The position numbers were made by a program, and so were the translations under genes. Below, piece by piece: positions 1 to 64,000 of a stretch of DNA of 64,000 nt. Within the stretch, counting starts at the first letter, position 1. Each line of letters begins with the position of its first letter. Below the pieces are notes generated by a model. It was not told the DNA's origin. It saw only the letters and a program-made list of their open reading frames with translations, and did no database searches. Source of the DNA: Xylographa opegraphella (lineage: Eukaryota); NCBI GenBank assembly GCA_022813865.1, contig JALDZX010000026.1, positions 62,001 to 126,000 on the forward strand, in the 5' to 3' direction.

Positions 1-236
1 AGCTTCATTTGCGAGTCTGTTTCATCCACGATAACTTTATGGGCCAGTCTATCCGAGCAGAGATGGGAATATAGACAGATCTTAAGCGTCCTCGAGACAG
101 ATGTAGCATAGAAGTCGCCCTCTTCCCACATTGAACCTTTCCTCTATGAGTAACAGCAATGCAGACCATTCCCGTGGGTATATCATGTCATGCCATCATA
201 AATCATGCTGCCCAGCAAGCACTATGCCCATGTCCA

Positions 237-1870
237 TCAACCAGCATTCCTTCTCGTCCCTCCCCCAACGCCTGCCACGTTACTCGCATGCGCCAGCAGG
301 AACTTACAACACGTCAAGGTGTACTTGCACGCATGCGTCCAGGCCTCGTCCTGACTGATGCCAAGCTTGATGCTGACACCATGGATCTTGTCCTTGTCGA
401 TCTTGTAGGGGAGTTTCAGACCCCCAGCCTGCTGTCCCCGTGCCGTTTGGCTTTCACCATTCTCGACGAAGTCACCCAGCTGACGAAGACATTCGAGGAA
501 AGCAACCATCGCATCATTGAAACGTCGGTGGAGGATCGTACGGCCAAGCGGCAAATCACCGGATGAATAAAGCTCGAGCGCAGTGATCTTGGGTTGCTGT
601 GTCCGTGGGGAGGTATTTGGGAAGGGTCCGGATGGTATTCTCGTACTCGTAGTGGAGCCGGCGACTGAATTTGTGTTTGGGTACTCAATCCGCTCGATGT
701 ACGAGGAGCTACCCATGGGTTTGATTCTGTACCCGCGAAATTGAAATCCTAGTCTATCAGCCACAGTCGCAAGCAACAAAGCTGTGGTACCCCAAGCAGC
801 GTTGATTTCTGCCCACTCGATATTGTTTGGAGGTGCAAGTCTGCCAAGTCGAAGGCCATTGATGGTGCCGAAGTTGCCATCATGACCAATACAAAAGGTG
901 TCGTTGTAAACATTTGTCCGCTGTAATCTCTCCAGCTGTTGTGAATCATGGAGGTAAGCAGCCTGCAGAGCATCGCTAGTATCCCGTAATGTGGACAGCC
1001 TTAGTGCAAAGGCGTTTCGCGATCTCCAAAACTCTTCCTCCTCACGGTCTAAAGCCCGAGACTCTGCTTCCAGCTCGGCTACTTCATCCGATAGTATGTC
1101 CCTCTCTTCCTCAAGAGCCTTGAGCTCGATTAATGCCTTCTCTTGCTTTTCGTTCACGATTATGAGCTCAGCTTCAGCCTTGGCGACCTCGCTCTCGGAC
1201 GGGATGCTATTTTTTAGTTCTTTGAGGAAAGCGGTATACGCATCGCGCTCCTTGATTGAAGCAGCAAGCCTGGCTTCCATAGAGGCGAGTAAAATCTCCG
1301 TACATTCGGCACATATTGGATGATCTATGTCTGATCTGGAGGAAAGAATCTCGAAGAGTCGCGAGGCAGAATCAATACCATTAGAGAGAGACTGATGTGG
1401 GACCTCGGACAAGGCGCTCGACATCGAAGCTGGCTGCTTCACTGGTGCCTTAACAGAACTGTTCTTCCTGTTACTGGCTATTGCTGGAGGCGGGTGGACT
1501 TGAGACTCTGTAAGCATGACGAACGACATCGCTGGATTGTCTACAGCAGATGTGCGACCCGGTGTATCGGAGTTATGTACTGCTGTGCTCTGGCGAAGAT
1601 CTGAAGCTGTTCCCTTGAAAAGAGGTGGTGCTGCATTCTGCAGCGCTTTCTGAAGCTTCTCATTTCTCTCACTGGGATAGAGTGGCCTAGAGAGTGCTGT
1701 AGATTTCCGATGAGGTTGTGTGCTTGAGCCTAGGAAATGTTAGCTTACACCTGTGGTTTCCATAGATGCTTCGATTATCACAAACCCACTAGTAAATCGA
1801 AGGCAGCAGGATTCAGGTCTTGAAGAGATGGATCTAGTCTTAGCGGTACACGGCACCTTTGGCAGTTCAT
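237..1870 (-). CDS. ATG6: Beclin-1/Atg6 (Vps30) PI3K complex subunit
   Basis: N-terminal MNCQRCRVPL..DPSL..LNPAAFDLL exon starts at 1870, followed by one short intron. The rest contains IDHPICAEC, a coiled coil and the BARA motifs GTINGLRLGRL, WAEINAAWG and WTHACKYTL. Confidence 0.95.
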
Positions 1871-2249
1871 TGCGAGCATTGCTTACAATGTGGAATGAAC
1901 GAAGATAACTACTAAACTACGCTATTCCGATGATGCTCAGCAGCATTCTGCTGAGCCGAGCACGCGCCACGCTAAGACCGAAGCCCTACTACCCTACGCG
2001 CCTCGCGCTATCCTCTTACGCGATTTCTACTTCAACTTATCCTCCATATCATATTCTAAGTATACCTTGAGAGTCGCTTTAGTTCTGCTTGCAATTTAAG
2101 GATAGTATGTTTGAGAGTCTTTATATATTCTGAAACAGAACACAAAGCCATCACTGCATACATTATTCATCATCTAAGGTTAAGCGTTCTTCCACTTCAA
2201 TATACTGTCACTTGGTCTCGAGTACTGTACAACAATTGAGATTGTGACT

Positions 2250-4715
2250 ATGGAGCCTCCTCTAAAACGACCGCGGCTTGACAATCCGCACGAGATATTG
2301 CTGCAGAAAAGAGCTCGCAATGATCTCCGTCTTAAATCTCGTTTCGAGTCGATCTTCGAAAAATTTGGCAAAGACTTCACAGGTGTAGGAGATGAAATCG
2401 ATTTTCAGACAGGACAGATCGTGGTAAATAATGGCCATTTGACCACAATGCAAGGTGAATTGGATGCCGAAGGCCTCGCCAACGAGGAAGACGAGCTTGC
2501 CACCGAGACCCCATCAGAGCTCGATCCGGGCAAACAGTCCAGGCGTAACGGAGCCATGTTCACAAAGTCCCAGGAGGCCGAGGACAATAGTGCAGAAACT
2601 GTACTGGAAGGCCCTTATGGACCGGAGGTCGCTTGCATAGGCTCAAGCATTGCAGCTGCCATCAAAATGGAAGACGGGTCTTCATACGATAGCACTGTTC
2701 ACGGTGAGCTTTTGATCGCTAGAAATATCCTTAGCCAGCTATCCTGTTTGGGTCCCCACATTCGTAAGTCCATAGCAAACGTTCAGCAATCAGCAAACAC
2801 TTCGAAGGTGGTATCAATTGAGACGGATGACTTGACTGTGGACCCCGTCTGGCGGGTTCCTGTTCTTGTTCGCCCACAATTCGGCATGCCATCGGAGGAG
2901 CCACCTCAAAAGCAAAGTTCTATTCCTGAAGAAGCTCGACCTGTTTCTCCGGCAAGGTCACCATCGCCCGCGGGACATTCCTTATGGTCGCTAGATATGC
3001 CAGTAAACCGTTCATCTCCCTATGAGATTGCAGGAGCAAGAGAATCCAAGAACAATCATAATTTCCTGCGCAAAGGACGTCGGATGCCAAGGTTGTTAGA
3101 TAAAGAGGAACCAATGCTACGAACGCTTGGAACCGCAACGAATTCGACATACCAAGAACCAAAGACTCATTTCTCTGACATGGCTGGAAAGGGCCAGGAG
3201 CAGAGGAGGCAGAGTGTGGAGGTGAGCGCTAGTGAGGATTCTCAATTTTCCTCTGCCAAGTCAAGCTCTCGATTTGCAAGTCTACCCAAAAATGGAGAGC
3301 CAGAAATATCAACGCCGATCATTGGGACCATCAGTACTACCGTTGATATACCGACCTCTCCAGCCAAGATTATTAGCGCTGAGATGACAGCTTGCCAACC
3401 CTTATCCAGTCACAAAAGCCAAGGTAAAAGACAGGGACGGCAAAGGCGTGCTGAGCACGCTCGTACAGCCTATCAGAAGCTCAGTGAGTAGTGCTATGTC
3501 CTCCTCTCCATATCCCGCGTCTCACAACATGCAGGTTCGGAAGAGGCCATGAAACGAAGCGAAATACCAGAAGTTGACAAAAGCCAGGTCAATGAACTGC
3601 AGACTAGCAGCAAGGATGTTAAAATAGTGGAGAAGCGAATATCCCCTAGACTTACCAAGAAAGCGAAAACAGTCGAAAGCCGAAACTCTGCTATTTTTCA
3701 GGATTCTCCAACAGAAGTGAGCCTGACAAAGATCTCCATGGAACCAATGTCCAGCCGAAGTAACCGACGGACCAAACCATTCAAGGATATTTCACAGTTG
3801 CCAAAAGCACGTCGGTCACGGCGAACTCCAAGTTCTGTCACCGTTGATATTACCGCTTCAAAGGGTTCGAACGAACATCCATCTATGGTACTTGTCAAAA
3901 GCTCGTTAGCAGCCCTAGAGTGTGGAAACAGCCAACAGCTTTCTGATATCTGCGAGCCGTCGAATCCAGATAGTAACACGGATGAGAACAGTGAACTTAG
4001 CAGACAGTACACTTCGGAAATGAGTTCGAAGGGGGTATCCGTAGTCATCGTACGACAAGCCCATAGCATTGATCAACGCTCTGCAAAGATTGTGGAGGCC
4101 CAGTCACCAAAAGTGCCAACCCGCTCAACGCAGTTTGATGGACTTACTCATGTATTGAGACCTCGAACGCGTGAGAGACCTCGAAGTATTGTGACACAAT
4201 CTCAATTACACATTGGCTCAAAGCCTCTGTTTACAGATAGCCAAACCCAATCACAGCAACATTCTAACAATGTTCCTTTGCTCACAGAGCTTGACTGTAC
4301 TCCAGTCTCGGTTATAGCTCATTCACATGAACGTGAGAGCAGGACGTCCAACATGGAAAATTCACGAAAGGATCTGTCGACTTCACCAGATCTAGCTACG
4401 ACATCTACACCGCAGTATCGTGAAAACCTGAAAACCCTACCGTCATCAAAGCTCGTGCGAGAGTCCGTCAGTCGTAAGCCCCTACGCAAACCTGTTTCTG
4501 GCAAACGGAGGAACCAACCTGTATCGACCTCTGATAGTCCATCTTTGACCTCAGTACTTGGGGAGTTTAGTGATGACGAACTGGCGCACATTTGTGATAA
4601 AGGCAAGGTTCTGCTAACAACTGCATCTACCATGCCTTCGTTGTCCGCAAAAGCTCGTCGTTGTGGAATGCCTGGCTACAAGTGCCACCGTACGCTTTGC
4701 TTGATATGCAATTGA
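2250..4715 (+). CDS. Scm3 (CENP-A chaperone) domain protein with long low-complexity tail
   Basis: N-terminal RARNDLRLKSRFESIFEKFGKDFTGVGDEIDFQTGQIVVNNGHL matches the Scm3 domain. An intron at ~3485-3534 (gtgagt...cag) joins ORFs 2244-3491 and 3549-4715 in frame. Ends in a Cys cluster. Confidence 0.75.
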
Positions 4716-4887
4716 AGCCAGGCTTGACAGGTGCCCCGGATCTAATCGCAAGTAGGATAATACAAGTTCTTTATAAGATATTGCTCGTGTCTTCCATCAT
4801 CGAGCTAGGCACAAGGCGTGCGAGCATCTGCTCTACAGACTCAAAACGGCATTCCATACAATATTCACACACGAATACATTTTTGCG

Positions 4888-6693
4888 CTATGCCTTCCTT
4901 TCGACAACATCTTCAAGTTTCATGTCCATCTCTCCACCGATCTCCCCTGCTTTGGCCCAAAACTTCGAAAGGTGTCTTGTGCCCGAATCACAAAGAATCG
5001 TAACGATTCGATGGCTCGGGCCAATCTCTCTTGCAAGTTTCACAGCTGCCACGCCTTTGAGTTGTCAGCTGTCACATAAGGCTCGAATCCACGAAATCTA
5101 CTCACAATTGACAGCACTACTGCTGCCAATAAATATCCCATCCTTCTCTACCAACCATCTCGCCATTTGCATCGCCTCCGCATCACTTACCTTATACGCA
5201 TCATCGACCATTTCCCTGCCTTCTTCGAAATTTGCCGTCACACGATTAAGCCCAATTCCCTCTACAATCGTATCTACCTGCTGTCTTCGTCTCGTTCCCT
5301 CCCTCTCTTTTAAATCAAACATGACCCCATATTTCACCCGATTATACAGTCCGCTTCCCTCGGGATCTGCTAGCACGATTCTCACCTTCGGTAATTTGCT
5401 CTTCAAGAATTTGGCTACGCCGGTGATCGTGCCGCCGGTGCCTGCGCCGGCAACGAAAGCATCCAGATGACCTGAACATTGGGCATAAATCTCCGGGCCG
5501 GTGCCAGCGAAGTGCGCGATCCAGTTGGCGGGGGTCTCGAATTGGTCGGCGAAGAAGCCTCGGCCAGTGATGATGGGCGATGCCGTGTGTGCAGCGGCGA
5601 GAGAGCGAGCGCGATTGACGAAATGGGCTGGGTCAACGATCGGAGCGGGGGCAACGCGTTCGACGGTGGCGCCGAGGCGGAGGAGGAGAGAGGACTTCTC
5701 CGTGGATTGGTCAGAGGGCATGCATCTAGGCTGGAATCAGTTGTGACATCGACATATGTGTAGGGGCGGCGGAATCTCGGGAAGATGATTCGGAACCATC
5801 AGCATAAAAAGAGTCAGAGGGTCCACTTGGTGGAGTGACAATACTTACATGTGGGCCATATACCCCTTTGCTCTGCATAGAGTGGCAAGGGAAATGCCTG
5901 TGGAGCCCACTGTGCCTTCGTAGATTACATCGCCGGAGTTAGGTCTTAGGAGGCCTTGTTCTTCCGCCTATGTTCATCAGAGCACGCACGCCATGTGCAA
6001 CGTGACGGAGTTTACTGTGTTAATGACGTTTAACGCCACGCGGTCTTTAGGACTTTGGCCAGCACCGTTCAGAAACTGTCACGCATAATTTGTTAGATTA
6101 ATATGTACCCAAGTGATCATTCGTGCAGTGTAGCGCAATTACAACTGGAAGCGCACGTCCAGACCGATGTGCGGTCAGAATTTTCATGATGTACGACAAA
6201 GACTACTATAGTAAGAAGCAGGCATAACATATGAATAGCAGTATCAAAGAAAACAGCATATCAGAAATACCAAACAGCCACAAACGCAAACATAAAAAAA
6301 ACACACACAAACACCCACCTCCGCTTTCCCCAAAATCTCACACCCCGTCGCCTCCGACAAGCTCCTGATGCGAATCAGCGGCGTATTGCCAATCGTGCTC
6401 TCGATTCCATTCCCAATGCCATCTCCACGCGACCTAAACTCTTCCCCTCCCTCTCCATTCCCTTGGGCATCATCCTTGCTGGACTCGTTGCCGCCTATAC
6501 TGCTGCGAGTCCTGTCTTGGAGATCGACCACGTCCCCGGCACGGCTGGTGCTGGGCGCGGGGAGGGTGGCGGAGGGTCGCCAGCGGCGGCGAAAACGCCG
6601 CTCGAGGTCGGGGTAGAGGTCTTTGAAGCCGAGGGTAAGGAGGATGCCGGCGAGGAAGGCGAGGGTGGTGGGGAGGTGGAGGGGTGGGGGCAT
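4888..6693 (-). CDS. PLP-dependent cysteine synthase-like protein with N-terminal membrane anchor (MCY1/Cys12 type)
   Basis: Multi-exon. Motifs IGNTPLIRI, FLNGAGQSPKDRVA, GSTGIS, DQFE, GAGTGGT and GSSSAVN; last exon carries VTILCDSGTRHLSKFW. Confidence 0.92.
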
Positions 6694-6930
6694 GGTGTTG
6701 GAGAGGGGGGTGTGGAGCGGGGAGGGTTAGTGGTTGGGGTAGACTATTCACTCGGTAAGGTGTTTGGCGGTTGTGGTGGGCATGATTCATTGAGGGTTAG
6801 GTACAGGGTGTTTCTATTGTGATGGGACGCGGGAAAAGTGATTATTGCTTTCACATGGAGGATGCCACTAACTGAATTATGTACAAAACTGAGGTTGCGA
6901 GCAAACGATCGCACCGGCGGCATAAAAATA

Positions 6931-8379
6931 TCAACCATTACGACCTGGACCTTCGTCCCCACTGATACTTGGCTCACTTTCCCCACCTCCACCCTCATAC
7001 ACCATCCCAGTTAAGGCTTCCGTCTCTCCTCCTATCAATGGCGTTCGCTCATCGACACCTTTACTGTAATGGCTCCCCACACTGATGGCCGCAACTGATA
7101 GTCCATGAACCATGATTGAGCCGAGTACTATGAAGAAGATTACTGGACGGATGACCGCGATCGTACTTTCATGGGGTCCCCGTTTCGGAGGACTTGGTAA
7201 AGGCTGGGCAGTTCCCGTCTCTAACTGTGCGCGTGCTTCGATTGCTAGAAAAAGTGCTCCCACACCCATTGGTCCAAAATGCCCACAAAACAGTGCTTCG
7301 CGGTATGTCTTGATGTCCGGGATGAAGCGTTTCATAGCTAACACAATAGGCAATCTTCGAAATAGGAGTATGAGGAGCAGGAGGATCGTCAGTCTGCCAG
7401 GCGTCACATGTGGCGTGAATTCGCTCGGGTTGAACTGAGACCACGGAATTGTGGCTCCAAAGTAAACAAACATGGACGAGTTGAGGAGAAGGTCGATTAT
7501 GATGGGTAAGTGTGCATCTTCGGTCTGTTTCGCGAACCACCCATCCCATGCAAAGCCCGTTCCCGCACCAAAAGCAACGAGAAAGTCGTCCAAACCAAGC
7601 GTACTTCCAATTCCGACGGAGAAGATAGCCAGCAGAATGTAGAAGACCAAGAATGAAGGATCACCAATGTACCCATTGCCATACGAAAAACGCAAGACAC
7701 GATTGGCAACGAGCCCAATGATGGCCCCAACCACTAGACCAAGAACACACTGATACAGTATGGTTTCCAGTACCCATTCTTTGATACCCTCACCGGCTGA
7801 CGCAGATGTGAGAGCGTATATTCCAGCATACAGAAAAGGAAAGGAAACCCCGTCGTTGCACGCTGACTCGGCAGAAAGCATATTCTTCAGTCTTCCAGGA
7901 ACCCGGCTGGAGAACTGAGAATTAGAGAGTACGCTGGCAGCAAGTACCGGATCCGTCGGAGTCAAGCACGCGCTGACGATCAATGCCGTGGGAATGTCCG
8001 TTACCAGGAGTAAGTAGACGAAGAGAGCGACGATAAGCCAGCCAAACACCATGACGGGCCCAAGCATCATACCAACACTTTTCCAATGCCTTTTGAAGTA
8101 GGCCTTAGGCAGTTCCACCCCGACCGAAAATACTTGCACCCCCACGACGACTCGAGCCAATTCCTGTGTGATTGAATCCTCGAGGCCCCAGGCACGAGGA
8201 TCAATGAAGTCCAAGACATCGGGGCCGATTACGATGCCTAGAGCTGTAGCCAAGGGTGGCTCTGAAAGATGAAGCCTATTCCGAATGAACGTAGAGAAAA
8301 GTGCATACAGGATCAGGAAGGCGGACAGGACCAAATATGTCAGATGAGGCGGAGTGGCCTCGATCACACTCCATGCCAT
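6931..8379 (-). CDS. Na+(K+)/H+ antiporter, CPA1 (Nha1/Sod2-like)
   Basis: Single 482-aa ORF with many TM segments and motifs TPTDPVLA, SAESACNDG, GHFGPMGVGA and SIMVHG. Confidence 0.93.
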   Translation of the reverse strand: MAWSVIEATPPHLTYLVLSAFLILYALFSTFIRNRLHLSEPPLATALGIVIGPDVLDFIDPRAWGLEDSITQELARVVVGVQVFSVGVELPKAYFKRHWKSVGMMLGPVMVFGWLIVALFVYLLLVTDIPTALIVSACLTPTDPVLAASVLSNSQFSSRVPGRLKNMLSAESACNDGVSFPFLYAGIYALTSASAGEGIKEWVLETILYQCVLGLVVGAIIGLVANRVLRFSYGNGYIGDPSFLVFYILLAIFSVGIGSTLGLDDFLVAFGAGTGFAWDGWFAKQTEDAHLPIIIDLLLNSSMFVYFGATIPWSQFNPSEFTPHVTPGRLTILLLLILLFRRLPIVLAMKRFIPDIKTYREALFCGHFGPMGVGALFLAIEARAQLETGTAQPLPSPPKRGPHESTIAVIRPVIFFIVLGSIMVHGLSVAAISVGSHYSKGVDERTPLIGGETEALTGMVYEGGGGESEPSISGDEGPGRNG

Positions 8380-8556
8380 CTTGAAGACTGTAGCTGAGTG
8401 TGTGACCAGTTAGCTAGAGAGTGAGCAATTGACTGGCGAGAGATCCAGGAGCCTTCACACGCGCCATCAATCCTGCATATTCCGGTCCTCGTACTATTGT
8501 GGCACGTGGGCGATTTCTCGCTAGTTAGTGCATTGGTTAGCGTGCGGATAGTTCAA

Positions 8557-8581
8557 GGCGGCTGAGGGCGGCTGAGGGCGG
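8557..8581. repeat. Short tandem repeat (GGCGGCTGAG)x2.5 in a divergent promoter
   Basis: ggcggctgagggcggctgagggcgg lies between the antiporter and methyltransferase starts. Confidence 0.6.
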
Positions 8582-8694
8582 AAGTGGAGATTTAAGCTTA
8601 AATATGCTCGGACCACAGCTAAAGTAGATGGGAGCTCTTTGGCGAAATGCCCGCAGTCAGTATCAGATAAACCTGTTCTGACTCACGGCTTAGC

Positions 8695-10294
8695 ATGAAT
8701 AGCCCGTTGCTGAATCGGGTCTTCCAGAGGCTGTTCTCGCACGAAACATGCTCGAGGATCCGCTACCGGCGCCCGTTGGGTCTACATGAGCCAGGACGCC
8801 TATTACGGCCGTCTCGGCACGTATCAACTGCAAAAAGTCATGACGATGACTCCACACGTGAGAGCAATTGGCAGCAGCGGACAGATCTCTTCCCTCAAGA
8901 CAAATCCGCGGACTTTGAGAAGTATCCAATGGTCACTGCAGACATGTTGAGGTCACGTAAAGAGAGGCCGAAGAGGGTGAAGATGCTCACGCGAGACTTC
9001 ATCGAAGGTAAACGATCGCTGTGATGTTCCACAGTATGCGCTAACCTTCTGAACATAGACAGCCTTTATAATCCGAACTATGGTTACTTCTCAAAGCAAG
9101 TGGTCATATTCAGCCCTGGAGAACCTTTCGACTTCCACAGCATGCGTGACGAGCTGGAATTCAACCACTTACTGGGTAAGCGGTATACGGAATTCGAGGA
9201 TAAGCTTGACGCTATATCACCCAACGAGACTAGACAGCTTTGGCACACACCGACAGAGCTCTTTCGGCCATACTATGGGGAAGCAATCGCAAGGTATTTG
9301 GTAGAGAACTACAAACTGTCCCACCACCCCTATCACGATCTTATAATCTACGAGCTGGGCGCAGGAAACGGGACTCTGATGCTCAATATCTTGGATCATA
9401 TACGTGACATCTACCCGGATGTCTACGACCGAACCAAGTTCAAGGTAATTGAGATCTCGTCTGCATTGGCTGCAATGCAAACGTCTCAATTGTCTCGAAG
9501 TTCCTCAGCCCGAGGGCACTCTGACCACGTCGAAATCATTAATAAATCTATCTTTGATTGGGATACTTACATTCCTGAACAATGCTGGGTTCTTGCGCTT
9601 GAAGTCTTTGACAATTTCGCGCATGACAGCATTCGCTATGACCCTTTCACGGAGCGACCACTTCAAGGAAATGTCCTGATCGATAACAGTGGGGACTTCT
9701 ATGAGTTCTACACTCATGAGATTGACCCTGTCGCTTCCAGATTTCTCCGCGTACGAAGCATCGCTTGCTCACAACCTTTCGATCATCCTTTGAAAGGCTC
9801 CCGAATACTCAGAAACCTGAAAGCAAGATTACCATTTGCAGCCAATTTGACGGTGCCAGAGTATATACCTACCCGACTGATGCAATTTTTCGATATCCTA
9901 CATGAATACTTCCCACATCACCGGCTTCTTACCAGCGATTTCCACTCTCTACCCAACACTATCAAGGGTTATAACTCTCCGGTGGTGCAGACACGTTATC
10001 AACGGCGGGTAGTCCCTGTCAGCACGCCATTTGTAAGCATGGTCACAACACGAGGTCTTCTTGCTTGATACTAACTATAAGCAGGTTCAGCAAGGGTATT
10101 TCGATATCCTGTTCCCTACCAATTTCGAAGTCATTGAAGACATATACCGTGCTATGACTGGGAAGTTGACCAGAGTGTCCACTCATGAGAGCTTTCTAAA
10201 GCGATGGGCATATGTAGAAGACACGCAGACGAAAAGCGGGGAGAACCCGTTGTTGAGCTGGTACAAGAACGCCAGTGTCATGTCTACTGTCTGA
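8695..10294 (+). CDS. Mitochondrial SAM-dependent arginine methyltransferase, NDUFAF7/MidA (DUF185) family
   Basis: Presequence-like N-terminus, RDFIED-SLYNPNYGYF across an intron, IYELGAGNGTL, ALEVFDN and QGYFDILFPT. Two introns. Confidence 0.88.
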
Positions 10295-11206
10295 TAGGGC
10301 CGATGAATGATCTAAATTTTTGAAGCACTCGTTCTTGCATATCTTCCAATATCCACAACAGCTGCTACCGTGAGCAATCAATCGCAGCGCATATCTGATA
10401 TTCAAAAAGCAAACACTGAGACTCGTCACTCACAACCTGCCCTCTCCTAGCTCACTTTTGCACTGCTTTCATCCATGGCGTCGTTTTGCATCTCGTCAAC
10501 TTATCGTTGGCCGTAAACTGGAATGTCACAACATCAGGACTACGTTTCCTAAAACCCCAATTTGTGTCTACTACACCTCCTTGCTTTTCAGCGTATGCGA
10601 GCCATATCCCCGATTACACAGGAGGAGTGGCTGATCGACGTCCAAATTGCTCATTCAGTATGCCTTTGCCGGATCTTACCTGCAATCGTGAAAAGGCTAG
10701 CTTTCGACCAAACACCAGCTGCTTATGGCCCGAGCACAGCTCCCGAAAGATTTTTTTTAGCCCGGAGGCCGGAGGGAATATTTCTCGGGTCAATTATCGG
10801 GTATTTCTAGGGTGAAGGGCAGTCTACAGAAGACAATCGATCGTATTGTCGTGGAACGTGACAAGCACATGGATGCCTCGAAAGCGCTCCAATGCATAGC
10901 GATCTTTAGGCTGTAGGATAGCTCTGAGGCGGACGGAAAGGGGCGAAGTCGCATGAATAGGCAGATAGCAGATGAGAAATGCGGAAATGCATATTGATGG
11001 CGCGATTATCTTAAAAGTGGGCTTGCGCCACAATCTAAAGATTCTCAGCTACCATTCGTCTCATATGGTGGATCACCCAGCAGCTCGCGTGATATGCTCT
11101 ATGTTTGCATCAACCATGATACCCATAAATTGGAGCACCAAGCGTCTCCTCGGAATAACAGCAGATCCCTATCTGTCCCGACCGCAATCCGAACCCCCAA
11201 AACGGC

Positions 11207-12161
11207 TCAAGAGAACTGAATGCAATATTAGCCTATACCGGAATCACGTGAGCCAACGACTCACCTTCCACCGCTTGCCGCAGACAGTACACTCGCAAAA
11301 AGTTGTCATCGGCTCATCAGCACTTCGCGTCTGCGCCTGGCTGTAGCTAACCTTCCTCTGCCCACACTTCCCGCACGTCAAACTCGTACTGATACTCTTC
11401 TCCGCCATCGGCGCTTGAGCGGCCTTCATGTTTTCGCTCTGGATCTTCTTGTCTTCCTCTCTCCGCTCCGCACTCTTGAGCTCGTCATGCGACATCACCA
11501 CGAACTGCTCCGGCTTGATATCACCGTTCAATACACGCACACGAAGAGAAGGGTTCGATTTGTTCTTGAGGTTTTGGTAGAGCGAGCGGATTTTAGATTT
11601 GTATACTGGTTTATCTTCCGGACCGTGGATTTTGTAAGCGGCTGATTCGATGGAAATGGCGGTACTGAGGACGACGGTGGAGGAGATGTTGGAAAGATGA
11701 GCGAGGCCATCGTACATGAGCCCAATGCAATTGTCCCGCCCAGCCTGTCCAGTATGCGCTATGTCAACTTTGTCCGTCTTCCAGTTCCGTTGATCCGGTT
11801 GAACAGAAGACATTGACTTGGACTTGGACTTTGACTTGTCTTGACTTGGAGCTGGAGAGTCTGTGCCACTTCTAGCAGCGCCGTTTGCTTTTGCCCCATT
11901 AGGTATGCTAGGTTTGCTTTTTTGTATGTCATCCCTCCATTTCCTGACAATCTCACCGGCGAGCTTAGCGACTTCCGGGTTTTTATGTTGTTTTGATTTA
12001 TTGACTGTAACTCCTATTCTGGTAGAGCGTAGTATGTCTTCGTTGGCGGCCACCCCACTTTTCAGCTCATTGAGGATACCGATAATGACGCTAGGCGATT
12101 CGCCAGATGATGTCGCCTTCACCAGAGCCTTTGACTTCTCGTTTATAGCTTTTGTGTCCAT
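11207..12161 (-). CDS. DST1: Transcription elongation factor TFIIS
   Basis: Zn ribbon CGKCGQRKVSYSQAQTRSADEPMTTFCECTVCGKRWK. A terminal intron is followed by FS-stop. Start taken at MDTKAINEK. Confidence 0.96.
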
Positions 12162-13194
12162 GATTGTAGGAGTGGGAGATGAAGGCTGGTTATTTGTTGT
12201 ATGGGTCCGCTTGTTTGCTCGCCCTGATCGCTCAGATAGCAATTCCTTAGCCAAACATGGTGCTGATACAGGTGGTGCTTGGCTACCTGGGCGAATGTAC
12301 GTCTCTAGCTGTGTGGCTATAGGAGGTCAATGGATAGCTAGAAAACCTCAAGTTAGCTTTAGGTTAACTCAATAAACTGTAGCGTATACGAGTCAGAGGG
12401 CTCGAAATATAAACAGCTGAAGACTGGAAGCGCAGAGTTGTAGCAGCGACTGAGCATCCGGTGTTGTCAAAAGACTCGGCACGAGTATGACCGAGGGCTT
12501 CAGGTCGCAGTAGGCGTGCGTACTGATCGGTAACTGATATCCAGTGTATTCGCCGAAGGCGCCCTGACAGGCAAGCAAAGAAAGCTGTCTCGTCCTTCTA
12601 TGCGCATTGGCCACGGAGGAGAACCACTGTGAAGCACATGTCTGAACTTTGCACGGGATGAATCACCATCCATCAGACATAGAGTCTTATGGCCACTGGT
12701 TTGTGTTGTTGTTCCGGAAATGATCAAGTCGGTTCGAGGCATTCCACAAATTGATCCCAACGCCCGGATGCGGAGGGTACACAGTGATGCGCACCCAGTC
12801 ACGTAAAGCGGAGGCAAGAGAAGATCTTGACTTACACCTAGTATCGCCAGACCGAGCGAAGGTGGTCACAGTACTCTCTAGTCTGAGCAGTGCTTTTAAA
12901 GGTCCCTGTTTGTGATGTCGCGTGGTGACGGTTGTGTAAAGCATCACAGAGCCTCAAGGGAAGAAGCGCGCGGCTATCGATTAGATTGTTGAAGCTTGAA
13001 CAAGGTTCAATTGCCAACGGCTTTTGTGCAACAATAAGCACCGCAAATGGAGGCTCAAACTTCGTGAAAAGTTGCTGATTTAATCACGATTGCTATTTCA
13101 TCAGATATGATAATTCTAAAATGGGATATCTCCTTTCTGCAACGCCGTGCCAAACAACACCATGATAAACGTCGATCGCTTTCGAGAGAAAAGA

Positions 13195-14330
13195 TTATGA
13201 GCGTTCCCCGTTAAGCAACTGAGCTCCACTTTGCTCGTGCGAGCCCTGTCTATCCCGCTGGCCTTCCTCAGCTTCGCGTTCCTGAACTTTCCCCTGATCG
13301 GCATGCTTTGCCGGGTCGAACACATATATCGGGAATTCCAAAAATATAGTGCGTTTGAGTATAGTTGGAGTGTGGACGTAAAGCTGTGGTGGAAAGGGAA
13401 CCATGATACTCGTTCTCTCCGTATAGGTTTTGTATGACTCCCAGCCATTACCACTCTCATACCTTTTCTTCGCGCCAGGTCTCTCTTGAAGATTTAAACC
13501 AGAAACGAACATGAGAAGGACTGTGAGAAAGATGGCACCAAGCACAGTAGCAGAGAGAGCATTGTATGCGGCGCCAGTGACGTAGCCATATGCTGCTGGA
13601 GATACAGCGATCATGTATATTCCTGAGCGAATCGTTAGTTGGGCTCCATAATCCACAACATTTCGAACTTACCAAATTGGATTATGATCTCGCCGAAGTA
13701 GTTTGGATGCCGGCTGATGGTGAAAAGACCGACATCGCAGACCTTACCTTTGTTCTCTGGCTTGCTCCTGAAAATGTACTTCTGCACATCCGAAACGCTC
13801 TCCAAGAAGAAGCCGATAGCAAACAGTATGACGCCAGCAATGTCTCGTCCAGTACCAAACGCTGGCTGGGGAAATTGTGTAATATTCGGAGAATTCAGTA
13901 CAGTCACAGGTAGAGAGACAGTCCACACCCAGATCATCTGGAATACCCAGAATCCGAGAAAGGGGAAGAACTTGTCGCGTTTGTCGTCGAAACGGTCATC
14001 CTTCCCGGTTTTGATGATCCGAAACAACAGGAATGCTGAGAGTCGTGCGCCCCACAACATTATAAAGATCGAGACGACGATTTGCCGGGCATCAGGTTTA
14101 CTAGAAATGGCTAGGGTAATTATAGCTAGGACGACGAAATTGGTTCCACCCGCAAAGTCTGCGGACACAAGTCAGCGATGGGAAACCGATATCGCTGGAG
14201 CCAATCGAATACCAGTCAATTTGTCGAACTTGAGTGAAAACGCGATCGCAAAGAAGAACAATTGGTAGCCAATGGTGATCAATAAGGTAATAGCCAAATA
14301 ATAGTCATCCAGTACGTGTACCGCCCCCAT
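13195..14330 (-). CDS. DUF1295 / steroid 5-alpha-reductase-like membrane protein
   Basis: MGAVHVLDDYYL start, DFAGGTNF, GKDDRFD, SRHPNYFGE, FVSGLNLQE. Two introns. Confidence 0.9.
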
Positions 14331-15371
14331 GATGTTACTTGTATGTATTCAAAGTGCATGCAAAGGAAGATAGCTGGCAGCGCGATATATACAGTATTAT
14401 TCTCCTTGTAGGCAGCATGGTCTGCTCGAGACTAGAATCCGCCAACGTACACTTTACCAGTCCAGGCGTGCTTGTTCGACAGCCGCCAAGCCGCCGATTC
14501 CGAGCTTAATATCACGAAATGACGTCGTTGATTTCGTCCGCCAATCAGACGCAACTCCGTCGGGCGATTCTGAGCTCCGACTTTCCGACTCCAATTCCAC
14601 AATACTTGCTCACAGAGTAGAGTTGTATAAGGAACTCAAATTGTGTCCGGTAGAACAAAAGATGGTTGTCTGTAATACAACGGTCTTTGCTCGCCAGGCC
14701 TTCGTCTACCAATGTTGATCATGCCCTCTGCTGCGGTTTTCACTGAACTTGGCCTTACAAGTTTCTTCTCATTCGCACATCTAACCATCTGATATCACTA
14801 TCTGCTGTTCAACGTCTATGGTATCACGGCTCATGACTCGTGGGCTTTTGGAAATGATGTAGCCTTGTTTATTATTGTTGTTTGTTCAGCGTGGAACAGT
14901 TTGAACCTCTCGTACTTCTAAGAGTGCAGGAAAAGGAGTGTGTTGAAAATAGACAGCCTGCTCATCATCCTTCGTTTCGATCAACTGCGCTCTCCTAGCA
15001 CTTCTCAGGGCACTAAAGAGGAGCTATGGTCCTCATACATAGGCCAAAATTCCAACTCACTTACCTTAACCAGCGCTTAATCGAGTCAAAAGCTTTATGC
15101 AGAACCGTTTAGTGAACATCACAATCTGAGCAAGGCGGATACACGGACCTTTTAGGACCACAGACGCTTGACCAAGTTGCCCAAGGCCCTCTTGTAAGAT
15201 CCATATCCGGCTGTTGAAATCCCGGAGTCAGCTTTACACTACGACATAAGTGCCGCGGGACCTGGAACGTTTCAACAGTGTATGCTGCTCCACGCAGATG
15301 TCTCAAACTTCAGTACACCCAAGATGTCTTCATATCCACAGACAACGGCAATAAAAAAGTAGCAGACTTAC

Positions 15372-15944
15372 AGTACGAGCCAGCCGGAGGATAAGTACCA
15401 TAGCTAGCATAGGATGGTGCATAAGTTCCTAGACACTATTCAGTTCTAGTAAGGCTCGACCGAGTAAGAAGATTTACCATAATCCGCATACGAACCATAA
15501 CTGGTTGGCTCTGGTGCCGCTTCTGCTTCAGCTACTGGCTCGGGGATCGCCTCAGCAACTGGCTCCGGCTCGGGTACAGCATCACGCTTCTTCTCAGTCT
15601 CAACATTCAGACCATCCGCCTCTCTCTTATATGCTCTGAAAGATGCCACATGACAGTCAGTGTTCATCAATCATTACATCCCAACCTCTTTACACTCGTA
15701 CCCATAACCTGAATAACTGCCTGCAGGAGGATAGGTTCCTAGGAAGTGTCAGCGTAAAGTATTCTGCAGAAGCCGCGAGAAGAAATGGAAAGCTACCGTA
15801 TCCAGAGTAGCTACCATAGTCGGTAGGTTCCGGTTCTGGCGCAGCATCACGTTTCTGGTCAGCCTCGACTGGAATGGGGTTTGCAATGACAATCGTGGCC
15901 GAGGCGAGCGCCAGCAGAGCAAGGATGTTCTGAGTGAGCTTCAT
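15372..15944 (-). CDS. Secreted Kex2-processed Tyr-rich repeat precursor (putative RiPP precursor); 3' end unresolved
   Basis: Exons 15944-15797, 15738-15702, 15635-15478 and 15428-15372 splice in frame (GT-AG). Translation: MKLTQNILALLALASATIVIANPIPVEADQKR-DAAPEPEP-TDYGSYSGYGTYPPAGSYSGYGAY-KR-EADGLNVETEKKR-DAVPEPEPVAEAIPEPVAEAEAAPEP-TSYGSYADYGTYAPSYASYGTYPPAGSY. Confidence 0.85.
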
Positions 15945-17058
15945 GATGAACATTGATGTCAGGAGTGGGTGCGGTATTTGGGAACAGAGATGGATGAGGA
16001 GATGGCTTCAAGTTGAGAGGGAACGAGCTTCACTGAGAGACGAGGAAGCCCTCATTTAAGAAGGTTGGGATGAAATTTGCTACCTTCTTGGACTCCTGGA
16101 CAAGTGCCCATCATGGCCTCCCGGACCAACCTCGGTGGTCTTGTCTTCTGTTACCATCGGTGATAGTGGCAAGCCGGGACGTGCCTTGCAGGAAGAAGTC
16201 ACTCGTAATCACTTCTGTTGGCTCAGTTAGGGTAACATACGGGCTGCGAGCTTGGTATACGAGCATTCAACATGGCTTTCAATCCCCAAAGGCTCCTCGC
16301 TGTCTTAGTACCAAGCACAGTCATCTAGTCGACATGACTGCTGCGAGGCATCACAAGGTCCTTCAGACGATTTGAGTAAAGATCGGTAGAGGTGACCGTG
16401 GAAGCTTGAGCGACACTATGCACAACCCCGCATCTCACCGGTTACCGCAGAGTGCTGCTCGTGTTCTGAGAGACAACTCGCGTGATGAACTTCGTAACCT
16501 CGTATAAAGGCGAGGACTGACGCGTTGAAGGCAATAAATTACGCACTAAAATGCAAAAGTTACCCGTTTGGGGTCAAGCGGGTGCCTTCGGAGTTAAAGC
16601 AAGGTTTCTGGCGTTTAGGGCTGCCCGGGTGCAATGTTAACATAAGCGAACCCCGCCTTTCGGTGAGACTTTAGGGGTGAGTTTCACCAACACAAACAGT
16701 TCTCGGATGCACACGAACTTCATGGTAGCACCCTGCTTTGTACGAGCTGCCCCTATGCGGCTGGTTTGCATCCCACAGACATGTTACTATGGCACGCTCG
16801 ACCACGCCAGTGTGGACTGCGTATACGAAGACGTACAGCTAGGTGCATTTCCGCTCAGGCCACCCTAATGGGGTGAGAGTTGGCTGGTGAGGCTTGAGAC
16901 TATCGGATTGCCAGCCTACCTACGAATTGAGCCTCCTCTTGATATCATGGTCTTGTTCACACGATGTCCCTAGAGCTCCTAGAGTCCCCATTCATCTGTA
17001 CTTCGGCTCCATGTCGTTCTACCCGCAGAGCGTTGCTTGTTGACTGTCCGATCATACA

Positions 17059-18140
17059 ATGTTCAGATATATTCGTGAGAAGAAGGTCAAATTCAGTCCG
17101 CTTCCGCAAGCAGAGGATCAGAATGCATTGATTCCCGATTCAAGTAGTGTGGAGGCACTGGCCTCGTTGTCGAGAACCAGACCAACACGACTCCCAATTG
17201 CTCTTCTCTTTACTCTATCGCTTCCTATTACTGCTCTCCTAGGAGCATGGCTGGGAAGCCAGTGGCTCGCTGACGCCGATTCTCTCTGTATCAACCATAT
17301 TTCTCAATCGTGTAAGCAGACGAACTGCGATGCATTCAATGTTTTGCTGATGCTTTATGCAGCCCCTGTAACAAGAGACCTAGGCATAACATACGAAATC
17401 GTTGCCTTCAATGGCTCCTTATTGAAAGAGAACATATTCCGACAAGACGCGAGTCCTGAAGTTGACGCAGCGTGGCAGTCTTTAGGCGTCGATTGTGAGC
17501 AATTTTAACAGCGCCACAGGATTCACAGCTCACTGTAACGAACAACAGATCGGTCTGCCATCATCCCAGTTGACCTTGCGGAGCAGGCTGGTCTCTCTCC
17601 AGATCACGTCCAAGTGAGTGAGAAGTACGGGGGTGGCTTCCCAGCTAATGTTGAGGGGCTCCACCACCTCCACTGTCTTGTAAGCATCTGCTGGAAAAAA
17701 TAAATGATTTAGCTCTGACCCCTTGGCCCAAGAATCTTCTCCGCCAAGGCCTCTACTACAATTACGAATACTACCACTCGCGGGGCGAGGACGCCTTCAA
17801 GAACTCCGACGAGATCATCCGCTTCCACGTTTGTGCGTACCACAAGAACATGCTTTATTTCTAAATGTCCAGGCCGCGCAGCTACTAACAGCTCCCAGCC
17901 CATTGCCTTGACATCCTCCGCCAGCAGCTCATGTGCACCGTGGATATTGCCGTGCTAGGGCAAGTATGGTGGGACAAGTCCTCGCCGAGAGCGTATCCCG
18001 ATTTCAATACGCGGCACAAATGCCGGAACTTTGATGCCGTGCGGAGGTGGGCGGAGGAGCGCCAGGCGCCGGAAGGGGTACCGCCGGATTATTTGCAACC
18101 GCCGGCGAGTCTGGATGATGTGTATGCTACGATACCGTGA
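17059..18140 (+). CDS. DUF3328 / UstYa-family oxidase
   Basis: Exons 17059-17311, 17363-17494, 17549-17679, 17733-17832 and 17899-18140. N-terminal TM helix, SPEVDAAW, LHHLHCLNLLRQ, FHVSHCLDILRQQLMC and HKCRNFDAVRRWAEE. Confidence 0.93.
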
Positions 18141-18915
18141 TAGGGAGTATGGATGATGGGTTGCAAACTATAGGACAAGATTTGGTCGTAGCCGATGCGA
18201 TAAAGCCAGTTTTAAGCTTCCCCTGTCCATGTCGCGATGTGGCCTTGTGATTTGAATCCATTTCTCAACCGATACCAAATACCCTGACAGCATCTCCCAT
18301 TACATCCACTGCCTCGACAGACTTCGACCACCTGAGTTGTCAGTTCTTACCGACCCGAGCGTGAAAAACATACCTCTGTACATGAGTTTGAACCACTCCC
18401 TCGACCTAACCAGTCACGGCCACGACACCCAAGTCAATAGAGCACGAGTTTCTAATAGTCCGCAGCTCATCCTGCACGTACCAACGCCCCTTCTAAGCAA
18501 TAAGGGAATAACCAGCATACCCCATACACGACACGTCAAGGAAGTCTGAAAATAGCATGTGTGCGCAAGTCAGTCCACAATGGCCAAGGTTTTATACTCT
18601 AGGTGTTTACACTACCCGTGCCTGGAATCAACATGACCGCAGCGGAAGACATGATGACGATTGAGCCGGATAGAGCCTTGGAATTCACAAAGTCCCTCAT
18701 AAAAACTCCCAGGAACAACTCGACTCGCTTTATTCGTCTCTACATGAATCCTATCAGCGACAAAATGCATACGACATACGATACCACCCCCCGCCCCACT
18801 CCGCCCAACCACCCCCCCAATCTCGCCCCCTGCCCCACACAACGAACACACTTAGCAACCACTCCGCAAGCACTCGACCGCTACTCAAAACATCCCCTTC
18901 TCCCCACCCCCCTCC

Positions 18916-21900
18916 TCACCAATCATCATCCTCCTCCGGCTTCCCCTGCATACTCGCCTGCCTAGCCCTCAACGCCTCCGCCAAGCCGCCCGCCAGACTA
19001 GGCGCGCCCTTGCCGCTCTCAGGCGTCGCTCTGCCGCTCCCGTTGCCATTCATCGTCATGCTGACGGCGCTATCTCTGGGAGCCGGGGGCGGGGCTGTTT
19101 TGCGCACGGCGGGACGCTTGGTCGGCGGCGCGGGCGGCGTGGGCTTGGCTTTGGCGATGGGGAGCGCGACGCCGTTGGTGGCGGGCTGGGGGGCGGGGAT
19201 GGAGTGGCGGGCGGGAGTTGGCGGTGGTGGGGGCGGTTGGGCGGCGCGGGTGGGGAGTTCTTCCTTGAGGTAGGCGGAGGGGGCCCAGCCTTGGCCGGCG
19301 CCGGAGAGCTTTTTGGCGAGCCACCAGCCTGGGGGGTTATGTAAGCTTGGGGAAAGGGCGAGGGGGCAGAGGGTTTTCGTGGGAGGGGTTGTGAAGCTTA
19401 CCATTTCCCTCTTTCTGCAGGATTTCGAGCAGCTCGTCTTTTTGGATGGACAGCTCGGTCGTGCCGCTCGTGCCGCCGAAGTCGTACAGGACCCGGTAGA
19501 TGTCTTTCTTGATCTGGGGCGCGGCTGCTGGCGGCGGTGGCGGAGGGGGTGGAGCGCGGGTGACTGAAGACGAAGACTCGGTTCGGGCATGGCCGAATCC
19601 GTTCGCCGCCGCCACGGGCTGAGGGACTGGTCGCGATTGTATTGGTAGCGGTTGGGTGACGGTTTGCTGTGCGCGCGGAGGCTGTTGGGGTACAGGTCTT
19701 GCAGCTACTGGTCGGGAAGCAGCTTTAGTAGGACCTCCGCCGGGGCCGCCTGGACGTAGCAGTTTGCCATTGGTGATTGGCTTCCCAGGAATTCGTTTTG
19801 CTTTTGGTGTAGGTCTCGATCTGGAGTTGGGCGACTCCCCAGGCCCTGTGTGAATAGTCCCGCTCTTATAAAGATCGTCCCTTTGGACAGTATTGTCCTT
19901 CACAACCTTGATGGCCGTCGGCTTCCCCGGTTTCTTGTTGTATTCAATACTAAACAGAGGTCAGCACGCAATCTCATAGATTGACTTGTAACTTACGAGT
20001 CTGCTATCTTCAAATTAAGTCCGCCAGGCATGGCCATCTTCAAGTGAGTGAAGAACTCGGTCTTGAAAACACAATTTAGTAGTGGATCGGGTTCTTGAGC
20101 TGAGCCGATACCGAAAGAGAACCAATCGTCCTTCAAGACTGATGTGCTAACGTATTTGATGGACCCAAGCGGTATAGTGCGCTCCGACGATATACGCAAC
20201 TGCCGCTCAACCATGGATTGGACAATGATATAAACGTTCTTATTAGTCTGTGTCTTTGGTCAGTCTCTTGATATCTTCTGAATACGAAACTACTGCTAGG
20301 ACTCACCAAAACCAGTATCCTGGGACTCGGCTTGCTTGATCGGCCAAACTTTGCCACTAGAAGATCACACCTGCACGAGAATAGCACTCTTTCCTGGCCT
20401 GCTCACCCAGTCAGTCAACCAAGAATCAAAAGCATCGATCATGCTTACCACTGATATTGACAGAATTGCGAATAAGCTCGCCTGAGCCACCTCTGTTTCC
20501 CACTCCAAGGTAGTCTCCTAAAAATCTCCTTGACCCGACAAGACTATACCTTCTTCGCTCCTTGCGGTTCTGTAGCACTTCATGTCCATAGTCTCTCAAC
20601 TTTATGAACTCCAAGCCGCCATTGACCTTTCTCCAAAATCGTTGAATTCGAGTTGCACACTCGACACGATATCGAACATAATTCCGCCACGCCCTTTGGA
20701 TTCTCACAGCCATATTCGACCAGTACCGATCTCGCATTGCCTCAAGAGCGAAAAGGGTTTCGGGAGTCTTGATGAAAGCTTTAGTCACCCCCATCTGGTA
20801 TTCTTCGATTGGTATACTGGTATCCTTCAAGATCTGCTTTGTACCAGAAAGCGAATCACCTGTCCATGTATAGTCTCCAGCATAAGAAGTCTTTGGAGAG
20901 AGCAAGTAAAAACGCTCCACGAACTTATCGAAGGTCTGCCGATAAGCGAAACCGGCTCTGCGTATCCGCACGTTCTCCTGTAATCCAAGGTACTTGATTT
21001 GATGCATGACATTCGCCACGTTGTACTCGGTTGGGGACTTGTTGTCGTTGGGCTTGATGGTTCGAATATATGATGGAGAAGCTTTCATAAGAGTGTCTAC
21101 AAGTTCATTTGCAGAGGCCTTGATCTTGTCTCCCGCAGTTGGCGGTCGTCGTTTGTCGTCTTGATTAACCTCGTTAGGAAATAACGAGTGGACGAAGTCG
21201 TTGGAGCTTTCCGAGACAAGGTTCAGAATGTCCTTCAGTAGTTGATCCTTATTCTTATCCGTCATACCCTCGATAGCATAACTAACATCTCCGGCATAGT
21301 GTTTGATGATAAATTGACCTTGTCGAGGCTGGAAGTGTGGATTTGAGGATAGCGCATTGAGTCTTTGGACAAAGGTTTGGTCCGCAGCTCCCGGATCGGC
21401 ATGAGCAGTTGCACAGGCGTCATTGAGCGCAGCAAATACTCCTGGTGGTCGTTTTTCTTCGATCAATTGGCAAACTATCTTATTATCGAAATAGTTGATA
21501 GGTGTCCACTGAATTTGCTCCCTAGCGTATTCTTCTTGCTCGGTCCTGAGAGTTAGCTGAATGAAGATTTGTTGCAGCTTTTCATTAACATAATTGATGC
21601 AAAGTTGCTCGAAGCTGTTTCTTTCAAAAATTTCAAACCCATAGATGTCTAATATACCAACAGAATTCGCCACGACTCCGCGGGCTTTGAGAGAAGCATT
21701 AACTCTCTCTACGATCCAGTCAAAGAGATTGAAGTAAAGGGCTTTAGCCAGAGCGTCCCGAACCGATGAGGCCTGGGTGATGTTCAATGGAACCTCATAA
21801 ACTGAACCTCGGCGACCACCACGACTAGTTTCCACGATTCTAATGGTCAGTGCCTTGTTCACGTGAGCCGAATCAACTTCCAATAGATATGCCACAAAAT

Positions 21901-23113
21901 CAACCACAGATTGGTCACTTATGGCCGCATTTTCATCGTCGTTTTGGATATAAGAGACGTTTCCGAGCCAGAGAATAGCCGCTAGTATCCGGAAGATGTT
22001 GTCTTGCTCGCTCTGAGCTAATCCAATCACTCTCATCGCATTGAGCGTATCGTTGAAATCAGAGACGTCATCAATACCAGGGACATCGAAGCATTTTGAT
22101 CGGCTTGTATAGGTATAACTTTGTGGTTGCTGAATACCGAATAGCTCTATAGAAGCTATCAGCGGCGTAGTTCCGGCTCATACACTGGGATCCCATACCT
22201 CTATGGCTCTGTGAAGCGGCCTTTGCGAATTGATAGAAAATGTGGAAATTCCGCTCATTTGTGATCTGACCGACCACTCGCGTTTTTTCAAGTAGATAGT
22301 TGGTAATATTGGCTCCGATTGGTTCCCCGTGGTCATTGAACTGCAGTTCCAGGTACTTACCAAATCTTGAGGAATTATTATTCCTAAGCGTTTTTGCATT
22401 TCCAAAGGACTCTAATAACGGATTCGTTGCTAGAACCATGTCTTTAATCTCTTGGATAGCCGCATTGCTTCCTCCGGAAACACTCGCTATGTACTGCATG
22501 ATCCTTTTCGCGGCTTCGGTTTTACCCGCTCCTGACTCTCCTGAGATGATGACGCATTGGTTCTCCTTGTAGCCCTTCATATTGTAGTATGCCGATTCTG
22601 CCACCGCAAAGACATGTGGCGGTACCTCCAGTCGATTTTTGTCGCGGTACGACTTCAGAACTTGATCTGTATAAATACCCACTGTCACAGAATTAGCCAC
22701 ACTGGGCTTGAAAGTTATTGGACCGACGCACAATCGCGGAAAGGGTTTACTGAGACGAGCACATGGCCGATATATGTCTAATAGACGATGTTAGTCTTAA
22801 GTATCACCACCTCTTAGGCTCGTATCCACGAACGTATATCTCAGCATTCTCAAACCGTTTCTTCAAATTATCGTTGATGGCTTCATTGGAGATCTTGCTG
22901 AGCAGCGTGAGATCCGAAACGCCAACCTCCTTCTTCTTCGAGCTCTCAAAGACTGCCTTCTTGACCTGCGGCTTGCCCCCTCCTCCGCCTGCTGAGGATT
23001 TTGCATTGCCAGCATCCTTCTTTCGACCGGCGCGTTTTGTTACGGCCTGAATTTCGCAGAAGTCAGCTACTTGGACCTCTGTAGAATCTGGGCTGCCGAA
23101 GACGATGTACCAT
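18916..23113 (-). CDS. myoA: Class I myosin (MyoA/Myo3/5 type)
   Basis: P-loop [26 protein letters not shown] motifs, TH1, SH3, Pro-rich region and acidic end EEDDDW. Multi-exon; first exon is ATG only (23113-23111). Confidence 0.97.
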
Positions 23114-24207
23114 TTGTAAGAGAATTAACGACCGGTTGGATGCTTCATAAGCCCAGGCGCAAGCGGTACAACGATAAGCTGGAAGTACTGTTGATATCGT
23201 GCAGAGAACAGGTGTTGAAATACGGTGAGATGATTGATGGCACTGGCAGATATTTCGATCGCAGATCTATATGTTCCTCGTGCCTACGTAAGTTACCAAG
23301 TCAATCTCTAAGTATCCGTCTCAGTAATCCATGGGCTCTGACGAACGCAATTGATAAGGCTGAATATCTGCGCCACAGCCGCGAATCCGCCAATTGAGTA
23401 GCCGCCACTCAACTAGGAAACTACACAGCAGAAGCTCCACTTCTACAGCAGGTTCAAGATTGACGTACTGAGGTGTTCCCTAGGCCGTTCTTGACTTACT
23501 GCAGGTTGGACCCATCAATTTACTCAATGAAGCCTTGGGCCATTGTTAGGAGTACTTTAAAAGTACTACGAGAGTACTCTTAACAAGTTTTAAGAACAGT
23601 CTTGGCTCACTGTTGTAGACATCCTGGACTTATACATTCATTTTGGGTCAAGAGTCGACTGATCGCAATCAGAAAGCTCCTTTTTTGCCAAAAGCTTCGT
23701 CTATTCCAGAGGTGTACAATGCCGATTTGGGCCGGTGACCAAACTCATACCTCTTGGTCGTATGTGCGTTGGCCAGAAGATCAGGCATCATTCCACTATC
23801 ACATTAGTTCAATGGTGCTTCGTCCATGAGAGACGCCATTTATATTGAGGAACAAGACTTGGGAAGGCTCAATCTCGAATATCACTAAGTCAGGCCAGTC
23901 AGAAGCGCCTCCTAAATGATGACTTGGTCTAGACTTGTAGACATGTGTTGGACCTAAGCAAGTCCAATCAATGTCTGAAGATATGATAATAATAGCTGCT
24001 GGATATGTAATGAGTCGTATATACAGCCATAGCACTAACCCAAACCCACCATTCCTCGTCGCCGATATCATTCCAACAGTGTACAGCAGTCATATAATAA
24101 TAAGCTGTGGGAGATCCCATCCTTAACATCTCATCTAATGCCCCTTTCTTTTCCATATAACGCCCACGCTAAAATGAGGATAATGAGGATAATGATAGAT
24201 TGCAGAA

Positions 24208-25743
24208 TCACGTGTCTTTACTTTCTCTTCTCGCCCTTCTTCGACTTCTAGCACTGGCTCTGATAGCATCGTCGGTCAGCATCGCCCTCGGCAGATCGAA
24301 TGGCCGCTCCGCAGGCTCTGGTACAATCTGTCCGAAGGCGAATCGAGTCCGACCTCGCCGATGCTTTCCCAATGCCGCTTCGCGCATATACGATTTGGAG
24401 TAGAATGACGTGAACGGCCTCTCAAGAGGTAACGGTTGCACAGAAGCTACGATAGCATTTCTGCCCTTGTGCTTAGTTCGTGATGCAGAGACAGATTCGT
24501 TCTGAAGCTGTAAAGCTGCAAGAGCATCGACGTCGTGAGGACTTATCGCACTGTTTTCATAAGAGCCACCTGATTCACCTTCATCCTCGTCATCTTCTTC
24601 CTCATCCGCCTTCACACTGAGCTCCTTCTCAACCTTCCTCCGTTTTTCCTCTTCCTTCCATCTTCTAAATTTGTCAATCAGCAAACTGACCTCGCGGACA
24701 AACCAGTCTCTCTTGGACTCGAAGGACTTCTTCTCAGAATCTGTGATCCCACTGATTCCCATTATACGCAGCCAGTCGTGGCCTTTCAGTCCCTCCAGGA
24801 GCCTTTCCAATTGGATCTTCTCATGTTGGGCTCGTTCCCTCTCGATATTACGTAGCTGCTTTTCTTGCCTCTCAGCACGACGATGGGCTTTGAAGTAAAT
24901 GTCATCGCTCAATGGGTCTGTGGCTGTGTAAGGCACATGTTGTGCGATGGACGAAAAGTCGATCTTCTGGGCGACGCTAGAGGTACTTGAGCCGGTTGCA
25001 GCATTCGCTAATGGGTGGAGGGAGCCGGTATACCGGTCGGCTTCATGAGAGCCAGAATCAGTCAGCCATGTCGTAGGCTTCGACCCGTCGAGTGATTGGG
25101 TTGGTCTGGGAGCTTCGTCAATGATGAGAATTTGCGTGTCTGCTGTCAAGATTTCTAATATTATTAGGAATTGGCCGGCTTCAATAGTTGATCACAGAAT
25201 ACCTGTATTCTTCGGCTCGTTGCCGATGAGTTCCTCATAATTGTGAAAATACAGCGAGAGCTCGCTTTTGGAACGAGATCCGCCGTCATGTGAACGCAAA
25301 GTCCGTTTGTCTACGGCTTTGATAACCTTTCCATTAGTTCCTTTATGACCTTTGACTGTACTGTTGACTGATAGTTGCTCCTTTGCCAAAGTGAGGTTAT
25401 TCGTGGTAATCACGCTATTGGCAGGAAGTTGTATGGTGGGATTTGTGCGCGTAGTGAAGAAGGCTGCCGTCGTCGGACCACCCGGAGATTCCTCGCCAGG
25501 TGACAACGACGTTGTTGCAGACACTTTGGGGAGGACATGAGGATGGTTGAGTGCTGTGACACTGAGCTTGAGCTTTTTGGATAAATGATGGTCACCATTG
25601 CCCAAGCAATTATCGTGCGCACGTTTGCCTAGGTGTTTTGTAGAGGAATGGGTGTTGGAGCCGCCTGCGGTCGCGATGTCGTCAGGCAGGTGCGTGCTTT
25701 GCCGCGAAGACGAACGAAGAGATGGCCTCGGTGGAACGGCCAT
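24208..25743 (-). CDS. SAS4: Sas4 (SAS acetyltransferase complex subunit) domain protein
   Basis: DPLSDDIYFKAHRRAERQEKQLRNIERERAQHEK and WLRIMGISG; upstream RTLRSHDGGSRSKSELSLYF. One intron near 25150-25200. Confidence 0.82.
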
Positions 25744-26344
25744 GATGGGTAAGAATAGTTGCACTGCATTTTCAATCATCTGATGGAACTGGGCGTCATT
25801 GAAACGCGAGAAAATATCGCGATTGGTAGAGCAGGAAATTAATATCCTTTCTGCTAAACAAACGGTCGCATATTTCTGGCCGAGGGTTACATAGGCGGGA
25901 GAAAAGCACACTGGCGGCCCCCTCCTGCACTTGGCACGGATTCTCTGTCACATCAGATCTCCTGGCATCGGCCTCAAGCGTGCCACTGGATCTCACTACC
26001 GACCACAAAGTAAAGAATTTCTTCTATTATCGCTACTATCAAGTGAGGTATACCAGAGTTTTGATATTATTGACAGTTCCTGGCACGTGGGTTTCACGAC
26101 CAGATCCGACATGGACTAAGATCTGCGACTCCATTCTCCGTGCATGCAGCGGTTCCTCCCCCATATCCACACTAAGAGCCTCGTGTATGACAGATCAAAT
26201 GTTCCTCCACTGGTCCAGTGTACCAGCAACGCTCGTTACTCCTTCCCGCATTCTGATATTACTATTATCTCTTATTGCCCCCGGTAACGCCGCAAGCCAG
26301 CTATGTACCCGTCATTTCCAAGTCCCATTCAATGATCAGCACCC

Positions 26345-27164
26345 TTAATTGAAAATGAAATCCTTCAACACTGGCGCCCCAGCGAACTCAGGATTGAGAA
26401 GCACGCAACTACCAGGAAGTATCAGTAGAGTGAAATAGGCTAGGTGAGTATGCTCACTTCATGAAGTATGCTATACCAGCCCTCCGCTTCTCTAAGAAAT
26501 CTGGACGAAACCTATCTATTCCAGGTATTAGCGTGTTGCACAGTTGGAACTGCAGTTCCTAGTCGGGCCTACATATCAAACTTTTCGGAGGCATTGGAGG
26601 CAACGCCGAGCCAGACTTCGGGAACGTCATGGCCAGTTCCGCTCGTAACGCTTCGAATTCTGAGTATCTATAGGAAGTTGAGCATGGACTCAATTAAGAT
26701 CATGATTCAATATTGCCAACCTCTTCCTTATTATCATAGAGCCACCCTTGAAGGCTGGTCAGTCATAAAACCATAATGGAGCGATAGATTGAATGTCATA
26801 TTGCTTGGAGGCTCCTTGACAAGATAGTAGGAAATAATGAAACAGCACGGACATCCAAAGTAAACACTTTACAGATCCAGACCACGTAGTCGCCCACTCC
26901 GGTAATGTTACCAGAGACAATAACGTAGTTGTCTATCGCCACCGACCTGGCCCAGAGCGGGCTCTTCTGGCCCTCAAGCTCTTCGGTATGATCCTCTAGC
27001 ACGATCGGAGGAGGTCTACCGGCTATGGATGCATTGCTGACCACAGAAGCATGTGAAAACTGACGGCGGTGCTGCCAGTAAGGTGGGATGATTGTCTCGG
27101 GGTGGGACTTTCCACCCGGACTGTCATGCACGAATGGTGGAGTCTGGAGTTCTGAAGGCTCCAT
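26345..27164 (-). CDS. PX-domain protein (Ypt35-like)
   Basis: Five small exons give YVVWICKV..LD/GGSMIIRKR/YSEF..LR..L...FP...LPPMPPK/..FLEKRR.G..YF/CVLLNPEF. Confidence 0.85.
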
Positions 27165-27845
27165 CCATGTACGAGATTCCTTCTGCGGACCACAACAGAG
27201 TTTCGATGGACGATATTGGGTGATGCCTTGGCGGCGCAGCGACGCCGGTTCAACGCCACTCTGCTCCGTACTCCACACACCCTTCGAATGCGGACTCGTA
27301 GGTGTGGAGTATACGAGGGCCGTTCCACATCGACCACGTACACGCTTGATGAGTGGTGTGTGCTTCCGAGACACGAGTTTCTATCTTTGTCCGAAGTCTG
27401 CAACTGTGCACCAAGGCTCGGTTAGTCGGAAGCAGCACCGGCCTCGGCCTGGCCCGAGCTTGAGCTTAACCCCTGCGTTCGTCACCCTTATCAACGCTAG
27501 CGACAATGCTTGCATGCAAATGGCTGGAAAGGCCTGGAGCCGAGGGCGGTTCTCCTTCAAGACCGTAAATGCTCCCTTTTCTTCCCTCTGTTCACCTTCC
27601 AATTCTCTTGTACGCTGCTTTCTAGTAATTTATTGTAATACACACTCGTTGTCATTCACACACTCGCTCAGTGGCCGTAATCACGTTACCTTCAACCCAG
27701 AAACACCCGGTAGTCCTACGCTTCTCTCTCTTTCAGCGTTCGACGAAGTCCCTTTCATAAGCCAAAAGCCTCTCGCCATCAGACTTCACTGTATATTACT
27801 CTTAATACAGGTCCTCAGTGAGAATTTGTCCTTCAATAAGCCAGA

Positions 27846-28577
27846 ATGCTTTCGCTCAGCACTATTGCCCTGGTTACCTTTGGACTAGCCAACTTTGGCT
27901 CTTCGCAGACAATCGACCCAAATTCAGTCAACATAACTGTCAGAGGTGGGTCAATTACCAACCAAAGCTGAGATTCCTGTACTAACATAGGAAAGAAACG
28001 TGGTGCACCAACCAGATGGCTTCCTGCCCGTTGATCTGCTTGCAGCTTCCTGGAACCAGCGGTACTCCAGAGGCCAATAACTGCTCAGCGGTGAGCAATC
28101 TGAATGCAATACCTTCTGCTATGCGGTCTACTAAATTCTGTGCAGACAGATCTCTCATACTCGTGTATATGCAGCAACGGCATGCAACCCAATGCTTCCG
28201 AATACTCGCAGACCATCCCATACTTTGAATGCACGACTTTCAATACTCAGTGTGTGAGTGCCTGCCCTCAAGGCGACGCTGCATGTGCCCAGAACTGCAA
28301 CACTGCTCATCCCTGTGGAGCTCAGTACCCAGTGCGCGTAAACTTGTCTACAGTAACGACATCCACAATGGCCGTGACAGCCACAGGGGCTGCTAGTACA
28401 GGTACTGGATTTGGTGCTGCCCAGTTTACAACTGGACTTGGAGGATCACCAGCCCCTTCGGCCACAGATAGCAGCACGAGCAGCTCCGTCCGTATGGCCA
28501 CTACCGGTTTTGGCCAAGAGCTTGGGTTCGCTGTTGCCGCTGCTGGATTTCTCACTGGCTTCGCTCTTATCCTATGA
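27846..28577 (+). CDS. Secreted Cys-rich, Ser/Thr-tailed, probably GPI-anchored protein
   Basis: Signal peptide, WC..Q..SCPLIC, CIC, TIPYFEC, CVSAC, a S/T-rich linker and a hydrophobic C-terminus. Two introns. Confidence 0.8.
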
Positions 28578-29130
28578 AAGGATTCCATCTACAGATCTTG
28601 CGCGGGAAAATTAATTTACTAGCCAGATCTTTACATGCGTCAACTGGTCCTTACCTGTAAATTTTTAGGTACTCCGCCCCTCTCTATCTACTCTTCGATG
28701 GCATATAATGGCGCCAGATTCCAACCATACTCGTGATTTCCTGCTCTAGCTGCATAGCGAGTCAAGCGATTTGAGCGGCTCGAGAAGTCTGATACATGAA
28801 ACAAGTCGTTATCGACATTTAACAACTAGAAGAAGAGTCACAGCTGGGGGACACAAGATCTTTGCTGAAGACCCATGAATGCTTGTTCAATGTTCTTAAT
28901 CCACCTGTGAGACTATCAAACCATCTCTACAAGCCACCGGACACAAGTACCCACATTCCGTCTCAGCATGTCCGCAGATATGCCCCCAATGCTTAACAGC
29001 AGCATCAGAAGATGATCCAAAATATCCACCCAAGTTCCCAATAGCCCCGCAGCGCCAGTACAGCATATGCTCAATCTCCACCCCAGTATCTCCACCACGC
29101 AACATCACCGCCCTTCCGCCCCCCTCGCCC

Positions 29131-29400
29131 TCACCCCATAATCCTCTCCGTCCGCGTCCTCCCCTCCCCCACCCTCACCACCCGCGCCTTCTCCCCCGGC
29201 AGCGGCCTCAGCTCGTCGCTCGGATCCGCACCCCCGGCACGGCTTTGGTTCTGCTGCCGCCCGGCCGCCGATGCCTCGGACGCGGCAGTGTTCTCCCGGC
29301 TCGCGTGCGCCAGCCGTGCGAGGCGCGCGAGTCGGCTGTCTTCGTACGCGGCGATGTCTTCCGCTGTGAGGGTGATGGCCGTGGGGGCGCGGCGGAGCAT
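29131..29400 (-). CDS. CDC26: Anaphase-promoting complex subunit Cdc26
   Basis: MLRRAPTAITLTAEDIAAYE N-terminus typical of Cdc26; 89 aa. Confidence 0.82.
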   Translation of the reverse strand: MLRRAPTAITLTAEDIAAYEDSRLARLARLAHASRENTAASEASAAGRQQNQSRAGGADPSDELRPLPGEKARVVRVGEGRTRTERIMG

Positions 29401-29720
29401 GGTTTGGAGAGGGGGGGTGGGCGGTGCGGGTGGGTGTGTTTTTCGAGGGATTAGGGTTGGGGTGGAGGAGTTTGGTGGAGATGGGTGGGATGGTGGAGGA
29501 GTTTGGTGGAGGTGGGTGAGGTGGTGGAGGTTTGGTTGTGGTTGTTCTCGTTATGTATTCCGTAGGGGACGTGGTTTGTCTGCTGTTGAAGGTGGAGGGA
29601 GGTTTTGCCGGCGTTTAACCGGGGTTAGGGAGCTTGGCAGGGATTAGAGTACCTCGAGTCCACAGCGATGCAAGAATAACATCGACCAGCTAGGTTGACC
29701 AATTTTTTTTCAAGACAGCT

Positions 29721-30951
29721 ATGAACAGGCTGCATGTTAACACTACATTTGGTAGGAGTAAGCCACTCGTAGCCTCTACCAAGCTTGTAGAAGCAGCTGT
29801 AGTGTCGTCTCGTCCATTCCACATCTCTGCTGTTCGTCCGGCTGGTGAAGAAAGCCCAGCAGGTGAACCCCCTTTTGCTTATGGAGAAAGCTCAGCAATT
29901 GACTTAATACAAAGCGAGACCACCATTCAGGAGTGTTCTACAGAATCAAGTCTACTCCCAGCAAGTGCAGAACCTCGCCCAGAGTGCCAGTCAAAATTCC
30001 AACACGACCTTCCGACCTCTCGTACTTGATCGCAACAAAGCGTCAGGTGGTGTATTCGATGCGCGACACTTAGCGTCACAGCCGGGGAGTGCTGAGAATG
30101 TTGTGCGACGTGCCTCGCCGACCTTTCGTGGCGGTCAAGCTTCCGGTTTCCGGGGCGGGCGAAGCGCTGGCGGCTTTCAAAGAGATAAGGGCAATCCGGA
30201 GGAACGACCGTCTGGACGTGGAACCGCGAGACGTGGCCGGGGAGATAGAAGGGCCCGAGGGAACGGGGAGCCTAGACGACGGGGGAGAGGTCAAGGTAGC
30301 GAAGGTGCTGGGGAGACCGATGGTGTCGAGGAGGACGATCCCGATGACTTCTACGGGGCAGATGAAGATCTTATGGATGGCTATGTAGAATGCGAGGAGG
30401 AATGGAATCCTTCGAACAAGCCACACTCGTTTCACGCCGTGGAAAAGGTTACACTTGTCGGAAAGGGGCCATCGTTAGCAGTGGGCGAATGGGGCATGAG
30501 CGAGATAGTGGAGGAAAAGCTGGAGCAAGTGACGCGTGACAGCCTGATCGACGAGGAAATACGACCGCAAGTTTTGGCCAAGAGACTGGTCAACGGGCGC
30601 TGGGTGCGGTTCCGGGACGACGAGGAGAGAGACTCTGTGGCCGGCCTGGCCAAGTCTAGGGCGGAGCAGAATGCAGTATTGAAGTCCGAGCGGAAGGGGG
30701 AGGTCGTCGAACCCTTCGACACCACATTTCAGACGCTGAGCCCGGAGCAGACGGAAGAGGTTACGAGGCAGTTGCTGATGGGGTCTTACGACAACAGCGG
30801 GCTTCCTCCAGCGATGAAGGATATTGCGATCCGGGTGAGGAAGAGTGGAGCTATTTCGCAGCAGCAGGAGGACTCGTTGGTCAAGAAGGTGAGAAGCATG
30901 TTGCCGGTGCAACGAGCTCCCCGTCCTGTTCGAGCACATTTGCCAGGCTAG
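29721..30951 (+). CDS. Hypothetical protein, probably mitochondrial (RG-rich plus acidic region)
   Basis: Presequence-like exon 1 (RPFHISAVR), probable intron ~29863-29914, then the long ORF to 30951. Confidence 0.55.
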
Positions 30952-31577
30952 GTGTCCGGAGCGATTACATAGTCTGGTACTTCAATATAAGTTGAAGACT
31001 TGCTATCTTTATATGATAATTGGGATTGATTGGACATTTTCGCCACGAGATGTCTTAGACCGTGGAAAGCGTCCACCGATCGTGAGCTGTGACGAGAGTT
31101 GGATTCATATGAACCATGTATTACCATTCAATACGATGGCATGTACCACGTTTCAGCACGAAGTTCAGCATCATCTGTAGGATAGTCACTCCAGAGCCCA
31201 AGATTCTGCTAAGCTAACACACCAGTCGGTTTATATTTGAAGCAACATCTTTGTGAAACAATGGAAAATCTGGTACCAAACCTATATCAGACAGTTCGCA
31301 CACAAATCCTAGCCTCCCATGCCACTGATGAAGTGGCCTGAAGTGCAACGAGCCATCTTGCCTTTTTCCCCCTGCGATAGCGCTCACACCACTCGTACAT
31401 CCAAATCACCAAGCTAAGGTAACATAGCCAAACCAGCCTTGTCAACCGCTGGAAACAGCGACTTCTGATGGACCATTTCAAGTGCTTCCACGAAGATCTT
31501 TCTTCCCTCGGCGTAGCTTTTCTATACCAATAATCGCCATTCTGCCAATCGGCACCGACACTCCCTTTGAATGTTCC

Positions 31578-33020
31578 ATGTTTATCATCATGACTTCCTT
31601 CTTCTTGGAATCATTGTCTACTGAATTGCTACTTATAATTCTGCAACAGATCAATTCGCCAGCAGATTTGTATAGGCTGATATCTGCGTCTCCGGTGTCT
31701 TACCAAGTTTTCACCGACCATAAGGTCTCGGTGCTTGCAGCTGTGGTTCAAAACGCGATTCCTCGTGAAGTTCTATCAGACGCTTTGGCAGCATGTGATG
31801 CTTCGGCAGTCCGGAAAGTCTCGTCTGGCTTGCCTCGTAATTCAGAAGAAGATCTGAATGCTTCTGCAACGAATTTAAGCTCGATTATCAGCAGGTTTGT
31901 GGATGACTACCAGCGGCGTGACTACGTTGATCCGAAGAGGCTGCGAGATCCGTCCCTTCTGACTTCGCTATGCCGATTATGGGCGACGGTCGATTTCTTC
32001 ATTTCTGGGTACAAAAATGAAGCTATGCGGCAGATTCATGAGCGACTTCTGAATAGTGGACACTCCCTACCAAGCTGCGATGAAAGATCAGAACAAATGC
32101 AAGAGCTATCCAAACCAGAGCTCTGTCGATTACAGAGAGCTTTCTTCCGGTACGAGATTTATCGAAAACTCTTCACATCGTTTTCGGAGCCATATGAAAG
32201 AGGTCCAGTATTGAGCGCTGACGCTCAAGCTCGCTTGTTTTTGTGCAAGTTCCCTGACTGGGAGCAAGAGGAGCTGGCTTGTGTCTTTGATTATCTTATG
32301 GTGCATGCGCAGGACTGTTTCGATAAGCTCGAGGACGACTTCGTCGAGACAGTCCACGAGGGAGCTAATTCTGCCAAAGATTTCGAGACTCTTGGAAAAG
32401 AGGAGTATATTGATACTGTACATATAAATATTGCACATTTCATGAAATGGCAGAAGAGTTACGACCACCGAGACCTCCTTCTATGGATTGTAGGCTTGGG
32501 TTTGCCATACTTGAAAAAAATTGACGAGCTCAATCAGGCAGGACGTTTGAATCTGATCGCTCCTTTTGCAGGTTCATTTCTGATCGTTCGCACGACGATC
32601 GACGTGGTCAAAGTCTTTCGTCAGAGCCCCAGAGCTGGAGGCGAACGATCAGAAACGCTATGGCCTGACGCAAATTCCCCATTCACCGAGTCGATTACAG
32701 GGTGGAATATGGGGTGGGTATGGGCCAGAGCGTCCGGGCCAGTTCACTACTACACTTATCGACCGCAGGATTGCACCATCGTTTCTATGGGCTATGTCTT
32801 CTGGGATGAGAGCCGACTTCGAGACATGGGGGTCCTCAATATCTCGCGCCATTCTTTGAAGGAAACACCACGCAGGAGTCGAAAGGATATGCCGAGCGTA
32901 GAAGAACGGCTCAAGGGGGTGCCAATATCGGAGTATCTCTTGGAGCATTTGGGCGACGAATACGAGGAGTTCAATGTGGAGGATGGTTGGAAGCCAGACT
33001 TGGAGGCATTCGAGTATTGA
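31578..33020 (+). CDS. Fungal-specific hypothetical protein with F-box-like N-terminus
   Basis: Intronless ORF with LESLSTELLLIILQQI..ADLYRLISASP, RLQRAFFRYEIY, WEQEELACV and GYVFWD..RL. Exact start uncertain. Confidence 0.65.
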   Translation: MFIIMTSFFLESLSTELLLIILQQINSPADLYRLISASPVSYQVFTDHKVSVLAAVVQNAIPREVLSDALAACDASAVRKVSSGLPRNSEEDLNASATNLSSIISRFVDDYQRRDYVDPKRLRDPSLLTSLCRLWATVDFFISGYKNEAMRQIHERLLNSGHSLPSCDERSEQMQELSKPELCRLQRAFFRYEIYRKLFTSFSEPYERGPVLSADAQARLFLCKFPDWEQEELACVFDYLMVHAQDCFDKLEDDFVETVHEGANSAKDFETLGKEEYIDTVHINIAHFMKWQKSYDHRDLLLWIVGLGLPYLKKIDELNQAGRLNLIAPFAGSFLIVRTTIDVVKVFRQSPRAGGERSETLWPDANSPFTESITGWNMGWVWARASGPVHYYTYRPQDCTIVSMGYVFWDESRLRDMGVLNISRHSLKETPRRSRKDMPSVEERLKGVPISEYLLEHLGDEYEEFNVEDGWKPDLEAFEY

Positions 33021-33807
33021 AAATGTTCTTTCTATCCTTTTCATCCAACGAAGTCACCAGAGGTTATCACACCGGGCTCAGTCAGAGTCGATCCGGTAGA
33101 CGCGTGGAGATAAGTGGTGGCTAGTCCAGCCAGGAGGGCCGAATTTGGTTGGTCAATGTAAGGCTGTCGAAAAGAAGGCGCATTCCCAGAGCTAAAGACG
33201 GTTATTATCAACCATTCCAACCATCTTACCTCGTCTGATACAGACTAAGGTCCAAAGTGTAACTCTTTCAGTCCGGCTTCGCGCCGATAGGTCTCCCATG
33301 TCTTCACAGCTTTCTAAGCCCTGACGTTTGACCAATCTTCTTCCCAATACGCTGACATATAAAGCGCTGGATCCATCGTTCTTTGTGGCTATAACCACAT
33401 ATGTTCGATTTTTTGATAGACCTTGCAAAGACCTAGGGGTTGCACTTGGGTTCTTGTAACCTATTATGCTTAGGGCTTGCGGATACGCCAGGGAAAGATG
33501 TGTCGACCAGAGTAGAAGGTATCGAGGCTACGAATATGGAGGTTTCGATGATAAGCAGTTCGATTGCTCAGCGAATTAGATCGAAGCCATAGAGCGTGAA
33601 CGGTGTCAAGAGATAAGCTTAGGTAGAATCCACCATTTGTAGCTTAGCAACAGCCCTTGTTATCGAAGTATTAGATTGCATGACATACATGCCCATCGTA
33701 CATGAACACACGTACATTGAAGATCTCTATTAGTATACAGATATGATACCCAGGAACCAAGTCCTTAACATCCCGAAACCGCAGTACGACACACTCACAC
33801 ACACCCA

Positions 33808-34788
33808 TCACCCCCTCTCCAGCACCCTCCTCGCCCCCTCCACCCTCCTCTTCACCTCTTCATTCCCCCTCTCCACCACCTTCTCCATCCGCTCCTTCGC
33901 CTTCTTCAGATCATCCGGCCGCACCGTACGTGCCAGCTCCATCGACCGCAGCACCTTCTGCTGCGCCCCCCTCGCCTGGCGGACCGCATGCCCGGCCGCC
34001 TCGCCCGCCTTGGACGCCGCCGCGAGCGTCTGCTGGCGGGACTCCTGCGTCGCGGGCGGCACGGGCACGAGCAGCTCGAGCGGCGACTGCGGGGCCGGGA
34101 CCGGATTGAGCGAGTACGGCGATGCGAGGATGGCGGACGTGATGGGCTTGACGTGCTGTGCAGGAGAAAAGAAAAGCGGAGCCGTTAGCCAATGGTTCCT
34201 GTAAGAGAAAAAAACGCGTCCGCTTTGCAACGGGGAAGATTCTTGAAGTGCGAGGTCTGTGTAGAAAGGACTTACGTCGGCCTCCCCAACCAGCACCACG
34301 ACGGTGCGGCCGCCCCGCGGAACCACCTGCGCCACGTCCGCCAGCTTGACGGTGTCCCGGCTCCCTTTTACGAGGCTGACGCGCAGCGCCTCGAGCATGT
34401 CGGGGTTGAAGCGCCCCCCGGGCTTCAGCTTGGCCAGGTCGTCGGTCAGCCGCTCGAGGGCGTGGTCGATGCCCGCGTCGAGGGCAGAGAAGTCGTACGG
34501 GTCGTTGTCGGCGGCTTCGGAGCGGGCGGCGGCCTTCTCGACCGTCCGCTTCGGTTCATCGCGCTGGCCCTTTTTGAGAAGGGGGGGTGTGGTGGAGAGG
34601 AGTCGAGGCGAGGGTGCGGTTTGGGGTGGTAGGCGATGGGATCGTCGGGGATTGGTCCGGGATTGGAGGTGGAGCTGGGCTTGGAAGATGCAAGTGCTTT
34701 TTGATAACGTGTCTCTAGCATATCGTACTGGTGGATGTGAAAGACCGGCAAGGCTTGAAGGCCATTGCTGGAAAGACTTAAGGAACAT
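33808..34788 (-). CDS. RRF1: Mitochondrial ribosome recycling factor
   Basis: Presequence, GGRFNPDMLE, LADVAQVVPRGGR, SLNP and VPVPPAT.ESR. Likely an in-frame intron at ~34159-34275. Confidence 0.8.
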   Translation of the reverse strand: MFLKSFQQWPSSLAGLSHPPVRYARDTLSKSTCIFQAQLHLQSRTNPRRSHRLPPQTAPSPRLLSTTPPLLKKGQRDEPKRTVEKAAARSEAADNDPYDFSALDAGIDHALERLTDDLAKLKPGGRFNPDMLEALRVSLVKGSRDTVKLADVAQVVPRGGRTVVVLVGEADVSPFYTDLALQESSPLQSGRVFFSYRNHWLTAPLFFSPAQHVKPITSAILASPYSLNPVPAPQSPLELLVPVPPATQESRQQTLAAASKAGEAAGHAVRQARGAQQKVLRSMELARTVRPDDLKKAKERMEKVVERGNEEVKRRVEGARRVLERG

Positions 34789-35160
34789 TGGGTGGCTGAA
34801 GTCGAAAATTGAAACTAGCGATTCGGCTCTACAGTATAATGTCCTTCATTCCGGGTCATTGGAACATAAAAAATTCTATGAATATCAAATATGCACGGGG
34901 CAAGTCTCTTCCAGTATGAGGATCCAAGTTCTTGCTCGTCTCATACTGAATCAAGTCTATCTAGATCATACACTACAACCGGAAACCCGCTATTTGATCT
35001 GCAATGATGTACATCTGCACCAATACTGGACCATCACGACCTCAGTATAGCAAATATGCTGGCTGGTCTGGTCAGGCAAACTTTTTGAGCATCTCAGAAG
35101 CATCCCAGAATAGCGCAGATCGTGGATATCGTAACTTTCCTACACGTTGATATTGCTCTC

Positions 35161-37278
35161 TTAACGTGTCGCCATCGCTTTCGTGACAATTCTCTTCAAG
35201 GCAAGCTCCTTCTTCTTCAAGTCGTCAGATCCAGAGTCCTCAATCTCGAGCTGGGCCATAGCATCACTAAGAGCCGATTCAATCTTCTCCTTTGTTCCAC
35301 GCTTCAATTTCAAAGACATTGTCGGATCAGAGACTATCTCCTCGACACGCGAAATGTAGGACTCGAGCTGCTGCCTGGCTTCAAACTTTTTGCTGAATGC
35401 GTCATCACTGGTCTTGAACTTTGCGGCATCTGTGATCGTTAGTGAAGAAGCATTGTTTGAGGTTTGGAAACACTTACCACTGATCATGTTCTCAATTTCT
35501 GTGGATGAGAGCTTGCCGACTGAATTGGAGATTGTAATGTTTGCACTTCGTCCAGAAGTCTTCTCAGTAGCTGTAACTTTAAGAATACCGTTGACATCAA
35601 CTTCAAAGACCACCTCCAAAACCGCGTCTCCAGCTTTCATAGGCGGAATGGGTGCCAGAGTAAACTCGCCAAGCGATGTGTTGTCTTCACAATTGACACG
35701 CTCACCCTGAAAGACCGGGAACTGGACGGTCTGCTGATTATCGGCAACAGTAGTAAAAGTTCGTTTCTTCAAAGTTGGAACAGTGTTGCCACGAGGTACC
35801 ACAGGTGCGAAGATATTTCCCTCCATGGCGACTCCAAGGGACAGAGGAACAACGTCCAGAAGCAGGAGATCTGCCGTATCTGCCGATGTCGCCTTTCCTG
35901 ACAGGATACCAGCCTGGACGGCCGCACCATAAGCGACCGCTTCGTCTGGGTTGATGCTTTTCTCAAGCTTTTTGCCATCAAAGAAATCACTCAATAGTTT
36001 CTGTATCCGGGGGATACGTGTAGAGCCTCCGACAAGCACAATCTCATCAACCTTGCTTTTATCAATATTCGCGTCCTTCAGGACTTGCTGCACTGGATCA
36101 ATGGTTCCATTGAATGCCTTCGCATTGAGATCTTCAAAACGAGCCCTAGTGATCTGGGCATTGAAGTCTTCCCCGTCAAACAAAGAGTCGATCTCAACAG
36201 TCGTCTGGGTTCCATTGGAGAGCGTACGCTTTGCACGCTCACAAGCGGTTCTGAGTCGCCTCAAAGCACGAGGATCGCCAGATATATCCTTCTTGTGTTT
36301 ACGTTGAAACTCCTTCTTGAAGTGCTCAAGAAGGTTGGTGTCGAAATCCTGACCACCAAGATGGGTATCACCAGCCGTGGCCTTCACAGTGAATACACCA
36401 CCTTGAATGTGGAGAAGAGATACATCGAAGGTTCCGCCACCTAGATCGTAGATGAGGACGTTCCGCTCCTTCTCCGACTTTCCGGACCCGAGACCGTACG
36501 CAATGGCGGCGGCAGTAGGCTCGTTAATGATACGGAGCACTTGCAAATCGGCAATAGCACCAGCGTCTTTGGTCGCTTGGCGTTGGTTGTCATTGAAGTA
36601 CGCTGGGACGGTGATTACTGCCTTCTTGACCTTCTTGCCCAATTTTGTTTCGGCCACTTCTTTCATCTATATAAGATATCAGTCTCGAGCAGGAACCCGA
36701 AGTCGGAAAAGACTGGCCTTCATGAGCACCATTGACGAGATTTCTTGCGGAGAGAAAGTCTTGGTTTCCTTCAGGTATTCAACTTGTACCATGGGGCTAC
36801 CCCCTTGGTCGACGACCTTGAATGGCCAGGACTCAATGTCTTTCTTCACCGTTGGGTCGTCGAATCTTCGACCGATGAGGCGTCTACGTGCGAATCAGCT
36901 TAGACCGTGCCATTCTTGTAGAAGAAACTTGGCACATACTTAATGTCGAAGATGGTATTTGTCGGGTTCATCGCAGCCTGGTTCTTGGCTGCCTCACCGA
37001 TCAATCGCTCCTCGTCGGTAAACGAGACAAAGGAAGGTGTTGTGAAGCTTCCTTGCTCATTGGCGACTAGACAGGATGGTCAACAATGATGCATGTTTTT
37101 CCTCACAACAACCACAAGTTCGCATACTGATCTCAACGTTTGTTCCTTCATAGTTGGCGACGCACGAGTAAGTGGTACCTGCAAATGACCGTCAATATAT
37201 ATTCCAGGTTGAGAAGTCCACAATGTGCAGCGTACCTAGATCGATGCCAATCGCCCCTTCGTACACTTCGTCCGCCAT
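35161..37278 (-). CDS. SSB1: Ribosome-associated Hsp70, Ssb type
   Basis: [33 protein letters not shown] and [11 protein letters not shown]-terminus VTKAMATR lacks EEVD. Confidence 0.96.
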
Positions 37279-37741
37279 GATGGCAAATGGGATCTTACAG
37301 AAGTAGCTTTTGGAATGTGGTATACCGACAATAACCAATGATTTGCCTTCGTGAAGAAAGAAGCAATGTGTCGCAGCGCGATTTATGGTCTTAAGTTTTC
37401 AAAATTTCGAGACTGAGAGCGTGAAGCGAGACCGGGACGGGAGCTAATGATGAAGTTGTACACTAGACTGCATCGAGCAGTCCTGTCACGATCGAATTGA
37501 GTGATTCATAACCTTTTGCAAAGAGACATGTTTTACAACCATCTATTTCAGTACATCGCAGACCACAGTAGTCTCGCATCCTACAAGCTTAACGTACAGC
37601 CACTCTGATTCGAGATGTAGACCAATTCGACCCTTGAAGAGAAGTAATGGTTCGTCGTGGTTCACACCAGCAGATACTCTCATAATGTTGAACCCATAGC
37701 ACAACTTCTTCAATCCTTTCATATGCCACATACGCGCATTG

Positions 37742-40397
37742 CTAGCGCACAAGATTGATAAACACTGTGATCTTCTCCAATTCTATCTCCTGAGTTGTGC
37801 CTACCTTCGGTGCTCCTCTAGGGGGACCTGCGATCATCTCGACGTCGATGCGGTTCACACCCGGCACAACTCGGACATCGTACAACGGACGTCTCGGATC
37901 CATATCCGCCAATTTCGAAGGAGGTGTGGGGTTGAGTCGTGTGTTATTGTTCACGACGACGAATATCTTGCTTTGACGGTGCGCTAGATGGGGTGTAATA
38001 GTTGGTGTGAAATGAAGACAATAGTGCGTGGCTGGGAGAGTAATAGTGACGGATTGCTGAGACAATGTGGGAGAGGGAGGGATATCGAGATGAAAATGTT
38101 TATCGAGTTTCAGGCCTGGGTGTGTAGCTACAGTAAGATTGGAGATGAGCGCATCGGAAGCATCTGCGAATGTAAGTTACAGGAAGGAGCTACTGTATGC
38201 AGACACATACCTTTCCCTGGTAGCCTCCAACGTGAATCGAGTGGATTACAAGTTTGGTTGTTCGGTGTGGAATGATGCATCTGGGGATGTGGACTGCCGC
38301 TAGGAAATCTGGCAGCGATGCCAGTTGGAGGAGGCATGCTTGTGGATGCATTATGAGGGCTTTGTGGGTATTCGTTTGACGTATTGCTGTTATGGCGAGC
38401 GACCGTAGCTGGAATTGCAGGGGATTGACGAAGCTGTGTCTCACTCTTTATGCCATTCGTGGCCAGCGTACCACTTGTACGATCTTGAGGCAACTGATCT
38501 GGCGTTACTAACTTGGAGACCGTTGATACGTCAGCATTTGTTGGGGATTTTGTTGACGAATCTCCACCGATAACTGCTGTATGACCGTTGGCACCAGCTT
38601 TAACGTGGTCTTGCTGGCGCTTCAAGGCTTCATTGTCTACGGCAACTCCATTGGTACTCTCAGTCGTGACCTTTGACCCCATACGAAGCATGATCTTGGG
38701 TTGAAGTTCCGGAGTGGTCTTATTAGCTGTTAATCGTAGCTTGACCTTCGGTTGTGGAGGCTCTGATACTGCTTCTTTGGCTTCATCCAGGCGACGATTG
38801 AAGTAAGCCTTTCAGGATTAGTGAGCGTTTTTCGATGGTTTGAGACAACTTACCTCCAATTGCCCTGCAAGCTCAGAGATATTGCTTCCATCTTCGTTGT
38901 AGAGACGAGCATTGTTCCAAATCTTGCTCATCTCTTCCTCGAACGACCGCCAGCTTTTGAACAAAGATACGCCGCTCGGCTTCTCTCGACCCTGAATGCC
39001 TCGGACCTGCTTCTGAACTCGTTTGAGACACTGAGGGGATTTTATGACAGAATAGTAGTCGCGTAGTTCGCGCGATGGTAAATTAATGAACGGTCCAGAG
39101 ATCAATTCGCCGCTATGACGGGCTGTTAGCGATTTCGGTGCCGCTCGACGTTGTGGTACATACTCCTCGTTCTTAAGCTCAATTAATTCTGTAACAATTT
39201 TTTCTTGCACTTGCTGAAATGTGTTGCCTTTGAAGCTCTCTCCGGCATCCGCTGCACCCAATACGAAAGGTGTTGAACTTGACGTTCGGCGACTCTGCTC
39301 CTTCTCGACTGAAGGTCCATGTAAAGTTACCAATCGCCTTGGTTTCACTTCTGGATCTTCGTGGTCCGTTTCACCATCAGCATCAGCCTCAGCATCCTCC
39401 TGCTTGGTTGAGGTAATCTTTTGAATATCATCTGGTATTGGTGTCGGAAATGACTGATAAGTAGGATCTCTGTACGCGGGGTTGACCTTCGTCATATGAT
39501 TGCTAACCATCTTGCGTATCTTCTCCGCATCCGAAAAGACTTCTGAGTTCCTTTCATTGTAGGACTTCGCATTACTAACAAGACGCTTAAGGTCGCTCTC
39601 TAAGGTCGTCAATGTGGGATATTGGCGGCGGGTCAGCTTGTCCTAAGTATTAATAGCGTTAGAAAATGATACTACTTGATTGTATCGGGAATGATGGAAC
39701 CTGATGTCCTCTAAGAAGTATCATAAAGAGGTGAAGGTAGGCTTCGCGACCAGAACTGACCTCGATAGTGTCCAATGCAACTGGTAGCAGAATTTCCTGG
39801 TAATACGCCGAGTACTTCTCCTAGAAACGAGCGTCGATTCAGCATAATTTCACCTTCAAGACGGCGGGAAGTACTTTGTCTGGCAGAGTCAAGAAATATG
39901 TAGCGATAGAGTGGTTCCTTGATATCTTGATTAGACAAGATAGACTTCGGTCAGGGATGGATAGGCTGCTACCGCTTGTCCCGAGCATTCTTGATCTGCG
40001 TTATAAAGGCTAGACCTGCTGCAGTTGTAGTCTCTGCAGTCTCTTTCTCCAAATTCTAGGTTGGTCAAACAGTCAGTGGTCGCCATGCGCAAAATCGGCA
40101 GAGCCCAAATGCAAAGCGTTGCACTGCTGGAATGAATTCGCTTGGTGGAGCTTCGCGACGAAAGGATCAAGGTGAAGTTCCTGAGGTGCCAGACGCTTCG
40201 AAGTTCGAAGTTGCTAGTTGCCCGCATCGTCCTCCCAACCTTACCATCCTTCCCCCATCGCTTCAAGAAAGCATCCTCAAAGCCGCTGCGCACACAAGCA
40301 CAGCGCATAGTTGACTTACAGGTAGTTTCCGTTTCTTTGAGTCGGGCCCATCTGCTCCAAATGCCGCTGCCGCTGCAGCTTTCCTCTTTGCGCTCAT
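37742..40397 (-). CDS. Tandem bromodomain protein (RSC/polybromo-like)
   Basis: Multi-exon with two bromodomains (YYQEI..PVALDTIE..L....Y....LESDLKRLVSNAKSYN and DYYSVIKSP...IWNNARLYNEDGS). Start MSAKRKA at 40397. Confidence 0.82.
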
Positions 40398-41281
40398 CAC
40401 TCCACTCTTCAAGTCGCGTGCGTTCTTTGCCTTATAGTTAGCGGAATGGCGGTAAGATACAACTGCGTCAAAGGATCAGACCTCTTGACTTGTGTCAATA
40501 TCCTATTTGGGTGGCGACGCGCCCATACACGATGGTAGGGATTAATCAACGGGTATAGGCCTGTCAGCGGGCGGGCGATCACGAATCCTGGTGATCCTAG
40601 TAATGGAGGCGCTCGTGAAGTTGAAGTCCGAGTAACGCAATGCGCACAGATCTACAAAACCGAAAATGAACCAAAAGCCCAGGATAGGACAATCCGGGAG
40701 CTTTGCCAGCCTTCCAACTTACATTCATCAGCAGACGCAACCTCGTTATCACTATTGATCCTCCATTGCATGCCAATTGTGTACTTTGTAATTGTCCGTG
40801 CTGGCCTCCTCGCTCCGGCCTGTCGTCTTCCTCTCCGGCTCGGTGCAACTGAAGGGCCGGTCGCGCTATGGCATTCGCAATGTTTATTCTCTCCCCGCGG
40901 TGCCCATGTGAGGCAGATTATTTCACATCACTACCTTGCTCTGTGCAGAGCACAGGATCACTGTTGTTTGCTGTATCTACGCTTGCCAACAGTAATACAA
41001 CTTTGCCCAGCTTCCACCTCTTTGCATGCGACCGTACGCTTCTGTCCAACTACGTGGGTGTTAAGCCAGGACGATCGTGACAAATTCAATCCTCTCGAGT
41101 ACGACAGCTCCATACTCGACACCAGCGGGTTGCGCGCTCAGTGCTGCGAACCTGTGGGTCATCGGTCTATTTGACGCGTCTACTGTATCCTACAATACAG
41201 TAACAGAAGTGTGCTGCCACATTGGGTGACCGTACGCTTGCCCCGCTCTTCACCGTTGATAATTGTTCTTCTCGCCGCACG

Positions 41282-41796
41282 ATGGCAACGTTAGATCATG
41301 ACCGTCGAAACAAGAGGCCCCGAATGCTCACAGAGACCGAACGAGATAAGTTGGAGGAGTTTATCGATTCGATTCACTACTCGGCAAGGTGAGTCTGCCT
41401 CCGATGCAGAGATGTCAAACGTGCCAGTCACTAACGTTGTCTGTTAAGATACTCGGATAATGAATACGAATATCGGCACGTTCAGCTCCCGAAAGCTATG
41501 CTCAAAGCAATCCCTAAAGAGTATTTTGATCCTGCGAAGGGCACATTGAAGCTTCTCTGGGAAGAAGAATGGAGAGGTCTTGGTATTACACAGGTACTAC
41601 CAGTCCTTGTCTACTAAGAATACACTCCGCTAATAATGCTATGTGTAGAGCCTAGGATGGGAGCATTACGAAGTACATGAACCAGAGCCTCACATATTGC
41701 TTTTCAAGTACGTTTGATCTCTGGGTGTGCATGCTTGGCCACTGATTGTCTCCAAGGCGTTCGATCGACTACCAGCCTCCTAGCAATCAACAATAG
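41282..41796 (+). CDS. CKS1: Cyclin-dependent kinase regulatory subunit
   Basis: Four short exons give [21 protein letters not shown]...[35 protein letters not shown]. Missed by the ORF track. Confidence 0.96.
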
Positions 41797-42121
41797 TCCC
41801 TGCTCGTTCCGATATCTTGCGCTTCATGTACGATCATAATCGAACGCAGTCTATTGAAGACTTGCATAACGACAGAGATGATGGATAGTGTGGTGGAAGT
41901 GGACTGATATTGGCACAACGCGATGGACGATGCTGTACCGAGACGGGGCGCGTGTCTTGAATCGGGACGAATGCGGCGTCAGTTGTAGCCTGTTTCCACA
42001 ACTCTAGCGAGAACCGACAGGACAAACGGTTTATCGCCCTTGAGCTTTGTCTGGTACTTTCACATCTTGCTAATCTAGCTAAACGTGAAATGCTGCGGCT
42101 TCAGAATAGCAGCAGTGGCTA

Positions 42122-42977
42122 TCAGACAATGTTTTTTTCCAGCCACTCTTCCCATTGCTGTGGAGTGAAGCTACTCGAGATACTGTTCTCAACAATACCC
42201 TAACCTAGAATTCAACGATGTGTATCAAAGCAATTCAGCACAAACTTACATTGAACAAAACGGTCGGCGTCACATGTACGCCAGTCATGCGATTGGACTT
42301 TCATATTGTCAGTGCAAAGCCGGATGCATGATCAACACTTCCCTACCTTTACCATCAGCTTCACATCATCGGTCACTTTATTACCAACGTTCAGCGATCC
42401 ATCGTCCCCAGGCTTGTCTGGAACTTCCAAGATATCGAAAACTTTGTGTTCCTCAAGTCCTGTGGTCCCTGCCAGTTTCGCCAACCGTTTGTAAGTCTGG
42501 TTCCGTGATTCGTGAACAACATTTACATCAAAATACTCGTTTTGGTGTTTGAACAATGCGTCACTGAATTCATAGAACTTGTTCGGCGCAAGTCGAAGAA
42601 CTGCGGTGGCTGCCTCATGAACCAATGTCGATGATGGATGCCACGGCTGAATCTGCTGGCGCAGGATGAACTGCACTTTTGCAGGATACTTCTCTTTCAC
42701 AAGGGGAAAAACAGAGGCATATAGAGTATTGAACATCTTGGCCGAGAACTAAGGATCATATTAATCATCACTGCGTTGATTGGAGGGACTGGTTAGAATT
42801 TACGGGGCAAACATAGTCGAGGTCTGTGACAGAATCGTCAACCAAATGGGAGTCCCCATGTTTCAGATGAAGCTATGTTGAAATGGAGGATTGCTTACAT
42901 AGCTCGAGCGTATGGATTGCTTTGGGAGATACACCGACAGACAAGGCTTGACCTCCAAATCTAGGTGCTAAGGCCAT
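42122..42977 (-). CDS. Thioredoxin-fold (DsbA-like) protein with CxxS motif
   Basis: Multi-exon. MALAPRF, HTLELYLDYVCPFSAK, IQPWHPSS, GVHVTPTVLFNG. Confidence 0.8.
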
Positions 42978-43297
42978 AATTGCGAGATGTTCCTGATACG
43001 CCGGCGACGAAGATAGAAATTGGGTCGAACTCACGGTCTTTCACGTAGTAATAAGTCGTCCTAAAGACTGAACATATCCGGAGTTACTCGGCTCGCTCGG
43101 CTACGTTCGGCTAGGATATGACTGCCTCGGCTAGGTCCTTCAGCTGAGCACGGCGTCATTTCCTTCTCTATACTCCGTTTTACCGAGGACCAAACGATTC
43201 GTTATAATCCTCATGATGACACTTTGAACATGCGTACAACTCCGATGCTGAATGGCTAGCGAGTTCACCATTCCGAGCATCTCGCCGGTAAAAACCC

Positions 43298-43945
43298 ATG
43301 CCACCACACGATTTCTCTTTGCCCGAACTAAATCTCACTACTGTCTAGGATGATCTACTTACATTCCATGCTCGGACCTATGGCAAAATCTTCCCAGGAA
43401 GCATTCCCGACTTGAGTATAGGGTCCGCTTCCGGCGTCCTGAGCGAGGACGATGCTTCATATGAAGACACCTTAGGATATTATCCTGACGGTGTGAAACG
43501 CACTCTGACCGATGCACAAATCACGATGTTCAGACACAGCGAACTTGAGGCCGTTCGACGGGCACAAAGACACGCTCGGGAGAAAGAATCGTCTGACTTC
43601 CGGACGGTGGCACGTAGTCAGGAATTGCAAGATGGGGTCTGGGGATTGCAGGCAGTGGATGAGGAGCGTGACGAGGAGGGAGAAAATATCCCCGAAACAC
43701 ATGCCAAGGATAAAGGCTACAAGGATGTAGATGGCGAGGGAGGCGACGAGATAGAAGAGGATGACGAGGAGGAGTATGCACGATTCCTGGAGGCAGAGCG
43801 AAGAGAGATGGAACTCGTCTCTGCGAGCCGGGTAGCAAAGGTCAAGAATCAGAAATCCCAGAATGGAAAGGCTTCGACAAGAAGAATCGTGCGGGAGCTC
43901 GACGAGATCCGCAGTGGCAGGGATGCTCTTGATTATGGAGACTGA
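43298..43945 (+). CDS. DUF3807-like conserved fungal protein
   Basis: LGYYPDGVKRTLTDAQITMFRHSE motif, an acidic tract and C-terminal LDYG. The 5' exon is uncertain. Confidence 0.7.
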
Positions 43946-44894
43946 GCCTACACTCCATGTCTTTTGGTTGAGGAGGGCAAGCAACGGAGGATACCGACAC
44001 ATGTTCCCAATCGAAATGTCGATGAGTTTGACAGATGGAACATTCGGTGCCCTGATCATCAGGACTCGAGAATTCTCAACGATTGAGCAACAACCACTAT
44101 AATCAACTTCTGCCACAGAGAAGACAGTGATGCAGAAGACCGAAGTAAGTGATACCATCTCCTGAACCCATCTTTTCATAATGATGAAACCCAATTATCG
44201 TCATCCTTAGTCGTACATCTCACCCTGCCATACAGCCTTTGATGCGTTTTGAATTTCACTCGAAGCAATCAGGGTGGCAGTGGGGGACCATGGCGAATAG
44301 CATAATCTTCTCTCTGAAAACAATTGCATTCGTTACTAAGAGCTTTGTATTCGGGTTAGTTCAATAGGCTAATCTATATCAAGAAGTATAGGTTCCACCA
44401 TCCTAGCAACAATTTGTGCCGACGCTGCAGACAGACGTTCTTATATATCTCGCAGTTAGAGTGCGAGTACCCATCATTATAAAATACTTCAATCCGTCGA
44501 AGGCAACTGTCAGGGTGAAGTGCCTAATATCTCACCACCGCTATGTAATGTGCGTATTGCTTTATAGTAAGTTGCCATTTTCCGAGACTATGCTGTAGCT
44601 GTAACCCTTCGTCTTGGTGACCTGTAGCTATTTAGAGTTGGAGACAAGACGATGAAAGTCAGCATCCGGAATGGTTAGGTCGCGTCGCCAGGAAATGTTA
44701 CGTTTGACAATGCTTCGGCTATCAACCTTTGAGCCTTAAATTCCAATAGCAAACACCTTATCCTCTGAGCGCGAGCAAGGTTCTCTAGTGTATACCTATA
44801 TATACTGTTGTTGTTTTTTTTATCGATAGACGTCGCCCGATCTTCTCTGCCGGTGTGACTCTTTTCATCTCATTTTGTATCAACTAAGACTGGA

Positions 44895-46088
44895 TCATGA
44901 GTCGACTCTATTCTTGCGTAGACTCACAGTCCGTCTTGTTAACCGGTTACTCAATCTCCGTCCCGTGGTATTGCTGCGTCTCATGTCATTCTCCCATTCG
45001 CCATAGCTTTGTCCGTTGCTGACAGGTCGCTGGTTGCCATCCGAACTTTGGGGACGGGTTGTCATTTCAATTTCGGAATTACCATCCGACACGACTCGTC
45101 GATGCTTCTTATGCTCCTTGAGTGCTTTCTCGATTGAGTAAGAAGGTTCTCCCTTCCCCTTGAGATCTTCCGGCAGATATTTCTGGCTTCCATCAGACAT
45201 ATATTTCTGTCGGTCTGGTCGACTTACCACTCCTGGCCAGCGTCTGAAGTTGCCCTCCTCGATCATCAAGTCCGCACCCTCCTGGTAATGCAATGTTCGC
45301 CCGGTACTATCAGCAATCCCCGGCGGTGTTATTGCAACGCCGTCAAGAGGGCGGTGCCGCTCAATACTGTCAATAACCTTCTCACGGGGCGTGGCTCTCA
45401 ACGCCTCTTCATTGGTACTGCTAACCGCTTCTACCGGGCTGGTAAGGAAAGAGGTATTCCTTGCGAGCAAAGTTGCGTCAAAGGGACCATCATGGTGGTA
45501 TTTGCCGCCTACACTGTCCAGTTGGTCGATCGAGTCCGACCCAACGAAATGCTGCTTGCGAAGGTGTGGAGCTCGATCCGCGAGCTTTTTCTCACGCTTC
45601 AAAATGTCGAGCGGTCGATGCGATTCATCTCCAGGAAATCGAGAGGTAAGCGAAGCACCTCTGTTCCTGCCAACGACAGTAGATGCTGCGGATGAAGTGG
45701 GAATCTCCGTAGATGGTCTTTGAAGACTGTTCCGTCGTGCAGGGGCATCATTGTGCTGCCCATTGTAAATCTCTTGACGTTGTGGGAATTGCGTCTGACG
45801 CGAACTGATGGATGCTGGTGGTGATGGATAGCCAGCCTCACGGACGTTCGCGGAGACACTTTTCTTATCATCCGCGATACGTGAAGATGATTTCCGTGAG
45901 GTATTGGGAGCGAAGGTAGACCTATAGTGGGTGCCTGGACCAGTCTCTTCACTTGGGGCTGGTGCATTAAGGGGATCAAGAAGGTATTTCGATGCCTAGA
46001 AAAAGGGTCGTGAGCAATTCCAATCTTAAGACCATTGAAGAGCTCTTTCACTGTAGCTCACCCATTGCTTATCTTCGGAAGTCTCCAT
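44895..46088 (-). CDS. Pal1 cell-morphology family protein
   Basis: DSIDQLD..GGKYHHDGPFDA motif, RHRPLDG and DLKGKGEP. Short first exon METSEDKQW. Confidence 0.82.
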
Positions 46089-46508
46089 ATCGGATCAACC
46101 TGTAGTAGACTTGACGGGCAAAAACTTATATACTCATCAGAGGGGAGTACCAAGTAAGCTAGCAGGAGGGCAATAATGTAAGATTGAAGGAGGCCTGTAT
46201 TTCTTCTGTGGTTTGTATTCTTAAGCCTTTCCTACGTATCCCCGAGGTTTCCGGCAAGGGTCAACGTCACCACGCGCCATCCTATCTGTGCCGGCGGAAG
46301 CGGCGCCAGGCAGTACTGTTAGCGTCCTATGAATTCCGTATTTAGTTAACTTAGCCGAGCTTGGTCGTAAGGTACATCGACGCCTTCCTGCTCAATCAAC
46401 GCCAAACAGGTACATTTGCACAAAGCAGCAAAGCGTGTTCCAGATGTCCATAAACGAGCTGTGATCATTCTTGTGGGAGAGCGCTTTCCAATGGGATGAA
46501 TATTGACA

Positions 46509-47596
46509 ATGTCACTCGTAGAATACTCTGACTCGGAGGCTTCCGAGAACGAAGAGACTCACGAGATCGAAGTTAAAGGATTTCACGGCGGAAGCAAAAG
46601 TGCTTCGCAGAAAGATTTGAAGAGAAAAAGTTGTGGGGGCCTTACGAATGATCTTCCACCACTCCCAGATGCATTTCACGATCTCTACGCTAGCAATTCC
46701 AGAGTCAGTACGCAGGACGATCCTACCCTTCATGGAGGACGTCAAAGAGGGGCACCACATGTGGATGGGCAATGGCCAAGTCATATCTATATCGAGTGTA
46801 TGTTTTCCGGTTTTTTGTTTCGCCTTCGAGATATGGTGTGCCTGACTGACGTGCTCGAGGGTATCCGACGTCTGCAGAGTCAAGTAAACTGGCAACCCTG
46901 ATAGATAAGGTGAGCGAAGAAGTTTTTGACGGCGATCCAAAGCTTCAGAGCCTGCTGCAGAGCGACCTTGGTGCCGAGTTACCGCTGCACATCAGTCTCT
47001 CAAGATCCTTGATGCTCTCGACCAACGAACGTCAGCCATTCCTGGATACTTTCAAGCACTTCCTTGACATGTCAACCGTACGACCGTGTGTTCTCATTTC
47101 TTTTGGTAACGGATGTACTTGACTTACACTCTGTAGGTTTGAGGTAGGCGTGTCTGGTGTGCATTGGGGTACGAATTACGAGAAAATCAGAAGTTTTCTA
47201 GTTTTGCAGCTTGTGAGACCAGACCAGAACGCACTTAATACGCTGTTGTGGGCTTCGAATGAGACTGCTAAGGCATTTGACAAACCAACTATTTACGTCA
47301 AGCCGAGAATGGAGTCAGCAGAAGCCCGTCAACGTGGGAGGGGAATCCGAGGGCGTTACACCGTAAGCAGGGTGAATGATATCCAAGACTGCACCCCTTG
47401 TTTTCACGTCAGTATTGCCTGGAGCCATGGGTCTGTCTCAAACGACGTTAGCGCAGGTATCAGATCCAAATACTTTCCAGATGTCAAGGAGCTTTCAATA
47501 TCGGTGAAGGCCGTGAAGGTGAAGATTGGTAATACAGTTACATCACTACCCTTCTCGGCGAATGCGATTGACACTGCTGGTATTATAGGAGCTTAA
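46509..47596 (+). CDS. USB1: U6 snRNA phosphodiesterase (2H family)
   Basis: MSLVEYSDSE, HGGRQR..PHVDGQWPSHIYIE and two HxS motifs (LHISLS, FHVSIAW). Two introns. Confidence 0.9.
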
Positions 47597-47706
47597 AATC
47601 CGCAAGACATTGAAAGCTTGTCTATGCACAAGTAGATCACAGGTTGGAAACCAATCCGCAAATCTTCATCTTAGATTCGACTGCTTCATTCTACATATTA
47701 GTCTCT

Positions 47707-49575
47707 TTATCTATCTTGAAGCGCCTTATGGTCTAGATACTCCTGCAGCACACCCTTCAGATCGTCCGCGACACAGGGCGTCCAAAAGTCCCCGACCCCT
47801 GTCTTTCGATGACTCTTTACTCCCATCTCCGCAAGCAGCGCATCCGTGTAAGGTATCAGATCATAGTAGAGCCAATGCCCGAGCTCCCCCTTGGTCAGAT
47901 ACCGTCGTCGGCACCACGCCACCCCCAATGCGACTTCTTCTTCCATATGCGCTCGTGAGGGCTTACGCAGAACTCCGTCCAGGTAAGCAGTTGCCCAGAG
48001 AGCTTGAACTTCTGCCGCGCGGAAATTGTTCCCAACAGCGATGTGGCCGAGGAATAGTATGTCGTGGTAAGCAGGATGCGTGGACAGCATGTGTTTGTAG
48101 AGCCGAAACGGGGAAGAGGTTGGAGGAGACGAGTGGTAATGGGGTGGATTCCGGAGACGGGGAAAGCGGGTCAGGATTTCTTGATCGGCGGCTGCATCTA
48201 GGTCTTGCCATTCAGGCTTTGCTGTGACATCTGTCGAGACTGGAAGACCGAGATCACGGGCCAGAGACGGGTCGACGAATGAATGATACGAAGGCCGCCA
48301 TCCAGTTGCGCAAATCAGCGTGTCTACTTCGATCTTGTCCTTGGTCAAGACAATACTGCTACCATCGAACTTGACTATGTCTTGCCGATAGACCTTTACT
48401 TTCTCGGCTATGACGTCCCATAAATCTGGTCGTTGATTGACGCCTGTACTGTCGTTTTGCCAGAATATTCTAAGGCTGTCAGCTTTACATTGGATTATCA
48501 TATATCTTGACCTTACGGAGTATCGGGCTTCAGATTCGCAAAGCCATTTTTCTCGCCGTGCCTACCATCGTAATCTGCCGCTCGTCTGGCATCTGCGTCA
48601 ATCTTTCCCCAGATCTGATCCACAAGTCTCCGGCCAACAGCAGTTCCATGCAGTAAGTGTTCTATCCAGCCGCTTGGCATCCACACAGACGGGCTTAGAC
48701 TTGCCGTCAAGCGTGTGTAGAGCAACTCGTTCGAATTCTTGTATGGCCCGATTCCCTGCGCCGAAGCAAAAGCTGCTGGCCCGCTACCACTCGCTCGAAT
48801 GATCCATGATACTGCTTTACCACCTTTTGCACACGCATAGGCAATGTCGGCTGCTGATTTGGCGCCACCAAGAACAGCAACGCGTTTGACTCGAGAATTA
48901 GCGAGAATTGAGGAGCTCCCAAAATCCTTATGGTGAAGAATAGTGCCAGTGAATGAGCCGTGTCCTGGTAAGTTAGGGATGTTGGGCTGTGATGTTAAAC
49001 CCGCTGCTACAATCAATCTGCTTGTAGATAAGCCTTGATTGTCAGAAATTATGATATGCCAGCCGCCTTCCTTAATTTTTTGGATCGCCTGTACAGGACT
49101 GTTGAACTTAATTCTCTGCCTTAAAGACTTTTCCGAGTAGATTTTGCTATCTACAAAACTTTCGAGATACTGAGCAACATATTTGGCAGGGAAGAAATTG
49201 TAATACGTCTCGTCATCCATCAGGCAAGGTTGCATAGGAAAATCAGAGAAACATGCCATATCTAGCGGAGTTTGAGTCCAAAAAGCTGCGAAACAAAAGC
49301 AAAATGATACTATCAGCGGATGTCAAGTAAAATATGCTTCCTCACAATTACCATCGTACATGCGCTCAGAACTCCAAACACCACCAAGACAGGGACGGGC
49401 CTCCAAGATCACCAAGCGAGCCTCAGGATGTACTTTGAGCCATGTGTTGGCGAAAGCCAGGCCATAAAGACCTGAAGGATACTTTAGCAAGATACTTGCT
49501 TGCCCAGCATGTTGATATCTTGCCGGCTCCGACGATGACCACGTCGTAATGGGTTTCATATGCGGTTTTGTTCAT
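47707..49575 (-). CDS. Flavin-containing monooxygenase (FMO/BVMO-like class B)
   Basis: DVVIVGAGLYG across a GC-AG intron, GGVW, FTGTILHHKDF, VLGGAKSAAD and DTLICATGW. Confidence 0.9.
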
Positions 49576-50081
49576 ACTGTCTAGCACGGCATACTAATAA
49601 GAGGCTACAAATTCGATCTGAACAAAATATTGAGGGACGTATAGTTAATTTGATGTGAATGCAGATATCGTATCGATGTCAGATTATAATGTACAATAGT
49701 TATTCATACTACAAGCGCTGAATCACATAGATTATATGAGACGATGATCCAGACTGAAGCACTGTATCTTAGACGGATCTTAAAGTAGACTAGAGCAAGG
49801 TCAAATGCAAGGTCAAACCCTGAGATGATGACCTTACCTAAGGTATACAGTACTGGTACGGCTAGACTTTAAGAGGACAAGCAACTTCCCCGGAGCGGAA
49901 CATCACTAATCACCGAACGTGGGTGCTACCCCACATCTACACCATAATCAACATTACTCAATGATTTGACCAACGGACATAGTTGTAAGTAATAATAAAG
50001 CTCTTGTTTCACAGCCCTGAGTAACCATTCTAGTTCTTCAAACTATCCGATACTGAGCAAGATCTCCAATCTTTGCTTTCT

Positions 50082-50563
50082 ATGGCTAACTCCGCACGAT
50101 CCGTTATCTACATCCTGTACAACGCCAATGCCAATCTCATAGGAAAACTCGATTACGCCGTTAAGAAATTCCGAGCATCGCCCGAAAATAGCCCTTGCTC
50201 GGCCTGCGACCTCACGCATGGTGGTCTACGATTGACAGAAACGAAAGACTGGACTGCAACGAAAGAGAAGATTCCGGCAACTGTGAAGCAGCTACATCGA
50301 GACGAGCTGAGTGAGGAGGTATTCATACCCGCTCTACGTTGAAACCATATAAATGCATGGGTCTAATATCTACGTAGCTTCTCACGTTTGTTTCTCAGAA
50401 CGGATTGAAGTATCCTGTGGTGCTTGGCCAACCACCATCTGGAGCTTTTCAAGTTTTATTGACATCGGAGGACCTCTCAGAGGTCTCCAAGGATCATACT
50501 GCCTTTCTTTCGTTGCTTTTCAATAGGGCCGAAGAGAAGAATGTTCCACTAACCAAGCTTTGA
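50082..50563 (+). CDS. Small (140 aa) hypothetical protein with CxxC (CSACDLTHG)
   Basis: Exons 50082-50318 and 50378-50563 (GT..ctaat..TAG intron). Motifs IYILYNANA, CSACDLTHG, QLHRDE and YPVVL. Confidence 0.75.
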
Positions 50564-50572
50564 AACCCCAAA

Positions 50573-51226
50573 ATGTTTGACATCGCTCTGCGTCAGTGGA
50601 AGGATCAATTGGTCGATCCCCTTGTTCGCCAATTACCGGAATGGATTACACCTGCAAGGGTTACACTTGCAGCTCTGAACGCTGGATTGATAGCATGCTT
50701 ACTGGCCTCTGTCCCTATGTACAGGCGCTGGTCTTTGGGCTTTTGGGCTCTTAATCGCCTCCTAGACTGCTTCGATGGATCTATCGCACGTTCGAGAGGT
50801 GCCGCTACCGAACTTGGTGGGTTCTTGGACCTGCTTGGAGATTTTATCGTATACTCCTTGCTACCAATTTTCATAGGCATAGGGCAGGAACGGCTCACGG
50901 CTGCTTCCATCGGTTGGGTTGCGGTAGCTACACTCGAAGCCAGCTTTCACATCAACAACTTCATCTTGTTCTACATAGCTGCCGTGGCCTCTAAGCGAAA
51001 AGATGGAGAGTTAACCAGCATCACCATGACTCCAGCTCTCGTTGAAGGGTTCGAGGCCGGTCTATGTTTCACTATCATGCTCATATGGCCTAGCATGATT
51101 ACTCTTTGGAGTTGGCTGATGTCTTTAGCGGTGGCGATTGGCATCGTCCAGCGTGTGCGGGTTCTGATGCCAGTATTGCAGAGACTCGATGGAGCAGGAA
51201 GGAAAGCTTCAATGAAGAGTCAATAG
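50573..51226 (+). CDS. CDP-alcohol phosphatidyltransferase family membrane protein
   Basis: Full signature D-x2-DG-x2-AR-x8-G-x3-D-x3-D (LDCFDGSIARSRGAATELGGFLDLLGD). Intronless, multiple TM segments. Confidence 0.93.
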   Translation: MFDIALRQWKDQLVDPLVRQLPEWITPARVTLAALNAGLIACLLASVPMYRRWSLGFWALNRLLDCFDGSIARSRGAATELGGFLDLLGDFIVYSLLPIFIGIGQERLTAASIGWVAVATLEASFHINNFILFYIAAVASKRKDGELTSITMTPALVEGFEAGLCFTIMLIWPSMITLWSWLMSLAVAIGIVQRVRVLMPVLQRLDGAGRKASMKSQ

Positions 51227-51611
51227 CAACTAGCGGTTTCCAAGGAGACATCATAGCCTCAAACAGCAATTTGAAATGATTCCGTCACGATGAAATGATT
51301 TGATCACGCGTATACATAATGAGTGCTCTTTCGTCTGGCCAGAGCAATGGGAAGGCAGGGTATCGACGACACGTGATATCGAAACTTCCGACTAACCCAT
51401 TTTGTCGTAGATCAGACCCTGAAAAGACTCCACTACGTCAACATTTCCCAAATGCCGAACCAGCACTAGCCTGTAATACGCACTTTTTATCTGCGAAGTT
51501 GTAATGCCAGATTTGCTCCGAAGCTCTAGCTGGCATTGGGACACCAAAGAGAGGTGATCTTGCTCGTTCGTCATGTCATCTTACACACTATCACTCATAA
51601 AGTCGTGAGAC

Positions 51612-52664
51612 ATGGCACAACGTTCAGATCAAGTCATGGTCTCTTCTCCCGAAGGTCCGCAGATTCGAGTTCCCTCTGTGTGGATTCCACGGATCTGTCT
51701 GCATTCCATAGTCTTAACAGGACTTTTGCTTCCTTCTATCTACGAGTCCTTTCTCTCTACGTTGTGGACAGCTCTCTCTGGTTCCAGCTTGTACCGCTTT
51801 TCGGGGTTCGAAACTCTTGAGACCGTCCTCTGCTACATTATTATCGAGCCATTCTATACTTATAAGTTTGGTCGAAATCCAAACCTTCGCATCGATGTGC
51901 GGGGCTCGAAGTGGAAGGGGTCGGGATCCGAACGACCGAAGATTCCAAAGATGCGGCGCCCCTCCAAGAGGATGGGTGAGATGTTCATCTATATAGCGCC
52001 ACTTTTGGCGATGGACTTGACAATGATCAAAAAGTTTGCTGGAGTTCCGGTCGCCGACATTCGTCGTTCGGGCGGATATCCGTTACCGCTGGCCAACGCG
52101 AGCGCCGGGGACATAAGCTCCAGTTTTCTCTTGCCCACGATACATAATTTTACACTGGAGTCGCCACTCCAGTTGACACGTGCCTTGCCTACCGAAGTCC
52201 CTTCGAGTAGGCGATTGTTGTTGGAATTGATAATATCGTTCTTCATCTACGATGCGCTGTTTTTCTTCATTCACATTGCTTTTCACCGGATCAAATTCCT
52301 TGCAAAAATCCATATGCCGCATCATACGCACACTGAGATGCACCCGCAAGTTACCAACAAGCTCTCGGTTGCGGAAAGACTTTCCCTTGTTCTATTGGCG
52401 AACTTTGCGCTCAATATCATTGGAAGTCATGTGCTCACAAGAAGTGCTTTCGTGCCGGTTTTTGTCTATCTGCTGGTAGAGGTGCATTCAGGTCTAGACT
52501 CGGAATGGAGCTACGATAAGCTGATACCATTTGGATGGGGTGCGGGAAGTAGAGTTCATGCGGTGCATCATCGGACAGGAGATGGAGCTTTCGCACCGTT
52601 CTTCACATGGTGGGATAGAGGACTTGAATGGATGGATTTGAGGCGGGAAATCAAATCACAGTGA
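51612..52664 (+). CDS. Fatty acid hydroxylase / sterol desaturase superfamily (cholesterol 25-hydroxylase-like)
   Basis: His boxes HIAFH, HMPHH, EVHSG and HAVHH; FAPFFTWWD. Intronless. Confidence 0.9.
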   Translation: MAQRSDQVMVSSPEGPQIRVPSVWIPRICLHSIVLTGLLLPSIYESFLSTLWTALSGSSLYRFSGFETLETVLCYIIIEPFYTYKFGRNPNLRIDVRGSKWKGSGSERPKIPKMRRPSKRMGEMFIYIAPLLAMDLTMIKKFAGVPVADIRRSGGYPLPLANASAGDISSSFLLPTIHNFTLESPLQLTRALPTEVPSSRRLLLELIISFFIYDALFFFIHIAFHRIKFLAKIHMPHHTHTEMHPQVTNKLSVAERLSLVLLANFALNIIGSHVLTRSAFVPVFVYLLVEVHSGLDSEWSYDKLIPFGWGAGSRVHAVHHRTGDGAFAPFFTWWDRGLEWMDLRREIKSQ

Positions 52665-53264
52665 AACCTTTTGTGCATAGTCTTGCATTCGGGCCTCTGT
52701 TGGTGGGTCCAAGGTCGATGCCGTGCGACCACGAGCATTCGTAGCGTATTTGAACCTGACAGTGAACGTAAATATACAAGACGCCCAACGAAACCAATCA
52801 CATTCCATTGGTGTCGGCCACGATATCCAATATATTTATGTTTGAAAGCTATGTACAGACCGGTCAAGCAGCAGCTTCAATCTAAAACCTACGGAACGAG
52901 GTAGAATGTTAGTAGGACTACTTGATATTAGAACATGACTTGTGCATAAAGCGAGACCAAATTTATCCACATCTGGCTCTTACAGATTGGGATTATCCAC
53001 AGCTCTTTGCTGGATCTGCAACTCGCAAAAGAGACCATTGCGGAGAGGCACGAATTCGACATCGCCTGGATGGAGACTGTCTATCCTTCAGTGATTCATT
53101 ATGTTGGATCGACCGACCAGCTAGTAGCGCTACGCGTTATTGGAAGATAGTGCCCGCCCCGCATGAGAAAATGTTATCTCATCGTCGTGGTCTGATAGAT
53201 CGCGTTTGTCCTATACCGGAGCTCTGGAGTTATCGGTCAGCGTCTTCAGTGTTCGAGGAGTACA

Positions 53265-54977
53265 ATGGAAGCCCATGAGGAGAAAACGATGCCTGACGAG
53301 CACGCATATTCCGAGAAGCTTGCAGTAGCCAATACTGATTTCTTCTCTGCGGATGCAACTAGTCCTCCAACACATCAGCACGTTCATCACGCTTCGAAGA
53401 GACCAGTATTGAACGTGGTATACGTCTCGCTTTCAGTTTTCATCCTGTTTCTCAACTACTTCCTTGCTCAATATGACAAATTTGTGCTTTCTTATTTTCA
53501 AAATGAGGTTATCAACTCCCTGAACCTTACATCTACAGACTACGGTGTGCTATCGGGCTATGCCACCGGTATTGCATACGCCCTGCTGGCTATTCCAGTT
53601 GCTTTTGTTGCAGATTATGCAGATGCTAGAGTCTGGGTCTTGAGTGTGGCGGCGTTGTGGTGGAGCCTCTGCGTGCTATTTCAAGGTCTGAGCCACAACT
53701 TCTGGCAAATTCTACTGGCAAGGGTTGGCATGGGGGTCGGTCAGGCTCCTGTGGAGGCTTTGAGTATCAGCATCATTAGCGATTTAGTGGAGCCACGATG
53801 GCTCTTTCTGAGTGAAAGGTACAATCCGCTTTAGCTTCAACACGAAGCAGTGTTGTTGATGCTCACCAGTTTGTTCTATGTGGGTGTCTATCTCGGAGAG
53901 GCTGTCAGTGGTCAGATTGCTACAGCATTCGATGCCACTGGGACGCCTTGGAACAAAGCCATGATAGCCATTGGTATTGCTGGAATTGTGTTGGCAGTAC
54001 TTACTCGTGTTGTGCTTCGAGAACCAACACGGCGTGTCTCTGTCATGGCTCCCGTACAGAGTTCTGATCCGTCGATATTCGTTGGAGGCTCCCAATCAAA
54101 TCGAAAGGTCGCACACGCAAAGAGGCAATTCCTGGCCTCGGTGTCCCAGATAGTTCGGATGCGCTCCTTCTGGATCCTGGCCCTTTCTTCTGGGGCAAGA
54201 CAGTTCAGTGGTAATGTTTTTGGGTTTGACTACTTTTCCTTTCCTTGAAGGCAATTGAGCTCTAATCAGTACAATAGATGGTATATGCCGGGGTATCTGA
54301 CATCGCGTTACCCCTCGCAGCCTGACTTACTGTCAAACTATGGAATCATTGTTGGAGCAGTAGGTTCTGTGGCAGTCGTTCTCGGCGGTGTAATCTGCAC
54401 GTCTACTGGCAAGTATAGGACGACAATGCCACTCTACATAACTGCAATCGGTGGCATGATATCCGCTGCCTTTGTCGTGGTGGTGGTCTTCTCTCTGGAC
54501 CTTGCAGGTGGAAATGAAGCCAGAGGTGTGCAGATCCTTTACGGTGGCATGAGTGCCGCATATATAACCGCAGAATTATGGTTGGGAGCGTATGCCTCGT
54601 TACTGGCTATGCTGCTCCCCGCGCGCACCAAGACCTTCTGTCTAGCCATCTACACGAGTACCATTATTCTGATCTATTCCAGCGCCCCTCAGATTATCGG
54701 CTTGGCCCTCGAAAACTATGATGTCAACAGCGAAGCCTATATTGAGAAGACGAGGGATATCTTGGCAATCTTGATCCCGGTGGGCTATTGGGTTGCTGGA
54801 CTCGGGCTGTTCTTCTGTGTGAGCAGAGTGAAGGCCGACATTGCGGGCGATGTGGTCGAGGTCGGTCATGTTACTCGTTTGAGGAAAGGAGCATTTATCG
54901 GTTTCTGGCTCGCCTTTGGTGCTTTGACCATCGCTCTCTTTGTTACTAGTCTGGTGATAGCCAGCCTGGTGGGCTAG
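53265..54977 (+). CDS. MFS transporter, Spinster-like
   Basis: About 12 TM segments with LNYFLAQYDK, ADYADAR and ARVGMGVGQA..IISD. Two introns join three ORFs. Confidence 0.82.
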
Positions 54978-55338
54978 GCGCAGCATAAGATCCGAATGTA
55001 CTGATTATGCTGAAAATATACGAAAGTCAAAAACCTTGTGCTGATCGGCTGTTCTTGCTAAATGAGCAAAAAGAATGCTTTTTGACCGGATTTTTGTTTT
55101 TCCTTTTTGCTGATGGATATAATATTTTTACTACAGTGCAACGTATTTTTCGATTATCAAGTCGAAACCATTAACATAAAACACGCCGCTCAGCACGAGC
55201 CTATACATAAAATCGTATTATTCTTTTACGCATAACTTCATCATAACGTATCATTATTAAAAGCTAATTACGTTTCTGGCGAGCAACATGGCCGGTCGAT
55301 ACCGCGAAACCACAAGCCGCATCCCCGCTCTTTCCCCT

Positions 55339-56413
55339 CTAATGTGAGGTCGCCACCTCGCCGTTTTCCCCCATCCGCACCGCGATGGACGTCAACTCGT
55401 CCAAATCCTCCTTGGGCAGGCCAAGCACGTCGTTGTGGATGGGCCTGAAGTCGCCGTCGGCCGTGGGGAAGAACATGCGGCTGTAAAGCATTTTGGTGAA
55501 CTGGCTGAAGTTGTGCTTTTGTAGCTCGGCGGTGGCATGCTTGAAGCGCTGCGCGGAGGACTCGTGGGAGATGGCCCAGTCCGCATCGGTGGTCTTCGAG
55601 ACGCGTTTGACGCTGTCGAACATGTCACGCTGATTGAGGCGGAAGCTGTTGATGTAGACCGAGGTATTACGGAACTGGGAAAGCGTGGTGCGCTTATCCG
55701 CAGCATCGTCTGGAAGCTCCGGTAGGCTCAGCAGGCTCGCGACGGCGCGGCCGCATTGGGCCCAGGTGCTGAGGTTGAACGGGACGTCGCCGTTGTCGAA
55801 CCAGATCAGCGAGCGCTTCTGGAAGTCGAACCCGAAGCGATCCGGCCCACCGCCCAGGCTGAACTCGAACCAAAAGTTGCATGCCAGCATGATGTAGGAG
55901 CTCGTTCCCTCGAGCTTCGCGAACTCAGCATGGATCGTGTCACGCGCGGGCGTCAGCCAGCTGTCCCTGCACAGCGCGTCGTTCTCGCCGTCGTGCCCGA
56001 ACCAGTTTGGCAGCACGTACGACACACCAGCCTTTGCAGCCGCGCGCACCAGTTTCGGGATCGTGTCTGGTGGCGCTGTTACCGCCATGGTGATGATGAG
56101 GACCTGCTGGCCCCGGAGCGCCTCCACCAAGGCCGTGTCGTCGTCGCTGCTGTAATCAACGCGGGAGACTTTGACGCCTTCGGGTATCTTGTTGGTGCTG
56201 TTAGGGCGTGCGACAGCCGTCAAAACAAATCGGCCGGCCTTGAGCAACTGCTCTGTGAGATGTTTGCCCATCTGGCCGCCAGCCTAGATCTCTTGGTCAG
56301 CAAGGACGATTCTGGTTTGAGAGCGGTGGCGTAAGACATACCCCGATGATAGCCACCTTCTCGATGCGGTTGAGGAAGCCCTGAGGCGGATCCTTTGCAT
56401 ATCTCGTCGTCAT
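55339..56413 (-). CDS. NmrA/isoflavone-reductase-like NAD(P)H oxidoreductase (CipA-like)
   Basis: Exon 1 ends KVAIIG, then intron, then AGGQMG (Rossmann motif). Also AAAKAGVSYVLPNWFG and STWAQCGRAVA. Confidence 0.88.
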
Positions 56414-56897
56414 GGTCGTTTCCGTAAGTCAAGGCTCGAAAATGGGATATGGAGAGAGTTTGGTGCCTTACTAGATGGCAGCCCCGAGGGATGATGAGGT
56501 CGGTCCATTGGCGTACATGAGACATTTCGAGCGGAGATAACGGTATTCTTCCTCCGAGATGACCATAAATCCAGGGCTCGGCTATTTTTCACATGTAATA
56601 CAAGGCCACTACTATCCCCTGCCTTGTCAATCCCAATCCTGCGCTTCCATTCCCAAGAGTTCATAAGCGCACTGTACTCGAGGCGGCTCGGGGGTCAGCG
56701 GGAAAATACGGTCGACCAGATTTTTTCAGCTCCTAAACCCATTCCACATTGGCTGATCTCTCTGCAATGTCCGATGCCTTGAAGAACACGCCTTGGGAAT
56801 CGTGCCTTGCGAGAATGGGAAGTTCCCAGGTACATAAAAGAAAACATGATGCCGCACAGTAATCGTCCCAGTGTCCTCGTCGGTACAAATAATCATT

Positions 56898-57185
56898 ATG
56901 AAAGCTTCGGCTTTGCTTTCTCTTTATTCGAGCTTGGTGTTGCCTCAGTGCACTAACCTGCAGGGGCTTAGTGCGCCGCGTCTGATGTCAGGTACCTCTT
57001 AGGCACTGAGGCAAGCTTGCTGTTCGCCGTTGCACTTACCACGAGGCACGAATTGGACCCGTCGAACTACGCCAGTGAGGATGTTATTATTCACAATGTG
57101 GCGATAATCGACGGCGGCGCCACCGGTACATATAGTGCTATCAATTTGCGCGCGAAAGGAAAAAGTGTCGTCGTGTCTCTAACTC
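56898..57185 (+). pseudogene. Truncated 5' relic of a secreted FAD-dependent oxidoreductase
   Basis: DVIIHNVAIIDGGATGTYSAINLRAKGKSVVV is a GxGxxG FAD-binding start with a G->D change. No downstream catalytic body follows before the P450 begins. Confidence 0.6.
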
Positions 57186-57305
57186 CTATAGAACAACCCC
57201 TTCTACTACGAAGTAAAGTCTGTCTATCTTCCACACTCCAGTGCCCCGTTGCTCCCCCAAACGCACCCTCATCCCGTACTTGCGAATCCCTGTAATCCAC
57301 CAAAT

Positions 57306-58760
57306 ATGGTATTCTCCACCCTCAACCAAAGCCTCGCCTTCCACGCCTCCCCCGAATCCTTCATCTCCACCCGTCTGCAGAACCTCGCCGCGACGGACCC
57401 TGCCCTTGTCTCGTCCGCGGCTGCGAGGCACAAGATCATCCAGACGTCGATCCTGAACCGCAAAGTCCACATTACGTCGTCGTATCGGCTGTGCGAAAGC
57501 GTGCTCCTGGGCGGTGGTGGGATTGCCCTCGACGGGCCCGGCGGTTCTGATGCTGCAGTGTTTTTGAAGGGGGACTCGAAGATTTCAAGTGATGGGACGC
57601 AGGACGATGTCGAAACCTTCGCCGTTTGCCCGGCTTACCATCAGCTCATGGCGGATTTCTTTCCGCCGCCAAACATCTTGCTTGAAGATGGACGGCTGCA
57701 TGCTACGAGCAAGGAGAGGTGGAAGCAGCAACTGTCTACGTTTCCGGCAGACGTGACCCCTTTGATACAGGCTATCACGCAAGCACACCTGAGCACTTTC
57801 CGCCAGGGCCCGTCCATCGATCTCTACGAAAACCTAAAAGATCTCTGCTGGAAGATCTTGCTCGGCATCTTCTTGGACCTGGGCCCGGAAGACGAAGCCT
57901 ACTCTACGATCGAGGGAGCGCAAGAGTCGCTTCTGCGCGGACAGTTCTCCTTGTTCCCGGTAGCGGTAAACATGCCATTTTGGCAATCGCCTCGAGCCAA
58001 GGGGATCAGGGCCCGTCAGGACTTGTTGCCTATGCTTAGAGCGCAGGTTGAGAAGCAGAAGCCTTCTTGTCCTTTACTCCGGCAGCAAAAGATTGGCACG
58101 GACGAAATGAGCTCTCATTGTCTCCTTTTCACTAGCTCTATTGCGAACAAAGCCTTGGCCTCCTTACTGACAGCCACTATCATGAATCTGTTCCTCTTTC
58201 CTAGCCCTACGCCTTTAGCTACGATCGTCCGCTCGCACCCGCCCGAGATGCAGGGCCTTCTTTTGGAAAGCATACTTCTGGAGACAGAACGCCTGAGCCC
58301 GCCGGTGGTAGGCGTCATGCGACGCGTCCAGAAATATATTCAACTGTCTGTCCCAGAGAGCGAAGAGCGTCACCCCGTCCCGGCAGGCTCCGATGTCTGG
58401 CTTTACCTAGCTGGCGCCAACCGCGATCGTGCAGTCTTCTCCGACGCAGAGAAATTCGTGTTTGACCGCTTCATGGCCAGCGAGATCCCTCGCGGTTTTG
58501 CGTTCGGCTTCGGATACAAGTCTTGCTTGGGAGGTGAGCTTGTGCATCAAATCATATCCGTGGTAGCGAAGGTGATGATTGACGCCGACATCACACTCCA
58601 TGGTAACGTATCCGACCATGGCGTTAAAGGCTGGCTTGGCTGGGAGACGGGTGTTCCGCCTTCAGCATTCGCAAGCGATTTGAAACAGCTTCCCTGTCAG
58701 CGGCCCCGAAAGCCGGTTCTTGTGTACGTTGGTTCTGATCAGACGGGTCGGAAAGATTGA
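57306..58760 (+). CDS. Atypical cytochrome P450
   Basis: ExxR (ETER), FVFDRF meander and heme motif FGFGYKSCLG. Intronless. The first in-frame ATG is at 57306. Confidence 0.88.
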   Translation: MVFSTLNQSLAFHASPESFISTRLQNLAATDPALVSSAAARHKIIQTSILNRKVHITSSYRLCESVLLGGGGIALDGPGGSDAAVFLKGDSKISSDGTQDDVETFAVCPAYHQLMADFFPPPNILLEDGRLHATSKERWKQQLSTFPADVTPLIQAITQAHLSTFRQGPSIDLYENLKDLCWKILLGIFLDLGPEDEAYSTIEGAQESLLRGQFSLFPVAVNMPFWQSPRAKGIRARQDLLPMLRAQVEKQKPSCPLLRQQKIGTDEMSSHCLLFTSSIANKALASLLTATIMNLFLFPSPTPLATIVRSHPPEMQGLLLESILLETERLSPPVVGVMRRVQKYIQLSVPESEERHPVPAGSDVWLYLAGANRDRAVFSDAEKFVFDRFMASEIPRGFAFGFGYKSCLGGELVHQIISVVAKVMIDADITLHGNVSDHGVKGWLGWETGVPPSAFASDLKQLPCQRPRKPVLVYVGSDQTGRKD

Positions 58761-58819
58761 TCATCGATGCAGTCAACCCTTCGCTACTTAAGCCAGCAGG
58801 GCAGTGTAACGAACATCAT

Positions 58820-59677
58820 TCAACCGCCAGGTTTCCCGTTTAGTCGCAGGCTCCGGCGCAGGAAGTTCGAGACCCCCATTACCAACCACGCTATATTGAC
58901 AGACCCTATCGTCCCTGTTCCTAGTATACATTGCCATCTGAGACCTCGGAACGCCTGCAGCGCACCTACACCAGTCTGCCGGCCCCATACTCCAAGGATT
59001 GCATATACAAGCCCGACCCGAGCAGCAGCATAAACAGTCAAGTACGCGCCAGTCGCAAACGCAATCGCAGTTTTCCTGTCACTTCTAAAGTTGACGAGCC
59101 ACCACCTCAACGTTCCAAACGGAGACGACGCGTTCATCAGCATCATCATGACGATGACCAGTACCCCCTTTTCTCGGCCAAAGTGGATGTACCATTGCAG
59201 GTAGAGCAAAGCGGCAGACAGCCCTACGTGGTGGTACGCTAGATGCCGCATGTTCAGACCGACCAGCCGTTGCTTGCCCTTCACTGCGACATCACTGCTG
59301 CGAGCGAGTCGGACCGCGTAAAGTAGGATCAGGGAATCGGAAAGCAGATAGCCGGTCTCAAAAGCGGTAATAGCGTTCGCGAACGCAGAGCGGGTCGCGA
59401 TCAAAGGTAGTGCAGCTTCCGAAGCCCGAGGATCCGCGCCAGATGGCGATTGAGAGGGCGGAGCTGCAGGCGGCAGGGCGGGAAATAACGCATCGCTATG
59501 TTGGCGGAGACAGGCCAGGGAGAGTACGGCGGCGACAGAGCAGTGGAGGAACGAGAGGGCTTCGCGGGTCTTGGCCAGCCGAGCGGGTGTTGGTGATGTA
59601 GAGAGCGAGAGATAGAAGGTCGAGGCGTAGGCTGCGGTGGAGGTGAGGAGGATTTGGGATGGTGTGGGGATGGACAT
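58820..59677 (-). CDS. TLC (TRAM/LAG1/CLN8) domain membrane protein
   Basis: REALSFLH, FETGYLLSD, LAYHH and MNASSPF..LRW pattern with multiple TM segments. Start taken at MSIPT. Confidence 0.75.
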   Translation of the reverse strand: MSIPTPSQILLTSTAAYASTFYLSLSTSPTPARLAKTREALSFLHCSVAAVLSLACLRQHSDALFPALPPAAPPSQSPSGADPRASEAALPLIATRSAFANAITAFETGYLLSDSLILLYAVRLARSSDVAVKGKQRLVGLNMRHLAYHHVGLSAALLYLQWYIHFGREKGVLVIVMMMLMNASSPFGTLRWWLVNFRSDRKTAIAFATGAYLTVYAAARVGLVYAILGVWGRQTGVGALQAFRGLRWQCILGTGTIGSVNIAWLVMGVSNFLRRSLRLNGKPGG

Positions 59678-60383
59678 GTTAGGAGGCCGCGGAGTGGCGA
59701 CCTCGTCGCTTGCTGGTGAAGTCGAGCGGATGGAGTATAATTCCAAGCTTCTTACTCTTGTGGAAGAGGATGAGAACAAGCTATGCTCACTGTAACCGTC
59801 GGGCGAAAATTGATGGAGATATGTTCAATATATGACGTAGACAGATATTAAATGCCCGTGTACCTGGCCAGCGTGATGATACAGAAAACGTGCGGAAATC
59901 AGCGATATCAGCATGCGCCAAACTGTTTCATTGCAGCGTAGCTGCTCTAAGGACGAGGGGGTTCAAATCGAACATCGGCCGCTAGTGGGGCAGTATTTCC
60001 GCTCCGATCCGTAGAATATTCCCTCTTTAGGTTTAGCTCCAGGGGGTCATGGCTTTCCACAACGCTGCATATTGAGCGAGAGGTCCCCTCGCGCTGGATC
60101 ACCTGGTTGTTTTTCTCGCGTCTGACGTACAGTGAAGCACATAAAGAATGATGGTTCAGTCTCTCCATCGATATCAGGTCCGTAGCGACACAGGCGGTAA
60201 TAAGCGGTATACACGGATTACACGCTAGGGATATATAACCTTTACATTATGCTGTCACTCTATTGAGGCAGATTGGTGCTAAAATCTCATATCATAAGCT
60301 ACTAGGAGCCACTTCGCAGCAAAGCGAAACCAGTTTCAGGCAGCTTTTCACTTCATTTGACAGTTATGAGATTCTTGAATAGA

Positions 60384-61278
60384 TCATAAGTAGCTTCCTT
60401 TCGCAAACCTCGACCCAAAATCTCCCGCTCGAGTAATAAGTTCCTTTCGCTTTGCGTGCCCTATCTTCATACCGCCTCCTATATCCTTCTCTTTGTCGAA
60501 CGCACGCTGGCTTGGGTCGTCTTCCTTCTCCCTGGGTGCTGTCTTCTGGTGCTCGTCGTAGAGTGATGATTTTCGATTCTTCTCCTATAGGATATTTAGT
60601 GCCAACTCCGTTGGTAGTTTGACGGATGCTACTCACATTATACTCGCGTATCCTTCTCTCCGTCTCTCGAGCCTCAGCACGACTTTTTGCAGACTTGTGA
60701 CTTTCCTGATCCAGATGCGCGGGTCTCTTGACGCCCATGACCTCATCTTCAAGCCGCTTCAGCTTCTCTTCCGGTGTCTCTGTCCACAGAGTATTGTCTC
60801 CTCCACCTTTCTGCGCCGGACCCTTAGCACCTTTGCCCGTATTGAACTTGCGGTTTTTAAGTTTCGTAGGATCGATGCGTGACGACCAATCATCTCGCTT
60901 TGGAGGAACCAACATCCACTCTTCCCTTTTCGGCTTGCTTGCAGCTTTCCGAGCCAACTCTTCGTCCGCTGCTTCTTTGCTACGTAAGATCTCTGCGTCG
61001 GGATCGTAGTGCCCGGGTGGAGGTGGAAGAGCCGGTCCAATATCGTCGTCACTGTCACTGTCATCTACCCCGCTAGGAGCAGTAGTAGGTCGCTCATCCA
61101 GATTTGCCGGCGGTAGAGACGGACCGAGTATACGTTTTTTCTTGTCTGCTCCATCATTACTTGATGATCGCGAACGACTGGCAGGATGGGCACGTGCATG
61201 GCTCTTCTCGTCTTCGTCATCCTCGCGCTTTCGTTTCGCGGCAAGGTGAGGAGGAAGCTCCGGTCCAACCAGAGACAT
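60384..61278 (-). CDS. DUF3752 / GPALPP-motif protein
   Basis: GPELPP, GPSLPP and GPALPP repeats, REEWML.PP and WTETPEEK. One intron, then FGSRFAKGSYL-stop. Confidence 0.87.
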
Positions 61279-61633
61279 TGTAAATACCGATACTTACTAC
61301 GAATGAAGGTAAGATTGTCTTCTGCTTAGAGGGGAGTTGTAGTGGAACAATGCAGAATGTATGTGGCAGCTCATATACTGCAAGGGTACATACCCTACGG
61401 AGCTAGAAACTAGTGTAGTGGCAATACCGGCGTTTATATCAGCCGCGATTTAATGAGATCGATTACTTCTTTGGTAGCGACCAGGAGTGCATTTCTTATG
61501 TATAACATGTGCAGCGGTCCTTTGTAAATTTCCCGCGCGTCCCAGCAATACTCAGCTAAAGCAAATCCAAAAGCTGAACATGAGCAGTTTCGATGATTGA
61601 CATCGAAGATATGCGGGCGGGCAAACGGCTCCG

Positions 61634-64000
61634 ATGAGCACTGTCCAGAATGAGACCGATACTGGTCCAGATGAGTCTGATACGGACACTGAAGTCGCTC
61701 AAGATCTGAAGACAGATAACGACAGGTCTATTGGACGCTCGAGGGATGTAGAGCCACCAGCCAACATAGTGCAGATATCGGAGGATGTGCGCCAAGAAGT
61801 GCGAGGAGATGAGAACCAGACCTTCAGTGGGAAACACTCTGGGGCTGGTGGAAATATACAGGACCAAGAGGAGGAGGAGGAAAGCTCTGGGATAGTAAAC
61901 GGGGACGTACTTGCCAGTCCAGGCAAGGAAAGGCCATCAAGTGCTGATGGCTCTTTATCAAACCCGGACGATACACCCTCCATTCAGGTATATGCATACG
62001 CCGGAACGTTATCATGGAGCAGAGTGCTGACCCTAACAGAATTCACTACTTTCATCAGAGGTAAACTATCCTCGGTTATCGGGCCGCGAACCTAGTCCAT
62101 CTCCGTCTCTTCGTCCTTTTGATCGACGCTTCCAAACGCGGCTCTCCCAATCACCTTTGAATTCACCTCGACCCATATCTCCGGCATTCCTAACTGCTCA
62201 CTCTCGCCATCCCTCCGCTCTCAGTCAGCTGGTACATGATAATGGGGACGTAGACACCCCTGATGCCCCCTGGGAGGTAGTGAGATGGACAAAATTGCGG
62301 AAGATGTCTGGTCAGGCGTTTTCAGAGATAGGTAAACGAAAATTTGGCCGTCCAACTTGTATCGCAGTGACCGCTTCCATCGCATTGGGTACCTCGAAAG
62401 GTATGATTTTGATTTTCGACTATCACCAGAATTTGCAAACAATTATTGGTCCAGGTACACAAGGTGATTGCACTCGGAATACTTCCACATCTCCTTTCTT
62501 ACTTACTGACTCCGCACTTAGCTGTTGAAAGTGGTTCAGTGACTTCAATTACATTTTCTGCAGATCATGCTGTAATTGCCGGTGGTCATGCCAATGGAGC
62601 TATATTCACATGGGATACCAGTAGACCTGCGAAACCTCTCTTGCAAGTTCTACCGACAGACCAGGGTCGAGTCCTTGCTTCAGATCATGATGGTCATGTG
62701 TCTGGTGCTGCGGTCCTACACATCGGCTTTCTGGGTCCCAGGCACACTGCGTTTGTGTCTGCAGATGACAAGGGTATGGCGTTCTCTCACTTTGTATCGA
62801 GAGGCATGGGTGCCTTTGCGCGCTCTATAAGAACTACGAGGATACTGGGACGGTACCCGGAGTCAAGTCTGGTGGTCACAAAGCCGAAGAAGCCGAGTTC
62901 CGTGCTAGCTTTCGCACCGTTACCATTGGGAAATGTAACGCTTAACATGGATGATATGGGTCTTGTAGCAATGCTGACCCCCTACTTACTCGTGATTGTA
63001 TCGACGTTACCAGTCGCACAAACTCAGCACAAAGCAAGCAGACCCAAAGAATTAGCCGCCCACAGTACAATGAGTGCTGCACTAGCCTGGTTTCCAGCCA
63101 TGAAGACCAGTGCAGATGATGCTGCAATTCATGCAGACAGTTCTTTTGCAAAGCTTGCGTACTGCTGGTCGAATGTCCTAACCGTTCTTCATGTGCATGA
63201 AGCAGAAGTGTCGGAAGGAAGTACAAAAGACAAGTCTCCTGAGCTGAGGTTCATACCTCGCAAGAGATGGAAGGCGGACGAGGCTATTGTTGCTATTCAG
63301 TGGCTGAGCCGTTCTGTATTGAGTGTCATCACTGTCTCCCAACAGCTGATTATCCTTGAAGACTCTGGTCTTCGAGTTACTGACAGTTCCGACATGATTC
63401 AGAAGCACATATATCATGTTGATTTGTTCTCTCAACAGCTGAGTCAGTTGGTTGAGAAGCTGGATGAGGAAGATACTTCTATGCATGGTGTAGTCGCTGA
63501 TGCGTTCTATATGAGCTACAAGACTTACAAAGGTCGTTTATTCTTGCTCGGCTTCGGTGATGTCTCAATGGGAACCATGTCCAACTGGGCAGATAGACTC
63601 CTTGCGCTTATGGAAGAAGGGAACTTCATTGGTGCGATAGAATTAGCAACTTCTTACTACAATGGGGAAGGGGACAAAGCCACTGTCGGGCTTCCGGAAG
63701 ATGATACTTCAAGGCATTCCGTGGTTCAGGAAAGGCTTTCCGAGATGATGTCTGCTTCACTAAAGTACGCATTTGGGCGGAATCAGAAGGCAAGTACTTC
63801 CAAGTTGGGAGATCGTCAGCTCGAAGAGCTGGCAACTGCTTGCTTCAACGCATGTCTCAGCATCGAAGACATGGAATTTTTGTTCGACGACGTTTATACT
63901 TGGTATTCTGATGATCAAGTCGAAGGTTTATTTTTACAAATCTTGGAGGGCTACATCACAAATGGATCTATCAGGATTCTGCCTCCTTCGGTACTGAAAG
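61634..64000 (+). CDS. VPS8: CORVET subunit Vps8 (5' part, runs off the window)
   Basis: Acidic N-terminus, PWEVVRWTKLRK, GTSKG.ILIFDY.Q, FVSADDKGMAFSH, VAMLTPY and WADRLLAL..G.FI.AI.LA. Confidence 0.88.

Follow-up and report, generated by a model that had tools for sequence, protein, structure and literature searches.

The fungal RiPPs ascribed to UstYa/DUF3328 enzymes comprise a handful of short-core toxins, and for most DUF3328 genes we know of no substrate. As described in PMC6514808, asperipin-2a of Aspergillus flavus derives from a KR-delimited repeat precursor (aprA) whose core, FYYTGY, is made bicyclic through ethers between Tyr side chains and beta-carbons by a single DUF3328 enzyme, AprY, within a small gene set that includes the transporter aprT and the reductase aprR. 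The ustiloxin and phomopsin precursors (UstA, PhomA) carry a signal peptide and KR-flanked cores and are paired with HxxHC enzymes of the secretory pathway (UstYa and UstYb, PhomY) (PMC7329392, PMC9233826). Their cores are 4-6 residues long with a Tyr-x-Ile crosslink, a tyrosinase and several further cluster enzymes are needed, and, by the account given in PMC6339444, no action of Ste13 on their precursors is predicted. Alpha-factor-type precursors and further KEPs (repeat proteins processed by Kex2) combine a signal peptide and a variable number of repeats with KR sites that are followed by X-Ala/X-Pro dipeptides, the signature of Ste13 (PMC6339444, PMC7329392). In Lecanoromycetes, Pasinato and Singh (2025) described putative dikaritin-like BGCs with a DUF3328/HxxHC gene, Clans R1 and R2, for which their survey reported no conserved repeated precursor (PMC12048977). 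On the enzymatic side, the DUF3328 protein CctR has been shown to be membrane-anchored, homodimeric, binuclear in copper and O2-dependent, with essential HxxHC residues (PMC12435403).

The locus reported here lies in a stretch of 64,000 nt (the window) from the lichen-type fungus Xylographa opegraphella (GCA_022813865.1, contig JALDZX010000026.1, positions 62,001-126,000, forward strand). A Tyr-repeat precursor gene and a UstYa/DUF3328 oxidase gene stand there back to back, as follows (window coordinates):

13638-14171, minus strand: flanking gene, DUF1295
15152-15210, minus strand: precursor exon 5, with the end of core 2, KR, an 11-residue conserved tail with an internal KR, and the stop
15372-15428, minus strand: precursor exon 4, the middle part of Tyr core 2; a GTAAGT donor directly follows 15372
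15478-15635, minus strand: precursor exon 3, with the end of core 1 and KR, a short spacer to KKR, 13 X-Ala/X-Pro dipeptides and the start of core 2
15702-15738, minus strand: precursor exon 2, the remainder of Tyr core 1, 11 in-frame codons
15797-15944, minus strand: precursor exon 1, with the start codon, a signal-peptide-like stretch, the first KR, four X-Ala/X-Pro dipeptides and the start of core 1
15945-17058: divergent intergenic region of 1,114 bp, the presumed shared promoter
17059-17311, plus strand: UstYa exon 1, the N-terminal region and a single hydrophobic, anchor-like segment at about residues 47-65
17363-17494, plus strand: UstYa exon 2, matching PF11807 profile positions 56-90 (E 1.1e-5)
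17549-17679, plus strand: UstYa exon 3, containing HHLHC and matching PF11807 profile positions 96-137 (E 4.4e-7)
17733-17832, plus strand: UstYa exon 4, matching PF11807 positions 138-162 (E 0.0056) and ending in the first residues of HVSHC
17899-18140, plus strand: UstYa exon 5, with the remainder of this HxxHC, the conserved C-terminal domain and the stop, matching PF11807 positions 168-220 (E 3.5e-21)
about 18919-22790, minus strand: flanking gene, myosin-1

The window oxidase belongs to the UstYa/DUF3328 family. Its predicted gene model (17059-18140, plus strand) joins five exons across four GT..AG introns of 51-66 nt into an open frame of 285 aa, which contains HHLHC at residues 167-171 and HVSHC at residues 204-208, the codons of the latter being interrupted by intron 4; both HxxHC motifs are invariant in an alignment of nine sequences. 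Scored individually, exons 2, 3 and 5 pass the Pfam PF11807 cut-off of 25 bits, exon 4 scored alone falls under it at 17 bits, and exon 1 has no match to this profile. The four matches of exons 2-5 are collinear across profile positions 56-220. Over its full length and without gaps the protein is 89% identical to an annotated PF11807 protein of X. soralifera, and a hydropathy plot, taken alone, places its peak at residues 47-65 (mean Kyte-Doolittle 2.04). It resembles CctR in domain family and in the HxxHC(x)nHxxHC arrangement, and its putative membrane anchor, placed between an N-terminal region and a presumably lumenal part, would give it the layout of CctR, whereas CctR is a hydroxylase of cyclochlorotine and acts on a non-ribosomal cyclic peptide (PMC12435403). 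The original prediction of a five-exon DUF3328 gene with two intact HxxHC motifs is borne out by this frame and its profile matches, and the DUF1295 and myosin flanks and the divergent spacer of some 1.1 kb stand where it had placed them. The comparison of this spacer with related loci did not find a long conserved non-coding block.

In our predicted model the precursor gene runs on the minus strand from 15944 down to 15152 in five exons and encodes 152 aa; those Xylographa models that have the same structure are predictions too. The product begins with Met-Lys, and its residues 7-25 form a hydrophobic stretch, the strongest 19-aa hydropathy window of the protein. This start is conserved among relatives, and exon 1, which is followed by the donor GTAGCT, shares 84-92% identity with the N-terminal parts of five proteins of Xylographa type. 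Exon 2 is flanked by GT..AG introns of 58 and 66 nt, and its region is contiguous in the annotated relatives P0001, P0132 and P0003. The intron before exon 5 is 161 nt long with a GTAAGT donor and a CAG acceptor. This donor, at 15372, leads into exon 5, and the tail recurs in many relatives, an ending of the same type being present in X. parallela P0001, P0135, and at least 28 of the 92 family representatives. The original prediction had correctly recognized the Tyr-rich repeats, the KR sites and a start resembling a signal peptide, but it overlooked exon 5 and took 15372 as the left end of a four-exon gene; that position is the end of exon 4, and the fifth exon extends to 15152.

The precursor has four dibasic sites. 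A KR stands before and after each of its two cores, in which Tyr mostly stands at every third residue, and all 17 Tyr of the 152 residues fall within these cores. The runs of 4 and 13 X-Ala/X-Pro dipeptides are in register, each ending two residues before the first Tyr, and the same register is found in P0001, P0135, P0138, P0146, P0147, P0151, P0152, L013 and L040. Core number rises from two in the window to three in X. parallela and at least six in L013 and L040, a variation in repeat number that is usual in multi-core precursors. Across its six reading frames, the 64-kb window contains the word YxxYxxY four times, and since three of these occurrences lie inside the precursor gene, its Tyr repeats are not a product of chance.

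Set beside the described systems, the locus shows the marks of the dikaritin type: KR-delimited repeated cores, Tyr within the core and a DUF3328 gene nearby. With asperipin-2a it shares a single DUF3328 enzyme, a repeat precursor, a small gene set and a Tyr-rich core, FYYTGY itself containing a Y-x-x-Y segment (PMC6514808); the window oxidase is set beside AprY here by domain family and gene set alone. The two differ in core length, six residues against 24 and 34 with 7-10 Tyr in the window precursor, and the window pair has no counterpart of aprT or aprR beside it; it has, in addition, Ste13-type spacers, a conserved tail and a retention across several ascomycete classes that set it apart. 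Unlike the ustiloxin and phomopsin subtype, the precursor contains no Y-x-I core and the window locus has no tyrosinase, methyltransferase or S41 peptidase gene and none of the further cluster enzymes. None of the reported cores YAIG/YVIG, YVIP.. and FYYTGY resembles those of the window (PMC7329392, PMC6514808), in agreement with the claim that this core is unlike those of known dikaritins, and at 24 and 34 aa the window cores are 4-8 times the length of any characterized dikaritin core. In contrast to Clans R1 and R2 as surveyed, the window has a clear repeated precursor and no tyrosinase, OMT or GNAT gene near the pair, and the word Xylographa does not appear in the main text of that survey (PMC12048977).

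Precursor and oxidase bear adjacent locus tags in five Xylographa species. Beyond the genus, a metagenome scan seeded with the oxidase alone gave 80 loci in 57 groups, 25 of which have at least 2 kb of upstream sequence. Among these 25 dereplicated loci, 21 carry at least three YxxYxxY words within 3.5 kb on the strand opposite the oxidase (23 carry at least two), and inspection by eye recognized a divergent upstream Tyr-periodic secreted repeat gene in 24; no precursor was seen in locus L059, and L050 and L075 hold precursor fragments only. In related loci, 1.1-2.9 kb separate the oxidase match from the Tyr-word clusters, which stand upstream of it and on the other strand, with 22 YxxYxxY clusters at the position of the pair, one antisense over the same gene and none in 244,145 bp of control DNA. 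The other ORFs between 4 and 32 kb of the window have no match in any metagenome locus, and no third shared gene was found among 24 long loci. The closest named oxidases of these loci come from genera that we take to belong to Leotiomycetes, Dothideomycetes, Eurotiomycetes and Lecanoromycetes, the loci themselves being similar to Helotiales and Dothideomycetes, and annotated relatives of the precursor occur in Amylocarpus, Exophiala and Colletotrichum, that of Amylocarpus on a contig of the same size as the contig of its oxidase. Judged by gene order, the two genes behave as one unit across very divergent fungi, because the pair alone, and no neighbor, is conserved. The search among other ascomycetes thereby confirmed the pairing and modified the idea of an isolated two-gene cassette: the pair is indeed kept as a unit, but it is not a one-off, since it belongs to a large and widely conserved family. 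To what had been recognized before, comparison of these sequences adds Ste13-type spacers, a Tyr period of three and a conserved C-terminal tail, a putative follower, as hallmarks of the family.

Given this recurrence in distantly related fungi, the pair probably represents a system for making modified peptides that is widely conserved and has not been described before. We lean towards a two-gene, dikaritin-like peptide module of several filamentous ascomycete classes, in which release by Kex2, Ste13 and Kex1 and oxidation by a copper enzyme would lead, most likely, to Tyr ether macrocycles. In this proposal, the minus-strand gene would give a secreted precursor that Kex2 would cut after the KR sites in the secretory pathway. 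A Ste13-type dipeptidyl aminopeptidase would then trim the in-register X-Ala/X-Pro dipeptides, and a Kex1-type carboxypeptidase would take off the C-terminal KR, leaving one peptide of about 24 residues with 7 Tyr and another of about 34 with 10, most of these Tyr three residues apart. The plus-strand gene would supply a membrane-anchored, lumen-facing UstYa/DUF3328 enzyme that meets the cores and acts on them in these compartments. It may be a binuclear-copper, O2-dependent oxidase, two properties carried over from CctR, to which the window enzyme is likened by sequence (PMC12435403). The chemistry that seems most likely would be abstraction of a beta-hydrogen and coupling of a Tyr phenol oxygen to the beta-carbon, with one or several ether macrocycles as the result, like the one formed over Y-x-x-Y in asperipin-2a. 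Behind the last KR, the conserved tail may serve as a follower or recognition element. DUF3328 enzymes are also described as hydroxylating, chlorinating, desaturating and transacylating (PMC12048977, PMC12435403), so cyclization would be only one of the options.

The neighbors in the window include Atg6, Scm3, a Na/H exchanger, TFIIS, DUF1295, myosin-1 and SAS4, among others, and no transporter, tyrosinase, methyltransferase or peptidase gene is found among those beside the pair. The oxidase clade is unusually conserved, at 53-64% full-length identity between classes, and exon 5 is 58-94% identical to the 120 listed of 189 matching proteins, which come from many ascomycete genera. With this degree of conservation, housekeeping neighbors and no accessory genes beside the pair, the system has the look of a core function of the cell more than that of a typical toxin cluster. 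Taken further, and as a tentative extension that we would not rate as probable, the pair could be a near-universal, non-toxin system of Pezizomycotina, in which a dedicated, highly conserved copper UstYa enzyme makes multiply bridged "ladder" polycyclophanes or an extracellular adhesive or wall polymer from long peptides with a Tyr period of three and the tail is the first follower sequence known for a DUF3328 enzyme. It might then represent a living intermediate in the descent proposed for dikaritins from alpha-factor-like precursors, because pheromone-type Kex2/Ste13 processing is joined here to a UstYa partner.

An outcome without discrete macrocycles altogether seems unlikely to us, though several observations speak for it. 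Secreted peptides rich in Tyr, Gly and Pro, or the unprocessed protein, would be hydroxylated or crosslinked between molecules at Tyr by the UstYa enzyme and form an extracellular or wall-associated polymer with an adhesive or protective role. The cores are long and of low complexity, with 10-19% Tyr and Pro-rich linkers, and the composition of the precursor recalls Tyr/DOPA-based adhesive proteins. The strong conservation of the oxidase clade across classes and the housekeeping neighbors, with no export or self-resistance gene among them, fit such a role, but we know of no DUF3328 enzyme that works intermolecularly or makes DOPA. Hydroxylation as such lies within the DUF3328 repertoire (PMC12435403). 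Conservation of the KR sites and the exactness of the X-Ala/X-Pro registers nevertheless point to the release of defined short peptides, and the conserved tail after KR resembles a processing or recognition element.

Less probable still is that Kex2 and Ste13 release linear, unmodified signaling peptides, like pheromones of the alpha-factor type, and that the oxidase, sharing no more than the promoter or the neighborhood, acts on a different substrate. Ste13-type spacers are typical of alpha-pheromone precursors (PMC6339444), and an alpha-factor-like cluster with a score of 0.78 appears, as a lead only, among the ESM Atlas look-alikes of P0001, whose best scores of 0.78-0.80 are too weak for use. 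The window precursor carries this Ste13 signature, but its cores are periodic in Tyr and not pheromone-like, MF_alpha of Pfam has no match on the two largest precursor exons scanned, and its DUF3328 partner is conserved. As reported in PMC7329392, mating-factor and pheromone KEP genes almost never occur with DUF3328, with three exceptions, and across the loci compared here the neighbors all change and only the pair stays. That the adjacency is inherited or accidental and functionally meaningless, as general synteny could explain within Xylographa alone, is hardly credible when 21-24 of the 25 dereplicated loci, themselves highly divergent, keep the divergent pair, no control cluster occurs in 244 kb and the loci have no flanking gene in common.

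A description of a Tyr-periodic precursor/UstYa family was not found in the literature searched. A full-text search with six core-motif strings returned a single match, an unrelated desmoplakin paper, and the core strings are absent from the searched supplements of PMC7329392 and PMC6339444. Table S2 of PMC7329392 gives, by its column headings, accessions and not sequences, and therefore the family may still sit among the 838 KEP types of that work; candidates are G-6 or G-5/P-1, Tyr-containing types with a DUF3328 gene in the vicinity.

The locus ties one very conserved DUF3328 clade to a specific, recognizable precursor family, marked by Tyr-periodic cores, spacers of the Ste13 type and a conserved tail, and many culturable fungi thus contain an enzyme and a putative substrate that can be tested together. 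It places a clear repeat precursor beside a dikaritin-type gene in a lichen-forming lineage, a combination missing from the 2025 lichen genome survey as reported in its main text (PMC12048977). Should the product be multiply crosslinked, dikaritin chemistry would reach much larger peptides, and should the module serve a core cellular function, the way in which DUF3328 "biosynthetic clusters" are read in genome mining would change.

Precursor genes of this kind are often mis-annotated. A four-exon version of the window gene that reads through intron 4 was rejected, as the resulting tail is not conserved. The read-through ending is also seen in P0003 and P0132, which are probably mis-predicted, and of the six annotated Xylographa precursor models, four are in error or cut short at their 3' end.

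Conservation of the gene arrangement strongly supports, on sequence grounds, the interpretation that the putatively secreted Tyr-repeat precursor and the neighbouring UstYa/DUF3328 oxidase are a functional gene pair. The two genes are divergent, with start codons 1,114 bp apart, and are modelled as follows.

15944-15797, 15738-15702, 15635-15478, 15428-15372 and 15210-15152, minus strand: precursor gene, five exons, start at 15944, predicted splicing
17059-17311, 17363-17494, 17549-17679, 17733-17832 and 17899-18140, plus strand: UstYa/DUF3328 oxidase gene, five exons, spliced open frame

The original prediction had placed about 1.1 kb between the genes and DUF1295 and myosin genes on either side, and DUF1295 and myosin-1 genes do flank the pair. 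The rest of the window is of housekeeping character (Atg6, Scm3, a Na/H exchanger, TFIIS, SAS4, Hsp70, a bromodomain protein and Vps8), and among the window neighbours surveyed no tyrosinase, methyltransferase, peptidase or transporter gene lies beside the pair. Some 30 kb away, at 48516-59824, several ORFs of enzyme type follow one another (FMO-like, CDP-alcohol phosphatidyltransferase, fatty-acid hydroxylase, MFS transporter, NAD(P)-binding, cytochrome P450 and TLC domain), possibly genes of lipid or secondary metabolism.

The oxidase is firmly identified as a member of Pfam PF11807 (UstYa). Its 285-aa open frame is interrupted by four GT..AG introns of 51-66 nt, and exons 2-5, translated singly, match the profile collinearly (positions 56-90, 96-137, 138-162 and 168-220); exon 5 by itself reaches an E value of 3.5e-21, exon 4 by itself falls under the cut-off, and exon 1 has no Pfam match. 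The spliced protein aligns end to end and gap-free with the annotated X. soralifera oxidase P0006 (89% identity), and its full-length identity to proteins from Geoglossum, Sclerotinia, Hyaloscypha and Thelotrema is 53-64%. Both predicted HxxHC motifs were located, HHLHC at 167-171 and HVSHC at 204-208, and the strongest hydrophobic segment, residues 47-65, is N-terminal and anchor-like. For the last exon, identity to the 120 listed of 189 matching proteins is 58-94%, and since these come from many ascomycete genera the oxidase clade is widely conserved. In several short environmental contigs of about 1-2 kb (L001, L003, L004, L007 and others among our JGI metagenome loci) the oxidase match runs uninterrupted for about 270 codons, while genomic loci such as L079 have about four introns; because the intronless contigs resemble spliced transcripts, they point to natural expression of oxidase relatives.

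The predicted pairing of a Tyr-repeat precursor with this oxidase was confirmed, with a corrected 3' end for the precursor. Its start had been placed correctly, but the proposed left end at 15372 is the end of exon 4, directly followed by a consensus GTAAGT donor, and the end of the revised model is 15152. Splicing to 15210 finishes the last Tyr core and adds KR and an 11-residue tail, giving a protein of 152 aa from a gene with introns of 58, 66, 49 and 161 nt, all GT..AG. Exon 5 is supported comparatively, at the sequence level, as the same ending occurs in the annotated X. parallela precursor P0001, in the precursor relative P0135 and, when a strict pattern is applied, in 28 of the 92 representatives of the family. 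Read-through past the 15372 donor was rejected because the tail is then non-conserved. Public precursor models frequently have a faulty 3' end, caused by intron read-through or by truncation, and prokaryote-style calls run into intron 1 (the annotated Xylographa proteins P0002, P0003, P0132 and P0133; P0004 and P0005). With several annotated precursors truncated or mis-predicted in this way the gene is easily missed, and faulty public models cause automated annotation to under-report the family.

The precursor begins with Met-Lys, a 19-residue hydrophobic stretch and a short pro-region up to a KR site, after which its first half comprises four X-Ala/X-Pro dipeptides, a 24-residue core with seven Tyr, and KR. 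A 13-residue spacer with a terminal KKR and thirteen further dipeptides lead to the second core (34 residues, ten Tyr), which is followed by KR and a tail with an internal KR. All 17 Tyr lie inside the two cores, mostly three residues apart, and introns 1 and 3 fall at corresponding positions of the two repeats, consistent with an internal duplication. Both dipeptide runs keep the register and end two residues ahead of the first Tyr; the same register and end point are seen behind the pre-core KR sites of P0001 (runs of 4, 9 and 13) and of the relatives P0135, P0138, P0146, P0147, P0151, P0152, L013 and L040 (runs of 2-12). Combined Kex2 and Ste13 processing has as its published signature a KR site with X-Ala/X-Pro repeats behind it (PMC6339444), and both steps are predicted here. 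Within the core, the period-3 Tyr is the most deeply conserved feature, kept even in the most divergent loci, L065 and L072. Across the family, conservation is best in a module made up of the last Pro-rich linker, a core end of Gly-Gly-Tyr, a KR site and a tail some 10 residues long (exon 5 here, 15152-15210; P0135, P0155, P0163, P0170, P0171 and others); the tail is amphipathic-looking, with an aromatic residue plus one residue at its end.

A word-indexed search with precursor exon 1 returned only five proteins, three of them named from Xylographa, whereas an exhaustive phmmer search with P0135 over 1.84 billion representatives returned 92 at E <=1e-3 (17 at <=1e-10), 85 of which carry at least two YxxYxxY words and many of which align solely to the linker-to-tail module. 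Nine of ten matches looked up originate from environmental assemblies (JGI/IMG, ENA, Logan) and one from NCBI. Annotated relatives occur in Amylocarpus encephaloides, Exophiala sideris and Colletotrichum sojae; the Amylocarpus relative lies on a 72,057-bp contig, as does that species' oxidase P0047. In cluster look-ups, precursor and oxidase have neighbouring locus tags in X. parallela, X. vitiligo, X. trunciseda, X. bjoerkii and X. soralifera; the oxidase alone came up in X. pallens, X. opegraphella, X. carneopallida and Ptychographa.

Scanning JGI metagenome contigs with an oxidase-only alignment gave 549 pattern-matched stretches and 164 confirmed relatives, of which the best 80 were kept. 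Their nearest named oxidases are 37-83% identical, from genera that we take to be Leotiomycetes, Dothideomycetes, Eurotiomycetes and Lecanoromycetes; lineage was checked for Xylographa and Amylocarpus. tBLASTn of P0001 on these loci found Tyr-rich repeat genes upstream of the oxidase, on the opposite strand, in many. A query-independent count of YxxYxxY in six frames was made on the 57 groups into which the 80 loci fall (>=90% nucleotide identity over the oxidase match), 25 of them with at least 2 kb upstream: at least three words lay on the opposite strand within 3.5 kb in 21 of the 25, and at least two in 23, against a background elsewhere in the loci of 35 words in 347,505 bp. By eye, a variant repeat with a tail of the same type is present in L048 and short exon fragments in L050 and L075, and no precursor was seen in L059. 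Clusters of at least three words in 1.5 kb numbered 22 at the pair position, including L013, whose upstream stretch is 1.9 kb long, with one more antisense over the same precursor gene and none in the remaining 244,145 bp; the sole cluster in the 64-kb window is the precursor gene. When every stop-to-stop ORF of at least 70 aa from 4,000-32,000 was queried against the loci, matches were confined to the first-exon ORF of the precursor, two ORFs of the oxidase and one ORF antisense to it. In the 24 dereplicated loci that span 5 kb or more, just the oxidase and its alternative-frame shadows formed ORF clusters common to more than six loci.

Formation of the Tyr-to-beta-carbon ether macrocycles in ustiloxins, phomopsins and asperipin-2a requires DUF3328 enzymes (PMC7329392, PMC6514808, PMC9233826). 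One member, CctR, was shown to be a membrane-anchored homodimer with a lumenal domain; HxxHC(x)nHxxHC forms its binuclear copper site, and the enzyme depends on O2 and a reductant and resides in Golgi, endosomes and vacuole (PMC12435403). The window oxidase shares these motifs and has an anchor-like segment near its N-terminus, so by analogy it would sit in the Kex2/Ste13 compartments. On the simplest interpretation it would oxidise the Tyr cores of the conserved precursor beside it, with the C-terminal tail possibly serving in recognition. We favour Tyr-O to beta-carbon bridges between neighbouring Tyr, possibly several per peptide, because the period-3 Tyr is conserved and corresponds to Y-x-x-Y within the asperipin core FYYTGY. 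Hydroxylation of the cores, or intermolecular coupling of the peptides into a material, is a live alternative; the pair's housekeeping-like conservation and the lack of transport or resistance genes speak for it.

The locus has the sequence-level features of a dikaritin-type system, and that part of the original interpretation which concerns the gene pair holds strongly while its bridging chemistry remains a proposal. It does not belong to the ustiloxin/phomopsin subtype, having no Y-x-I core and no accessory genes; according to PMC6339444, the precursors of that subtype are not predicted Ste13 substrates, in contrast to the Ste13-type spacers here. From asperipin it differs in core length, Ste13-type spacers, conserved tail and breadth of conservation. 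Processing architecture is shared with alpha-factor-type Kex2-processed repeat proteins (KEPs), whose genes hardly ever occur together with DUF3328 genes (PMC7329392). A 2025 survey of 111 lichen-fungus genomes reports, in its available text, DUF3328 signature genes and no conserved repeat precursor, and its main text does not mention Xylographa (PMC12048977). In the openly accessible literature, we found no description of the precursor family among the listed papers on dikaritins (2022 onward) or on UstYa/DUF3328 (2021 onward), nor the core motifs in any full text. The family is apparently undescribed, though it could be among the 838 KEP types of PMC7329392, whose table, in the available part, appears to give accessions rather than sequences.

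Two further observations concern the loci. In 26 pair-intergenic regions the hexamer TACGAG/CTCGTA, often with an A in front, has a density of 1.28 per kb, compared with 0.37 per kb elsewhere in these loci and 0.55 per kb over the window as a whole, with four copies in the intergenic region 15945-17058 and others in the equivalent regions of L008, L043, L047, L075, L079 and more; it could be a shared promoter element, weak evidence given that the word was chosen post hoc from a 7-mer screen. In the most divergent oxidase subclade (L053, L065, L069 and L072; 34-51% identity) the periodic-Tyr core differs and contains Cys, Glu, Thr and Pro, and an extra conserved ORF, absent from the other loci, lies just downstream of the oxidase, about 1 kb after its start.
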